Numbered from the stretch's first letter, positions 1 to 64,000 are shown. The stretch is DNA of 64,000 nucleotides from Vulcanimicrobiota bacterium (GCA_963812155.1 CAWETW010000001.1:96001-160000); one strand, 5' to 3'. Notes: generated by a model not told the origin, from the letters alone. A program made the numbers and translations.

Positions 1-340
1 CCGTGAGCGGCGAGCCGTCCGCAAACCGGATGCCGCGCCGAATGTGATAGACGATCGTCTTTCCGTCGGGACTGATTCCGCCGTTGCTCAGCGTCGGCAC
101 CGCCTCGGCGACGTCGGGCACGAGCTGCCCGCGATCGTCGTACTTCACGAGGTAGGAGAAGACCAACATCGACCATTCGGTCGACGACGTGCCGTTTTCG
201 AGGGCTGGATTGAGCGATCGCGGTTCCCATTGCTGCGCGACGACGAACGCGCCCCGACCCTCAGGCCCGCGGGAACACGCGCTGCAGACCATCGCGACGG
301 CGAAGGTGAGAGCGACGAGAAGTGCCTTTGTGACCGTCAT
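1..340 (-). CDS. Peptide ABC transporter substrate-binding protein (family 5), 5' part, runs off window
   Basis: Manual translation from ATG at 340: MTVTKALLVALTFAVAMVCSACSRG...PRSLNPALE...LVKYDDRGQLVPDVAEAVPTLSNGGISADGKTIVYHIRRGIRFADGSPLT; lipobox and SBP family 5 N-terminal motifs; paralogous to 13423..15054. Confidence 0.85.
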   Translation of the reverse strand, partial: MTVTKALLVALTFAVAMVCSACSRGPEGRGAFVVAQQWEPRSLNPALENGTSSTEWSMLVFSYLVKYDDRGQLVPDVAEAVPTLSNGGISPDGKTIVYHIRRGIRFADGSPLT

Positions 341-466
341 GGCGGCAGGCATTCGCGCGCGGGGACCCCGAGCCCGGCGTTGGACGTAAGGAAGGAGGCG
401 CTCCTCTTGGCGGCCTACAGAGTGGCACAGGCCTGCGGGCCATCGATCGAAGAAAGGATCCATTTC

Positions 467-1021
467 ATGAATCGTCCCGTACTCTACGCGCTCGGGTGTG
501 CACTTCTCGCGGCCGGCTTTGCCGCCGCTCCAGTCGCGACGACAGCTCAAATGCCGTCGGCGACGCCGACTCCGGTTCCGATAACGAAGCCGGATTTTTC
601 GCCCATGAACTTCTACATGGGGACGTGGACCTGCACGCAGCCGCTCCGCGGCGGAACTCGCAGCGAGACCGATGTCTACACGATGAGCAACGACGGCATG
701 TGGATGATCGATACCGCGACCTCGCCGCCGTTCGACGCATACCGCACCGTCCCGCAGAACTCGATGACGTACATGACCTACGATCCGACGGTCAAACAGT
801 GGGTCCAGGTGTTTATGGACAACTTTGGCGGATACGGCATGGGATCGTCAAGCGGATGGCAAGGCAACGCCGCAACGTGGTCGGCGACCGGCCTCGACGG
901 CACGAAGGTCGGCGACGTCGTGACGAAGATAAGCGAAACTCAAACGACCGACGCCAATACGATCACCGATCCTCAGGGAAAGGTGACGACCGTAACGATC
1001 ACCTGTAAGAAGTCGATGTAG
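467..1021 (+). CDS. Hypothetical secreted protein
   Basis: ATG 467 after AGAAAGGA RBS; signal peptide MNRPVLYALGCALLAAGFAAA; Pro/Thr linker. Confidence 0.75.
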   Translation: MNRPVLYALGCALLAAGFAAAPVATTAQMPSATPTPVPITKPDFSPMNFYMGTWTCTQPLRGGTRSETDVYTMSNDGMWMIDTATSPPFDAYRTVPQNSMTYMTYDPTVKQWVQVFMDNFGGYGMGSSSGWQGNAATWSATGLDGTKVGDVVTKISETQTTDANTITDPQGKVTTVTITCKKSM

Positions 1022-1044
1022 CGTCCTGGGACTTCGGGCCTTTC

Positions 1045-1689
1045 CTAGGGTCTGAAGTTGACGATCTGGCTGCCTTCACGGTAATTCGTCCACCACGCGC
1101 TGCCGTCGAAGGTCAATCCACGCGCATCGTCGTTGAGCGCCGCGACCGGATTCGGTTGCGGCGCTTCGTCGTTGAGGTCGAACGTCGCAAGTTTCAGGTT
1201 TTCGAATTCATCGTCGGCCGCGATCATGTAAAACGCGCCGCCGGGCCCGAAGGCAATACCAAGGCAGCGGGTCGGCAACGGAACTTCACGCGTAATTGCA
1301 GCCGCATCGTCGAGCGTGACGATGCGGCGCTTGCCGAGCTGCGTCATGTACAACGTCGACCCGTCGGACGCGAGGTAGGAACCGGTGAGGTCGGGCAGCG
1401 CCGTTTTGCTGGCGCCGTCGAAGCCCTTACTGGGTGTGAAGCGGTAGATGTAGCGATCTTCGTCTTCGCCGATGGCGATCACGATCCGAAATTCTTCGCC
1501 GATGGCCGCGATGCCGTAGGGGCGTCCGGGTGCCGCAAACTCGGCCGAAACCGTCCAGTTGCGCGGATCGATCGCGTAAATCTTATCGGTGTCCCACGCG
1601 CCAACCCAAAGCGTTCCGTTGTGGTAGCAGAGCGGCTGCGGCCGGCCGCCGGGCGATGCGTGCCGCTGTAGTTCTTGTGCCTCGTTCAT
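1045..1689 (-). CDS. Hypothetical beta-propeller-like protein
   Basis: ORF from ATG 1689 (MNEAQELQ...), repeated blade-like motifs (PYGIA, GLTFDGSAWW). Confidence 0.65.
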   Translation of the reverse strand: MNEAQELQRHASPGGRPQPLCYHNGTLWVGAWDTDKIYAIDPRNWTVSAEFAAPGRPYGIAAIGEEFRIVIAIGEDEDRYIYRFTPSKGFDGASKTALPDLTGSYLASDGSTLYMTQLGKRRIVTLDDAAAITREVPLPTRCLGIAFGPGGAFYMIAADDEFENLKLATFDLNDEAPQPNPVAALNDDARGLTFDGSAWWTNYREGSQIVNFRP

Positions 1690-1753
1690 AGCTGCGACGA
1701 CCGGAAAGCGCCCGAAAGGGTTGCACCGATGCGGCTTCGCAGAAAGGAACCTC

Positions 1754-2452
1754 ATGTTTCGCAACCATCTGCTGTTGGCCGCAGCTTTCGTCATGGCGAC
1801 CGGTGCGTGCGCCGGCCGGCCTCCTAACAGCAACGCTTTCCGCGCGAACGTGAGCGAAACGTTGAACGTGCGCTTGGCGCCTGCATTGGTGCCCCAGGCC
1901 ATCCGCGCGCTTCAGGAAAGTGCAACGCTCAACGACTCAAACGTTTCGCTGCAGATACAGCCGACGAGCGCCATGCGCCACACGAGGAACGTAGCGACGG
2001 ACGTGTACACGGCGGCGCTCGATGATGCGCGTACGAAGGCCCAAGCCATCGCCGCCCACGCGCAGGTCGCGTTGGGCAGCGTTCAAAGCGTGATGGAAAT
2101 GGCTCCAGAGGGCAACGGAGCTGAGTATGTCGGGTTTCCGCGACCCGAACGCGTGCCGCTTAAAAGCGTATCCGTCGCTGCGCCCGCCTCCGGCGTCGTT
2201 ACGCTGGCGGTAACATATAGCGCAGGTAACGCGTCGATTTCGGTTTTCGGGACACACGCCGCGCCCGCGCGGCAATATGGTATGGACGACGCCAACGGCC
2301 TTTCGGTTACCATTCGGTCCCGCGACGCGAACCTGGCCGCGGCTCAGCAGCAAATGGCCGGCGCCGAACGGGTCATACGAGACGTCGCTGCACGGTACGG
2401 AGCGACGGCGAACGACATCGTAATAACGACGGCCGATGTCGCGACCTATTGA
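1754..2452 (+). CDS. SIMPL/DUF541-like exported protein
   Basis: ATG after AGAAAGGA; signal peptide; AALDDARTKAQAIAAHAQVALGSVQSV motif typical of SIMPL. Confidence 0.6.
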   Translation: MFRNHLLLAAAFVMATGACAGRPPNSNAFRANVSETLNVRLAPALVPQAIRALQESATLNDSNVSLQIQPTSAMRHTRNVATDVYTAALDDARTKAQAIAAHAQVALGSVQSVMEMAPEGNGAEYVGFPRPERVPLKSVSVAAPASGVVTLAVTYSAGNASISVFGTHAAPARQYGMDDANGLSVTIRSRDANLAAAQQQMAGAERVIRDVAARYGATANDIVITTADVATY

Positions 2453-2459
2453 CGCCCGG

Positions 2460-2900
2460 ATGCGTGCGCACGCGCTCGCAGATCTCGTTGAGCGCCGCAT
2501 TGCGTCAATGGACGGCCACGAAAAACCTCGTTTGCGTTTTGACAAGGTTGCGTTGCGGTTCGTCGACACGCTGAAAGGCGCCTTAGGTGACGCGGTGCCC
2601 GACGGCGCAACCGTCGCGTTCACGATCGCCGCACCGATACGCGTCGCGTCCAAAACGGCTGTCGAGTTGGAGGAGAAGATTAGAAGGCACCTCGAGCGCC
2701 GCTCGCCTCTGGCGGATATTCGAGAAGCCATTCAGGGAAACGATATTCGAGTTCGGATTCTCAAAAGTCCACGCGGAACACCCAAGGCCGTCGGTTTTGT
2801 CCACACTGCCGAGCCTTCAGCCGCGAAGACCCTTCTCGATATGACGGAATCGGTATTGAAGCCCGTTGATGCTACCAAAGGTATCCATCAAAAGCCGTGA
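2460..2900 (+). CDS. Hypothetical protein
   Basis: ORF between co-oriented genes, overlaps next start (GTGA); start uncertain (2436 or 2460). Confidence 0.55.
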   Translation: MRAHALADLVERRIASMDGHEKPRLRFDKVALRFVDTLKGALGDAVPDGATVAFTIAAPIRVASKTAVELEEKIRRHLERRSPLADIREAIQGNDIRVRILKSPRGTPKAVGFVHTAEPSAAKTLLDMTESVLKPVDATKGIHQKP

Positions 2901-3628
2901 GCGAAGACCCGGACATCGACTCGGGCGGGTGGGATGAATCCGCAGCAGCGTGGATCGGCCAGGTCGGGGACAAGGGTGATTTTGGGCGTCAATTCGTGCT
3001 GGATGAGCCGATGCTCGCCCATATCCGAGGGCGCAGCTTCTCACGAGCGTTGGACGTAGGCTGCGGTGAAGGCAGATTTTGCCGGATGATGCAGAGCGAG
3101 GGAATCGTGACGGTCGGCATCGATCCAACCGTCGCGCTCATAGAGCGTGCGCGCGCGCTCGATCCGGCCGGCGACTATCGAATCGAAAGCGCGGAGAGTT
3201 TCGATTGCGAAGAGAGCGCGTTCGACCTCGTCGTCAGTTATTTAACGCTCGTGGACATCGACGATATCGACAGGGCCATTAGCAACATGTCGCGGGTGCT
3301 CCGGCCAGGCGGTGCCCTGCTGGTAGCGAACCTCACGAGCTTCAATACGGCCGGTATTCCGGAGGGCTGGCGCCGCTGCGGCGTCAGCACTCACTTCTCG
3401 ATCGACCGTTACCTGGAACAGCGATCTGTTTGGGTGGAATGGAATGGAATACGGATCCGCAACTGGCACCGGCCGCTGGAAACGTACATGCGAGCGTTCT
3501 TGAAGGCCGGTCTGCTTCTGCGTGATTTCATCGAACCGTCACCCAGCGGAGGCAATAGAAAAGATGTCGAGCGCTATCGACGCGTACCTTGGTTCCATAT
3601 GATGGAATGGCAGAAACCTGCCCTTTAA
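2897..3628 (+). CDS. Class I SAM-dependent methyltransferase
   Basis: ALDVGCGEG motif I, FDLVVS and RVLRPGG motifs. Confidence 0.9.
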   Translation: MSEDPDIDSGGWDESAAAWIGQVGDKGDFGRQFVLDEPMLAHIRGRSFSRALDVGCGEGRFCRMMQSEGIVTVGIDPTVALIERARALDPAGDYRIESAESFDCEESAFDLVVSYLTLVDIDDIDRAISNMSRVLRPGGALLVANLTSFNTAGIPEGWRRCGVSTHFSIDRYLEQRSVWVEWNGIRIRNWHRPLETYMRAFLKAGLLLRDFIEPSPSGGNRKDVERYRRVPWFHMMEWQKPAL

Positions 3629-3664
3629 GACGACTGCTGCAGAACGCCTCTACTCGACGGATTC

Positions 3665-6600
3665 CTAACTACATCCGCTGGTTGCGCCGCAGGAGTCGCA
3701 CTTTTCGCATGCGCCGTTGCGCACCATCGTCAACTGACCGCACTCTGAGCAGGCGTTACCGGTGTAGCCCTTCGCCTTGGATGCGTTGATGGCTTCCGTG
3801 CGTGCTAGGGTCGCGGTTGCGGTGCCCCCCGATCCTCCGGGCGTTATCGTGCCAATCGTTGGAACGGGCGGCGCGGCGATCGCCGCCGCCGAGCCTAGCG
3901 GTTGCTCTGCGGAATGGCCGGGATGCAAATGCGTGCTGACGGGATGCAGCCGTTCGTCGACGCCTGCCGGCCGAACGCGAACGTCACCTTCCTCTTCGGC
4001 GATGAAATCGTCGTGGGGCTCCGGCCCCATGGCGTCCATCTGCATCGACGGCTGCACGTGCGCGAGGTCGTAGCGGCCAAGATAACTGACGGCGAGTTCG
4101 CGGAAGATGTAGTCCAGAATCGACGTTGCCATCTTGATGTGGTCGTGCCCGCTGACCGGACCGTTGGGCTCGAAGCGCGTGAACGTAAACGCTTCCACGA
4201 ACTCCTCGAGCGGAACGCCGTGCTGAAGACCGAGCGAAATCGCGATCGCGAAGTTGTTCATCAACGAACGGAAGGCCGCGCCCTCCTTGTGCATGTCGAT
4301 GAAGATTTCGCCGAGTTGGCCGCCTTCGTATTCGCCGGTCCTCAGGTACACCTTGTGTCCCGAGATGACGGCCTTCTGCGTATAGCCGCTGCGCCGTTGC
4401 GGCATGCGGCGCCGCTTTGCAATGTAGCGGTAGACAATCTTTTCCGCGACTTGCATCGGTGTAGTGAACGGCTGTGTCGGCGCTGCGGACTGCTCTTCCG
4501 TCGTGTCTCCTCCGAGATCGTAGCTGGCAGCCAGAGGCTGCGACAGTTTCGATCCGTCGCGATAGAGTGCGACCGCCTTAATCATGCGCTCCCACGCATA
4601 ACGATAGGCTTCCTTGACATCCGCAATCGTCGCGGTCTGCGGGTAGTTAATCGTCTTACTTATGGCTCCGCTCACGAAAGGTTGTGCCGCTGCCATCATA
4701 TCGACGTGTGCAAGCGGGCGAATGAAACGAGACCCGTAGCGGCCGCAGGGTGTCGCACAGTCGAAGACCGCAAGATGCTCGTCCTTGAGGTAGGGCGCAC
4801 CTTCGACCGTCATGCGTCCGCAAATGTGGGCGGATGCTTCTTCGATCTGCTGCGTCGAAAAGCCAAGCGCGTCGCGCAGGATCGAGAAGCTCCAGTCGTT
4901 CAAGTTCTCATCGGTGATACCAAGTTTTTGACGGCAAAACTCTTCGCCGAGAACGAACTTGTTGAAGACGAAAGGCAGTTCAAAGGCGCTCGGCAGCGCC
5001 GTCTCGATGCGTGCGATGGCCTCGTCGTCGAATCCCTTTGCCTTGAGCGTCGCACGATTAATATGCGGCGCTTCCTCGAGGGTACCAGTTCCCTTAGCGT
5101 ACGTTTCAATCGCTCGGACCTGTTCCTCAGAATATCCGAGCTTATGCAGGGCAGCATCCACGGAATCATTGACTATTTTGAAATAACCGCCGCCCGCAAG
5201 CTTCTTGAAATTTCACGAGCGCAAAGTCCGGCTCGATGCCGGTTGTATCGCACCCCATAACCAGGCCGATTGTTCCGGTAGGTGCGATCACGACAGTTTG
5301 TGCGTTTCGGAAGCCGGCAACTTCGCCGATCGACAGCGCATCGTCCCACATCTTGCGCGCCAACGCCCACGTTTCTTGCGTGAACAGCGTAGGCGCGTGC
5401 GTAACCGGCTTTGTAGATAATTGTTCGTACTCGGCGTCTCGTGCGTTGTACGCAGCGCGCCTATGGTTGCGTATAACCCGCAGCATCGGATCTCGGTTCG
5501 CTTCAAAACGCGCGAACGCGCCCAGTTGTTGCGCCATTTCAGCCGACGTTCGATACGCGGTCCCGGTCATCAGCGCAGAAATTGCAGCGCACCAGCCGAA
5601 ACCTTCCTCAGAATCGTACGGCAAACCCATACGCATGAGCAGCGTGCCGAGATTCGCGTAGCCGAGGCCGAGGGTACGGTACAGGTGATTTTTCTCGGCG
5701 ATGCTTTTCGACGGCATCTGTCCCATGGTGACGGAGATTTCGAGGGTCGTCGTCCACACGCGAGCAGCCTCGGCGAAGCGATTCGCGTCAAAGTTGCCGT
5801 CATCGTTGAGGAATTTAACCGAAATTCAGGCTGCTCAAATTACACGCGGTATCATCTATGAATATGTATTCCGAGCAATTATGTATTCGCAGTCCATTTG
5901 CAACGAAGTGTCCCGTGTCCGATTCGGTTAGATCAAAGACCGCGCGTTCGCCAAGCGGTTCCAGCGCGAGGAATTCGTCAACTAGCGGGTCCGCATAGCA
6001 TCCTACCGAAGCGTTTAATATGCGTAGCGCCTCGGCTTTCAATGATTCTGGATGGAAGCCGATCTCGCGCTCGAAGGTGCGACGCGCAGAACGCGACACT
6101 CGAAGCGAGTGCATCTGCACGACAGCGTACTCTGAATGGCTCCCTCTCCCGTCGGGGCAGTTCGTAGTAAGAGTCGTACGCCGATCGGTATAGAGTTTAG
6201 ACTTGATTCCAAAGGACAGAAGAAGATGCTGCGTTTGGCGAAGTAATGTAATTGACGACGAATCTATCGAAACGTACTGCGACTTGTCGCCATAGTTCGC
6301 CACCGTTCCATCAGCGGTGAATAGTCCCCGAAGAACTTTCGCCGTGGACTCGCGGTCCAACGCGTAGATCGCATCTCTAAAGCGCTTGAGAGCGCTACCT
6401 TCGTTAAGCACGGCATAACGTTGAAAGAACGCAACGATCGAAGCATTTCCGGTCGAAATACGAGCGCCGGTCCCTCTCAACGGTAGCGTAACTGTCGTCG
6501 TCCGCCGGGCCCGGCCGTCAGGCGCATCTGACTTGACTAGATTGATCGCAGCCGCGACGGTTTCAAGAACCGGTTCCTCTTCGGCCGCCATCGTGATGAT

Positions 6601-8392
6601 CAACCCGGGCGTCCGAGAGTTCGTCACGCATCCGTCACCGACAGCTAACCCGATGCCCATCGCAAGACCGGGCTCGATTCGTTCCGTTCCAAACCCCGAG
6701 CCGTGTAGAGCAAGTATGTCGCCGCGTTGGAGTTCGCCGGCCGGCACATCGCCGCGATTTTCTGTCCAAACCTTATGATCGGAAGTAATGTGAACTTGAT
6801 AACCCGACTTCGTTGACAGCCTGTAGACCGGTTTCGATGCCCGTTGGGAAAATGCGATTGACGAAGTGCGGGCGGCCGTCGGCGCCGATGACGAAGGCCG
6901 CCTTGCCGACCAAATCCTCGATCCGCTTGGGACCGTCTGCGGTCGCAACGAGCGTGTCGCCGGTTACGCACGGATTTGTTGCGTTGATGCGCTCGTCGGC
7001 GGCGCAGGTGTGCCACTCTTGTATCGTGTCGTCGAACTGCAAACCGGGGTCGGCCGATTGCCATGCGGCGAGACCGATTTGCTCCCAGAGATCGCGCGCT
7101 TTGAGCGTCTTCGCGACGCCTCCGTTGGTGCGCCACGTAAGATCCCAGTCGGCGTCGTCGTCGACGCGCTTAAAGAATTCATTCGTCAGCCGTACCGAGT
7201 TGTTGGAGTTTTGACCGGATACGGTGATGTAGGCTTCCGAGTCCCAGGCCGTGTCGTATTGCTCCACTTCGAGGTGCGTGTAGCCTTGGCGCGCGTAGTC
7301 GAGCGCGGATTGCGTGGCACCCGACGGAATGCCGAGCGCGATCGCCTCGCGAATGGCGTGCCGCAACCTCGCGTTGAGCGCCGGATCCATGCGCGCGTGT
7401 TCGGGTACGCGCGTGTCGTGGGCGGCCGCGATAATCGCGTTGACGTGCTTTTCGAACATGCGCGACCCGACGACCAAGTCCGCAACCTTACGCTCTTCGC
7501 GCACTTTCCAATTGACGAAACTCTCGATATCGGGATGATCCGCATTGAGGACGACCATCTTGGCCGCGCGGCGCGTCGTGCCGCCGGATTTGATTGCCCC
7601 CGCCGCACGATCGAAAACCTTGAGGAACGACATCAAGCCGCTCGACGTCCCGCCGCCCGTGAGTTTTTCGCCGGCGGCACGCAGCTTCGAAAAATTCGCA
7701 CCGGCGCCGGAGCCGCCCTTAAAGATGCGCGCCTCCCGAATAACGCCGTCGAAAATGCCGCCTTGGTTGACGAGGTCGTCTTCGATTCCCAAAATGAAGC
7801 ACGCGCTGACCTGCGGGTGCGTGAACGAATCCGCCGAGGGCAGCGTTTCGCCGCTGGCGGCATCCACGAAATAATGTCCCTGCGCCGGGCCCGAGATACC
7901 GTACGCCCAGTGCAAGCCGGTATTGAAAAACTGCGGCGAGTTCGGCGCGCCGATTTGACGCGCGAGCATGGCCCGCATTTCGTCGTGATAGATGCGCGCG
8001 TCGTTTTCCGAGTCGAAATAGCCGTGCTTCCAGCCCCAATACGTCCAGCAGCCGGCGAGACGGTCGAAGACCTGGCGAGCGTCGCGTTCCGGGCCGAACT
8101 GTTCGTCGCGCGGAGTTCCGGCGAGCGCGCCCTCGTCGGCGACGGAGCGGCGCAGCCACTCCGGCACGTCGGGCTCCTCGACCCGCGTCGTCGCTTTGGG
8201 CACCCCGGCTTTGCGGCAGTACTTCTGGGCGAGGACGTCGACCGCGACTTGGCTCCAGCTGGCCGGCACCATCACGTCGGGCGCCTCGAAGATCACCGAT
8301 CCGTCGGGATTGACGATTCGGGACGTCCGCGGCTCGAAGTTGATACCTGCGTAGGCGTCGTCGGGGGTCGAGTACGTGCGCTGAAACTTCAT
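3665..8392 (-). CDS. nrdJ: Class II (adenosylcobalamin-dependent) ribonucleotide reductase with intein; three apparent +1 frameshifts (~6836, ~5820, ~5210)
   Basis: Motifs [60 protein letters not shown]-terminal TSCPD domain and CSECG...CDSCG Zn ribbon spread over four ORF fragments; ATG 8392 after GGAG. Confidence 0.95.
5878..6970 (-). mobile_element. Intein with LAGLIDADG homing endonuclease inside nrdJ (~364 aa)
   Basis: Block A CVTGDTLV after NP; block B HITSDH; LAGLIDADG-like GLAVGDG and LRGLFTADG; blocks F/G VFDLT...[11 protein letters not shown] followed by +1 Cys (CSEY). Confidence 0.93.
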
Positions 8393-8526
8393 CTCTACTC
8401 CTTGCCTCTCGCGCGTGCCGGTCGGCGGACCGTAAATCTTCGCCGGCGGCGATACGAACACCTGTTCGCATACAATTGCAATCAACCCCGGTTCCGGACA
8501 CCCATTGTGTCACAGTCCGCCGGGTA

Positions 8527-8565
8527 CCACAAGATATTGGGGTCGCGACCCACAAGTCCTTGTGC
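8527..8565 (-). promoter_or_regulatory. NrdR boxes upstream of nrdJ
   Basis: CCACAAGATATTGGGG (8527-8542) fits the NrdR consensus acaCwAtATaTwGtg; weaker second copy CCACAAGTCCTTGTGC (8550-8565). Confidence 0.75.
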
Positions 8566-8681
8566 GCAGACTGTGGGTAAGGGGAGAAACCGGGGGATGA
8601 AACGGCCGCATTAAGGCCGGCGGCGGAGGCGGTGTGGAAAGGTTCGAGGATACCGGGGATAACCGGTGCAAGCCAGCGCGA

Positions 8682-9167
8682 ATGTTCGGGCCAAACCGAT
8701 TCGCCCCACGGCTTCACGACGTGCCGCACGAAGAGCTCGAAGCCGAGGGCATTCGCGGCCTCATCGTGGACCTCGACAACACGTTGCTCGGCTTTCGCGA
8801 GACCGAACTGGCGCAGGAGCACCTCGAATGGGTGGCTCGCGCCCACGACCGCGGCTTCCGGATCGTCATGCTATCGAACAATTACCGCGCACGCGTGTCG
8901 GCGATCGCAGCGCAGTTGAACGTCGCTTGCATTCCTAACGCACTCAAGCCGCTGCCGTTCGGCTTTTTGCGTGCGGTGCGCGGCTTGGGCCTGCGGCGCC
9001 GTGAGATCGCCGTCGTCGGGGATCAACTCTTCACCGACGTTCTGGGCGGTAAGCTCTGCGGTCTCTATACCATTCTTACCGAACCGATCGAAGCGAAAGA
9101 CTTGGCGCTCACCGGCTTTTTCCGATTTTTCGAGCGCTTGATGCTGCCGAACCGCCGCACGCCGTGA
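8682..9167 (+). CDS. yqeG: YqeG family HAD-IIIA phosphatase
   Basis: DLDNTL motif I, SNN, KP, VVGDQLFTDVLGG motif. Confidence 0.9.
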   Translation: MFGPNRFAPRLHDVPHEELEAEGIRGLIVDLDNTLLGFRETELAQEHLEWVARAHDRGFRIVMLSNNYRARVSAIAAQLNVACIPNALKPLPFGFLRAVRGLGLRRREIAVVGDQLFTDVLGGKLCGLYTILTEPIEAKDLALTGFFRFFERLMLPNRRTP

Positions 9168-9895
9168 AGTTCGCGCTCGTCGGCGACCCGGTCGAACACA
9201 GCGCGAGCCCGCGACTGCATCGAGAGTTTCTCGAAAACGCCGGAATCGACGGCAGTTACGTCGCGCTGCACGTGCCGCGCGGCAGTGCGGTCGACGCGAT
9301 CGCGCGGCTGCGCGCGGAGAACTTCACGGGATGCAACGTCACGTATCCGCTCAAGGAAGAAGCGGTTGCCGCCTGCGACACGCTTACGGAAGAAGCGCGC
9401 AGCGCGAGCGCCGTCAACACGATCTACTTCGGACCGCACACGATCGGCGCGAACACCGACGGCATCGGTGCACGCACCGCAATCGAGTCGCTGCTCGACG
9501 AACCCATCGCTTTGGCGCGCATCGGGGTGCTCGGCTACGGTGCGACCGCGCGCGCAATCCTCGCCGAACTGCACGGCAACGACGCCTATGCCTACGTCTG
9601 GGGCCGCGATGCCGAACGGGTCGGCGCAACGTGTGCGCGCTACGAAGCCGCAGCCTGGCCGGCATCGAACCCACCCGAGATCGTCGTCAGCACGCTGCCC
9701 CCGAATGCCGATTTGCCGTCCGAAGTCATCGCCGGTCTCCAAGCGGCCGACGTGGTCATCGATGCAAACTACGGCCCCCGCGCGACGCTCGAACGCACGC
9801 TCGGACGCGAAGTCGTATCCGGGATCGCAATGCTGGAGGCGCAGGCACGCTCCAGCTTCGATTTTTGGCTCGCCCACGTAACGGGAATCGACTAA
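9164..9895 (+). CDS. aroE: Shikimate dehydrogenase
   Basis: GDPVEHSASPRLH, NVTYPLK, AVNT, NTDGIG, GYGATA. Confidence 0.92.
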   Translation: MKFALVGDPVEHSASPRLHREFLENAGIDGSYVALHVPRGSAVDAIARLRAENFTGCNVTYPLKEEAVAACDTLTEEARSASAVNTIYFGPHTIGANTDGIGARTAIESLLDEPIALARIGVLGYGATARAILAELHGNDAYAYVWGRDAERVGATCARYEAAAWPASNPPEIVVSTLPPNADLPSEVIAGLQAADVVIDANYGPRATLERTLGREVVSGIAMLEAQARSSFDFWLAHVTGID

Positions 9896-9904
9896 CCAGC
9901 GGCT

Positions 9905-9957
9905 TTGTATCACCCTATTGACACAAACTGTTGCTTTGTATTAGACTCCTAATACAA
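9905..9957 (+). promoter_or_regulatory. Sigma70-type promoter overlapped by GntR/YtrA-type operator palindromes
   Basis: TTGACA 9918-9923, 18-nt spacer, TAGACT 9942-9947; perfect palindrome TTGTATTAG-ACTC-CTAATACAA 9936-9957 and imperfect copy TTGTATCA-N6-TGACACAA 9905-9926. Confidence 0.75.
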
Positions 9958-10757
9958 TGGGTATTGAACACATCCCTAAAGAGGAACTGGCCCGCATCTT
10001 CACTGCGCTCACGCTGGGCCTGCTAGGAATCCTCGAGATCACCATGCCGAGCTGCTTCGGCAGCATTCGTTTCTATTTTCGCGGGGCGCGCGCGTGCCTT
10101 GGCCCCGACGAACGAGCGCGCTTGACGCGCGTCGTGGATGCGCGGGCCGGCGCCGAAGGAACGGACCCCTACACCCGTGTCGCCGGCATCTTTACCATCG
10201 TAATGGCGCTCGTCGCGCTGCTGCCGAGCGTACCGTACGTGCTCCCATATGCGGCCAGTTGCGCCGGGTTAGCAATCGGCGTGTTACTCGCGTACCTCCG
10301 TTTTCGCCGGACCACCGAACGGCGCGTCGCGCCGCTCACGCAGCGAAACCCATGGACGTCTCTGCCGCCGCTCGTCCTGGCATGTGCCGGGGTTTGCATC
10401 GTGGCCGCCGCATCGCTCGCCGTTTACCCGCAATACCGAATCGCCGCAATCGCCGCCGCGGCGTGCGGCATCGGTTTATGCGCCATCGCCTGGCGCGTCG
10501 CCATCGCACCGGCCATGCTGTTCGGCGACGATCCCCAGTTGGAGTATCTCGTCGACGAACACGTGCGATTCTGCCGCGCGACCGGTTTGGTGTCGCTGGC
10601 ATGCGCCCCGCCTACCGTGCTGGTGATTTTCGCCTGGTCGGAACTGCAAGTCGTACCGCCGGTGCTGCAGGCGATTACGATGGCCGTCGTCGCGGCATTC
10701 GCCGTCGTCATGATCTTTAGCATCAACCCGACGCGAAAGCGCATCATGGTCGCATGA
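9957..10757 (+). CDS. Multi-pass membrane protein
   Basis: 266-aa ORF with about 7 hydrophobic segments; overlaps the GntR gene (ATGA). Confidence 0.75.
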   Translation: MGIEHIPKEELARIFTALTLGLLGILEITMPSCFGSIRFYFRGARACLGPDERARLTRVVDARAGAEGTDPYTRVAGIFTIVMALVALLPSVPYVLPYAASCAGLAIGVLLAYLRFRRTTERRVAPLTQRNPWTSLPPLVLACAGVCIVAAASLAVYPQYRIAAIAAAACGIGLCAIAWRVAIAPAMLFGDDPQLEYLVDEHVRFCRATGLVSLACAPPTVLVIFAWSELQVVPPVLQAITMAVVAAFAVVMIFSINPTRKRIMVA

Positions 10758-11140
10758 CGACGTCGTATCTCGTCGTTGACGAGTCGTTGGAGACTCCGCC
10801 CTACCGGCAAATCGTCGAGCAGGTGCGCTCGTCGATCGAGCGCGGCGAACTGTCGCCGGAGATGCCGTTGCCGCCGGTGCGCCAACTCGCCGGCGATCTC
10901 GGCGTCGCCCCGAATACCGTCGCACGTGCCTATGCCGAACTCCAAGCGGAGGGCTGGATCGTCGCGGACGGCCGGCGCGGAACGCGCGTCGCTCCGCAAA
11001 TCGCCCGGCCGAGCGAAAAGGAACGGGCGCGAACGCTGCGCGACACGATCGAACGGTTCGTCATCTCGCTGCAGCATCGGGGCTTTACGTCGGAGGAGAT
11101 TTCACGCAGCCTGAGCGACCGCGTCGCCGGCAGCAGCTAG
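10754..11140 (+). CDS. GntR family (YtrA-like) transcriptional regulator
   Basis: PPYRQI...LPPVRQLAGDLGVAPNTVARAYAELQAEG HTH, short C-terminus. Confidence 0.92.
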   Translation: MTTSYLVVDESLETPPYRQIVEQVRSSIERGELSPEMPLPPVRQLAGDLGVAPNTVARAYAELQAEGWIVADGRRGTRVAPQIARPSEKERARTLRDTIERFVISLQHRGFTSEEISRSLSDRVAGSS

Positions 11141-11161
11141 CAACTGACGGCCGCTGCGCTT

Positions 11162-11249
11162 CGGAGAGGGAGGGATTCGAACCCTCGGAACGCTTATCAC
11201 GTTCGCCCGCTTTCCAAGCGGGTACATTCAACCGCTCTGCCACCTCTCC
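11162..11249 (-). tRNA. tRNA-Ser(GGA)
   Basis: GGAGAGGTGGCAGAGCGG...CCCGC-TTGGAAA-GCGGG, long variable arm, GTTCGAATC. Confidence 0.95.
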
Positions 11250-11371
11250 GCGAGGTAGGCGCGGGATTCGCCCGGCGCGCCGGTCATCCCGCCCGGGCGG
11301 CTGCAAGAGGAAACCGAATCTTGGGAAGAAGGGTTATCAGACCAACCCTCGGGTTGAAGAAAGGATCGATT

Positions 11372-11914
11372 GTGAGTACTGCAAGCCAGCCGTTTCTCAG
11401 CGACGTTAAAGAGCTGCGCCGGCGCGCCCGCGAGAACATCGAGCGCGGCGCCATTACCGATAGTTACGGCCTCGACTCGAACGTCGTCTGCGACATCTTG
11501 AATCAGGCGCTGGCGACCGAAATCGTCTGCGTGTTGCGCTACAAGCGACACTACTACATGGCAACCGGACTGAACAAGGACGCGGTCGCGGCCGAGTTTC
11601 TCGAACACGCCAACGACGAGCAGGGTCATGCCGACCGCATCGCCGAGCGCATCACGCAACTGGGCGGCGCGCCCGACTTCAACCCCAAAGGCCTCGCCGA
11701 GCGCAGCCATAGCGAATATCAGGAAGGCAACACGCTCGTCGAGATGATCAAAGAAGATCTCATCGCCGAACGCGTGGCGATCGAGTCCTACAACGAGATC
11801 GTAAAGTTCCTCGGCGACAAAGACACGACGTCACGGCGGCTGATGGAAGAGATCCTCGGGGTGGAAGAAGAGCACGCCAACGACATGCACGACCTCCTGC
11901 AGAAGGTGCAGTAG
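11372..11914 (+). CDS. Bacterioferritin / ferritin-like diiron protein
   Basis: LNQALATE, EHANDEQGHAD, EDLIAER, EEEHA diiron motifs; GTG after AAAGGA. Confidence 0.88.
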   Translation: MSTASQPFLSDVKELRRRARENIERGAITDSYGLDSNVVCDILNQALATEIVCVLRYKRHYYMATGLNKDAVAAEFLEHANDEQGHADRIAERITQLGGAPDFNPKGLAERSHSEYQEGNTLVEMIKEDLIAERVAIESYNEIVKFLGDKDTTSRRLMEEILGVEEEHANDMHDLLQKVQ

Positions 11915-11920
11915 CCTCGG

Positions 11921-13381
11921 TTACTCGCCTTGGGCGAGCGAGTATCCGCGCTCGCCGTTGAACGTGTAGAGTCCCTCGGTTTTGATGACGTCGAAACCCG
12001 CGCGGTCGGCGGCCTCGAGCAGTTTCACGACGTGCTGCGCCGTGAAGAGCTCGCTGCCGTCGGTTTCGAAGCGGCACGACCAGTGGTCGCTCCAGTACGT
12101 ATCGGGATTGGGGTCCGGCCAGACCTTCGTGCCGCGATTGCTGATGACGCTCAGTTTTGTGCCCGGCACCTTCAACAGATTCATCGCATCCGCGATGATG
12201 TCGGGGTTTCCGTCCCGGCGATCGATGAAGAGATCGACGCCGACGCGCATTTTCATCGGCGGCTTGCCGGCGGGTCGAATCGCCAGGTTCATGTGAACGC
12301 TCTTATTGTATTCGACCGGCGCGAGCTTCGCGGGAAGTTTTCCGATACGCTCGATCACGGCGTCGGCAAACTCGCGGGTGCCGACCTTGCGCTTCGAAAC
12401 GCCCTCGCGATAGATATCGTAGGTGTGGATGCCTTCCTCGATCGTACGGAGCCACGCGTTGTGCGCGCGCTCGGCGGCGTCAGGTTGCCCAACGTGCACG
12501 AGCATCAGTAGCGCGCCGTGAAGCAGGCCCGACGGATTCGCGAGATTCTGACCGGCGCGGCGCGGCGCCGAGCCGTGAATGGCCTCGAACATCGAGCAGT
12601 AGTCGCCGATGTTCGCCGAGCCGGCTAAACCGACCGACCCGGTGATCTGCGCGGCGACGTCGGAAAGCACGTCGCCGTAGAGATTCGGCATCACGATCAC
12701 GTCGAATGCTTCCGGCGTGTCGGCCATTTTGGCCGCGCCGATGTCGACGATCCAATGCTCGGACTCGATCTCGGGATACTCTAGGGCAATCTCGTTGAAC
12801 GTCCGGTGGAACAAGCCGTCCGTGATCTTCATGATGTTGTCTTTGGTGAAGCACGTGACTTTCTTACGGTTGTTGGCGCGCGCGTATTCGAACGCATAGC
12901 GCACGATGCGCTTGCTGCCGGGCCGCGAAATGAGCTTGAGGCACTGTGCGACCTGATTGGTCTGCCGGTGCTCGATGCCGCCGTAGACGTCTTCCTCGTT
13001 CTCGCGCACGATCACGATGTCCATGTTCGGGTGTTTGGTCGAAACGTACGGGTGGAGCGACGCGCAGGGGCGCACGTTGGCATACATCCCGAGCGTCTTG
13101 CGCACGGTGACGTTGAGGCTCTTGAAACCGCCGCCTTGCGGCGTCGTGATCGGCGCCTTGAGGAAGACCTTGGTCCGCCGCAGCGACTCCCACGACGACG
13201 GCTCGATGCCGTTACTGAGACCTTTGTGGTAAATTGCCTCGCCGATTTCGATGCGTTCCAGATCGAGCTGCGCACCGGCCTCGGTGATGATGCGCAACGT
13301 CGCGTCCATGATCTCGGGGCCGATGCCGTCGCCGTGGGCGACCGTGACCGGCACCTTCGTCGCAATAGCGGTGGTGCTCAA
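11921..13381 (-). CDS. icd: NADP-dependent isocitrate dehydrogenase (with C-terminal extension)
   Basis: GDGIGPEI, KAPITTP, SLNVTVRK, KDNIMK, NLYGDVLSD, FEAIHGSAP; TTG start after AAGGAAGGGA. Confidence 0.93.
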   Translation of the reverse strand: MSTTAIATKVPVTVAHGDGIGPEIMDATLRIITEAGAQLDLERIEIGEAIYHKGLSNGIEPSSWESLRRTKVFLKAPITTPQGGGFKSLNVTVRKTLGMYANVRPCASLHPYVSTKHPNMDIVIVRENEEDVYGGIEHRQTNQVAQCLKLISRPGSKRIVRYAFEYARANNRKKVTCFTKDNIMKITDGLFHRTFNEIALEYPEIESEHWIVDIGAAKMADTPEAFDVIVMPNLYGDVLSDVAAQITGSVGLAGSANIGDYCSMFEAIHGSAPRRAGQNLANPSGLLHGALLMLVHVGQPDAAERAHNAWLRTIEEGIHTYDIYREGVSKRKVGTREFADAVIERIGKLPAKLAPVEYNKSVHMNLAIRPAGKPPMKMRVGVDLFIDRRDGNPDIIADAMNLLKVPGTKLSVISNRGTKVWPDPNPDTYWSDHWSCRFETDGSELFTAQHVVKLLEAADRAGFDVIKTEGLYTFNGERGYSLAQGE

Positions 13382-13422
13382 GATGTCCCTTCCTTAAGTG
13401 CGCCCGGTGGATTCGCCGCGCG

Positions 13423-15054
13423 CTAGCGGCTCCACTCCTGGGCGTTCCAGCTCTCGGTGGTGCCGTTCGGGACGAAGTTCCGCAAATCGGCGGCGTGCCC
13501 GTAGCGCAGCGATTGATAGTAGATAAACGCCCCCGGCGCGTCGCGCAGCAGCAGCGACTGAATCGTCGCGTACGCGCGCATACGGACCGCGCGGTCGAAG
13601 GTCGAAAGCGCGAGCCTTTGCGCGGCTTCCATCTCGCGCGAACAATATCGTGAGATATTATTTCCGGCGGGCGGCACGGCCGCACACGTCCATTGCGACG
13701 AGTCGTCGGGGTCGGATCCCGATATCCACGAGTACATGGCGAGGTCGAACTTCCCGCTGTTGAGGATTCCGCCGTTTTGCGCCGCGGCATAGAGCACGGC
13801 ATAGTCGTAACCCTTGAGTTCCAGCTCGACGCCGAGCGCTTTATACATTTGCTGCACCTGCGCCGTGACCGTTCGCACGAGTTGGCTGCCGTTACCGTAC
13901 GCTATTTGCAACGATAGCCGCTTGCCGTCGCGCACCCGCACGCCGTCGGGTCCCGGGTGCCACCCCGCCGCGTCCAGCAGGGCTTTCGCTCGCGTCAGCT
14001 CGTAGGGCACCGGCGCGAGCGACGCATCGAAGGCCCAGTAGAACGGCGAGAGATCCGCCACGGCGAGTTTTCCGGTGCCGTACGTGTCGTCGTGCACGAT
14101 CGCCGCGCGATCCATGCCGAGGACGAGCGCTTGCCGGACGCGGACGTCGTCGAGGGGCGGGCGCACCGTGTTGAAAAGGATCGCCGTATACGCGGGCGCC
14201 TCCGCGAGTTGCCTAACGAGCGCGGTGCCGCGGATAACGTCGCGATAGACGGGAGACGGTATCTCAATCGCAAGATCGACTTCGTGCGAAAGCAGCTGCG
14301 CGAGCGTCGTGTTATCGTCCGGTATGATCTTGATCGTCAGCTGTTTGAAGTGCGGCGCGCCGCGGAAGTAGTTGGGATTGGCACGCATGATGATGCGGTC
14401 GCCGCGTAACCAGCGGACGAACTCAAATGGTCCGGTGCCGATTGGTGCGGCATTGAACGGCACCTGGTTGAGGTTCGGATACTTCGCCAGCAAATGTGCC
14501 GGAAGTATCCGCAGGATGGTGTCGCTCTCGCCGAAGATCGTGTCGATGGCGGGAGCGAAGACGCGCTTCATATGCATGACGACGGTGTAGTCGTCGGGCG
14601 TATCCATCGAGGCGACTTGATCGTAGCCCCTGCGAGAAATGACGTTATTGTTTGAATTGAGGATCTCTCGCCAGGTAAACACCACGTCCTTACTGGTGAA
14701 CGGGGCACCGTCGTGCCACTTGACGCCGTGGCGCAAGTGATACGTGATCGTCAATCCGTTCTTGCTGATGCCTCCGTTTTGCTGCGTCGGGACGATGGTA
14801 GCCAACTCGGGAATTTGATGATGGTGCTGGTCTTGGGTGACCAACAGATCGAACGTCAAGCCGGCGAGAAAATTCTCGATCGCGTTCTGCGGCAGAATCG
14901 GATTGAGTTGCATGGGATTGATGTTGATTGCAATCCGAAGCTCGTCGCTCGACGCGGCGTTCTGCATGCCGCTGCGCGAACACGCGGCGGCCGCCGCGAG
15001 CGCCAACAGCGCGAAAAGACTAAGAAGCTTGCGCAACGCAGCGGAACTTTGCAT
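13423..15054 (-). CDS. Peptide ABC transporter substrate-binding lipoprotein
   Basis: Lipobox AAAAC; LRHGVKWHDGAPFTSKDV, PIGTGPF SBP family 5 motifs. Confidence 0.92.
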   Translation of the reverse strand: MQSSAALRKLLSLFALLALAAAAACSRSGMQNAASSDELRIAININPMQLNPILPQNAIENFLAGLTFDLLVTQDQHHHQIPELATIVPTQQNGGISKNGLTITYHLRHGVKWHDGAPFTSKDVVFTWREILNSNNNVISRRGYDQVASMDTPDDYTVVMHMKRVFAPAIDTIFGESDTILRILPAHLLAKYPNLNQVPFNAAPIGTGPFEFVRWLRGDRIIMRANPNYFRGAPHFKQLTIKIIPDDNTTLAQLLSHEVDLAIEIPSPVYRDVIRGTALVRQLAEAPAYTAILFNTVRPPLDDVRVRQALVLGMDRAAIVHDDTYGTGKLAVADLSPFYWAFDASLAPVPYELTRAKALLDAAGWHPGPDGVRVRDGKRLSLQIAYGNGSQLVRTVTAQVQQMYKALGVELELKGYDYAVLYAAAQNGGILNSGKFDLAMYSWISGSDPDDSSQWTCAAVPPAGNNISRYCSREMEAAQRLALSTFDRAVRMRAYATIQSLLLRDAPGAFIYYQSLRYGHAADLRNFVPNGTTESWNAQEWSR

Positions 15055-16288
15055 ACATGTACGGATAATCGCGATAGAACCAGTTGCGAAAACTGCGCCG
15101 CACCAGTTCGACGGCCGTTACCGGCGAGGCGCCTTTCATCACGTAGTGCTTACCGTCGAAAAAGTCGGCGGAATATTGCGGATACGATGCCATCGGCTCG
15201 AAGCCGGGAAACGGCGCGAACGGCGTTTGCGTCCACTCCCAGCCGTTGCCGATGAGGTCGCACACGCCCCAGGCGCTAGCACCGTCGGGATGTGCGTCGA
15301 CCGGCTCGGGGTCGAAACGTTGAAAGCCGAAGTTTCCGTGCCGGCGGCCGGGCGGCTCGTCACCCCACGGATGGGGCCGCTCGCCGGCGCCGGAGCCGAA
15401 GGCGGCACGGTGATACTCGGCCTCGCTGGGAAGCCGCATTCCCGCCCAAGCGGCATACGCTTCGGCCTGCGCGTGCGAAACGTACACCGGCCACGAATGT
15501 GGCAGCGGCAACTCTTCGAAAACTCCGCGCAGCCGCCATTCGCCGTCGTGCCGGATCCAAAACGGCGGCGGCTCGCCCCCCGCATCCACGAACGCGCGCC
15601 AATCGCCGTTGGTTACGGGAAACGTTGCAACGTCGAATGCCGGCACCGCGACTTCGTGGCGTCCGAACTCGTTGTCCCAGCCGAAGGCGAGGTCGGCGGG
15701 ATCGGCCCCCAGCGTTGCAATGCCTGCCGGAATCGAGCGCATGTCGAACGCCGGCGGTGCATGGTCGTCGAAGGTTTGCGCGACGCGGCGCTTCTTATCC
15801 GAATCCAGCCGATGCACGATGTAAGTCAGCGTTTCGTGGTGCATCTGTTCGTGCTCCAGCACGGTATACGCCGCTTGCCCCCGCACCAGGCGCGGTACCG
15901 ACGGGTCCTCGATGCGCGCGTGCGCGATCGCTCGCTCGACCCGCTCGTCGCAGGCGCGACCAAAGGCGGCGATTTCTTCGCGTGACGGCCAGTCGCTGCG
16001 TTGGTGACGCTTGGCGTCGTCGAGCGAGCCGGGATCGATGCCGCGTTCGAAGAGCCGCTCGAGGCGTTCGTCAAGCGGCCGTTCCTTCAAACCGCGCTCG
16101 TTGAGCGTGAAGAAACTGAACGCCGGAATGTGCCCTTCGTAAAACGCAAACGGGTGGCGCAGCGGAATCGGCCCCTCGTAAAACGCTTGGGGCGCGATCA
16201 GGTCGAAAAGCTCGGCCGAACGCGCGCGGTTGCGGCGGTACCAGTCGAGCAAAAAGGCGCGGTCGAGTTTTTCGATCGTTTGTTGCAT
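15020..16288 (-). CDS. EgtB/OvoA-family sulfoxide synthase-like protein (DinB_2 + FGE-sulfatase domains)
   Basis: LRHPFAFYEGH and EHEQMHHETL iron-ligand motifs; FGWDNE, RLPSEAEY, GNGWEW, RRSFRNWF. Confidence 0.85.
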   Translation of the reverse strand: MQQTIEKLDRAFLLDWYRRNRARSAELFDLIAPQAFYEGPIPLRHPFAFYEGHIPAFSFFTLNERGLKERPLDERLERLFERGIDPGSLDDAKRHQRSDWPSREEIAAFGRACDERVERAIAHARIEDPSVPRLVRGQAAYTVLEHEQMHHETLTYIVHRLDSDKKRRVAQTFDDHAPPAFDMRSIPAGIATLGADPADLAFGWDNEFGRHEVAVPAFDVATFPVTNGDWRAFVDAGGEPPPFWIRHDGEWRLRGVFEELPLPHSWPVYVSHAQAEAYAAWAGMRLPSEAEYHRAAFGSGAGERPHPWGDEPPGRRHGNFGFQRFDPEPVDAHPDGASAWGVCDLIGNGWEWTQTPFAPFPGFEPMASYPQYSADFFDGKHYVMKGASPVTAVELVRRSFRNWFYRDYPYMYAKFRCVAQAS

Positions 16289-16314
16289 GGAATTGTCCTT
16301 GCCGGCAGTCTGCC

Positions 16315-17431
16315 TTACAGCGTTCCGCGCTTCTCCTGTTCGCGCTCGATGGAAACGAAGAGCGCTTTGAAGTTCCCTTTTCCGAACGAGAGACTGCCCT
16401 TGCGCTGAATGATCTCGAAGAACACCGTCGGCCGGTCCTGAAGCGGTTTGGTGAAGATCTGCAGCATGTAGCCCATGTCGTCGCGATCGACGAGAATCCG
16501 CTGTTCGCGCAGCATATCGATCGCCTCGTCGATGCGGCCCACCCGCTGTTCGAGCATTTCGTAATACGAATCCGGCGTGTCGAGAAATTCGACGCCGTTG
16601 GCGCGCAGCGCGCGAATCGTGGCGGCGATGTCGTCGGTGCGGATCGCCATGTGCTGGACGCCGGCGCCGCGATAGAAGTCGAGATATTCCTCGATTTGCG
16701 ATTTCTTCTTACCCTGCGCGGGCTCGTTGATCGGGAACTTCACGCGATGGCGCGCGTCGGTCATCACTTTCGAGCGCAGCGCGGTGTATTCGGTGGAGAT
16801 GTCCTTGTCGTCGAACGACACGAGTTGCGAAAAGCCGAAGACGCGCGCGTAGAAGTCGCCCCACGCGTCCATCTCGCCCCAGCCGACGTTGCCGACGCAG
16901 TGGTCGATGAAGAGCAGATCCGGCTTCACGGCCGCGTCAAGCGTCTTGCGCTGTTCGACGAAGCCGGGCATGAAGCGTCCCGCGATAGTTGCGGCGTTCG
17001 ACGAACGAATGCACGGTGTCGCCGTAGGTGGCGATTTTCGCCTGCAGGATGTGCCCGCTCCCGTCGCGCGACTCGACCGGTTCCTGGACGGCGCGAGCTC
17101 CGCCCGCGATCGCCGTGTCGAACGCGGCGCGCGCGTCTTCGACCACGATGGCAATGTCTTTGATGCCGTCGCCGTGTAGCGCGACGTGCCGCGCGATGTC
17201 GTCGTCGGGCAGCAAGCTGGCGGTAAGGAGGAAGCGCAGCTTATTCTGTTCGAGTAAGTAACTGACGCGATTTTTCACGCCCGTTTCCGGGCCGGCGTAC
17301 GCGATCTGATCGAAACCGAACGCCGACATGTAGTAGTGCGCCGCCTGCTTGGCGTTCCCGACGTAGAACTCGACGTAATCCCAATCGATCTCCGCCAGCG
17401 GATTGCTGCGCGATTCGGTCACCGTACTCAT
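16315..17431 (-). CDS. hppD: 4-hydroxyphenylpyruvate dioxygenase; one apparent frameshift ~16975
   Basis: [44 protein letters not shown]-like [16 protein letters not shown] across two ORFs. Confidence 0.93.
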
Positions 17432-17495
17432 GCGCCTGGCCTTGGCGAGGCGCCCGAGGCGCCCCTGTTCGGCTGCGCGAAGAAGCGCGCCACGC

Positions 17496-18449
17496 ATGAA
17501 TTCACGCAGCGAGGCCGCGGCGCGGGCCGCATTCGAGGCACTCATTGACTACGCCGGCCTCTATCCGCCGGCCGAACTCGGCATTGATGCCGCCGTGGCC
17601 GAATACGGCGCGGCCGGCGCGAGCGCGGCGGCGTGGATGCTCGGGCGCTTCATTGCCGGCACGCCGCAAATCGCAGGCGTCGTCTCCGCCTGGAGGGCGC
17701 GCGGTACCGGCGACGCCCTTCGGCTTTCGGTCATCGCCGCGGTGGAACGCGATGCGCGACGCTGGTTCGACTCGCTGCGCGGCGCGCTCGATGCGATCGT
17801 GACGTTGCGAACCGAGCCGGGCGTCGTGGTGGAAGCGCTCGAGATTCCGCTCGCGGCGCCGGTCAGCACGCGTGAGACCTTCGAAGCGCCGATCGCGCAG
17901 TTGCGGGCGGCCCTGGATCGCGCGAATCTCGGCGACCTCCCGGTCTACGTCGAACTTCCGGAGCATTCGCGCCGCGAGGAACTCCTGCCGCAGGCGATGG
18001 CGGCGCTTGCACGGGTGCACTTGCGTGCCAAGCTTCGCTGCGGCGGCATCGTCGCGGAAGCGTTTCCGAGCGTCGACGCGGTTGCCGGATTCATCGCGAC
18101 GGCGGCGGCCGAGCGCGTCGCGTTCAAAGCGACGGCGGGGCTGCACCATCCCGTGCGCCATCTCAATGCCGCGACGGGCTTCGTGATGCACGGGTTTCTG
18201 AATCTGCTGGCCGCCGCAACGTTTGCGCCGGCGTCGAGTGCCGACGAACTGCGGCTCATCGTTGCCGAAGAAGATCCGCGGGCCTTTGCCATCGGCGAAT
18301 CCGGCTTTGCATGGCGAGACCGGCGCGCGGGCCTCGACGAACTCCGGCGCGCGCGCGCGCAGGCGTTCGTGGGATACGGAAGTTGCAGTTTCAGCGAGCC
18401 GGTCGACGATTTGACGGCACTGGGCATGCTGCCGGCCGCACTCGCGTGA
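17496..18449 (+). CDS. Conserved hypothetical protein coupled to fahA
   Basis: LIDYAGLYPPA, KLRCGG, FKATAGLHHPVR, HGFLN, GYGSCSFSEP motifs; overlaps fahA start. Confidence 0.8.
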   Translation: MNSRSEAAARAAFEALIDYAGLYPPAELGIDAAVAEYGAAGASAAAWMLGRFIAGTPQIAGVVSAWRARGTGDALRLSVIAAVERDARRWFDSLRGALDAIVTLRTEPGVVVEALEIPLAAPVSTRETFEAPIAQLRAALDRANLGDLPVYVELPEHSRREELLPQAMAALARVHLRAKLRCGGIVAEAFPSVDAVAGFIATAAAERVAFKATAGLHHPVRHLNAATGFVMHGFLNLLAAATFAPASSADELRLIVAEEDPRAFAIGESGFAWRDRRAGLDELRRARAQAFVGYGSCSFSEPVDDLTALGMLPAALA

Positions 18450-19744
18450 TCGACGCACGCGAAACGACGTCGCCCGAGCTGGAGTCGTGGCTCGACGTCG
18501 AGCCCGGCAGCGACTTTCCGATTCAAAACCTGCCGTTCGGCATTTTCGTCCGCGACCGCGAGACGACCGGGCGCATCGGCGTCGCGATCGGCGACCGCAT
18601 CCTCGATCTGCGCGCGGTAGCGGAGAGCGGCTTGCTCGACGAGGCGTGCGAACGGCGCCTGCTCGAGCGGCAGCGTCTCAACGCGCTGTTCGCGCGCGGC
18701 CGGGAAACGTTGAGCGCGCTGCGCCGCCGCATTTCAATGCTGTTGCGCCGCGACGGCGACCCCGCGCTGCGTCTCGCCAACGCCGATTTCTTTTTCGTGC
18801 CGCGCGACGGGACGCGCATGCTGATGCCGGTCGAAGTGGGCGATTACGTCGACTTCTACTCGTCGCTCGAACATGCGACCAACCTCGGACGGCTGTTCCG
18901 GCCCGACGCCGAGCCGCTGCTGCCGAACTGGCGCTGGATGCCGATCGGCTACCATGGCCGTTCGGCGACGATCGTCGCCGGCGGCACGCCGATCGTGCGG
19001 CCTTCCGGACAGCGCAAGCCGAAGGACGCATCCGTGCCGGTCTTCGGCGCATCGACGATGCTCGACATCGAACTCGAAGTCGGCTTCATCGTCGGCCGCG
19101 GCAATGCGCTCGGTATGCCGATCCCGGTCGATGCGGCACTCGACCACGTGGCCGGATTCGTGCTCGTGAACGACTGGAGCGCGCGCGACATTCAGGCGTG
19201 GGAATATCAGCCGCTCGGGCCGTTCCTGGGCAAATCGTTCGCGACGACGATCTCGCCCTGGGTGGTCACCCTCGACGCGCTCGAGCCGTTTCGCGTCGCA
19301 AGCCCCGCGCAACAGCCGCCGCCGCTGCCGTATCTTCGCGCCGAGCAGCCGGGAGGGTACGACATACAATTAGCGGTCGACTTGCAAACCGCGCGCATGC
19401 GCGAAGCGGGAATCGCCGCACACACGATCTCGCGCACGAACTTCAGCGGCATGTACTGGAACCCAGCGCAGCAGCTCGCGCACGCAACCGTGAACGGAGC
19501 CCGCACGCGCGCCGGCGACCTCTTCGCTTCGGGCACGATCTCAGGCCCAACGCCCGAGAGTTACGGGAGCCTCATCGAACTGACGTGGCGCGGCGAGCGG
19601 CCCATCGAACTCCCCGACGGCGAGCGGCGCGCGTTTCTGAGCGATGGCGACGAAATTACTTTGCGAGGCTGGTGCGAAAAACGCGGCGCGCGGCGCATTG
19701 GATTCGGCGCCGCGCGCGGACGTATCGAGCCTACGATAGGCTAA
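18446..19744 (+). CDS. fahA: Fumarylacetoacetase
   Basis: SDFPIQNLPFG, GDYVDFYSSLEHA, PIGYHGRS, LDIELE, NDWSARDIQAWEYQPLGPFLGKSF. Confidence 0.95.
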   Translation: MIDARETTSPELESWLDVEPGSDFPIQNLPFGIFVRDRETTGRIGVAIGDRILDLRAVAESGLLDEACERRLLERQRLNALFARGRETLSALRRRISMLLRRDGDPALRLANADFFFVPRDGTRMLMPVEVGDYVDFYSSLEHATNLGRLFRPDAEPLLPNWRWMPIGYHGRSATIVAGGTPIVRPSGQRKPKDASVPVFGASTMLDIELEVGFIVGRGNALGMPIPVDAALDHVAGFVLVNDWSARDIQAWEYQPLGPFLGKSFATTISPWVVTLDALEPFRVASPAQQPPPLPYLRAEQPGGYDIQLAVDLQTARMREAGIAAHTISRTNFSGMYWNPAQQLAHATVNGARTRAGDLFASGTISGPTPESYGSLIELTWRGERPIELPDGERRAFLSDGDEITLRGWCEKRGARRIGFGAARGRIEPTIG

Positions 19745-19760
19745 GGCGCGTCCTTCGACT

Positions 19761-19855
19761 GCGCTTCGCTTCGCTCAGGATGACACGAGGGAGCGCTTCG
19801 CTTCGCTCAGGATGACACGAGGGAGCGCTTCGCTTCGCTCAGGATGACACGAGGG
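19761..19855. repeat. Three tandem copies of a 32-bp REP-like unit
   Basis: GCGCTTCGCTTCGCTCAGGATGACACGAGGGA at 19761, 19793 and 19825 (last copy differs only at its final base); no spacers. Confidence 0.9.
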
Positions 19856-19857
19856 GG

Positions 19858-20820
19858 CTAAGGCTTGCTGACGAGTGCGTCCCACGGCATGTTGAGGCCG
19901 GTCGTTATCGTATTGACCGCCGTTCCACCGTGCGGATACTTGAAGACCAGAACCTGGTTTGCGAACGCATCGGCGACGATGACGCGCTTGGCCGATGGAA
20001 CGGTAAAACCGTTCGACGACGAACCCGGCATGCTGACGTTCACGATGTGTGAAACCAAGTTCGGCGTCGCTGCCGGTATCTGATAGATGCTCGTTGCGAA
20101 GTCCCCGATATCGATGAAGTTGTTGAACGGGTCGTAGTACATCGGTCCTGCCGAGCCCGGCGTTCCGCCCTGCAGCGCGATCTGCTGGAACGTGCTCTCC
20201 GGGGCGTCGAGCTTGGCGTAGTAGAACGTATCGCTGGCGCTCGAGTACCCGTTGACGTAAAGATTGTTCAGCGAGTCGTACGCGACACCGCTAAGGAGCG
20301 AGGCATTGCGATCGTAATAGATGTGCGGCGTCCCCGTGGCGTGATGATACACGGCAACGTAGCCGATATGTTCGCTGGAATTTTCGATGTTGCCCACGAC
20401 GGCGAGATCCTTCGTTTGCTTGTCGTACGCGCATTGATACGGCAGCGTCAGGCCCGTGAGCGTGTAGTTTGGTGACGTCGCGGCGTGGTTGTAGTTTGCG
20501 ACCTGCCCCGTGGCGTAGTCGACGACGAAGACGCTGTTGTTCTTGCCGAGGCACATGAAGAGCGGCTCGGTGAAGCCAGTGATTTGACCGACGTAGGCGA
20601 GGGATGGGTAGAGGTACGTCTTGACGGTGCCGGATCCGGAATCCGTGACGTAGAGTAACGGCTGCGAAGCGACGTCCGGCTTCATACTCGCCGCGCTCTG
20701 TTGGAATTGGGGCGCGGCCGGCAGTGCAGCCTGCCCACCCGACGTATTCGAAATGCCGCTTCCGCAGCCGGAAAGGACGAACGCCGACAGAACCGCCGAC
20801 GCATAAAGGGCGTGACGCAT
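19858..20820 (-). CDS. Hypothetical lipoprotein, beta-propeller-like
   Basis: Lipobox VLSGC; LLYVTDSG, VFVVDY, LYVNG blade repeats; AGGAG RBS. Confidence 0.75.
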   Translation of the reverse strand: MRHALYASAVLSAFVLSGCGSGISNTSGGQAALPAAPQFQQSAASMKPDVASQPLLYVTDSGSGTVKTYLYPSLAYVGQITGFTEPLFMCLGKNNSVFVVDYATGQVANYNHAATSPNYTLTGLTLPYQCAYDKQTKDLAVVGNIENSSEHIGYVAVYHHATGTPHIYYDRNASLLSGVAYDSLNNLYVNGYSSASDTFYYAKLDAPESTFQQIALQGGTPGSAGPMYYDPFNNFIDIGDFATSIYQIPAATPNLVSHIVNVSMPGSSSNGFTVPSAKRVIVADAFANQVLVFKYPHGGTAVNTITTGLNMPWDALVSKP

Positions 20821-20917
20821 ACGAAGACTCCTCTAGAAAAGGCCAGCAAAGGGCCGCATCAAGCGGCCGCCGGCTAAGATACCTCGGGGACGGAGGGCCT
20901 CCCTCTCTGGGGGGCGG

Positions 20918-22081
20918 CTAAGCCGGCGCTTGGATCCAGGAGCGGAAGTACTGCGGGTCTTCGCACGTCAGCGCGGATTCCGCCAGCATCAACGGCCGGA
21001 ACGTGTCGACCATGATCGCAATTTCGTCCGTCGAGGTCTTCCCAAGGCTCGCCTCCACGGCGCCGGGTTGCGGGCCATGCGGCGCACCGGCCGCGTGCAG
21101 CGTGATCGATCCCTCCTCGACGCCGCGCCGGCTCATGAAGTTTCCGCTCACGTAGTACAGCACTTCGTCGCAGTCGACGCTGGAGTGATTGTACGGCACC
21201 GGAATTGCCAACGGATGATAGTCGAACATCCGCGGCACGAACGCGCAGAAGGCCGCACCCGGCGCTTCGAACGTCGCGTGGGCGGGCGGGGGCTGGTGCA
21301 GTTTTCCGGTGATCGGCGCGAACTCGTCGAGATTGAACGCGTATGGATAGCAGTAGCCGTCCCATCCCACGACGTCGCACGGATGGTTTTGCACGACGTA
21401 GATCGCGTTACGGTCGCCGTTGGTAACGCGCACTTCGTACTCGCCCTGTTCGCTCGCGGGCGCTTTCAAGACGGGCGCGCGAAAGTCTCGCTCGTAGTAG
21501 GGCGCCTGTTCCTCCAGCTGCCCGAAGTCGTTGCGGTACCGGCGCGGAATTTTTACGCTCCCGGCGCATTCGTGGACGAGCATCCGTGTGGGCGCCGACG
21601 GAATCACGCGATAGGTCGTGCCGGTTGGAACGATCACGTAGTCGTTTTCGCGATATGCCAGTTCGCCGAACTGCGTCTCGAGGACGCCGCTGCCGTGATG
21701 AATGAAGAGCAGCTCGTCGCCGCCGGTGTTCCGGTAAAAATACTCCATCGGGCGATCGGCTTGCGCGACGCTCACCGTGATGTCGCCGTTGCCGAGCAGC
21801 GGCCGGCGCGATTCGATCGCGTCGCCGCCGTTCCCGTCGAGCAACGCCGTTTTGAAATGGCGGTTGCGCAGCGGCTCGTTCGACGTCCACTGCGTCGCCG
21901 GACGATCCCACGCGCGAACGTCGAGCGTCGCGGTGGGTGGGCGCAGGTGATAGAGCAGCGAGTAGACGCTCTCGAAACCTTTGGTCGAGAGCAGTTCCTC
22001 GGCGTACAGGCCGCCGTCGGGACGCCGAAATTGAATGTGTCGCTTGTGCGGGATCGAGCCCTCGCGTACGTAGGACGGCAT
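20918..22081 (-). CDS. hmgA: Homogentisate 1,2-dioxygenase
   Basis: YSLLYH, RNTGGDEL, DVVGWDG, HQPPPAHATF, PYNHSSVDCDEVLYY, HGPQP, MVDTFRPL. Confidence 0.93.
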   Translation of the reverse strand: MPSYVREGSIPHKRHIQFRRPDGGLYAEELLSTKGFESVYSLLYHLRPPTATLDVRAWDRPATQWTSNEPLRNRHFKTALLDGNGGDAIESRRPLLGNGDITVSVAQADRPMEYFYRNTGGDELLFIHHGSGVLETQFGELAYRENDYVIVPTGTTYRVIPSAPTRMLVHECAGSVKIPRRYRNDFGQLEEQAPYYERDFRAPVLKAPASEQGEYEVRVTNGDRNAIYVVQNHPCDVVGWDGYCYPYAFNLDEFAPITGKLHQPPPAHATFEAPGAAFCAFVPRMFDYHPLAIPVPYNHSSVDCDEVLYYVSGNFMSRRGVEEGSITLHAAGAPHGPQPGAVEASLGKTSTDEIAIMVDTFRPLMLAESALTCEDPQYFRSWIQAPA

Positions 22082-22305
22082 TACGAAACCTCGATCGGCG
22101 GGTCGGTCGCGCGAGCGGTTGCGCTGAAGCCGTTGGTCTTGTGCGATCCGTCGCAGAACGGTTTAGTCTCCGAGCCGCCGCAGCGGCACAGCGCGACGTT
22201 CTCGCCCTCGAGCGTATACTGATTACCGTCGGCGTCGGTGATCGTGACCGGGCCTCGAACTAAATACGGCCCGCTGTCGCGAACCTTGATCGTTACGTCG
22301 TCCAT
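22081..22305 (-). CDS. CDGSH iron-sulfur domain protein
   Basis: ALCRCGGSETKPFCDGSH; stop overlaps hmgA start (TAATG). Confidence 0.93.
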   Translation of the reverse strand: MDDVTIKVRDSGPYLVRGPVTITDADGNQYTLEGENVALCRCGGSETKPFCDGSHKTNGFSATARATDPPIEVS

Positions 22306-22349
22306 GGTTCTACAGGCATTCGACGCACCGGCGGCGCACTCCGGTCGTC

Positions 22350-23348
22350 ATGAAGTGGACGCTCGTGGCTTTAGGGATGCTCGCGGCCGTTGCTTTTCTG
22401 GCGCCCGCCGCGCACTGGGGTTCGTCGCCGGTTGCGGCAGCGACCGCGACGCCGGCGGCGCTGCAATACGACGAGATTTCGCGCCCGCTGGTGCCGCCGA
22501 ATACGCCGCCGCCGCCCGGGAATTTTGCCGCCGATTACCAGGCGGCCGCGACGGCCCAAACCCCGAAACCGCATGGATTCAATCCGTTCACCGCGATGCA
22601 CGACGCACAAGAGATGATGAAGGCGGTGAGTGCCGGCCGCGTGACGCGTTACGCATTCTACAACGGATGGATTCGGCGCGATGACGTGAACGCGCAGACC
22701 GCGACGATCGAGAAGTGCGATCGTCACCAGTACATTACGCTCGATCTCGCTAAGAGAACCTACAGCATCTCGACGCAGACCCCGCCTTGTCCGACGCCGG
22801 CGCAGTATCCCGGCGCACCGCCGACCCAAGGTGGAGGCGGAGCCGGCACGGTCGACATCACGATGAAGCTGACCACGAACAGCTTAGGGCCGATGACGAT
22901 CGAGGGCCTCGATACGACCGGCCTCGACCGTGCAATCGAACTGAAGATGTCGAACGCAACCGGATCGTGCCGCAGCGGCATGAACGGCATGGACGTCGTC
23001 ATGAACTCGCGCTCGTACGTTTCGCAGGTTGCGGTGCCGCGCAGATTCTGCCCGCTGCCGCAAAGCACGTCGCTGACCGATATGTTTACCCGCTACGGGA
23101 TGGGGAACGGGTGCAAACCAAGTTTCCATTCCGAACAAGGGGGCGACGCCGCTGCGCCTCTGATGGGATTGGATTCGGGCGGAAAGACGCTCGTTTTGTA
23201 CTCGAGTTCGACGCTCGGCGTGCCGAACGCGCCCAAACAGGCCGGCGGGTTTGGGATGCTGCTCGAACGCGGAAACGTCAAGTGGCTTACCGGCGCGCAG
23301 GCGCAGGCGCTGTTCGAAATACCGGCCGGATTTACGCAGGAGGGGTAA
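22350..23348 (+). CDS. Hypothetical secreted protein
   Basis: Signal peptide MKWTLVALGMLAAVAFLA; C-terminal LFEIPAGF motif. Confidence 0.7.
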   Translation: MKWTLVALGMLAAVAFLAPAAHWGSSPVAAATATPAALQYDEISRPLVPPNTPPPPGNFAADYQAAATAQTPKPHGFNPFTAMHDAQEMMKAVSAGRVTRYAFYNGWIRRDDVNAQTATIEKCDRHQYITLDLAKRTYSISTQTPPCPTPAQYPGAPPTQGGGGAGTVDITMKLTTNSLGPMTIEGLDTTGLDRAIELKMSNATGSCRSGMNGMDVVMNSRSYVSQVAVPRRFCPLPQSTSLTDMFTRYGMGNGCKPSFHSEQGGDAAAPLMGLDSGGKTLVLYSSSTLGVPNAPKQAGGFGMLLERGNVKWLTGAQAQALFEIPAGFTQEG

Positions 23349-23453
23349 TCGCTGAGTTGCCTCCGACTTTTCCCTGAGGTGGCCGCCTCCGAAGGGTGCG
23401 ACTTCCCGGGGCTGAGGGGCGGCCGCCCTGTGCTATCATGGCAGGGCCATGAT

Positions 23454-23555
23454 GGGGGTTGGGCTTCACGCGGCGTAACCTCGTGAACCCCGCCAGGTTC
23501 GGAAGAAAGCAACGGTAAGCGAGCCCTTACGGGTGCCGTGATCCACCTGACTCTC
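23454..23555 (+). ncRNA. ffs: Signal recognition particle RNA (4.5S)
   Basis: Domain IV core CCAGGTTCGGAAGAAAGCAACGG; terminal helix GGGGGTTGGG/CCTGACTCTC; extended -10 TGCTATCAT at 23431. Confidence 0.88.
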
Positions 23556-23585
23556 GTCGTGGTATCTACTTTCCGAAAGCATTCG

Positions 23586-24083
23586 ATGTCGAATACTGCG
23601 ATTTATGCGTCTGCGGGTGCCCTTGCCGGTGCGCTCATTGCGTTGCTGCTGTACCACCTCGCCGTCGTGCGGCCGATGTTGTCGTCGCTCCATCGGCGGG
23701 TGGCCACTCACGACGAACTCATTGCCGGCGGCGACGGCAGCGCGGCCGACCGGCTGGGGGAACTCACCGCCGGACGGGCCGAGGACCGGGCGGCGATCGG
23801 ACGCTTGGGAAGCCGCTTGAGCGAGCTGGAAGCCTTGGCGACGGGGGACGTTTCGCAGATCGGTTTCGTTAGATACAACGCGCTGGACGACACCGGCTCA
23901 GACCTGTCGTACGCTCTCGCCCTGCTCAATCGACGCGGGGACGGGGTCGTGCTCTCCAGCATTTACTCGCGGACCGACACTCGCACGTACGGCAAGGCCG
24001 TCGCCGGGTACAGGCCCGCCGCCAACGCTTCCGAGGAAGAAATGCACGCCATCGAACGCGCCCGCGCGTCTACGGATTCATGA
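23586..24083 (+). CDS. DUF4446-like membrane-anchored protein
   Basis: N-terminal TM; IGFVRYNALDDTGSDLSYALALLN...GVVLSSIYSRTDTRTYGK. Confidence 0.75.
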   Translation: MSNTAIYASAGALAGALIALLLYHLAVVRPMLSSLHRRVATHDELIAGGDGSAADRLGELTAGRAEDRAAIGRLGSRLSELEALATGDVSQIGFVRYNALDDTGSDLSYALALLNRRGDGVVLSSIYSRTDTRTYGKAVAGYRPAANASEEEMHAIERARASTDS

Positions 24084-24991
24084 TTCGCGACCGCTACTAC
24101 GTCAAAATCGTTCCGCAGCAGGGCGATCGCATCCATCGCTTTCGCGTGCGCAAGCGCTATCTCGCCGCCGTCATAGGGACGGTCGCCGTGGCCGTGCTGG
24201 GATCGATGCTCTTTGCCGGCGCGCAGGTCGTGCACGCCCGCGCGCAGGTCAATGCCCTTCGCACGCAGGCCGCAAGCCAGCGCAACACGCTCGTCACGAT
24301 AGACGCAAAAACCGAAGCGCTCCGCCGCCAGTTACAGCGCGTACAGAAACAGAACCAAGAAATTCGACAGCTGATCGGCGCGCCCGCGCACCCGTTGGTG
24401 CAGAAGACGTCCTGGCGGCGCACCGGGCCGCCCCTGGCCGTCGTTCAGGAACACTTACGCGTGCTCAGTTCGGTGTCGTCGGCGACGCTGCGCGATGCCA
24501 ACGGCGTAAAAACGCTCGCGATGCGCGTGCTCAACATCCGGCACGTGCGCGACCTCGCGCGGGCTGCCGAAATTGCAGCGATTCCGTCGATCGATCCGGT
24601 CGACGGCGCGGCCGTCGTCGGCTGCTTCTGCTATCGCAGCGCGCCCGACGCTGAGTTTCACGAAGGCGTCGACCTCGGCGCCGATTACGGCGAAACGGTG
24701 CGGGCCGCCGCGGCGGGCACGGTCGTCGCGGACGGCTACGACGGCGGGTACGGCATCAAGGTCGACATCGACCATGGCAACGGTTACCACACGTGGTACG
24801 CGCACCTCTCGCGCGCTGCCGTCAGCGTCGGCGAGCACGTCTACAAAGGTCAGGTCATCGCGGCAGTCGGCGCCACTGGTTTTGCGACCGGACCGCACCT
24901 GCATTACCAAGTCATGTTTCAGGGCCGGGCGGTCGACCCGGCACCGTTTTTGCACGGCATACCGGCGAACGCCCTCGCCGCGCTTCCCTGA
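24080..24991 (+). CDS. M23 family metallopeptidase
   Basis: HEGVD, YAHLS, TGPHLHY; TM plus coiled coil. Confidence 0.92.
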   Translation: MIRDRYYVKIVPQQGDRIHRFRVRKRYLAAVIGTVAVAVLGSMLFAGAQVVHARAQVNALRTQAASQRNTLVTIDAKTEALRRQLQRVQKQNQEIRQLIGAPAHPLVQKTSWRRTGPPLAVVQEHLRVLSSVSSATLRDANGVKTLAMRVLNIRHVRDLARAAEIAAIPSIDPVDGAAVVGCFCYRSAPDAEFHEGVDLGADYGETVRAAAAGTVVADGYDGGYGIKVDIDHGNGYHTWYAHLSRAAVSVGEHVYKGQVIAAVGATGFATGPHLHYQVMFQGRAVDPAPFLHGIPANALAALP

Positions 24992-25012
24992 CGCGTACGG
25001 GAACCACGCGCC

Positions 25013-25300
25013 ATGAACGGCATCCTCTGCAACCTCACGCAGCTGCTCAACGTTCTTTTGACCGTTTATACCCTCGTGCTGTTCGTGTATGCGATCGCGT
25101 CCTGGTTTCCGGGCGCACGCGGCCGATGGCTCGACTACCTCGCGGCGATCGTCGAACCGGTTCTGTGGCCCGTGCGGCGCGTGATTCCTCCGATCGGCGG
25201 CTTCGACATCGCCTTCCTCGTCGTGATTTTGGTCCTGCAGCTCGTCGTGCGGCCGTTCGTCCAAGGTGCGGTCGTCAATACGTGCTACCGCATCTTCTGA
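25013..25300 (+). CDS. YggT family membrane protein
   Basis: [20 protein letters not shown]. Confidence 0.9.
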
Positions 25301-25319
25301 TGCGGGCCGGCGCGCTGCG

Positions 25320-27143
25320 ATGAAACTCGAGCATCCGCACCGGCTGGAGGTGGCCGAGAACGTCCGCAACTTCTGCATCATCGCGCATATCGACCACGGC
25401 AAGACGACGCTTTCGGATCGCCTTATCGAGAACACGCACACCATCGCGCAGCGAAACCTGAGCGAGCAACAGCTCGACGCGATGGACCTCGAACGGGAGC
25501 GCGGCATCACGATTCGCATGCACCCGGTGACGCTCAACTACACCGCGCGCAGCGGTAACGCATACCGGCTCAATCTCATCGACACCCCGGGACACGTCGA
25601 TTTCTCGTACGAAGTGTCGCGGTCGCTGGCGGCCTGCGAGGGCGCGCTGCTGATCATCGACGCGGCGCAGGGCATCGAGGCGCAGACGCTGGCAAACTAC
25701 CACCTTGCGCTGGAACATAATCTCACGATCGTTCCGGTCATCAACAAGATCGATCTTCCGGCAGCCGATCCGGAACGCGTGATGGGCGAGGTCGAGGAAC
25801 TGCTCGTCATGGAGCGCTCCGAGTGCATCCTGGCCAGCGCTAAAAACGGCATCGGCATCGACGAGATCCTCGAGGCTATCGTGTCGCGTATCCCGGCGCC
25901 GCGCGGACATCGCGATCACCTGCGCGCGCTGGTCTTCAACGCGCAGTTCGATCCGTATCGCGGCGTCGTCAGCTACGTGCGCGTCGCCGACGGCGAACTC
26001 AAGGCCGGCACGCGATTCATGTCGATGGCCCACCAGCGCGTCTTCGAATGCACCGAGGTCGGGATTTTCGCGCCCGAGATGCGGCCGGCCGACAAACTCG
26101 AAATCGGCGGGGTCGGCTACGTCATCGGCAACATCAAGTCGCTCGGCGAGATCGACGTCGGCGACACGATCACCGGACAGACCAATCCGGCACACGTCGC
26201 GCTCGTCGGCTATCGCAAGGCCGTCCCGATGGTCTATTGCGGGCTTTACCCGAACGAAGGGGCCGAGTATGACGAGCTTCGCGACGCGCTCGAGAAGCTC
26301 AAGCTCAACGACGCGGCGCTCGTGTACGAGCCCGAGAGTTCGGTCGCGCTCGGCTTCGGATTCCGGTGCGGCTTTCTCGGCCTGCTGCACATGGAGATCG
26401 TGCAAGAGCGCCTCGAACGCGACTACGGACTCGATCTCATCGCGACGTCGCCGTCGGTGGTGTTTCGCGTCGTCAAAACCGACGGGAAGGTGGAGACGAT
26501 CGACAATCCGTCGCGCCTGCCGGCGCCTTCGTACGTTCGGAGCATCGAAGAACCGTACGTCAAGGCGACGATCATCGCGCCGCCCGACTACGTCGGCGCG
26601 ATCATGGAGATCACGCAAAGCCGCCGCGGCACCCTGGCGAACATGGAGTACATGCACGACGGGCGCGTCATCATGACCTACGAGATGCCGCTCATCGAAA
26701 TCATCGTCGATTTCTTCGACATTCTGAAATCGCGCACGAAGGGATATGCGTCGCTCGACTACGACGTCATCGGTTACCGTGAAGGCGAACTCGTGAAGCT
26801 CGAGATTCTGCTCAACGGCGAACCGGTCGACGCGCTCTCGTTCATCGTGTCGCGCGATAAGGCGGCGCAGCGCGGACGAACGCTCACCGAGCGCCTGAAG
26901 GAGCTGATTCCGCGGCAGATGTTCGACGTGCCGATTCAAGCAGCGATCGGCGGAAAGATCGTCGCGCGCGAGACCGTGAGCGCGATTCGCAAGAACGTGC
27001 TCGCCAAGTGCTACGGCGGCGACATCACGCGCAAGCGCAAACTGCTGGAGAAGCAGAAGGTCGGAAAAGAGCGCATGAAGCGCGTCGGCAGGGTCGAGCT
27101 GCCGCAGGAAGCCTTCATGGCGGTGCTCCGGCTCCAAGAGTAG
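25320..27143 (+). CDS. lepA: Elongation factor 4
   Basis: [52 protein letters not shown]. Confidence 0.97.
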
Positions 27144-27155
27144 CCGGTCGGCGCC

Positions 27156-27755
27156 GTGAAGACCTACGTTGCAACGAAGAATGCCGGCAAACTCGCGGAG
27201 TTGCACGCGATCTTCGCCGGATCGCCGCTCGAGCTGCATACCTACGACGCGTACCCAGATGTCGCGGAGGCCGCGGATTCGTATGGGGGAAACGCGTTGC
27301 TGAAAGCGCGTGCGCTGGCGGCACAGTTACGCGACGCAGGCATTGCGGCGCCGGTGCTCGCCGACGACAGCGGTCTAGAGGTCGACGCGCTCGGCGGCCG
27401 CCCGGGCATCTACTCGGCTCGCTACGCCGGAGCCGATGCGTCGTGGAAGCAACGGCGCGCGCTGCTGCTCGAGGAACTGCACGGCGTGCCGCGCACCGAA
27501 CGTGGCGCGCGATTCGTCTGCACGATCGCATTCATCGACCGGAGCGGAAGTGAAACGGCCGCCGGCGGCACCGTAAACGGATGCATGACGGAAGAAGAGC
27601 GCGGAGGCGGCGGCTTCGGCTACGATCCGCTCTTTTACTATCCGCCGCTCGGGTGCACGTTTGCCGAACTCGATCCCGCCGTGAAGAATGGCGTGAGCCA
27701 CCGCGGCGCCGCTGCGCGGTCGCTGCTGAAGGCATTACAGTCCTTGCTATTCTAG
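27156..27755 (+). CDS. rdgB: Non-canonical purine NTP pyrophosphatase (RdgB/HAM1)
   Basis: ATKNAGK, ADDSGL, PGIYSARY, GFGYDPLF, SHRG. Confidence 0.93.
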   Translation: MKTYVATKNAGKLAELHAIFAGSPLELHTYDAYPDVAEAADSYGGNALLKARALAAQLRDAGIAAPVLADDSGLEVDALGGRPGIYSARYAGADASWKQRRALLLEELHGVPRTERGARFVCTIAFIDRSGSETAAGGTVNGCMTEEERGGGGFGYDPLFYYPPLGCTFAELDPAVKNGVSHRGAAARSLLKALQSLLF

Positions 27756-27768
27756 TATCGGCGAAGCA

Positions 27769-27846
27769 CGGGGCGTAGCTCAGTTTGGTAGAGCGCCCGC
27801 TTTGGGAGCGGGAGGTCCGCAGGTTCAAATCCTGTCGCCCCGACCA
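27769..27846 (+). tRNA. tRNA-Pro(TGG)
   Basis: CCCGC-TTTGGGA-GCGGG anticodon arm, GTTCAAATC, CCA end. Confidence 0.93.
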
Positions 27847-27862
27847 TGTCCTCCGTCCGCGT

Positions 27863-27936
<74 letters not shown>

Positions 27937-27957
27937 TGGTACAATCCACCCCATTGT

Positions 27958-28035
27958 GGTGACTGTAGCTCAGTTGGTTAGAGCGTCGGTCTGTGGCACC
28001 GAAGGCCGCGGGTTCGAGCCCCGTCAGTCACCCCA
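27958..28035 (+). tRNA. tRNA-His(GTG)
   Basis: TCGGT-CTGTGGC-ACCGA, G-1 and CCA present. Confidence 0.94.
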
Positions 28036-28092
28036 CGCAGCGCAGGACGTGGGTTCCGCGTGTGCGTATGCTGCAAAGCCGAAACGGCATAA

Positions 28093-28165
28093 GCGCCTTT
28101 AGCTCAGTCGGTAGAGCAGCGGCCTTTTAAGCCGTTGGTCCCGGGTTCGAGTCCCGGAGGGCGCA
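28093..28165 (+). tRNA. tRNA-Lys(TTT)
   Basis: GCGGC-CTTTTAA-GCCGT, GTTCGAGTC. Confidence 0.93.
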
Positions 28166-28207
28166 GTTTTTTTGGTCCCCGAGCGATCGAAGATCGCTTG
28201 GGGCTAA

Positions 28208-28279
28208 GCACCGCTAGCTCAATGGTAGAGCAGGTGACTCTTAATCACTTGGTTGGGGGTTCAAGTCCCTCGCGGTGCA
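28208..28279 (+). tRNA. tRNA-Lys(CTT)
   Basis: GGTGA-CTCTTAA-TCACT, GTTCAAGTC. Confidence 0.93.
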
Positions 28280-28285
28280 AGTCTT

Positions 28286-28334
28286 AGAAAACCCTTGTAG
28301 AAGTTGCACTCTGCGAGGGTTTCTCTCATTTTCT
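28286..28334 (+). terminator. Hairpin, probable terminator of the tRNA operon
   Basis: AGAAAACCCTTGTAGA / TCTGCGAGGGTTTCT stem followed by CTCATTTTCTT. Confidence 0.55.
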
Positions 28335-28464
28335 TGCCTCTGGACTGTGCGCCGCCATGTGCCGCCGGTCCATCGCCTCGGCCGCGCCGGCCCACAGCCG
28401 CGGGACCCCGACTAGATGCCGGGGCCCCTGCAGACGTGCCGCTGATTAAGACGGCGTTCGACGC

Positions 28465-28926
28465 TTACGACGCCTCGGTTCCCTCGATCGCCGCTGCGAT
28501 CGCGCTTGCGGTTGCCTCCGGATGCTGGATCATGCTTGGATGCGATCCGTTTACATGCGTTATTTGCGCCCTCGCACGTTCAGCCATCATAAGCTGATCA
28601 GGCGGCGGAATCACGAGATCGCCATCACCGACGACGTCGATGTAAACGAGAGCCTTAACGTTAGTATTGCTTGGCGAAGCGACGCTGATAATCGCCCCTC
28701 CGTAAGAGTGCCCCACCAGGATAACCCGACCCGGGATTGACCTGAGAAACGCCGAGATCGTTGCGGCATCAGATGCTAGTCCAGGCAATGGATTCGACGG
28801 GGCATAAACCGTGTATTCGTCGGCTTGTAATTGCTTGATGACGCCATTCCAGCGAGACGCATCGGCCCACGCGCCATGCACCAAGACAATTGCCGGTTTC
28901 GCGCCATCGCGCGTTTGCTCGGACAT
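28465..28926 (-). pseudogene. Alpha/beta hydrolase with internal deletion
   Basis: VLVHGAW and GHSYGG motifs, but only 153 aa; jumps from LVYID directly to the C-terminal GDGDLVIPP...SHPSM. Confidence 0.7.
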
Positions 28927-29106
28927 CGTTGCCTGCCCTCAAGGCATTGCGCTGAGCGTATTCTTAATTTGCGCGTCGCTTACCAAGCCCAGTAAGTTGA
29001 GACTCCGCACTTAAGTTGTGTCGGAACTCATTTCAGAGGACGCATAATGTTCTCTTGACCCGCATTCCCCGGATGGTGCTCGAAAATTAATGGCAGATCA
29101 ATCGCG

Positions 29107-29586
29107 TCACCCGTGTTTATCGGGCGCATGTTTTGGCTGCACTGACCAAGCCGCTGGCTCGTCGTCTTTGTCGGCTTCGGCCGCCGCCGCCGTCGCCTGC
29201 ACCTTGCCGGGCGTGTGGTGGGCGGGCGCGTAGATCGCATAGATCTGCATTGGCGTCGCCCCGATATTGGTGATGTTGTGCCAAGTCCCGGCCGGAACGA
29301 GGACGCACCAACCGTCTGAAACTTCCTTTTCAAAAGTCAGCTTGTCCTTCGCGGCTCCCATCTGCACTCGGCCGCTGCCAGCGTCGAGGCGCAGGAACTG
29401 ATCGGTCTCCGGATGCGCTTCAAGACCAATGTCGCAGCCGGCGGGGATCGACATCAGCGTCACTTGCAGATAGCGCCCGCTCCAGGCGACTGAACGGTAA
29501 TTTGTATTTTCCTTCGTCGCGCGTTCAATGTCGAACGATTGCGGCTGTGGCCCAATGTCTTTGATCCTGTCAGCAGCGCTGCCCAT
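29107..29586 (-). CDS. Cupin domain protein
   Basis: LQVTLMSI, IGLEAHPETDQFLR, VPAGTWHNI, IYAPAHH; AGAGGAG RBS. Confidence 0.9.
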   Translation of the reverse strand: MGSAADRIKDIGPQPQSFDIERATKENTNYRSVAWSGRYLQVTLMSIPAGCDIGLEAHPETDQFLRLDAGSGRVQMGAAKDKLTFEKEVSDGWCVLVPAGTWHNITNIGATPMQIYAIYAPAHHTPGKVQATAAAAEADKDDEPAAWSVQPKHAPDKHG

Positions 29587-29603
29587 GACTGATCTCCTCT
29601 AAG

Positions 29604-30480
29604 CCGGGATTCTCCATATGGCGGTCCTATTCGAGATGGCGGCCCAATTCGAGTCGCCGCCGGAGGATTCCGGCGGTTTTGGGGCACTTTGGCAGCCGTC
29701 TTGGTCGCCTCGGCACGAAATCCGCCAGCGTTTTGGGCTCCGCCCGCTAAACAAGCCGATGGAACGCGCATAAGGGCGCAGCTCTCCCGTCGTTGTCGCG
29801 CGCACACGACCGCTGGAACGTTCACGTTGCCCTCGCCATTGGCGGCGCTTGCAAAGCAGCGATTCTCTCCATGATCGCAGCGAACAGTTTGCGCGGGATC
29901 GCGACCTCGGCCACCTGAAACGCGACGTACCGGCCGTGGCTGACCACCTTGGCGCCGATCTTGATCAGCTTCTCGCGAAGCGTTGTCAGCGACCACTCGG
30001 CAATCGCCTCTGGAATCGCCAGGGTCCGAAGGAAGTTGCCAAGATTATTGGCTAGCGCGTGAAGCTGGTGACGAACCGCGTTCGCATCGAACGACCGGCA
30101 TGAAAGCCGCGTCCCCTTTAGTGCCACCTTCCACTCGATGCTTTCGCCAGATTCTCGATAACGCGCAACGACCGGCTTGAGCACCGCTTCCCAGCCGTCG
30201 GCGCTATGCAAGTTGCCAGGGCGAAGGCGCATCGCTTCAGATCACCATTCTGATTGAAGACGAAGAGCGGATGGTAACAGGTGCAGCCAAAATGCCCATT
30301 CCAAAGGCTACGCTCGATCGCCGTGCGCGCATCGGCGAGAAGATCACCGGCCGACGTTGTCAATCCAAGTGCATCGTCGAGTTCGCGATATGCGAGCAAC
30401 CCTGCATCCGAGGTGACGACGGAGCCGCGGAACTGCATCATGACGCGGCGGTCGAAATCGAGTCGAAGAATGCCCCCGCC
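29604..30480 (-). pseudogene. IS1380-family transposase remnant (fragmented) with a probable surviving IS end
   Basis: Fragments [78 protein letters not shown]; terminal CATATGGAGAATCCCGG (minus strand, 29604-29620). Confidence 0.8.
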
Positions 30481-30752
30481 CTAGAGGAGCGCTTTTTTGG
30501 CGTGCATGGAGACCGCCGGGTCATACACTGTCGTGACTTCGGACCGGCAGATCGAGACGAACGCGGATCAGGAGCGACGGGCGAATGACGCCGTCTTCGA
30601 CGGAATTCCGCGAGACGGGCAGATCTGCGCGAGCGCCACGGATCGCGGATATGCGCCCGCAGGAGTATGCCGCCAGCCGTTTCCCTCGGCTCTCACGCTA
30701 AAACTTTAAGTTTGAGTCCCTCGCGGTGCAAGTCTCACAACTTTGCAAAATA

Positions 30753-30881
30753 TGAACGTTGCTGGGGGATAGAGGCAATCGCTTGCGTTCCGGATGGTAA
30801 GATTGCCGGTATCGATTTCCGGACTTATGCCTATTCATCGGGCCGTTCGATGTAGACGAAGCCCGTGTCCCCAGCAATTCA
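30753..30881. other. Predicted four-way-junction structured element (candidate ncRNA)
   Basis: Closing helix TTGCTGGGG/CCCCAGCAA enclosing three hairpins; see findings. Confidence 0.45.
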
Positions 30882-31008
30882 GTGAGAGGTTTGTGGATTT
30901 CCCTAACACGTAGTGTGACGAGGGATAGCGTACCACACTGCATAACGGGCGATGGTGTCGGCGCCGATCGTTACGGTCGTGCTTTAACGCCGATATAAGG
31001 AATATTGA

Positions 31009-32043
31009 GTGCAGTTGCGCCGGAATCTTCTACCGCTGGCCCGCCGATTTCGAGGGGTCCTGTTGCTCGGTACTCTGATGGCTACTGCTGCTTGCTCTGC
31101 GAACTCTTCGGTCTCGCCTCCGGCTAGCGCGCAGTTCGGCACGCAGCCGGCAAACGTTCGTCGCAGCCTTCTGCTCTCAGAGGGGTTCGGTACGGTACCG
31201 ACTACACCAACTCGAGCAAAAAGCTGGATCGCGCCGGACGTGAAGGGAGAAGGCCTCAATATCTACTGGGGTGACTACTACAACAACACGATTGCGATCT
31301 ATCCCAGAAGCGGGACCAATCCGCCGGAAAAGGGGCTCATCACCAAAGGCGTTTCGGGCCCCGAGCGGCTTTTCGTCGACAGCGCGCTCACCGTCTACGC
31401 GACCAATATCGGCAACAACACGATCACCGCATACAAGCGACACAGAACGAGACCGAGTCTACGAATCAGCTCGGGCGTCGCGGACCCAACCGGAATTACC
31501 GTCGACGCCGCCGGCACGATCTACTGCGCGAACACGGGAACCAAAACGATCACGGTTTATCCGAAAGGGCAAACCACGCCGTCGCTGACCATTCCGATAC
31601 CCGGCACACCGGAATATCTCGCTATCGATGGCTCCGACAATCTGTACGTGTCGTATTTTGGCGGCCCGACGGGAACCGCGGTCATGGAGTTTGCCCCCGG
31701 ATCGACCACGGGCAAGGATCTCGGACTCGACATGGGCGGAGGGGGAGCCTTGGAAGTCGATCGCTCCGGCAATATTATCATCGCCGATAACTACGGTTCG
31801 ACGCTCGATTTCTTTCCTGCGGGTCAGACCGAGCTGAAGAAACGAATCGGTATGCCCGGCGGCGGCGAGATCTTCGGGCTCTCGCTGAGCGAGACGGAGC
31901 ACAAAATGTTTCTCAGCGTCTGGACGAACGGCACGTTTTCAATACAGCAGGTCAACTACCCCAACCTCACTTCTTTGACGACGAAACTTTCGACCAACGC
32001 AGGGAACTGGCCGATCGCAGTGGCTCGCGACGCGGTGTTGTAG
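31009..32043 (+). CDS. Hypothetical lipoprotein with NHL-like beta-propeller repeats
   Basis: Lipobox TAAC; PTGITVDAAGTIYCAN, PEYLAIDGSDNLYVS repeats. Confidence 0.75.
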   Translation: MQLRRNLLPLARRFRGVLLLGTLMATAACSANSSVSPPASAQFGTQPANVRRSLLLSEGFGTVPTTPTRAKSWIAPDVKGEGLNIYWGDYYNNTIAIYPRSGTNPPEKGLITKGVSGPERLFVDSALTVYATNIGNNTITAYKRHRTRPSLRISSGVADPTGITVDAAGTIYCANTGTKTITVYPKGQTTPSLTIPIPGTPEYLAIDGSDNLYVSYFGGPTGTAVMEFAPGSTTGKDLGLDMGGGGALEVDRSGNIIIADNYGSTLDFFPAGQTELKKRIGMPGGGEIFGLSLSETEHKMFLSVWTNGTFSIQQVNYPNLTSLTTKLSTNAGNWPIAVARDAVL

Positions 32044-32074
32044 CCCTCGCGCGGCGCCGCAATAACTGCCGAGA

Positions 32075-32641
32075 ATGACCCCGTTCGACTATCTGACCGT
32101 CCTCGTGTCGATCGTGATCGGGTTGGCGATTGCGAACGTCCTCACGCGTCTTTCGGTCGTCATTACGGCGCGCGAGCGAGTCGACTTCTACTGGCCGCCC
32201 GTAGCGTGGGCGATCTGGCTTTTCTTCGTCGCGGTGCAGCACTGGTGGGCACAATGGAGCGTTCGCCATACGCGGGAATGGAACTTTGGCACGTTCTGCT
32301 TGGAACTGGCAGTTCCGGTGCTGTTATTTTTTATCTCCGCGCTCGTGCTGCCTGAGCGGGAGGAGAATGGAAGGCTGGATCTCGGCGAGTGGTATTTCCA
32401 CAATCGCGCGTGGTTCTTCGCGGCGCTGTTCTTCGTGCCGGCCGCAAGCCTCGCCGAAGAGCTAACGCGAACCGGCCATATCGCCTCGCCGGTTAATCTG
32501 GCGTTCTTGTTGTTCTTCGAAGTGACCATCGCCGCAGCGTACGCGCTCAAGTCGCGACGAATTCAGGAGATCATTACCGCGCAGGCGATGGCAATGACGC
32601 TGCTGTACGTGATCGTTCTCTTCATTCGACTGCCCGGATAG
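32075..32641 (+). CDS. Hypothetical membrane protein
   Basis: FDYLTVLVSIVIGLAI; about 6 TM segments. Confidence 0.75.
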   Translation: MTPFDYLTVLVSIVIGLAIANVLTRLSVVITARERVDFYWPPVAWAIWLFFVAVQHWWAQWSVRHTREWNFGTFCLELAVPVLLFFISALVLPEREENGRLDLGEWYFHNRAWFFAALFFVPAASLAEELTRTGHIASPVNLAFLLFFEVTIAAAYALKSRRIQEIITAQAMAMTLLYVIVLFIRLPG

Positions 32642-32738
32642 CACGTCACCTCCATCTGCTCCGGCCCCCGGCAAGGGGCGTCGAAGGCTCGCTCCCGAAA
32701 GGCGAACGTTCGGCCGCTTCTCCGTCCTGGAGGTTACC

Positions 32739-33944
32739 ATGAGTCAGAAGCGTTCCACTACGTTAGCCCGCATGATCGCGCCGGCGTGCGTCGCGGCGCT
32801 CGCAGCATGCGCCGGCCGGTCGACGATGCCGGCCGCAGGTCAACCCGGAGCGATCGACGCTCGCATCGCCGCTCCCGATGCCGGCTTCTCGGTGCTGTAT
32901 ACGTTTGCCGGCCAGCCCGACGGCGCCGTTTCGGTCGCCGGCATGATTGCCTCGAACGGTACGCTGTACGGTACGACGCAAGTTGGTGGCCAAGGCGGGG
33001 CGGGCTCGATCTTTACGACGAGCACCGCCGGGAAAGAGAAGGTCATCTACAGCTTCGGTTCCGGCAACCCCGACGGCGTTTTCCCCGTCGCCGAACTCAC
33101 CCTGATGTCGAGCACGTTCTACGGCACGGCGTCTTCAGGCGGCAGCCATGGATTCGGCGCGATCTTCAAGACCGATAAGAGCGGCCACGAGAGCCTCGTC
33201 TACAGCTTCAAGGGCGGCAGTGACGGTTCGGCGCCGTACGCGCGACTGGTCGCGCACAACGGCGTTTTCTACGGCACGACCTACACAGGGGGCGGAAGTG
33301 CGAACTGCCCGCAAGGATGCGGCACCGTCTTTTCAGTGACGCCCGGCGGGACCGAACACGTCTTGCATGCGTTTAAAGGCGCCAGCGGCGACGGCGCTGG
33401 CCCGATCGCCCCGCTGCTGTTGGTAGGCTCGACGTTTTACGGAACGACCGGCGGAGGCGGCAAGTTCGGCACCGGCACGATCTTCAAGACGAGTTTGTCA
33501 GGGAAAGAGCAAGTGCTGCACCACTTCGGAGCGTCGATGGACGGCTCCGAGCCGGAGGCCGGCCTGGTCAGCCTGGGCGGAAAGCTGTACGGCACGACCA
33601 ACACCGGCGGAACGCACGCCGATGGAACCGTTTTTTACACGTCTTCGGCCGGCGGCGCAACGGTAACGTACAATTTCAAGGGAGGCGCGGACGGTGCAAA
33701 TCCGGAGGCCGCGCTCACCGTCTACAAGGGCAAGCTCTACGGAACGACGGCCGCCGGCGGTTCTTCCAATCAGGGAACCGTGTTCACCGTGGGCACGGGC
33801 GGGAGCGAGAGCGTGCTGCACGCGTTCAAGTCACAGGAAGGTTCGGACCCGCGCGCGCGGCTGGTCGTCGTCAACGGGCAACTCTACGGCACGACGTCAC
33901 TGGGCGCGAAGGGATTCGGCACGATTTTCAAAGCGTCGCCGTAA
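32739..33944 (+). CDS. Lipoprotein with tandem LYGTT..GG...GTVF repeats (GloVer/TIGR03803-like)
   Basis: Lipobox LAAC; seven ~50-aa repeats with YGTT/YGTA and G(T/S/A)(V/I)F; GGAGG RBS. Confidence 0.82.
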   Translation: MSQKRSTTLARMIAPACVAALAACAGRSTMPAAGQPGAIDARIAAPDAGFSVLYTFAGQPDGAVSVAGMIASNGTLYGTTQVGGQGGAGSIFTTSTAGKEKVIYSFGSGNPDGVFPVAELTLMSSTFYGTASSGGSHGFGAIFKTDKSGHESLVYSFKGGSDGSAPYARLVAHNGVFYGTTYTGGGSANCPQGCGTVFSVTPGGTEHVLHAFKGASGDGAGPIAPLLLVGSTFYGTTGGGGKFGTGTIFKTSLSGKEQVLHHFGASMDGSEPEAGLVSLGGKLYGTTNTGGTHADGTVFYTSSAGGATVTYNFKGGADGANPEAALTVYKGKLYGTTAAGGSSNQGTVFTVGTGGSESVLHAFKSQEGSDPRARLVVVNGQLYGTTSLGAKGFGTIFKASP

Positions 33945-34037
33945 GCGTTTTTCGCGCCGGCCTGTGTTGCTAAACGTCGACTCGAGCGACAGCGTGTAAT
34001 CGGCGCGAGTCGTCCCCCTCGCACGGGCTCGCCTCTC

Positions 34038-34070
34038 ATTAAACGCACGTTAAAAGCGCGTTAAACGCGC
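34038..34070 (+). promoter_or_regulatory. Triple 11-bp direct repeat, Pho-box/OmpR-family-like site
   Basis: ATTAAACGCAC-GTTAAAAGCGC-GTTAAACGCGC; TTAAA at 34039, 34050, 34061. Confidence 0.6.
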
Positions 34071-34168
34071 AATGGAGCGAGCACTCGATACCAAGGAGAA
34101 GCCGAAGCTGCAAAAAAGGCCGGGTCAAGCCCGCGTGTGGCGGGCAGCGTGCTGACCGGAGATAACTC

Positions 34169-35164
34169 ATGATGCAACCATCTTCTTACGTGAAAATCGC
34201 GACCGTCTCGATTGCGCTGGCGCTAACGTTGTCCGGCTGCGGCGGAAACGGATCGTTACCGGGCGGTAGCGCCGGCGTCTCGCAAGCGCCGTCGCAAATA
34301 CCGGCGCTGCAACCTGAAAAGGCTCCACCGGCGGCACTGTACGTCAGCGACTTCTACGGGAAATCGGTGTTCCGGTTCGTACGCCGCACCGACGGGACGC
34401 TGCAGACACCGGCCGGATCGTCGCTCGTCCTGCCGTATAATCCCGGCCCGATCGCCATGGGCAGGAACGGTAATCTTTTCGTCACCGACGAGCAGAACGA
34501 ATCGATCGAAGTGTACCGCAAAGGCGCCACTGGGTCCGCACAACCGTCGCGAACGCTGCTGTTGCCATTCGTTCCGAGCTGCGTCGCGGTAGACGCCGCG
34601 GGTTACGAATACGCCGGCGGTTTTTCCAATGGATACGTTGCCGTCTACGCGCCTGGCGCGCACGGGCTTGCGAATACGATTGCGCGTATCGCCCTTCCCG
34701 ACGGACATCCCGACGTCAACGGCGTCGCGGTGGACGCGTCGGGAAATCTCTACGTCTCCGACTCGAACGAGATCAGCGAATTTTCTACGCCGGCTACGAA
34801 TCCAACGCTCCAACGAGCGATCGTGGGCTCCGGCCAGGAGAGTTCGCCGGCCGGGCTGGCGTTGGAGCAGGCCAACGGCGAACTCTATGCCGCCAACACC
34901 GGCGACAACAACATCCTCGCCTACGGACCGGACGCGAACGGCCACGATGCACCGGACCGCACGATTTCGTCGCAGAATCCTGCGCTCAAGAACCCGCCCG
35001 GTGTTGCCGTTCACGATGCCGTACTGTATTCGACGAGCGGAACGTCGCTCAACGGGCCGCCCTCGGTGTTCGTTTTCAACGATCGCAAAGGCGCGCAAAC
35101 TCCAAGGCAGGTCGTGACCGGTTCCTACCTGTCGTCGCCGATCGGCGCAGCGCTAGGACCGTAA
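34169..35164 (+). CDS. NHL-repeat-like lipoprotein
   Basis: Lipobox LSGC; GVAVDASGNLYVSD, ELYAAN blade repeats. Confidence 0.8.
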   Translation: MMQPSSYVKIATVSIALALTLSGCGGNGSLPGGSAGVSQAPSQIPALQPEKAPPAALYVSDFYGKSVFRFVRRTDGTLQTPAGSSLVLPYNPGPIAMGRNGNLFVTDEQNESIEVYRKGATGSAQPSRTLLLPFVPSCVAVDAAGYEYAGGFSNGYVAVYAPGAHGLANTIARIALPDGHPDVNGVAVDASGNLYVSDSNEISEFSTPATNPTLQRAIVGSGQESSPAGLALEQANGELYAANTGDNNILAYGPDANGHDAPDRTISSQNPALKNPPGVAVHDAVLYSTSGTSLNGPPSVFVFNDRKGAQTPRQVVTGSYLSSPIGAALGP

Positions 35165-35240
35165 GCGCGCCGCCTCCGGCCGGCTTCGGGGCATTCTCCT
35201 TCACGTACCGCCGCTTCGCGAAGCGGCGGCATCGTTTGCT

Positions 35241-35750
35241 ATGAAGGAGGTTCTGTTGAAACGTTACCATCTCGCGGCCGCTCTCGCTGCATCGTTGGCG
35301 AGCGCCTGTGCGCACACGGGGTCGCTGCCGTTTGCAGGCACCGGCGGCACGAACGCGCCGGCGAACGCGCGCGTTACCGCGTACATCGAACCGGCGAGTG
35401 ACTTTGTCCCACCGCGCGGCGACGGGGCCGACGCCGCGCCTTGCCGGCACCCACAGTTTCCCGTCGTGTGCGTCAAGCGCGGGCATTCGGCTACGCTCGG
35501 CATCAAGATCACGTGCACGAGAAACGGCAACCCGGTTGCCTGCGGCACCGTCACGTGGTCGACCAAACCGAGTAACAAAGGCTTGACCGCCTCGTTCGAA
35601 CCGAATCCGGGTAATCCGACCACCGAGACGATCCGCGCCGCCAAGACGCTTCGGCTTGGAAAATACTCGCAGTCGATTACGACAAAATGCTCGAACGTGC
35701 CGGATTGTCCCAAAGACTACCTCGCGCCGATCTACGTCGTCGCGAAATAG
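35241..35750 (+). CDS. Cys-rich hypothetical lipoprotein
   Basis: Lipobox ASAC; three Cys pairs; start may be TTG after AAGGAGG. Confidence 0.6.
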   Translation: MKEVLLKRYHLAAALAASLASACAHTGSLPFAGTGGTNAPANARVTAYIEPASDFVPPRGDGADAAPCRHPQFPVVCVKRGHSATLGIKITCTRNGNPVACGTVTWSTKPSNKGLTASFEPNPGNPTTETIRAAKTLRLGKYSQSITTKCSNVPDCPKDYLAPIYVVAK

Positions 35751-35875
35751 CAACGAACCGGCCGGAGCGGGCGCGAAGGTGCGTCCCGCCCCGGCCGCTT
35801 TCCGAACGCCGGGCCGGGCAGGAGAAGAGCCCGGCACGTTCTATCTAACGGGGTTCCCGGCGCGACCAGCGATCC

Positions 35876-35957
35876 GGGCACGTGGCGGAACTGGCAGACG
35901 CGCTGGATTTAGGATCCAGTGGGGCAACCCGTCAGAGTTCGAGTCTCTGCGTGCCCA
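35876..35957 (+). tRNA. tRNA-Leu(TAG)
   Basis: CTGGA-TTTAGGA-TCCAG, variable arm GGGGCAACCC, GTTCGAGTC. Confidence 0.93.
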
Positions 35958-36109
35958 CGTCGCCGGCGAACCCCGAAGTGTGCTTTGCACTCGAGGGGTG
36001 GCCAACAATCCGATTGACAAAAAGGATTTTTGGTAAGCGCTAGGCGGCGAGCCCTCGAAGCGTGCTCTGCACGTGAGAGGCGAGCCAACGAAGCGATTAG
36101 CAAAAAGAC

Positions 36110-36184
36110 GCGGAAGTAGCTCAGTGGTAGAGCATCGCCTTGCCAAGGCGAGGGTCGCGAGTTCGAATCTCGTCTTCCGCTCCA
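36110..36184 (+). tRNA. tRNA-Gly(GCC)
   Basis: TCGCC-TTGCCAA-GGCGA, CCA end; TTGACA promoter element at 36015. Confidence 0.95.
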
Positions 36185-36209
36185 TATTCCCGTTCACAGG
36201 AGTCCGCTG

Positions 36210-37502
36210 CTGTCCACCTCGACCCTAACCCGCCTGGCACCGACGCAAGTCGAACTTGACATTCCCATCGGCGCCGACGAGTTGAGCGCAGCCGAGGAGC
36301 GAGCCTTCCGGCGGCTTGCCAAGAACGTGCGATTGGCGGGTTTTCGTAAGGGCAAAGTCCCGCGAAAAGTCTTCGAACAGGCATACGGTACCGGCGCGAT
36401 CACGCACGACGCCGTCGAAGACGTCGTGCCGGAAGCGTACGCGCGTGCGGTGCGGGAGCACGACTTGGAACCGGTCGAACGCCCCAAGATCGAAGTCGTA
36501 GCGGAAGACGAAGGACGTCCGACGCGCGTTAAGGCCACCGTCGCAGTGCGGCCCGAAATCGTACTACGCGACTACAAGGGCGTCGCCGTCACGATACCGC
36601 ACGCGATCGTATCGGACGACGACGTGGAACGAACCGTGTCGGCGTTGGCCAAAGAGCGCGCGACGCTGGTTCCCGTCGACCGCGCGGCCGAAACCGGTGA
36701 CGTCGTCACGATCGACTATAGCGGCGCCATCGACGGCGTTGCCTTCGAAGGCGGCACCGCGGCCGGCGAGACCGCCGAGTTGACCGAAGGGCGCTTCATT
36801 CCCGGTTTCGTCTCCGGCATCGTCGGCATGCAGGCGGGCGAAACCAAAGACGTGCGCGCTCGCTTCCCCGACAACTACGCGCAACCCGATTTAGCCGGCA
36901 AGGAAGCCGCATTCGACGTGACGCTGCACGAAGTGAAACGCTACGATCTGCCGGCAATCGACGACACATTTGCGTCCGCCGTTTCGGACAACGCGACTGC
37001 AGACGAGCTGCGCGCCGACGTCCGCAAGCGGCTCGAGGCGATCGCCACGCAACGCGAGCGACGTGCGATCGGCAATGCGGTGCTCGACGCACTATTGCGC
37101 GATCACGAGTTTGCGCTGCCGCCGAGCATGGTCGACGGCGAGATCGATCACTTCGTCAACGAGACCGTATCGGCCGCCGCGCAGGCCGGTGAGACCTTCG
37201 AACGTTATTTGGAACGCATCGGAAAGAGCGAAGACGAACTGCGCGCCGCCTACCGCGCCGACGCCGAGACGCGCGTGAAGACGACCTTGCTCGTGGAGCA
37301 GATTGCGAAAACCGAAGGCGTCGTGGCGACGCCCGCCGACGTCGCGACCGAAGTGGAGGCGCTCGCCCGGCAATACGGCCAGTCGCCCGACCGGGTGCGA
37401 AAAGCGCTGGGTAACAACCTGCTGTCGCTGATGGGCGCGATCGTGCGGAACAAAACGCTCGACTTTCTCGTAGACCATGCCAAGGTGACGATTCCGTCCT
37501 AG
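36210..37502 (+). CDS. tig: Trigger factor (probable CTG start)
   Basis: GFRKGKVP ribosome-binding loop, FKBP-like FIPGF; in-frame extension [20 protein letters not shown] after AGGAG. Confidence 0.92.
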
Positions 37503-37599
37503 CAGGCGACCGGCGAAGAAACCCTGGGCGCCGCGCCGTAGTTACAGCAGGCGAGCGCGGCGTGACGATTGCCGCGGGAAGGACAGCGTAAGAAGAGTT

Positions 37600-38208
37600 A
37601 TGGGACACCTGGTTCCGATGGTGGTCGAGCAAACGGCGCGCGGCGAACGCGCGTACGATATCTATTCGCGTTTGCTCAAAGATCGCATCGTCTTCGTCGG
37701 CGGACCGATCGACGATCATTTGGCAAACTTAGTCATCGCGCAGTTGCTCTTTCTGGAAAAGGAAGACCCCGACAAGGACATCGACATGTACGTGAACTCG
37801 CCGGGGGGCGTCGTACCGGCCGGATTGGCGATGTACGACGCGATGCGCATCATCAAGCCCGACGTGGCCACCATCTGCATGGGCATGGCCGCGTCGATGG
37901 GTTCGATTCTGCTGACGGGAGGCGCGCCGGGCAAGCGCTATGCGCTGCCCCACGCAAAGATCCTGATCCACCAGCCGTGGGTCTCGCAGATCGGGGGCCA
38001 GGCGACGGACGTCGAAATCGCGGCTCGCGACCTCATCGCGACGCGCAATACCGTCGCCCGAATCTACGAAGAAACGACCAAGAAGCCGCTCGAACAGGTT
38101 CTGCGCGACATCGAGCGGGACTACTACATGACCCCCGAGGAAGCCAAGGATTACGGGATAATCGACCAGATTCTCGAAGACCGTCGCAACCTGCCGGCGC
38201 CGGTATAG
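37600..38208 (+). CDS. clpP: ATP-dependent Clp protease proteolytic subunit
   Basis: [25 protein letters not shown]. Confidence 0.97.
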
Positions 38209-38235
38209 GGAGCCGAGGGAGGACGTTCGTTCGCA

Positions 38236-39490
<1,255 letters not shown>

Positions 39491-39492
<2 letters not shown>

Positions 39493-39584
39493 GCCTCTGG
39501 TTGGATCCAGGATCGTCGTCGCCGGCGGCCTATTTGCGCTGCAAACCACGGCCGCCGCTCTAGCCCTGAATCAACCAGAGGCCT
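39491..39584. repeat. 94-bp long inverted repeat (bidirectional terminator or MITE)
   Basis: AGGCCTCTGGTTG/CAACCAGAGGCCT 13-bp perfect arms, inner CGGCGGCC/GGCCGCCG and TTTGC/GCAAA stems. Confidence 0.7.
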
Positions 39585-39604
39585 GGCGCATTCCTTAGGT
39601 AGTT

Positions 39605-40696
39605 TTAGGGTGCGAGGAACAAGTGCTCTGGCTTGTTGCTGCACAAATCCGCGCCGCCGATGCACGCAAACTTCAACGTCGGGGTCGCCGTTTGAGCCAT
39701 CGGAAGAGCGTACACTTCGAGCCGTCCCGTCGTTTGATCGAGTGCGTAGAAGAGGTTGCGCGGCGCATCGGCGGCGATCGCACCCACGATCGTATTCGCG
39801 GTAGCATCGGGGAAGAGACCCTGCACCGGATTGAGCGGCTGCGCAAACTGCGCGAGCCGGTCGACGGGCGGCGGTGGCGGCTGCCCGGGCGGAGGCGATT
39901 GCAGCGAGCCGTTATACTGACCGAGAATAACCGGCACGGGATTGGGATTGGTCGGCAAGTATTGGCTGCTGTCGACGAAGTCGGCGAAATCCAGATTTAG
40001 TCCCGTCCCGCCAGGTGGCTTCGCGTACGGAAAGCTCGTCTTGAACAGGCGTGCCGAACTGATGCCCGCGGCAGGGGCGGCAAAGACGTACAACGTGGCG
40101 TTGACGTCGAAGCTTGCATGCACCGGGGTAAAGCCGGACGTCTTGGTTCCCGGAGCGCCAAACTGAACGGTGACCGAAGCGCTTTGGGTCGATCGCGAGA
40201 TCGGAGCCGCCAACTCCGATACCTCCCCGAGGACGTTCACGAGCCAAAGGTTTCCGTTGGGGTCGTACTCGACGTCGCCGAGTTGGGCTCCCGCCTGTCC
40301 GACCTGCGTCATTGCGGGCGTCAATGGAATCAACACTTGTGCGCGCCCAGGTTCGAACGAAACGATCGGCGGCTTGAACACACGAACCGTGGTCGCCGTG
40401 ACGATCGCGATCTTTCCGTATGGGTTGACGGCGAGTTGCGGCGCGAAACTCGAGTCCGGTGCTTCGACCAGCCGGCGTACGGGTTTGGACGCCGCCTTCA
40501 GCGGGAGCGCGTATTCATAGAGGATTCCGTTGTGATCCACATAGAGCTTGTTGGGCGCCGGCGTCGGCGTCGGCAGCGGCGGGGACGAGATCGCAACCGG
40601 CGCGGGGCCGCTGCCGCCGCCGCCGCAGCCTGCGACGGCGAGCGTCGCTGCGAGCAGCGCCGAAAAGCAGAAGAAAATCGTACGCGCTGCGTTCAT
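39605..40696 (-). CDS. Hypothetical lipoprotein (last gene of TBDR operon)
   Basis: Lipobox VAGC, Pro/Thr linker, propeller-like YDPNGNLWL; overlaps upstream stop. Confidence 0.78.
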   Translation of the reverse strand: MNAARTIFFCFSALLAATLAVAGCGGGGSGPAPVAISSPPLPTPTPAPNKLYVDHNGILYEYALPLKAASKPVRRLVEAPDSSFAPQLAVNPYGKIAIVTATTVRVFKPPIVSFEPGRAQVLIPLTPAMTQVGQAGAQLGDVEYDPNGNLWLVNVLGEVSELAAPISRSTQSASVTVQFGAPGTKTSGFTPVHASFDVNATLYVFAAPAAGISSARLFKTSFPYAKPPGGTGLNLDFADFVDSSQYLPTNPNPVPVILGQYNGSLQSPPPGQPPPPPVDRLAQFAQPLNPVQGLFPDATANTIVGAIAADAPRNLFYALDQTTGRLEVYALPMAQTATPTLKFACIGGADLCSNKPEHLFLAP

Positions 40697-41469
40697 AGAT
40701 CCATATTTCCGAAGACGGGGCCGCCCGTGCTGCCTTGGCCTGCATCTAACACGAAGAGCGACAGCCGCCCCGCATCATTAAACGGCAGTACGTTTTCGGT
40801 GTCGAGCGAAGCGACGTGCGAGAGTGGAAGCGTTCCGTTGGGTAGCGGCCTCGTCCCGGTGCCGACGTATCCCCCGAAATCCGACACGCTCTTTCCGAGC
40901 GAAACCGTAGCGAGATTGCCGAAGTGCGCGCTGCCGAGTTTCTTGAAATTCGAATCCGTCGACACCGTGAAGCTCCCGAAATCCGCATTCGGAAACGACG
41001 GCGAAGCCTCGTACAGCGCGAGCGTTGCGTTTGCAGCCGGAGCTGGCTCTTCAAACGTGAGCGCGCTGTATTTCGGATAGGTCCCAACCAGAACCACCGT
41101 ATAGGACTTTCCGGCCGCAAGGGCTGCCGACGTTTTTACGGGAGTTATCGCGTTTCCAAAACTGTCACGGGCTACGAGCGAGAGTGCGCCGGCAGGCATC
41201 GGAACAAACGGCGTTCGGGTGCCGTAGCCGAACTCCGACGCCACCGTGGCTCCGTTGACGGTGAGGTACGGACTGCTGATCTGCTGCACGACGCCGTTGA
41301 TCAGCGCCTCGAGACTGGGTGCGCCTTCGACGAATCGTACCTGCGCCTTCGTGCCAGCGACCGTCGACGGCGTCGAATTCGATCCGCTGCACGCGCAGAC
41401 AGCGAATGCAAGGGCGACAACCGCCGAAAACCGGAAAGCCCCCGCGCGCGCCGCACCGGAGTGCGGCAC
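40693..41469 (-). CDS. DUF4397-like lipoprotein
   Basis: Lipobox VCAC; AQVRFVEGAP, LAAGKSYTVVLVG, LYEASP. Confidence 0.7.
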   Translation of the reverse strand: MPHSGAARAGAFRFSAVVALAFAVCACSGSNSTPSTVAGTKAQVRFVEGAPSLEALINGVVQQISSPYLTVNGATVASEFGYGTRTPFVPMPAGALSLVARDSFGNAITPVKTSAALAAGKSYTVVLVGTYPKYSALTFEEPAPAANATLALYEASPSFPNADFGSFTVSTDSNFKKLGSAHFGNLATVSLGKSVSDFGGYVGTGTRPLPNGTLPLSHVASLDTENVLPFNDAGRLSLFVLDAGQGSTGGPVFGNMDL

Positions 41470-41502
41470 GCGCAGTGCACGTGGAACGATGTCGCAACGT
41501 GA

Positions 41503-42947
41503 TTACGGGTTGAGGCAGGGGTGTACCGCTCCGTGTCCGTTGAGAGCTTTCAAAACGGCTTTGTGGAAGGTCGCGCTCAACGGTGCGTATTCGAGCTTGT
41601 TGATGAGCGCGCTTGCGGGTTTCGACGTGAGGTAGTTAACGAGCGTCTTCAAGTCGCCGTACTTCGGGTTGTTCTTTTCGTAGAACAGCCCGTAGCGTGA
41701 GGCCGACGATCGGGTAGTCGCTCGAGGGCGGCGAAACGAACGTGCTCTGCGGTACGAACAGGATGCACTCCGGGCGCGAGCTGCCGCACGTCGCGAGATC
41801 GTTGCACTCGCCGAAGTGGATGGCCGCGTTCGTAACGCCCGCCAGAGCGCCCTTGATCGCGGCTTTGTTGGTCGGATCGACGAAGGCCGTGCCGGTTCCC
41901 TGAAGGATCGCTTGACTGACTTTCGGGTTGGCCGACTTCGCATACGCGCCTTCGACGTACCCGGTCCCGTATTTGGTGGATTGCACGCCGGCGAGAACGC
42001 CGGGGTTGCCGCTGGCACCCTCGTAGGTGCCGCCGCCCGGTCCTACTTGCCCGGTCTGAAGGCCCGGCCAGCTGCCGGTCGACGGTCCGAACGTCCACTG
42101 GGCGCTATGACCGGTCGATTCGTAGGGCAGCGGAATTGTAGGGCGCCGGCCAGCTGCTGCCGCACGCCGATTGGAGCTTCGTGACGAAGATTTGCGTCGT
42201 TCCGCTGCCGTCGGAACGGAAGTAGAACGTTATCGGCGCCGAAACGCCGCCGGTCACCGAGCCGCCGTTGTCGGCGGTGATGGCCGGATCGTTCCAGTCG
42301 CCAACGGTTCCTTCGGCGATCGCGCAGTAGGTCCAGGTCGAGAGCTTGACGTGGCTGACGCTGAAGTCTCCCGGACGGTAGCCGAAAACGATCGGTCCGC
42401 CCAGCGTCGGGAACATGAAGGGCTCGCCCTGCGTCGACTTACGATTAGCGGCGTAGACGCCGTATTCGGTCGAGCTGATCATAACGTCGCTGGCGTCGAA
42501 GTCGATCGGGTCGGTCCGTCCGCCGAAACCCGTAGCCGTGTCGCCGAGTCCGGCGCACGCGGCCGTACCGCTCAAGCGACCCGGATCGCCGTCGAACTGC
42601 TTGCGGCCTGCACCGCTGCCGGTCAAGCAGTAGAAGATCGTGCCGACTCCGCCGTACTGGGCGAAGAGCGAGTTGGATCCCGGCGGCGCTTGCGGCTGGT
42701 TGAACGTGCCGACGGGTTGGCTTGCGGTATTGTATGCCTGTGCCGGGAACGTTGCGCCGCCGGCGTGGAGGCTCGAGGGGCCGTTGTCATTGGATTTCAT
42801 GTGGCCGCCCGGTTGATTGCTTTGAGCCGACGCGGCGTTCGGTATCGTTCCCATACCGGTCGTGCCGTTAGCGGAGCTGCCGTTACACGCGCTCAGCGCG
42901 AGCGCACATACGACAGCCGACGCCATGATGGCGAGGGTCTTATTCAT
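41503..42947 (-). CDS. pstS: PstS/DING-like phosphate-binding lipoprotein; two apparent frameshifts (~42128, ~41695)
   Basis: Lipobox LSAC; GGATFPA, TGSGAG, DASD, WNDPAI, RSDGSGTT, GNPGV, GYVE, YPIVG motifs over three frames. Confidence 0.8.
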
Positions 42948-43006
42948 CGTTAACGTATCCTTATAAGGCGTGTGAGTTAGACACGTGGGCCGGGCGCATG
43001 TAGCCT

Positions 43007-45001
43007 TCATGGGTGCATGCGTCCGTTTCTAACCGGCCGCGCCGCGACGCGGTCGGAACTTGGTGCGACGAACACCGCGATGGGTGCGTTGAGACCCGTC
43101 GCGGCCCCGGCGATGCGATGCGTCGGCTTGACCGTTCCGCCCTTACCCGACGAGAACGTACCGATCGCATTGTTGAAATCGTCGGCGACGAAGAGCGTCG
43201 AGCCGTAGAGCGCGATTTCGGGGAAGTACGGCTGGAGCAAACTTGTGAACGAGACGCAGTCCGGATTCTGCGTGTAGACACCGTCGAGCGTCAGCGTGCG
43301 CAGCGGCGGCTCGTCCGTGACGCCCGAGTCCGCGCCGGCCGCATAGACGTTGACCTTCCCCTGGCACGACGTGTTGCTGCTAGGGTTCGAGACGAGTTGC
43401 GTCGCCACGAGAATCTCACCGCTGGAATCGATCCCCACGTTTGACGTTTGGAACGGCGTCAATTTCGTCACGTCGTCCCACGGGATCGTGCGCGATGGAT
43501 TGGCTTGCGGATTGCCGATGTCCGCGGCGGCCGCGACGAAGATGCCGAAGCTCGGTCCGAGCGAGCCGTGAAGCGCACCCGCGTAGTACACGTTACCCGA
43601 AGCGTCGAGGGCGAGTCCGGTCGGACCCGCGTACGGGCCGCCGTACGAGATCGTCGGGAACGCGAAGTCGAGTCCGCTTTGCGGGGGCGTCATTCCCGTT
43701 GCGCCCTTCGGATACGTCAGCACGGCATCGCCCGCGTTGCGATCGACCGACGTGGCGCCGTAAGTGACGAGCCCACCGGCTGCGTTGAGCGCGCCGAAGA
43801 GCGGATAGAGCAGCGTGCTCGTGCTCGGATCGGCGACGAGGGTGCTTACCGGCTGATCGTTTCCGCTGGCGCCGGGCGCGAAGATTGCGACCAGATTACC
43901 GCTGTCCGGCAAGTTCGAACCATCGAATCCGAACTCGGAATCGAAGTACCCGACGTCGAGGTTGCCGGCTCCATCGACGACGATGCTGCGCGCGTAGAGT
44001 TTCGGATTCAAATTCAGCGTGCGCAACGGCGCAACGTTCCCGTTGGCGTTTCCGTCGTACTCGGTCACGGTGGCGCCGAGGCCGTTCTTAGCGCCCATAT
44101 TCAGCACGTAGATCGTTCCCGGCGGCGGCGGCGGTCTGTGCCCTTGCAGAACGAACGGCGCGTTGACGCCGGGATCGCTCGGAGCCGTCGCGGCCAGCGT
44201 GATCGACGACGCTTGTGGGTTGCCATCGTAGGAAAGCGTGATGCCCGATAGCGGCTTTTCGATAGAGAGCGAAGATCCCGACGCGCCCGCGCCGTGCAAT
44301 GTGAACGAATGCGTTGCGTCGCCCTGGATGCTCAGTTCGATCGGCGATTGGTAGTTGCTCGCGCCGACGATCTGCGCTCCGCTCGCATCGAACGCGTGCA
44401 GCGTCACGCCGGCGGTCGCCGGGTCGCCGCGCTTGGCGCGATTCGGCGAGATCGCCACCGACAGACTTGCGATCACGCCGTCGATTGCGATCGACAGCTC
44501 GTCGCTGATCGGGAGTCCTCCGCCGCCTTTGCCGATTTGAACCGAAGCCGTGCCGACCGAAAGGATCGCGCCCGTCGCGTTCACGGCGCCGTACGTCGCG
44601 ACGTTGAAGACGTCGGCGCCGGGCGAACCTTGAATGGTCGCCGTGCAGACGGTGTCGTTGCCGCGCACTTTGCAGTTGTGCGAGTTCGGCGTCGTGTTGA
44701 CGACCGAGGCGCTGACGCCGCTGACGCCGTTGCCGTCCACGGATGCGAGCTGCACGGAGACCGATTGCGTGTTCGGCGAAATGTACGAGGGATGCATTAG
44801 GTGCGGTCGACCCGTCGCCGAAACGGAAACGGTGAGCTGGACGGCGACCAGCTGCGTCGGGGGCGGCGCGTGTCCGCCGGTCGAGCCGACGAACGACCCG
44901 AACGGCGTGTTCGATCCGCCGCCGCATGCGACCAAGCACGCGGATGCAACCGCAGACGTGCAGCCGGCGGCGAGACGGCGAATCGCTTTGTGCGCGATCA
45001 C
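43007..45001 (-). CDS. Large lipoprotein (Ig-like N-terminus plus beta-propeller)
   Basis: GTG 45001 overlapping upstream TGA; lipobox LVAC; PSYISPNTQS, AFDASGAQIVG, GLALDASGNVY, TGLNAPIAV. Confidence 0.78.
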   Translation of the reverse strand: MIAHKAIRRLAAGCTSAVASACLVACGGGSNTPFGSFVGSTGGHAPPPTQLVAVQLTVSVSATGRPHLMHPSYISPNTQSVSVQLASVDGNGVSGVSASVVNTTPNSHNCKVRGNDTVCTATIQGSPGADVFNVATYGAVNATGAILSVGTASVQIGKGGGGLPISDELSIAIDGVIASLSVAISPNRAKRGDPATAGVTLHAFDASGAQIVGASNYQSPIELSIQGDATHSFTLHGAGASGSSLSIEKPLSGITLSYDGNPQASSITLAATAPSDPGVNAPFVLQGHRPPPPPGTIYVLNMGAKNGLGATVTEYDGNANGNVAPLRTLNLNPKLYARSIVVDGAGNLDVGYFDSEFGFDGSNLPDSGNLVAIFAPGASGNDQPVSTLVADPSTSTLLYPLFGALNAAGGLVTYGATSVDRNAGDAVLTYPKGATGMTPPQSGLDFAFPTISYGGPYAGPTGLALDASGNVYYAGALHGSLGPSFGIFVAAAADIGNPQANPSRTIPWDDVTKLTPFQTSNVGIDSSGEILVATQLVSNPSSNTSCQGKVNVYAAGADSGVTDEPPLRTLTLDGVYTQNPDCVSFTSLLQPYFPEIALYGSTLFVADDFNNAIGTFSSGKGGTVKPTHRIAGAATGLNAPIAVFVAPSSDRVAARPVRNGRMHP

Positions 45002-46201
45002 GGATACGTCCCGTTCAGAATGTCGGAGGTCGTGACGTCCGCCTGGCCGTTGCTTCCGCGAATGCGCGGCAGTTGCGCCAGATTCTGGGGATAGGAAGCT
45101 TCGTACGCCGGGTAGTCGGTGCCGGCAGCGTAGACTTGATAGCTGCCTTCGGGGCAAATCGTTGCGCTCGGCTGTCCCGTGCTCGTCTGGGGGCCGATGT
45201 CGTCGGGCAGCGTGAGTTGGGAGAAGCCGGCGTGCGTGGCGACCATCGTATAGTATGCATCGTTGGTGTGTGCGAGGGTGCAGTCGCCGGGTGTCCCGCT
45301 ATTGCGCAGCGCCTTGACGACGATTAGCGCTTCGGTCGCGCCGCCGGGAACCCGCACGGTGACCTTCCCGCCGCCTTTTCCGTCGGCCGCAAACGCCGGG
45401 ATTGGGAACGCAGGCAGCCCGCTGAGATCCGAGAGTTGCGCGCTGACGGCAAGGACGCCCGGCGGCGGCGTGGGCGAGCCGCCCGGATTGGGGCTCGGCG
45501 TCGGATTCTGCGGCGTCGTAAATGCCGGCGGCACGGCGGCGTAGAGGTGATAGACGCCGATGACCGGTTGCACCGCAAAGTCGGTAAAGCCCAGCGAGTA
45601 GCCTTGCCACCCGAGCGCGAGCACCGCCGGATCTGCCTGCGGAAACGCCGGCGGTCCGCCGTAAAAGACCTCTTGGTCTTGGACGTTGTTGTACACGGGC
45701 AAGCTAAAGGCTTGAAAGACCGGCGACGTGCCGTTGACCGGCCCCGAATCGGAGTTACACGGACAGAATCCGTACCCGAACGCCCCCGTTGTCGACGCCT
45801 TCTGGCCCCGCGTGCCGCGCGTCCACTGCGGCTGGTTCAGCGTCGACCACGTGATGTGATTCGTACCGAAATCGGAACCGGCCGACTGCACGTCGCTTCC
45901 CGTTTCGGTGGACGTGAGCACGTTGAAACTCGTCGGGCCGATGATCTGCGGAACGTTATACAGCGTGCCCGAGAGACCGTCGGCCTGACGCAGCGTCAGC
46001 ACCGTGTTGAGCCCATGCGCGACGCTCTGACCGTTGTTGTACGACAGCGTCGCGACTCCGACCGCGAACTGCAGTTTGCTCGTCGACGGCCGGATCGAGC
46101 GACGTCACCGGCGGCTCCGACGCGCCGCCGTTGCCGCAGCCCACCGCGATGGCCGGCAGGCTCAGCGCTGCAGCGATGATGAGAAAACTCGGCAGTCTCA
46201 T
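44998..46201 (-). CDS. Hypothetical lipoprotein; one apparent frameshift ~46090
   Basis: Lipobox AVGC in the 81-aa ORF, continuing (SKLQFAVGVAT...GLNTVLTLRQ) in the 334-aa ORF; overlaps TBDR stop. Confidence 0.72.
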
Positions 46202-49200
46202 AAGAGCACCTGATAGTAGAGCCGGAACGAAATCGGCGGCTCGTTGGGATAGGTGAGATACGGTTGCGAACCGTGCGCCGTCACGTCCGGCGGCGAGTAC
46301 TGCGGCGTCGAGAACGTGCAGGGCGACGAGCCGTTGGTCAGCCCGGTCGTCACCGGATTGCCGTAACAGCCGTTGACGATGGGCACGTTGTAGAGCTGGT
46401 TGAACAGGTTCTGCACTTGCAGTCCGAACGTCGATTTAGCGAGCTTTCCGGCAGGCGGGCTGTACTCGAAAGTGAGGTCGGCATTGACGCGCGGCGTCGT
46501 AAGGAACCCGCCGGGCAGGCCGCTTTCGTGAATGCCGCGCGTGGCGGCGATATTCGGCTTGGTGCACGAACCCGGATCGAGCGGATCGATGTAGCCGGGC
46601 GTCTGCGAGTAGATCACCGAGAGCGCCGTGTTGGGGACGATCACCGGGATGCCGTTACAATACACGGCCGTGTAGTAGCCGCCGCCGTAGGGATAACCGA
46701 CGTTGAAACCGATCACCGGATTGATGCGCCAGCCCTTGATCGTCTTATAGTCGAACGCCGCATTCATCTGAAACGGCGAGAGATCGGGCGAGCGATACGT
46801 CACGCCGAGCGCCAGCGCCGCCGGCTGGAGAAACGCACCCGGCGGTTCGTTGCCGAACTGACTGATGTACGTCGCGCCGATCTGCATCGACAGCCCGAGC
46901 GGCGACTCTCTGTTGTACAGCAGCTCGACTCCGGCGGCTTTTTGAATGCCGAGATTCGAGTACTGCACGTTCCCGTACACCGGGGTTCCGGTGTCGGCGT
47001 TGAAGCCGATGATCGACGCCGTCTGTTCGATGACGTTGTAGCCGCGGCGGTAGAACGGTGTCACCTTCACGGCGGAACCGTCCTTGAACTCGTGTGCCCA
47101 CGACAGATCGACGTTGGTGAAGGTCGCGCCGACGAGTGGCGCTTCCAGCGTCGAAGCGCCGAAGCGGTAGTCGCGCGTCAGCCAATACAACTGGTCGGCG
47201 TAGCTCGTGCACGTTTGGTTGACGTGCGGACCGCAATACTGCGCCGCCTGACCGGTCGTGTTGTCGTACGACGGGATGTGCGCGTATGCCTGATACGGAA
47301 TCTGACTCACGTCGGCGCCGAGCTGGCTCGGCAGCGGCACCGAGAGGGTATGACCGAAACCGAAGCGGATCGTGTCGCGCGCGTCGGGGGCGTACGAGAC
47401 GTCGAAGTGCGGCTCGTAGAGCCGCTGGTGCTGCACCGCGCCGACGGTCGGCGGCGCGCCCGCTTGCGTCGGAATCGCAAAGTTGTAGCCGTCGAGCCGT
47501 AGGCCCAGTTCGGTCTTCCACTTGTTCGACATGTCGATCGTGTCTTGCGCGTACAGACCGTAGATCTGCTGCGAAACCGTCGCGACGTCTTGCTCGTACG
47601 GAAAGCGCACGCCCTTGGGAAAATACGAACTCAGATAGCCGCAGTTGAGCGACATGCGCAGCTGCTGGCAGACCGGCTGTGAAAAGAAATCCTGTTCGAG
47701 GCCGCTCGGTACCGACGGGTTATTATTTGGAATCAGTCCGGTGTAGGTATAAGGGAGCGGCAGCGGTTGATTCGGATGCGTGATCGCGTACGTCACGATG
47801 AACTCCGGCACCGTGAACGCCGTGTACGACGTGTAGTCGAAGCGATCGCCGAACGGCCGGGCGAACTCGTAAATCGCGCCCGCTTTGATCGTGTGCTTCG
47901 AACCGACCTGCGTGATCGTGTCGATCTGGCCGGCGGTGCGGTTGCCGCCGTACGGCGACGCGAAGATGCCTTGTGCCGGCATGTCCTGCGACTGCTGCTG
48001 GAACGTGCGCCAGTAGCGTGCCGTCAGTTGCGACGAGCTTCCAATGTTCGTGCCGTATTCCAACTTATAGGCCAGGAACGGGCTTTGCAGCGTATCCGGC
48101 GAGGAAACGAATGCGTAGGTATTGGGCTGGCCCGGAAAGAGCGGGATGAGGTTGTTGCACGCGAAGTTCTGCGATGGCGAGTTGACCGGTTGGCCGCCCG
48201 GACCGATCACCGGGAAGCTCGAGCACTTTCCGGACGTCGAACCGCCGGAGATGTACGGCAGAAATTGAAATCCGCCGTAATCGAGCTTCTGCGTGATCTG
48301 TTGATCCTGGATGAAAAACTGCAGCCGCTGTCCCTGGTTTTTGCCGAAACGCCAAATCAGGTTGTCGACAAAGTCGTTCGTCGAAAGAAACTGCGGCGCG
48401 TAGTAGACGAGGTTCGGATCGATGACGCTCCCGAGCGTCGCGGCATTGGTCCCCAGCGTTCCCAGCGTGTTGGCCGCCGTACCGGGAATGCCGTACTGAT
48501 AGTTTTTTCGCACGCCGATGAAGCCGGCGTAGTTCGAAAGGCGCTGTTTGGGATCGGCCCAGCCCCATTCGAGACCCAACTGATGCAGGTACGGGAACAC
48601 CAGCGCTTCGGTATCGACGTGTACGTACTGCGGATTTGTGCCGTGTTTGGCCGTGAAGAGCACGAGGCCCGTGCCGGTGTTGCCGTGGGTGGCGTCGCCG
48701 CCGCCGGGGATCAACTGCACGGCGCCCACCCCGTTGAGCAAGTTGAAGTTGCCGACGTTCTGCAGCGTGTTCTGGAGATTGGCGTTGGGCGTCGTGTAGT
48801 CGATGCCTTCGAACTCGTAGGCTGCCTCGAACGCGAACCCGCCACGGATCGAAACCGTTCCGCTCTTGTCGATCGTTACGCTCGGGATGCTGCGCAGCAA
48901 CTGCGTCTGGTCGGTGTTGAACTGCTTACCCTGCACCATGGTGATTTGGTTACCGGTCACGGTGTAGGTGTCGATCGTCATGCCGTGCTGAAAAGCGCTG
49001 CCGGCCGAGCGTGCCCGCGTGGTGGCAATCGTCTTGAGCGACGTCGATAGCGATACGTTGACGCTCTGCTGGGAGCCGTTGATCACGACGACGATCGTCG
49101 AAAACGGGGCGTATCCCGTATGGGTGAACGAGAGCGAATAGTTGTCGGGCAGCATGCTCAAGAAACGGTAGCGTCCTTGGGCATCCGTTGCCGTCCGGTA

Positions 49201-49389
49201 CGTAGCACTCGGCGATTTGGCCACGATCGCGACGCCCGCCACGGGTGCGTGCGAGCGGTCGTCAGTCACCGTGCCCGAAACGAGACCGCCGGTTTCGGCG
49301 ATTGCATTGGATGAAGAAAGAAAGACGAAGAAACCCAAGACGAAGACGCTTTTCACCCGCAACAGGGTACGAATCAACGGCGGCTCCAT
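46198..49389 (-). CDS. TonB-dependent receptor (Oar/SusC-like, N-terminal carboxypeptidase-regulatory-like domain)
   Basis: VSGTVTD...TDAQGRYRF...YSLSFTHTGY domain, plug LLRSIPSV/SIRGG, barrel motifs GLYAQDT, LGLRLD, VQNLFNQ; 1063 aa. Confidence 0.88.
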   Translation of the reverse strand: MEPPLIRTLLRVKSVFVLGFFVFLSSSNAIAETGGLVSGTVTDDRSHAPVAGVAIVAKSPSATYRTATDAQGRYRFLSMLPDNYSLSFTHTGYAPFSTIVVVINGSQQSVNVSLSTSLKTIATTRARSAGSAFQHGMTIDTYTVTGNQITMVQGKQFNTDQTQLLRSIPSVTIDKSGTVSIRGGFAFEAAYEFEGIDYTTPNANLQNTLQNVGNFNLLNGVGAVQLIPGGGDATHGNTGTGLVLFTAKHGTNPQYVHVDTEALVFPYLHQLGLEWGWADPKQRLSNYAGFIGVRKNYQYGIPGTAANTLGTLGTNAATLGSVIDPNLVYYAPQFLSTNDFVDNLIWRFGKNQGQRLQFFIQDQQITQKLDYGGFQFLPYISGGSTSGKCSSFPVIGPGGQPVNSPSQNFACNNLIPLFPGQPNTYAFVSSPDTLQSPFLAYKLEYGTNIGSSSQLTARYWRTFQQQSQDMPAQGIFASPYGGNRTAGQIDTITQVGSKHTIKAGAIYEFARPFGDRFDYTSYTAFTVPEFIVTYAITHPNQPLPLPYTYTGLIPNNNPSVPSGLEQDFFSQPVCQQLRMSLNCGYLSSYFPKGVRFPYEQDVATVSQQIYGLYAQDTIDMSNKWKTELGLRLDGYNFAIPTQAGAPPTVGAVQHQRLYEPHFDVSYAPDARDTIRFGFGHTLSVPLPSQLGADVSQIPYQAYAHIPSYDNTTGQAAQYCGPHVNQTCTSYADQLYWLTRDYRFGASTLEAPLVGATFTNVDLSWAHEFKDGSAVKVTPFYRRGYNVIEQTASIIGFNADTGTPVYGNVQYSNLGIQKAAGVELLYNRESPLGLSMQIGATYISQFGNEPPGAFLQPAALALGVTYRSPDLSPFQMNAAFDYKTIKGWRINPVIGFNVGYPYGGGYYTAVYCNGIPVIVPNTALSVIYSQTPGYIDPLDPGSCTKPNIAATRGIHESGLPGGFLTTPRVNADLTFEYSPPAGKLAKSTFGLQVQNLFNQLYNVPIVNGCYGNPVTTGLTNGSSPCTFSTPQYSPPDVTAHGSQPYLTYPNEPPISFRLYYQVLL

Positions 49390-49579
49390 AGAAACGCGAG
49401 GCGTGAAGAGGCGCGAGATGGTCCAACGCTTCTCATCCCGACTCTACGCGGGCGCAGCACCGGGCCGCATCCCGGACGAAAACCAAAACGTTAATGGAAT
49501 GGCGGTTTTGATTACGGCGCCTTAAGACAATTTCGCCTCGCGTTAACAAATGGTGCGCGTGTCCGGTACTGCGGCACCG

Positions 49580-50860
49580 CTACTCGGCGGCCGGACTGCT
49601 CAGGTCGACGATTTGCCAGCGCGAGCGCAGGCCGAGGCGCGAAAGGATCGAGCTGACGTGACGCTCGACGGTGTGTTCGCTGATCTGCAGGGTGTGGGCG
49701 ACCTCGCGATTCGAGGCGCCGCGGCGAATGAGATGCGCCACTTGACGCTCGCGCCCCGTCAGCGAGAGGGCGCTCGGACGGCGCCGCGGCGGCGCCGAAT
49801 CGGCGGCGTGGTCGTGCACGAGCAGGTTCATGGCCTCGTCGGTCCAGCACCGCAAACCCATCGCGTCGAACGCGCGCGCAGCGTCGCCGGCGCTGTCGAC
49901 GGCATCGGAACGCTTTCCGAATCGCGCGCACCAATGCGCGCGTGCGAGCAAATAATGCGCGTAGAGGTACGGCCGGCGCGGAGCAAACGCCGCCCGCAGT
50001 CCGTCGAGGCCGAAACCGGCGTCGTCGGCGTCGCCGAACCGGGCCGCGAGCGAGAAGAGTTCGGGAGCCACGGACGCATTGTCGCAGCGCACCAGCGCGC
50101 GACGCAGCGCGGCCGAGGGAAGTGCGCCGCCGCCCACGCCGGCGGCATGCACGCAGGCGACCGCCGCGCCGATGGACGATGGAATTTCGAACGCGTTGAG
50201 CGCGACGTCGAGAATTTCCGGCGATGTCCAGGTTTGCAGCGCGGCGGCGTCACCGTTGGCCAGTGCCAGCCGCACGCCCACCGGCGCAAAGAGCGCGCGC
50301 ACCCCGGCGCTCTGCGCCGCCGCCTCGGACGTGAGGCGTTCGGCTCGCGCGAAGTCGCCTACCCCGACGGCAAGCGTTGCGATCGTCGCCGCGGCGACCC
50401 TCCTCCACTCGTGCAAACCGTGCTGGGCCGCGAGGTCGAACGTCGCCGCGCCGCCGGCGTGCGCTTCCACGAGATTTCCGAAGAGCAGCGCGTGGTGCGC
50501 GATTCGCTCGTGTAACGCTGCGGCCAGATGGGGTGCCTCCGACGGCACCGCGCCGGCGCCGTCACGCCAAGAGCGCAGCGTCTCGGTTTCATCTCCCGTC
50601 CACGAGTTTGCGATCGCCGCAGCGGCGTGATCGAACCACTGCGCTCCGCCGGAAAGCGTTTCGAGATAGCCGTTCCCGCGGCCGTTGGCACCGAGCAGGT
50701 GCGGATCGATCGCCGCTGCCATCGCCTTCTCGGCACCCGCGAGGGCGAAGATGCCGGCGGAAAACCGTCGCAGTTCCTCCACCGCGCCGGCAACTGCCGT
50801 GCACGCGGCCGTGAGCCGAGCCTGCGCTAGCATTGCGTGAACTCGATCCGCGCCGGTCAT
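49580..50860 (-). CDS. LuxR-family transcriptional regulator (C-terminal HTH)
   Basis: LTGRERQVAHLIRRGASNREVAHTLQISEHTVERHVSSILSRLG. Confidence 0.88.
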   Translation of the reverse strand: MTGADRVHAMLAQARLTAACTAVAGAVEELRRFSAGIFALAGAEKAMAAAIDPHLLGANGRGNGYLETLSGGAQWFDHAAAAIANSWTGDETETLRSWRDGAGAVPSEAPHLAAALHERIAHHALLFGNLVEAHAGGAATFDLAAQHGLHEWRRVAAATIATLAVGVGDFARAERLTSEAAAQSAGVRALFAPVGVRLALANGDAAALQTWTSPEILDVALNAFEIPSSIGAAVACVHAAGVGGGALPSAALRRALVRCDNASVAPELFSLAARFGDADDAGFGLDGLRAAFAPRRPYLYAHYLLARAHWCARFGKRSDAVDSAGDAARAFDAMGLRCWTDEAMNLLVHDHAADSAPPRRRPSALSLTGRERQVAHLIRRGASNREVAHTLQISEHTVERHVSSILSRLGLRSRWQIVDLSSPAAE

Positions 50861-50971
50861 TTGGGCCAGATGCTAGCAGGCTACCATTAAGCCCCGATTA
50901 CGGCGGGCGGCGGAGCGAGCCCAGCGTTCGGCATGACCCGGCGCCAAGCGCGCGGAACGCTGGGCGGACCC

Positions 50972-53586
50972 ATGCACCTTGCCAAGCAGTACGACCCGAA
51001 AGCGGTCGAGCCGCGCCTCTACGCCCGGTGGGAGCAGTCCGGCTACTTCCATGAGGAGCCCGACCCGGCACGGCCTCCGTTCATTATTTGCATGCCGCCG
51101 CCGAACGTGACCGCGCGCGCGCATCTGGGGCACGGCTCGACGTATCCGCCGATGGACGTGCTCACGCGCTACCATCGGATGCTGGGCGAAAATGCGGATT
51201 GGCTGCCCGGACTCGACCATGCGGCGATCGCTACCGAGGCCGTGCTGCTAAAGAAGATTGCCGCCGAAGGACTCACGCGCGAAGGCTTAGGCCGCGAGCG
51301 ATTCCTCGAGCGCGCGTGGGAGTGGTCGCGCACCTACGGCCGCGAGATCAACGACCAGTTTCGCGTACTGGGCTTCGGGCCGGACTGGAAGCGCGAGCGT
51401 TTCACGATGGACGACGCGCTTTCGGCGGCGGTGCGCAACGTGTTCGTGCGCCTCTACCGCGAGGGCCTCATTTATCGCGGCAAGCGCCTCGTCAACTGGG
51501 ATCCCAAGGGGAAGACGACGGTCTCCGATGCGGAAGTCGACCACGTCGAACGCGACGCGGTGCTGTGGCACGTCGCCTATCCCGCAGTCGACGGCGGCGA
51601 CGGCGTGACGATCGCAACCACCCGTCCCGAAACGATTCTCGCCGACATCGCAATCGCGGTGCATCCTGACGACGACCGTTATGCGGCGCTGGTCGGACGC
51701 AGCGTGCTCGTGCCGCCGTTGCTCGAGCGTTCCATTCCGGTAATCGCCGACGCAGCGGTCGACCCCGCATTCGGGACGGGCGCCGTCAAGGTGACGCCGG
51801 CGCACGACGCCACCGACTACGAGATCGGAACGCGCCACGGCTTGCCGATGCCGTCGGTCATCGGCTTGGATGCGGCGATCTCGGCGAGCGACGTCGCCGT
51901 CGGTCCGTACGAAGGTCTCGACCGTTTCGAGGCGCGCGCGCGCATCGTCGAGGACTTGCGCGCGAAAGGGTTGCTCGTGCGCGAGGAGCCGCACCGCCAC
52001 GCCATTGCGGTGAGCGAGCGCACCGGCGACGTGATCGAGCCGCTGCTTTCGCTGCAATGGTTCGTGCGGATGGAATCGCTCGCGCAGCCGGCGCTGCAAG
52101 CCTACCGCGACGGGCGCCTGCGCTTCGTGCCGGAGCGCTACGGACGCACTTACGAGCAGTGGCTGACGAACATTCGCGACTGGAACGTCTCGCGGCAACT
52201 CTGGTGGGGACATCAACTGCCGGTCTGGTACACGCCCGACGGCACGCCGGTCGTGGCCGAGACCGAAGAAGAAGCGCGCGAGATCGCGTTGCGCGAACAC
52301 GGGACCGGCGATCTCGCCCAAGATCACCGACACGCTCGACACGTGGTTTTCGAGCGGCCTTTGGCCGTTCTCGATCCTGGGGTGGCCGAAGCAGACGCCG
52401 GAACTTGCGTGCTGGTATCCGTCGCAAGTGATGATCACCGGGTGGGAGATCATCTTCTTGTGGGTCGCGCGCATGGTCATGCTCGGGTTGCACCTCACCG
52501 GAAAGCTGCCGTTTGCGAACGTCTTCATCACGCCGCTCGTCTTCGACAATCAAGGGCGCAAGATGTCGAAGTCGCTTGGAAACGCGATCGATCCGCTCGA
52601 CGTCATCGACAAATACGGCGCCGACGCGTTTCGCATGGGCATGCTTCGGCAGATGCGCCTCGAGGGCCAAGAGATTCGCTTTCAAGAGTCGCGCTGCGAA
52701 GAAGCGCGTAACTTCAACAACAAGGTCTGGAACGCGACGCGCTACATGCTGTCGCTTCCCGAGAAACTCCCCGGTGCGTTGCGGCTGCCGCCTTCGAGCG
52801 CGCTCACCGAGGCCGATGCGTGGATTCTGACGCGTCTGCACGAAGCCGCCGTCCACGTCGCACGCGCGCTCGACGGTTTCGACATGGGCGAGGCGGCGGA
52901 AACCATCTGGCGATTTATTTGGCACGAATTCTGCGACTGTCTACGTCGAAGCGACGAAGGTCGAAGAGAATCGGGCGACGCGCGCGGCGGTCTTGTCGTT
53001 CGTCTGGAACAATGCGATGCGCTTGCTTCATCCGATCGCACCGTTCATCAGCGAGGAGGTCTGGCTTGCGATTCCGCACGACGGCCAGACCATCATGACG
53101 GCCACCTGGCCGGATCCGCTCGAAATTCCCGTCGACGACGCGGCCGCGGCGACCTTCGATGCGCTGATGCGGGCGGCCGAACGCGTGCGCGCGCTGCGCG
53201 CGACGATCGGACTTCACCCCAAGGAACGCATCGACGTCGAGGTGCCCGGCAACGTTCCGGCACGCGTGGCCTCCGCGCTGGCACACCTCGCGACCGCCGA
53301 GGTAACGTACGTCGACGCCTCCGGCGGCAGCATCCCCGACGCGCTCGCCCACGTCGTCGCGCGCGCGCCGCGCGGCGTCCTTTTCGAGCGCTATCGCAAA
53401 GACGCGGACCGTTTGCGCGGCGAGGTCGAGCGTCTGGAGCGCAAGCTCGGCAACGCGGACTTCGTTGCCAAGGCCGCACCTGACGTCGTTGCGAAAGAAC
53501 GCGAGAAGCTAGCCGGCTATCGCAACGACGCCGCTCGCGTCGAAACGGAATTGGCGTCGCTGCGTTCCCAAGGAGAAAGTGCGTGA
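50972..53586 (+). CDS. valS: Valine--tRNA ligase; two apparent frameshifts (~52325, ~52938)
   Basis: PPPNVT..HLGH, ATTRPET, VKVTPAH, DWNVSRQLWWGH, KMSKS, C-terminal coiled coil. Confidence 0.96.
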
Positions 53587-54122
53587 CGGTGACCACGGGG
53601 CGAGTGCTGCTCCGCAGCGACGAGATCGACCGCGTGATCGCGCGGCTCGCACATGAGGTGCTCGAGCCGAACGACGCGCAGGAGGGACTCGTTCTGCTGG
53701 GCGTCCGCCGGGGCGGCGAGGCGCTCGCGATTCGGCTGGCGGGCGAAATCGAACGCATCGGCAACGTCGCTCCGGCGCTCGGATTTCTCAATATCGATCT
53801 CTACCGCGACGACCGCGTGCGGCACGAACTTCCCGACTCCCAAATTCCGGTCGACGTTTCGGGTCGCGTCGTCGTCGTCGTCGACGACGTGCTCTTCACC
53901 GGACGCACCATGCGCGCGGCGCTCGATGCGGTCACCGATTTCGGCCGGCCGTCCGCAATCCGGCTTTGCGCGCTGGTCGATCGAGGCTTGCGGGAACTGC
54001 CGATTCAACCCGACTACGTCGGCCGCACGATACCGACGAGCCGCAGCGAACGCGTGACCGTCACGCTCTCCGCGCAACCGTCGCCCGCCGACGAGGTTTC
54101 GGTCGTTGCGGATTCGCCGTAG
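53583..54122 (+). CDS. pyrR: Pyrimidine operon regulator / uracil phosphoribosyltransferase
   Basis: LYRDD, VVVDDVLFTGRT, DRGLRELPIQPDYVG. Confidence 0.93.
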   Translation: MTVTTGRVLLRSDEIDRVIARLAHEVLEPNDAQEGLVLLGVRRGGEALAIRLAGEIERIGNVAPALGFLNIDLYRDDRVRHELPDSQIPVDVSGRVVVVVDDVLFTGRTMRAALDAVTDFGRPSAIRLCALVDRGLRELPIQPDYVGRTIPTSRSERVTVTLSAQPSPADEVSVVADSP

Positions 54123-55011
54123 TCTACTCGATCTCGACGATCTCGACGCCGACGAGCTGGCCTACGTTTTCGAGCGCACGCAGGCGTTCGAGAAGAAGCC
54201 GCCGGGGCCGCTGTTGCGCGGCACGGCCTGCATCAATTTGTTCTTCGAGCCGAGCACGCGGACGTTCACGTCGTTCAACCTCGCGCAGCTCCGCTTATCC
54301 GCCGACGTCGTCAACCTCTCGCCGCGCGATCTGAGCCTGACGACGAAAGGCGAGACGGTCGAGGACACCGCGGTGACGCTCGCCGCGATGGGCGTCGGCG
54401 TTCTCGTCGTACGCCATCCGGAGGCCGGCTTTCCGCAGCACATCGCAATGTCGTTCGACGGCCACGTCGTCAACGCGGGCGACGGCGGACACGCGCATCC
54501 GACGCAAGGACTGCTCGACATCTACACGCTGATCGAAGAATTCGGCGACCTCAGCGGGCGCACCGTCGCCATCGTCGGCGACGTCGCGCACAGTCGCGTC
54601 GCGCATTCGACGATTCGCGGTTTGCGCCGGCTGAATGCAAACGTCGCGCTGGTGGGGCCCGAGGCGTTTCTTCCGCTCGACTATGCTACCGAAGGAATTT
54701 CCGTCGAGCGCGACTTCGACGGGATTCTTCCGAACGTCGACGCCGTCGTGCTCCTGAGGATTCAACGCGAGCGCTTCGACGAGATGCCGCTCTCCGACGA
54801 AGAGTACGTCGCCAGGTACCGGCTGGACGCCCGCCGTTTGAAAATGCTGCGTTCCGACGCGGTCGTGATGCATCCCGGCCCGTACAACCGCGGGATGGAA
54901 CTCGACGACAGCGTGCTCGAGTTCGCCGGCTGGCGCTATCTCAAACAGGTGCGCAACGGCGTGTCGATCCGCATGGCCGTTCTCGATTTTCTCGTCAACG
55001 GCAGGCGATGA
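54106..55011 (+). CDS. pyrB: Aspartate carbamoyltransferase catalytic subunit
   Basis: FFEPSTRT, NAGDG, HPTQ, RIQRER, MHPGP. Confidence 0.95.
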   Translation: MRIRRSLLDLDDLDADELAYVFERTQAFEKKPPGPLLRGTACINLFFEPSTRTFTSFNLAQLRLSADVVNLSPRDLSLTTKGETVEDTAVTLAAMGVGVLVVRHPEAGFPQHIAMSFDGHVVNAGDGGHAHPTQGLLDIYTLIEEFGDLSGRTVAIVGDVAHSRVAHSTIRGLRRLNANVALVGPEAFLPLDYATEGISVERDFDGILPNVDAVVLLRIQRERFDEMPLSDEEYVARYRLDARRLKMLRSDAVVMHPGPYNRGMELDDSVLEFAGWRYLKQVRNGVSIRMAVLDFLVNGRR

Positions 55012-56302
55012 GCCGCGGCAGCCTGCTGATCAAGGGCGGCCGTCTGGTGGACCCGTCGCTGGCGCTCGACGCCGTGCGCGACGTGCGCATCGTCGGCGGC
55101 ATCGTGTACGCAATCGGTGAAGACCTCGCCGTCCGCGACGACGAGCCGGTTTTCGACGCGACCGGCGCGGTCGTCGCGCCGGGTTTCATCGACATGCACG
55201 TGCACCTGCGCGAGCCCGGATTCACCGAAAAGGAAACGATCGCCAGCGGTACGCGTGCGGCCGTCCGCGGCGGGTTTACCGCGGTCGCGTGCATGCCGAA
55301 CACGCGGCCGCCGCTCGACGACCCGGCCGCCGTCGAAGGCGTGCTGCGGCGAGCCGCCTCAGACGCAGCGTGCTCGGTCTATCCGATCGCCGCGATCACG
55401 CGCGGCCGTGCCGGAATGGAGCCGTGCGATTTCGGGGCGCTCGCGCACGCCGGTGCCGTGGCATTTTCCGACGACGGCGACAGCGTCGCCGATCCGCGCG
55501 TGCTGCGCGCAGCGGCGCTGGCAGCGCGCGACGTCGAGGGCGTCTTCATCTCGCACTGCGAGGATGCCGGACTCAAGGGCGACGGCGTCATGACCGAGGG
55601 TCAAACGTCGCGCGAACTCGGACTCGCCGGCAGTCCGGCGCTCGCCGAAGACGTCATCGTCGCGCGCGACCTGCTGATCGCCGGGGAGACGGGCAAGGCG
55701 TGGCACATCGCACATATCTCGCACGCGCATTGCGCTGGATCTCGTTCGCCAGGCGCGCGCGCGGGGGGTCGTCGCGACCTGCGAAGTGACGCCGCATCAT
55801 CTCAACTTGACGGCCGATTCGGTACGCGAACTGGGCGTCGCGCGCAAAGGTCAATCCGCCGCTGCGAACGCAAGACGACGTTCGCGCGCTTCGCGAAGCC
55901 GTGCGCGACGGAACGATCGATGCGTTCGCCACCGATCACGCACCGCACACTGCGGCGGAAAAATCGGCCGAGATCGACGGGGCGGCCGTCGGGTTTACCG
56001 GATTGGAGGTGGCCGTCGGAGCCTATGCACTCGCGTTGCCGGATCTTCCGGCGCTGCGCTTCGTCGAATTGCTCTCCGTCAATCCGGCGCGCATTCTCAA
56101 GGTCGAGGGCGGCACGCTGGCCGTCGGTTCGCGCGCCGACGTCACGATCTTCGCCGACCGGCCGTGGGTCGTCGATCCGGCGAGGTTTGCGTCGAAAGGA
56201 CGCGCGACGCCGTTCGAAGGCCGAACGCTGCCGCGTTGCGTTCTCGCGACCGTGGTCGCTGGAACGCTCGCATTCGACGCCCGCACCGAGGTGACGGCGT
56301 GA
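55008..56302 (+). CDS. pyrC: Dihydroorotase; two apparent frameshifts (~55720, ~55843)
   Basis: DMHVHLREPG, MPNT, FSDDG, CEVTPHH, KVNPPLR, ATDHAPH. Confidence 0.93.
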
Positions 56303-57388
56303 CGCATCCCGCGGCGCTCTTTCTGGCCGACGGCAGCCGCTTCGACGGACACGGGCTCGGGGTCACGGGTACCGCGTTGGGCGAGGCCGTTTTCTTTACG
56401 GGCATGACGGGCTATGAGGAAGCGCTGACCGACCCTTCGTATGCCGGACAGATTCTCACGTTCACCTATCCGATGATCGGCAACTACGGCATTTCCGGCG
56501 ATGCCGCACAATATTGGCGCGCCTGCGTCGCCGGCACGGTCATCAAGAACGTCGCATTTCATCCGTCGCACCATAGCTCGCGCACCGATCTTCCGTCGTG
56601 GCTCGACGAGCAACGGGTGCCGGCGCTCGTCGGCGCCGACACGCGTTCGATTACGATCGCGCTTCGCGAGCACGGCACGATTTGGGCCGCGCTCGCCGTC
56701 GGAGAAGACGAACTGGCGCAGGCCGACCGCCGGCTCGCGGAGTTCGTCCGCACGGCGGGAACCAAAGACCTCGTTCGGAGCGTTGCAACCAGCCGGCCCA
56801 CGCTCATCTCGGGAACCTCGGCCGCACGCGTCACGCTGCTCGATTGCGGCGTGAAGCGCGCCGTTCTCCGCGAACTCCAAGCTCTCGGCGCTGAGATAAC
56901 GGTGTTGCCGTACGATGCCACGCTCGACGACGTCATGGCCGCAAATCCGGACGCCATCGTCGTCTCTCCGGGTCCGGGCGATCCCACCGACTTGCCGCAG
57001 ACCGTGGAACTCTTGCGGCGTTTGTCGGCCGAAAAGCCGGTGTTCGGCATTTGCCTCGGCCATCAGTTGCTCGCGCTCGCGCACGGCGCGCGAACGTACA
57101 AACTTCCCTACGGACACCGCGGCGGCAATCAGCCGGTCAAAGACGTCGTCAACGGGCACGTGCTGATCACCGCGCACAATCACGGCTACGCCGTCGACGC
57201 GGAGTCGCTGCCCGACGAACTCGAAGCGACGATGGTCAATCTCAACGACGGCACGAACGAAGGGCTTCCGGCACCGCTCGCTGCCGGTGGCAGCCGTACA
57301 GTTTCATCCGGAAGCTTCGCCCGGACCGTTCGACGCGCGCGGACTGTTTTCAGAGTGGTTCGACTCCGCCGGCTTACCGCGCCGCTGA
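56299..57388 (+). CDS. carA: Carbamoyl-phosphate synthase small subunit; one apparent frameshift ~57263
   Basis: [42 protein letters not shown]; shifted frame gives [11 protein letters not shown] then TGA 57388. Confidence 0.93.
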
Positions 57389-58245
57389 TCGTCGCGCTCG
57401 CCGTCGCGGCGCTCGCGCCTCCGGTGGCCGCACAATCGCTGCAGCGACTGACCGTGCTATCGTTTGCGCTCGGCAGCGACACGACCGCGCCGGCCGCGGG
57501 CGTCCCGTTTCGGTTGATCGTAACGCTGCGAGTGCGCGAGCGCGTGACCCGCATCGACAACCTCGAACTGCCGCTGCTCGCCGAACTCGAGCTGCTCGGC
57601 GACGAACGCCATTTGAAAAGCGGCCCCGGCGGCACCGAGTATCGCGAAACGATTACCGTCGTCGCGCATCAGGCGGGCTCGATCTCCATCGCTCCGGCGC
57701 TGCTGCAAGCGGTCGACGCTCGCGACGGACGCGCGAAGCAGTATGCGACCAACGGGCTAGTCCTGCGCGTTGCCGGTGCCGCGCCGTCGCTGCAAGGCGC
57801 CGCAAGCGCCGCCGAAAACCTGACCGCGAGCGCGCTCAGGGTCGTGCTGCTGATTCTCGGCGTCGCGTGCGCCGTCGCGATCGTGGCGTTGCTCTTCCGC
57901 CGCCGGGCGCTCCCGGCGCCCCCTCCGGAACCGGCGATAGCTCAGCCCGTTTTGCCGCCCGCGCGCACCGTGCGTGACGAAATTGCCGACGCGCTGGCAG
58001 TGCTGAGCGCCGATCCGTCGCGCGCGACGGCGGTACGCGTTCGCAGCTTCGTTTGGAGCCTGCTCGGTGCGCAAGAGGGTGAAACGCTCTCAGACGTGCT
58101 CGTGCGACCGGCGGCGGGTACGTCCGTCATGCGCGAGCTGCTGCGCGCGCTCGAGCGCGCCGCGTTTACCTACGATGCCGATCTCTCCGCAGCGATCGCA
58201 AGCGCGCGCGCGGCGCTCGCACATTTTCTGGAGGTGATGACGTGA
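57355..58245 (+). CDS. BatD-like exported or membrane-anchored protein
   Basis: Signal peptide, Ig-like domain (GSISIAPA), TM helix; directly precedes MoxR. Confidence 0.55.
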
Positions 58246-59213
58246 CGGCGCAACGCCCGGCCGATTTAAGTGCGGCGCTCTCGCAAACGATCGTAGGGCA
58301 GCGAGGCGTCGTCGAAGCGCTGCTGCTGGCGCTGCTCGCCGACGGACACGTTCTGCTCGAAGGACCGCCCGGGCTCGCCAAGACGCTGGCCTGCCGCTGC
58401 CTCGCGGCGGCGCTGGACGGCGTCTTCAAACGCATACAGTTCACGCCCGACTTGCTGCCGAGCGACATCGTCGGAACGCGGATTTTCGATCAGCACGAGG
58501 CGGCCTTTGCGACCGTCCTCGGACCGATCTTCGCCAACGTCGTGCTGGCCGACGAAATCAACCGCGCTCCCGCGAAAGTGCAATCGGCTTTACTCGAGGC
58601 AATGCAGGAACGCCAAGTCACCATCGGCCCGGAAACGCACGCGCTTCCCGACCCGTTCGTCGTCATGGCGACGATGAATCCGCTCGATGCCGAAGGGACG
58701 TACGCGTTGCCGGTCGCGCAGATGGACCGCTTCCTCATGAAGGTCAACGTGGGCTATCCGTCGGCCGATGAAGAGCTGCAGATCCTCGAACGCTTTGCGA
58801 TCGCAAGCGCACAGCCGCTGCGCGACGTCGCGTCGCTCGACGACGTTCGCGCGTGGCGCGGGCAGGCGCGCGCGGTGCACGTCGACGAGAAGCTCAAGCA
58901 CTATATCGTCGCGCTCGTCACCGCAACGCGCGATGCCGCCGGCATCCCGCTCCAACGCAGCAACGGTTCGCCGCTTGCGGCATCCGATTTCATCGAGTAC
59001 GGCGCGAGTCCGCGAGCGACGCTAGGCCTGACCAATTTGGCGCGCGCGCGAGCGCTGCTCGACGGTCGCGATTTCGCGCTTCCCGACGACGTGCGCGCGG
59101 TCGCGGCGCACGTTCTGCGGCATCGCATCGGTTTCAACTACCGTCTCGCCACCGAAGGACTCGCGGCGGACCGGATCATCGAAGCGATCGTCGCGGCGGT
59201 TCCCGCGCCGTGA
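58242..59213 (+). CDS. MoxR family AAA+ ATPase
   Basis: GPPGLAKT, RIQFTPDLLPSDI, DEINRAPAKVQSALLEAM, GASPRA. Confidence 0.95.
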   Translation: MTAQRPADLSAALSQTIVGQRGVVEALLLALLADGHVLLEGPPGLAKTLACRCLAAALDGVFKRIQFTPDLLPSDIVGTRIFDQHEAAFATVLGPIFANVVLADEINRAPAKVQSALLEAMQERQVTIGPETHALPDPFVVMATMNPLDAEGTYALPVAQMDRFLMKVNVGYPSADEELQILERFAIASAQPLRDVASLDDVRAWRGQARAVHVDEKLKHYIVALVTATRDAAGIPLQRSNGSPLAASDFIEYGASPRATLGLTNLARARALLDGRDFALPDDVRAVAAHVLRHRIGFNYRLATEGLAADRIIEAIVAAVPAP

Positions 59214-60037
59214 CGATCCGCGAGGCGCTGCTGCGCGGGCGGCGGCGCCCGCGCAATCTGGGCGCAGGCTCTCCGACGATCTATCGCGGCGACGGTTACG
59301 AGTTCGTCGAACTGCGCGCCTACGTTCCAGGTGACGACGTGCGCCGCATCGATTGGGCTGCAACGGCGCGCTCGGGCGATTTGCAGACGCGCGTCGTTCT
59401 GGAGGACGTCGCGCTGACGCTTGCCGCGATCGCCGACGCGTCGCCGTCGATGCACGTCGGCCGGCGGCGCCCGCTCATCACCGCGGTCCGCGAGGCGGTT
59501 GCTGCCTGGTTCGGCGCGGCGTCTTCCGACGACCGGTGCATCGCCGTTGGGGCCGACGCCGTTACGCCCCCGGCGCTGCAGCGGCGCGCTCATGCCGTCG
59601 TTGCATCGCTACCGTCGGGTTTCCAAGCGTTCGATCTCGAGCGCGCGTTTCGGACGGCACTCGGTGCGCTTCCGAGAGGAACCGCGCTACTCGCGCTCGG
59701 CGACTGGTACGAACTGCGGGAGACGCACGACGCGCTGTTGGCCGCGCTCGGCACGCGCTTCGACTGCACCGCGCTCGTGGCGCGCGACCCGTGGTACGAC
59801 GGTCTCCCGCTGCACGGCATCGTGCGCCTTCGCGGCGCCGAAGGCGGCAGCGTGCGCGCCTTCATCGGCGCGCGCGAACGCGCGGCGCACGCGCGCGCGG
59901 TGCGGCAACGCGAGAACGACGTGCTGGCGCGTTTTGCGCGCGCCGGCTGGCGCACGGGCGTGCTTCGCGAAGATGACGGCGCCGCGTCGTTGGCGGACGC
60001 GTTCGGGCTTCACGCGACCGGGGCCGCCGCGCGATGA
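59210..60037 (+). CDS. DUF58 domain protein
   Basis: GYEFVELRAYVPGDDVRRIDWAATAR, DASPSM. Confidence 0.92.
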   Translation: MTIREALLRGRRRPRNLGAGSPTIYRGDGYEFVELRAYVPGDDVRRIDWAATARSGDLQTRVVLEDVALTLAAIADASPSMHVGRRRPLITAVREAVAAWFGAASSDDRCIAVGADAVTPPALQRRAHAVVASLPSGFQAFDLERAFRTALGALPRGTALLALGDWYELRETHDALLAALGTRFDCTALVARDPWYDGLPLHGIVRLRGAEGGSVRAFIGARERAAHARAVRQRENDVLARFARAGWRTGVLREDDGAASLADAFGLHATGAAAR

Positions 60038-60954
60038 GCTTCGACCGCCCGCTCTGGCTCGCCGTCGCGATTGCGGCGGCCGCCGGATTCGCGATCCTTT
60101 ACGGTCGCCTGCAGCGGCGCGTCACCGAACGCGATCTCGCGTATTCGAACGTCGAGTTCTTCGCCGCAGCCGTTCGTCCGCGCGCGTGGATACCGCGCGC
60201 GCTGCAGGCGTTGTGGATTGTTGCCGTGGCCGTCGCGCTGTTGGCCGTCGCCGGCCCACACGTCACGCTGCCGATGCCGGCGCACGACGGCCGAGTCTTT
60301 CTCTGCATCGACACGTCGGGGTCGATGGCGTCGACGGACGTCACGCCGAGCCGCGCGGCGGCCGCAAAAGAGGCCGCCCGCGCGTTCATTTCCGAGACGC
60401 CGCCGGGAACGAAAATCGGCATCATTGCATTCTCCGGACAGGCCGGCGTCGTGCAGCCCTTGAGCGCCGATCGGCGCCAGGTCGCTGCGGCGCTCGACGA
60501 CGTTCCGCTGCCGGATGGTGCGACCGCGATCGGCGACGCGCTCAGACTCGCCGCGCAAAACCTTCCGGCCACCGGACACCGCGTCGTAATCCTCATCACC
60601 GACGGCGTCAATAATGCCGGAACCGATCCAATGGAGATCGCGCAGTGGATGGGCGCGCACCACATTCCGGTGTATACGATCGGCATCGGAACGCAAAACG
60701 GCGGCATCATTCCGGGAACCGGCGACGAGGCGACGATCGACGAAGACGCGCTGCGCGCATACGCGAACGCGAGCGGCGGCGCATACGCGCGCGCCGAGGA
60801 TGCCGGCCAACTCCGCGACGCGCTCGCGCGTCTCGGACGCATGACGGCGGTCGAGCGCACGACCGTCGACGCCTCGCTGGCGTTTGCGATCGCCGGCGCC
60901 TGCGGCATGCTGCTCGCGTTTCTCGCCGGCTTCGGTTTGGGCCGCTACCCGTGA
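60034..60954 (+). CDS. VWA domain membrane protein (BatA-like)
   Basis: DTSGSM MIDAS, ATAIGDA, ILITDG, VYTIGIG; N- and C-terminal TMs. Confidence 0.92.
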   Translation: MSFDRPLWLAVAIAAAAGFAILYGRLQRRVTERDLAYSNVEFFAAAVRPRAWIPRALQALWIVAVAVALLAVAGPHVTLPMPAHDGRVFLCIDTSGSMASTDVTPSRAAAAKEAARAFISETPPGTKIGIIAFSGQAGVVQPLSADRRQVAAALDDVPLPDGATAIGDALRLAAQNLPATGHRVVILITDGVNNAGTDPMEIAQWMGAHHIPVYTIGIGTQNGGIIPGTGDEATIDEDALRAYANASGGAYARAEDAGQLRDALARLGRMTAVERTTVDASLAFAIAGACGMLLAFLAGFGLGRYP

Positions 60955-61559
60955 GACCGCCGGGCCGGAGGGACGTCAGCGCCGAGAGCGACCCGATCGA
61001 TCTCCTGCGGCGCTGGATCGACGATGCGGCCGACGCCGGAATCGCCGAGCCGGCGGCGATGTGTCTGGCCACCGCGGATGCGGCCGGACGACCGTCGGCG
61101 CGCTTCGTGCTGGCACGCGGCATCGACCGGGGCGGCGTGCGCTTCTTTACGTCGTATCTTAGCCGCAAAGGCTGCGAACTGGCGCAGAATCCGCGAGCCG
61201 CTGCCGTCTTTTATTGGGCGCCCTTGGCGCGCCAAGTTCGCCTCGAAGGGACGGTCGAGATACTTTCGGAGGAAGAGTCCGACGCCTATTTTGCCGCCCG
61301 TCCGCGCGGTCACCAAATCGCCGCGTGGGCGTCGGAACAGAGCGAACCCGTCGAATCCCGCGAACTCCTCGACGATCGGTACGCGCACTTCGAGGAGCGA
61401 TTGGCAGAAGAACCGGTCGCGCGCCCGCACTCGTGGGGCGGCTACGTCGTCAAGCCCGAGCGCCTCGAGTTCTGGGAAAGCCGCCCCAACCGCATGCACG
61501 ACCGGTTCGAGTTCGTGCTGACCGGCGGTGCGTGGGAACTCCGCCGCCTGCAGCCCTAG
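60951..61559 (+). CDS. pdxH: Pyridoxamine 5'-phosphate oxidase
   Basis: AMCLAT, PSARFVL, SRKG, RQVRLEG, WGGY, EFWESRPNRMHDR. Confidence 0.93.
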   Translation: MRPPGRRDVSAESDPIDLLRRWIDDAADAGIAEPAAMCLATADAAGRPSARFVLARGIDRGGVRFFTSYLSRKGCELAQNPRAAAVFYWAPLARQVRLEGTVEILSEEESDAYFAARPRGHQIAAWASEQSEPVESRELLDDRYAHFEERLAEEPVARPHSWGGYVVKPERLEFWESRPNRMHDRFEFVLTGGAWELRRLQP

Positions 61560-61563
61560 TGTC

Positions 61564-62010
61564 CTAGTTCAGTCGCGTTGCGTTCGGAACGGGACGCTTT
61601 TCGTCGAGATCGAGTAAGTCGAACCACGTCACGACGTCGTCCCGTCCGGGCGCGACCTCGTCGCGCAGCTTCGTAAAATAGTCGTAACTGTGCGAGCCGG
61701 GCTCGGGGTGCCAGCGCATCCGCTGCGTGTTGAACGTCTCGATCTCCGCCGGCGTCTTCTTGGAAAGCAGCTCCGAGCGCACCCATTGCTCGACGGCATC
61801 GTCGGTTTTCAGTTCTTCGACTTTCTTTGCGAACGTCGTGCCGTCGGTGCCCAGAAACTCAAAGAGCGGCTTGTCGTGCGGGCAGTCGTAGTCGTATTCG
61901 CCCAACGTCCCTTCGTTGTGCGCGCGTGCCTTGTCGAGGGTGCGCTTGAGCGACACCAATCCGGCCATCTTGTCTTTGGCGCTGCGAGGCGCCGTCGTCG
62001 TGAGGTTCAT
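61564..62010 (-). CDS. DUF5069-like protein
   Basis: PRS...GLVSLKRTLDKARA...GTLGEYDYDCPHD...TWFDLLDLDE. Confidence 0.7.
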   Translation of the reverse strand: MNLTTTAPRSAKDKMAGLVSLKRTLDKARAHNEGTLGEYDYDCPHDKPLFEFLGTDGTTFAKKVEELKTDDAVEQWVRSELLSKKTPAEIETFNTQRMRWHPEPGSHSYDYFTKLRDEVAPGRDDVVTWFDLLDLDEKRPVPNATRLN

Positions 62011-62101
62011 TCCGGCGTTATACCCGGTCGCAGCCAAAGCGACCCCTAGGAGAGCGCCTGCTGGCGTGAGGACTCTCCGCGGGGGAAACGAATAGTCCAC
62101 C

Positions 62102-63442
62102 GTGGTGCGAATTATCGTCGCCTTGACGTGCGCGCTCGTTTTTGCGTCGTGCGCCGTCCAATCCCAAGAGCCCGCCGTTCCGGGCGATCGCGCGAACGGC
62201 GCCATGGACCCGAATCGCTTCCACTCGCCGATTAAGCACGTCGTGATCCTCGTCCAGGAAAATCGGACCTCGGACTATCTCTTCCAAAACGTCCCCGGCG
62301 CCGACATCGCAAAGACGGCAATCGACTGGCACGGCCACGTCGTCGCGTTAAAGCCGATGTCGTTGGCCGCACCCTACGACCTCGATCACGGGCACGGCGC
62401 CTTCGTTCGCGATTACGACGGCGGAAGGATGGACGGCTTCGACAAGGCGCTGACCCAGACGCAAAAACAGGGCGGCGGCCCGTTCCGTTACGCACCGCGC
62501 AGCGAAGTTCGACCCTATCTCGCGTTGGCGACCCAGTACGTTTTCGCCGACCGGATGTTCCAGAGCGATCAGGCCGGAAGCTTTCCGTCCCATCAGTATC
62601 TGATCAGCGGGTCGTCGGCCGCGCTGCCGCTCACGCCGTTCGACGACTCGAGCGATCCTTTCGACAAAGTCACCCTCGAGAAGGGAGACGCGGGCTGCGA
62701 CGCGCGCAAGGACGTCGTCGTGAATACGATCAACCCGCACAACGGAGCCCCCGGGCCGACGCCCTTTCCATGCTTCGATCGACCGGTGCTCTCCGATTTT
62801 CTCGACCAGCGCGGCGTGTCGTGGCGCTACTATCAGAACCATCTCGGTCCGGGTCTGTGGCACGCCTTCGACGCGATCTCGCACGTGCGCTACGGCCGCG
62901 ACTACGCCAACGTCGTGACGCCGCCGGAGACGGTTCTCGCCGACGCGCGTCACGGCGCGCTTGCGGGCGTCTCCTGGGTGATGCCCGCCGACGCTAAGCA
63001 CTCCGACCACGCGAACAGTGAAAGCGCCGCGGGGCCGTCGTGGGTCGCCGCCGTGGTCAATGCAATCGGCCAAGGCCCTGAGTGGAACTCGACGGCGATT
63101 TTCATTACGTGGGACGACTGGGGCGGATGGTACGATCACGTTTCGCCCCATCAGTATTCGAACTACTTCGAACTCGGCTTTCGCGTGCCGCTCGTCGTCG
63201 TTTCACCGTACGCGAAGAAAGGTTACGTCTCGCACGTCGACCACGAGTTCGGCAGCATCTTGGCGTTTTGCGAACGGGTTTTCGGCATTTCAAAAGGAGC
63301 GCTCCACTCCACCGACGTGCGCGCCGACGCCTTGATGGACGCGTTCGATTTCACGCAGTCTCCGCGCACGTTCGTACGCATCGTCGCACATCGCTTCGTC
63401 CCGGCGCGCGACGACGGGGCGGCATCCGCGGAGGATCCGTAA
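62102..63442 (+). CDS. Phosphoesterase (phospholipase C / acid phosphatase AcpA family) lipoprotein
   Basis: IKHVVILVQENRT, SFPSH, SDH, ITWDDWGGWYDHV, GFRVPLVVVSPYAK. Confidence 0.88.
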   Translation: MVRIIVALTCALVFASCAVQSQEPAVPGDRANGAMDPNRFHSPIKHVVILVQENRTSDYLFQNVPGADIAKTAIDWHGHVVALKPMSLAAPYDLDHGHGAFVRDYDGGRMDGFDKALTQTQKQGGGPFRYAPRSEVRPYLALATQYVFADRMFQSDQAGSFPSHQYLISGSSAALPLTPFDDSSDPFDKVTLEKGDAGCDARKDVVVNTINPHNGAPGPTPFPCFDRPVLSDFLDQRGVSWRYYQNHLGPGLWHAFDAISHVRYGRDYANVVTPPETVLADARHGALAGVSWVMPADAKHSDHANSESAAGPSWVAAVVNAIGQGPEWNSTAIFITWDDWGGWYDHVSPHQYSNYFELGFRVPLVVVSPYAKKGYVSHVDHEFGSILAFCERVFGISKGALHSTDVRADALMDAFDFTQSPRTFVRIVAHRFVPARDDGAASAEDP

Positions 63443-63493
63443 CGGTCTCGCGGTCGCTTGCATGGCGGCGGCTGCCTTGGGTAAGAGCACGGC

Positions 63494-63782
63494 ATGAGCC
63501 ACACGAGCATGCACGACGCGGAGCCGAGCGAACGCCGGCTCACGCTCAACCTCACCTTTCACGGCGTCGCCCGGCAAAACGAACCCCTCGGAGAAAGCGT
63601 CGCGTACCGTCTCGATCCGGTAGGATTCTGGGACGAACGCAGCGCCGGAGGTGCCGGGGAAGACCCGACGCCGAAAAATTACCGAAACCGTTGCCCGCAC
63701 GCTCGCCGAGCATTTCGACGCCGCCGAGCTGCGCGCCGTACTCTCACACCTGACCGCACTTGCGAAGTACCTGCCAACGTGA
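63494..63782 (+). CDS. Small hypothetical protein (apparently frameshifted)
   Basis: ATG 63494; alternative frame ends ...ELRAVLSHLTALAKYLPT-TGA overlapping the next GTG. Confidence 0.4.
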
Positions 63783-64000
63783 CCGGCTGGTCGCAGCGCG
63801 TCACGCGCACGAGCAACGCACTCGATTTGGAGGCGGGCGTTTTCGAAAAAGACGACCCGCGCGCAATTGCGCGTTCGCTGAAACGTTCCGCCGAACACAG
63901 CACGCGGCGCAAGTCCTCCCCATACCGCTCCGCAATGTCGATGCTCACGTTCTACGTCAACCGCGCCGGGAAAACGATGACGAAGAAGCGGCGCGAGGTG
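63779..64000 (+). CDS. DUF3175-like protein, runs off window
   Basis: WSQRVTRTSNALDLEAGVF..DDPRAIARSLKRSAEHSTRRKSSPYRSAMSMLTFYVNRAGK. Confidence 0.8.
   Translation, partial: MTGWSQRVTRTSNALDLEAGVFEKDDPRAIARSLKRSAEHSTRRKSSPYRSAMSMLTFYVNRAGKTMTKKRREV

Follow-up and report, generated by a model that had tools for sequence, protein, structure and literature searches.

A gene block of a TonB-dependent transporter, lipoproteins and a DING-like protein with a probable role in phosphorus acquisition in soil Eremiobacterota

The window analyzed here is a stretch of 64,000 nucleotides (GCA_963812155.1 CAWETW010000001.1:96001-160000). Its host belongs to the Eremiobacterota (Vulcanimicrobiota) and is represented by a soil MAG with a genome of 2.96 Mb. 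The block under study consists of the following genes and promoter features:

49580..50860, minus strand: LuxR-family HTH regulator, 426 aa, with a C-terminal GerE domain (Pfam GerE, E=9e-15), which co-travels with the block
49491..49546, minus strand: TTAA/GTAA half-site array with spacings of 21, 10 and 21, upstream of the transporter; Pho-box-like, off the 11-bp period
46198..49389, minus strand: TonB-dependent transporter, 1063 aa, with signal peptide, CarboxypepD_reg, plug-like domain and barrel (Pfam PF13620, PF00593)
44998..46201, minus strand: lp1, partner lipoprotein of a family without a name, directly downstream of the transporter; insertion near 46087
43007..45001, minus strand: lp2, lipoprotein, 664 aa, with a likely Ig-like N-part and a likely beta-propeller
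41503..42947, minus strand: DING-like lipoprotein, predicted to bind phosphate (PF12849), with intact orthologues of about 480 aa; one-base insertions close to 42129 and 41697
40693..41469, minus strand: DUF4397 lipoprotein, accessory (Pfam PF14344, E=6e-13); start uncertain
39605..40696, minus strand: lp5, lipoprotein, 363 aa, accessory, with no family match and a possible propeller

The original prediction had placed the six minus-strand genes, and with them the LuxR-HTH gene, correctly, and the junctions are as it described. Stop and start codons overlap at three of them (ATGA at 46198-46201, GTGA at 44998-45001, ATGA at 40693-40696), and the remaining two leave 59 bp (43006-42948) and 33 bp (41502-41470) between the genes. 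The lipobox cysteine claimed for each non-transporter gene is also present in the sequence (AVGC, LVAC, LSAC, VCAC, VAGC). A lipobox-like motif was found in 233 of the 2535 script-called ORFs of the genome, which has six other runs of 3-4 lipoprotein genes. Since such strings are common, five consecutive lipoproteins mean little by themselves, and it is the conservation of the loci, not the lipoprotein count, that counters chance. A scan for sigma-70 promoters and terminators gave results at chance level, and RNA runs were not among the holders listed in a search of sequencing runs for the block.

In the window assembly, the frames of lp1 (46201-44998) and of the PstS-like gene (42947-41503) are interrupted, so that neither is a single ORF. 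The one-base insertions near 46087, 42129 and 41697 are absent from the contigs of three, three and two of four soil runs, respectively, which represent related strains with 90-99% identity. Because these strains lack them, the orthologues of both genes have open frames in relatives, and the same kind of break is found in valS and further housekeeping genes of the window, the insertions are most likely assembly errors. A pseudogene reading was dismissed given their absence in the related strains. The 5' end of the DUF4397 gene may hold a fourth such error.

The transporter had been claimed as TonB-dependent, and Pfam, the structure model and Foldseek agree on a genuine TonB-type barrel with a plug. 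PF00593 scored above the cut-off, and the Pfam Plug model itself gave no match. The model (mean pLDDT 66.8) predicts a barrel-and-plug fold, with a plug-like domain and 22 long barrel strands, counted manually from the DSSP list. All Foldseek matches were TonB transporters, the best being Fiu, PqqU and YncD (E ~1e-24, 10-13% identity). The SusC structure 8a9y ranked merely 45th, and the SusC/RagA model in NCBIfam did not match. No anti-sigma/ECF pair or signalling N-domain was seen, and for the transporter Pfam gave CarboxypepD_reg as the only N-terminal domain. The genome encodes a TonB motor (5 TonB_C, 1 ExbB and 2 ExbD matches, clustered on contig C5), and Omp85 as well. A search of a plasmid collection with the barrel or the DING-like protein yielded no match.

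The partner lipoprotein lp1 has no match in Pfam, in NCBIfam or among PDB sequences. Its model (pLDDT 72.6) is all-beta with two predicted beta-sandwich domains, the C-terminal one FN3-like (Z 8.3, rmsd 2.1, 90 aligned). Foldseek returned weak Ig/FN3 matches alone, and the wide fold search speaks for the families on its list. SusD, in contrast, is helical and contains TPRs, and no SusD match to lp1 was obtained in Pfam or NCBIfam. The suggestion of non-SusD lipoproteins is supported for the partner, as judged from these searches and the all-beta model; the transporter, by the NCBIfam and Foldseek results, is not of the SusC family. Among 301 genomes of the phylum, lp1 occurs in 182, all within families f1-f3. 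For the other lipoproteins, PDB sequence profiles of the N- and C-parts of lp2 and of lp5, like those of lp1, gave nothing usable, and an Atlas search with lp1 and the lp2 N-part gave nothing at 0.9 or above. For lp2 there is a weak SBBP propeller match, and Atlas matches to Big_2/Big_7 at 0.84-0.87 serve as leads only; the N-part of lp2 recurs in distant loci. Neither Pfam nor NCBIfam matched lp5, which is possibly a distant relative of the propeller in the lp2 C-part (hhalign probability 41%, E=3e-4).

The fourth gene had been described as PstS/DING-like. Its DING-like character is supported by a profile search that placed PfluDING (2q9t, E=5.8e-39) ahead of E. coli PstS (1ixh, 3e-27), whereas the reading as the PstS of an ABC transporter is not. 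The TIGR00975 score is 58 bits against a cut-off of 205, the canonical PstS proteins encoded by these genomes fall outside the DING-like clade, and the genome has its own pstS-C-A-B at C1:430-434 kb, separate from the block. The motifs GGATF, TGSG, ASD and RSDGSGT are present in the window and align with 2q9t/4m1v, and the eight-residue phosphate site of DING proteins is present in the alignment. The site T,F,S,D,R,D,S,G,T is complete in 46 of 48 DING-like rows, the others being one frameshifted and one variant; the rows come from 60 named loci, and the GTDB scan comprises the best 60 of 352 matches. Alterations (T>D, D>A/S) were found in 34 of 120 homologues. DING proteins have four conserved cysteines, paired in two disulfides, and protruding loops. 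In the homologues six cysteines besides that of the lipobox are conserved (in 118-120 of the 120), and the first pair aligns with PfluDING. The C-terminal cysteine is kept, with the partner position shifted in the window genus and an extra pair added. The protein also carries long insertions. The DINGGG N-terminal signature is replaced by LHAGGATF in the window, and DINGG was absent from the 150 best representatives of a wider family that has 418 at E<=1e-30.

The neighbourhood is conserved in related loci, with a linkage that survives inversion and reshuffling, as the neighbourhood check proposed with the prediction revealed, and the pstS-like gene is found within 10 kb in 46 of the 47 loci for which 7 kb or more of downstream sequence is available. 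All 47 keep lp1, DUF4397 and lp5, and 45 have the LuxR-HTH regulator. A location between valS and clpX, considered as a general rule, applies to the window genus only (8 of the 47). The DUF4397 gene is absent from the G023 locus and from the distant loci examined, where lp5 is absent too. The conserved core, as judged from gene content, is the transporter, lp1 and the DING-like protein, with an lp2-type or propeller lipoprotein. Arsenic-resistance genes are inserted beside several loci. Some DING-like genes lie away from the transporter (about 30 kb in G028; extra copies in G180 and G233).

Across 260 genomes of the class, 90 have both the DING-like gene and the transporter clade, 5 the former only, 2 the latter only and 163 neither, counts in which kin are not independent and the E-value cut-offs were placed at gaps seen in the results. 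Most carriers fall in two sister-like genera, outside of which 25 of 179 genomes have both and none is discordant; nine g42 genomes lack both. Of the 34 transporters in the clade (support 100), 32 have a DING-like gene in the surrounding region, and none of 20 other transporters was labelled as having one. The transporter and DING trees agree on three subclades, and in two of these the host families are mixed, unlike in the canonical PstS tree, which splits by host family.

Promoters were scored with a Pho-box model derived from 13 pstS promoters, the consensus of which resembles the Pho box described for Synechocystis (PMC4195498). In the window genome (G000), 12 sites exceeded 14 bits. These include pstS at rank 3 and phoU at rank 10; the top site precedes a porin-like (OprD-like) pair located after phoR-pstB, and 9 of the 12 have no recognisable phosphate gene. 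Sites of at least 10 bits precede 12 of 17 distant transporters of the clade versus 1 of 14 control transporters, with a background rate of 0.9% among 1070 promoter-like regions of G000. The window transporter promoter reached 1.8 bits on the strict model, equalled by 134 of the 1070 regions, and 10.6 bits with flexible scoring, equalled by 22. In the window genus the repeats have spacings of 21 and 10 bp, and one of ten promoters reaches at least 10 bits on the strict model; TTA(A/G) is found at the same place in 38 of 39 related promoters. Because these repeats score poorly on the strict model, Pho control is putative for the window and its genus, and the TTAA array may belong to the adjacent LuxR protein instead.

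The module quite probably has some role in phosphorus acquisition, and in many soil Eremiobacterota the block is likely to represent a phosphate-starvation-induced system for phosphorus capture at the surface. Under phosphate starvation, the block would be induced via Pho. A DING-like protein outside the outer membrane, lipid-tethered in the window subclade and soluble, likely secreted, in one other, would bind orthophosphate and pass it to the transporter, with lp1 as a putative lid. TonB-energised import would follow, and the ordinary PstSCAB would take the phosphate onward. lp2, DUF4397 and lp5 may be accessory scaffold or mineral/polymer-binding parts. The surface topology, with hand-over to a transporter capped by lp1, is a tentative assignment that we regard as nearly evenly balanced. 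By analogy, the DING-like protein could act as a phosphatophore: located at the surface or secreted, it would carry orthophosphate with high affinity and deliver it to its own TonB receptor, much as haemophores deliver haem to a receptor (HasA/HasR); this analogy is possible but rather doubtful. If true, it would imply a TonB transporter for inorganic phosphate, of which none was found in the open-licence literature, a receptor for DING proteins and a new lid family outside the Bacteroidota. A counterpoint is that free phosphate could enter through the OprD-like porins behind the best Pho box, with no need of a TonB transporter.

These porin candidates also fit a different route, in which the transporter and lp1 import organic or polymeric phosphorus, periplasmic phosphoesterases cut it, and a periplasmic DING-like protein acts as a sink or buffer feeding PstSCAB. 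A transporter of 1063 aa is large for an ion, the 2.96-Mb genome has 62 matches to the PF04185 phosphoesterase family, the soluble DING-like forms of subclade a (in which 16 of 17 proteins lack the lipobox) could be periplasmic, and PusCD provides a precedent. However, Pfam and NCBIfam identified no phosphatase family in the block and none as a regular member of related loci, unlike the PUS loci as described (PMC8115612). Phosphoesterases adjoin the G023 locus only, in a lineage very rich in them. The canonical PstS already serves the periplasm and the DING proteins studied to date are exported, and we would not expect this route, though it is a possible one. Another alternative, that the module senses outside phosphate or imports another ligand such as a metal-phosphate or oxyanion complex, with the DING-like protein as sensor or accessory and LuxR/NarL as output, draws on the regulator kept in 45 of the 47 close loci, the NarL-type regulators beside several distant ones, the binding-site variants among homologues and the neighbouring arsenic-resistance genes. 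It is improbable: the operon copies retain the canonical phosphate site, the anti-sigma/ECF pair and signalling N-domain sought with Pfam were not found, and the Pho-box-like repeats put the block downstream of phosphate sensing rather than upstream.

TonB-type export is known from Myxococcus Oar. By analogy, the barrel would be a channel for exporting or anchoring the DING-like, propeller and Ig lipoproteins as a phosphate-starvation coat or adhesin. The Ig/FN3-like and propeller partners and the position of the G028 transporter within a polysaccharide export cluster are consistent with such a channel, as are the known DING genes that are described as adjoining their own secretion system (PMC2225411) and the DING proteins reported on surface appendages (PMC3949141). 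Yet a folded, disulfide-rich cargo of 50 kDa would probably suit a plugged 22-strand barrel poorly, the secretin genes adjoining two subclade-a loci (G058, G080) and the one elsewhere in G000 offer an ordinary export route, and the transporter-lp1 pair is widespread also without a DING-like gene, all of which makes export unlikely. That the genes share no function and are mere co-inherited neighbours in an AT-richer lipoprotein island would accord with the lipoprotein runs in the genome and with the carriers being mostly of two sister-like genera. It is very improbable, as the linkage outlasts rearrangement, presence and absence are joint across about 23 genera, and the subclades match across host families.

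The preferred reading of phosphorus capture at the surface can be compared with several known systems. The original prediction knew of no described system with this architecture. Phosphorus-linked transporter-lipoprotein loci have been published (PusCD, ElpS), but no description of a DING-transporter pair, or of the block itself, was found in the open-licence literature. The PusCD/PUS loci of Flavobacterium (PMC8115612; 10.64898/2026.09.03.749221) share a TonB transporter, a downstream lipoprotein and a tie to phosphate starvation. They are described as SusC/SusD homologues with phosphatases alongside, in hosts mostly without PstSCAB, and organophosphates are the cargo of those PusCD that have been characterised (10.64898/2026.09.03.749221). 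The window module, in contrast, has an lp1 predicted to be all-beta, no regular phosphatase, a DING-like constant partner and PstSCAB in the genome. The SusCD utilisomes of Bacteroidota, with alternative lids (10.1101/2023.03.17.533168), likewise have a transporter followed by several lipoproteins, and the source reports non-SusD lids; the module differs in phylum, in an lp1 that matches no library searched and in a lid role that is putative. With it, utilisome-type machines would extend to a soil phylum that has received little study, where the partner belongs to a family with neither a name nor a relative of solved structure. In Caulobacter, outside the Bacteroidota, the phosphate-starvation lipoprotein ElpS (CC0170) adjoins the TonB receptor CC0171 (PMC2996285). 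ElpS sets that system apart from the window module by its description there as not phosphate-binding and released by an adjacent T2SS.

The PstS of PstSCAB has the same fold family and ligand residues as the DING-like protein, which differs in belonging to a separate clade and in not lying beside pstCAB, except in G233, where its gene directly follows pstSCAB. The best relatives in the structural databases are the Pseudomonas DING proteins (Psp/PfluDING and PA14 DING; 2q9t, 4m1v, 3w9v; PMC2225411, PMC7922408), with a full phosphate site, extra loops and an aligning first disulfide pair. DING proteins are described as Pi-induced exoproteins (PMC2225411) with extra loops and disulfides (PMC7922408). 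The window protein lacks the DINGGG N-terminus, is about 100 residues longer and is predicted to be lipid-anchored in two subclades. The block has no T2SS cluster, and the partner of the DING-like protein is a TonB transporter, whereas that of Pseudomonas DING, as described, is the Hxc T2SS. The Pseudomonas study merely proposes that DING hands over phosphate to Pst (PMC2225411). The transporter clade, which accompanies DING-like genes throughout a bacterial class, is a concrete candidate for a DING receptor and bears on the route by which phosphate bound by DING proteins re-enters the cell. It also points to the means by which these bacteria compete for phosphorus where soils are poor.

The original prediction had placed a LuxR-HTH gene just upstream of six co-oriented genes in the window, and the sequence bears out this arrangement on the minus strand:

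49580..50860, minus strand, LuxR-HTH regulator
46198..49389, minus strand, TonB transporter
44998..46201, minus strand, lipoprotein lp1
43007..45001, minus strand, lipoprotein lp2
41503..42947, minus strand, DING-like binder, predicted as PstS-like
40693..41469, minus strand, DUF4397 protein
39605..40696, minus strand, lipoprotein lp5

Three junctions are stop/start overlaps, the other gaps measure 59 and 33 bp (about 60 and 33 in the prediction), and all five lipoboxes are found in the window sequence. The lipoprotein string is by itself unremarkable, since lipobox-type genes are common in the source genome (233 of 2,535 script-called ORFs). In this assembly (G000, 2.96 Mb, 84% complete, with the window at C1:96001-160000), single extra bases interrupt lp1 near 46087 and the PstS-like gene near 42129 and 41697; they were absent from related-strain contigs in 3, 3 and 2 of four runs, respectively. 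The valS gene of the window is broken by the same kind of interruption. The lp1 and PstS-like orthologues are open frames, and intact orthologues were therefore used for the analysis. By eye, 3665-8485 of the window reads as a ribonucleotide reductase gene split by frameshifts into several pieces, with an apparent intein carrying a homing-endonuclease domain at 5815-6948. A further cluster of lipoprotein-like genes (NHL propellers, a GloVer-repeat protein) lies at 31009-35750.

The gene neighbourhood in relatives, which the prediction had named as a check, was conserved. Among the 47 loci with at least 7 kb downstream, drawn from the 60 named loci (the best 60 of 352 transporter matches), lp1, DUF4397 and lp5 were retained in all 47, lp2 and the DING-like gene in 46 and the regulator in 45. 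Membership also holds in five rearranged loci. The closest named transporter relatives among the matches listed are Eremiobacterota/Vulcanimicrobiota MAGs, including Ca. Tumulicola and Ca. Cybelea. The block is a real, conserved gene unit. In one genome, homologues of lp2, DUF4397 and lp5 share a 1210-aa frame (L149:1332-4961, G182), a fusion or an assembly effect. Four genomes carry arsenic-resistance-type genes right beside the block (L032:15378-17315, L045:591-2086, L043:9141-11640, L140:1149-3250), read from translations as arsR, arsC, acr3, aquaporin and glyoxalase.

Co-occurrence was scored in a set of 260 genomes of the class, made up of the source genome and others with a completeness of at least 85%. 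Both genes were present in 90 of the 260, the DING-like gene alone in 5, the clade transporter alone in 2 and neither in 163, with cut-offs (E<=1e-50 and E<=1e-100, respectively) set at gaps visible in the results, a profile partly built from the same genomes, and kin that are not independent. The seven discordant assemblies comprise 30-450 contigs each. Outside two large genera, both genes occurred in 25 of 179 genomes and one alone in none. Farther afield, the usual layout has the DING-like gene either divergent from the transporter or immediately ahead of it, while lp1 follows the transporter and a lipoprotein of the lp2 or NHL-propeller type lies close by; neither DUF4397 nor lp5 was found in these distant loci. 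The transporter clade received a support of 100 in a 54-row tree. Of its 34 rows, 32 are accompanied by a neighbouring DING-like gene, the exceptions being G028 (30 kb apart) and L123. The DING tree recovers the same three subclades, two of which mix host families f1 and f3, whereas canonical PstS splits by host family; the DING-like and transporter genes have thus moved or disappeared jointly. Five unpublished genomes, the sole support of no main claim, contributed to the PstS tree and the promoter training set (G059, G048), to the control transporters, alignments and transporter tree (G035, G022) and to the class tally (G248).

The binder had been predicted as PstS/DING-like. The DING part of this description holds: with a 22-sequence profile, the DING structures 2q9t (5.8e-39), 4m1v, 2v3q and 3w9v scored above all PstS (1ixh, 3e-27). 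It is not, however, a canonical PstS, which forms a clade of its own in the tree and is encoded elsewhere in the genome, within pstS-pstC-pstA-pstB. The motifs GGATF, TGSG, ASD and RSDGSGT of the window gene align with the DING phosphate ligands, which form an eight-residue site (PMC7922408). The 60 named loci supplied 48 DING-like rows, two loci contributing none under the filter applied. Of these rows, 46 carry the full set, another has a frameshift and the last is a T>D/D>A variant. Among 120 database homologues, the site was complete in 85, position one was D in 34, and six cysteines were retained in 118-120. The DINGGG signature is absent: the window protein reads LHAGGATF, and no DINGG occurs among the 150 best representatives. 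The variants (L048:780-2225, L078:6612-8084 and 34 of the 120 homologues, P0001-P0120) change coherently, from first Thr to Asp and acceptor Asp to Ala/Ser, often with Ser to Ala/Gly, which possibly reflects another ligand or protonation state. A lipobox is present in 16 of 17 proteins of the window's subclade and missing from 16 of 17 in another, where the single match looks spurious. Secretin genes adjoin two loci with a lipobox-less protein (L042:2342-3979, L135:10-810), the former also with an Hcp-like gene.

The transporter has CarboxypepD_reg and TonB barrel domains in Pfam. Its model (30 sequences, pLDDT 66.8) predicts a small N-domain, a plug-like domain and, by our own count, 22 long strands. 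All Foldseek matches listed were TonB transporters at 9-13% identity; none stood out, and the structure is therefore uninformative on cargo. The source genome encodes 13 barrel matches as well as TonB, ExbB, ExbD and Omp85, and only the window's transporter is followed by lp1. No match to lp1 was found by sequence in Pfam, NCBIfam or PDB; its model (pLDDT 72.6) suggests two beta-sandwiches, the C-terminal one FN3-like at a middling score (Z 8.3, rmsd 2.1 over 90 residues). Of 301 genomes of the phylum, 182 contain it, without exception from the three families of this class, and it lies directly downstream of the transporter family whether the transporter belongs to the DING-linked clade or to relatives lacking DING. 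Based on this position and a Bacteroides precedent (10.1101/2023.03.17.533168), lp1 is a putative lid of the transporter. Transporter and lp1 form a pair found throughout the class, also in many other settings free of DING, beside xerC-hslVU, dnaK, ABC exporters and glycosidases (L055-L067).

The class pstS promoters contain YTTAA repeats 11 bp apart, resembling the Synechocystis Pho box (PMC4195498). A matrix was trained on 13 of these promoters, excluding the source genome, and applied with start codons from script ORF tables, which may be off. Scores of at least 10 bits preceded 12 of 17 distant clade transporters. Among control transporters the figure was 1 of 14, and among 1,070 promoter-like regions in the source genome about 1%. 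The 12 sites above 14 bits in the source genome include a porin-like pair after phoR-pstB (rank 1), pstS (rank 3) and phoU (rank 10); the remaining nine precede no obvious phosphate genes. The highest scores in loci of family f3 belonged almost exclusively to pstS, clade transporters, DING-like genes or divergently oriented neighbours of these. Against Pho control in the window, only 1 of 10 promoters in its genus plus G023 reached 10 bits, and the window transporter scored 1.8 bits strictly and 10.6 bits with 10-11 bp allowed (a level reached by 22 of 1,070 regions). The TTAA array, with spacings of 20-21 and 31 bp, nevertheless keeps its position in 38 of 39 close promoters and may be bound by PhoB or the LuxR protein.

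Other sites were recorded with the same matrix. An 11-bp TTTAAC repeat at window 34034-34067 (24.6 bits, second in the genome) precedes an NHL-propeller lipoprotein gene (34169-35164). The best site lies within G000:C1:830998-836406 (L151), after a phoR-like gene and a second pstB, and is followed by two porin-like genes, one weakly matching OprD. Region L132:2408-10957 (G233) lines up valS, the pstS-pstC-pstA-pstB genes and a DING-like gene that carries a Pho-box-like site of its own. At L068:3-9225 (G058), pstSCAB is followed by another type of TonB transporter with a 27.8-bit site and a phosphoesterase, a candidate second phosphorus-uptake locus.

As the mechanism, we favor a surface trap, at somewhat short of even confidence. 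Phosphate starvation would induce the block, the DING-like protein would act outside the cell surface, the transporter would import with lp1 as its likely lid, and PstSCAB would take over inside. A less probable reading, although the main rival, is that the barrel admits an organophosphate, with the DING-like protein located in the periplasm; the 62 phosphoesterase matches in the source genome and the PusCD precedent speak for it. These PF04185 matches constitute a very large expansion for 2.96 Mb; they are frequently arranged in tandem, several carry a lipobox, and one copy lies at window 62231-63289. It is improbable that the block serves export or adhesion, and slightly more so that it is a sensing system.

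The original prediction knew of no described system with such an architecture. We found no paper on the block or on the DING-transporter pairing in the main texts of the open-licence literature. However, phosphorus-linked transporter-lipoprotein loci are already known, namely PusCD (PMC8115612, 10.64898/2026.09.03.749221) and ElpS with CC0171 (PMC2996285). DING proteins are known as T2SS exoproteins induced by Pi (PMC2225411). By the tests made, the block is not a member of SusCD or PusCD, and its binder is DING-like while falling outside the strict DING sense.
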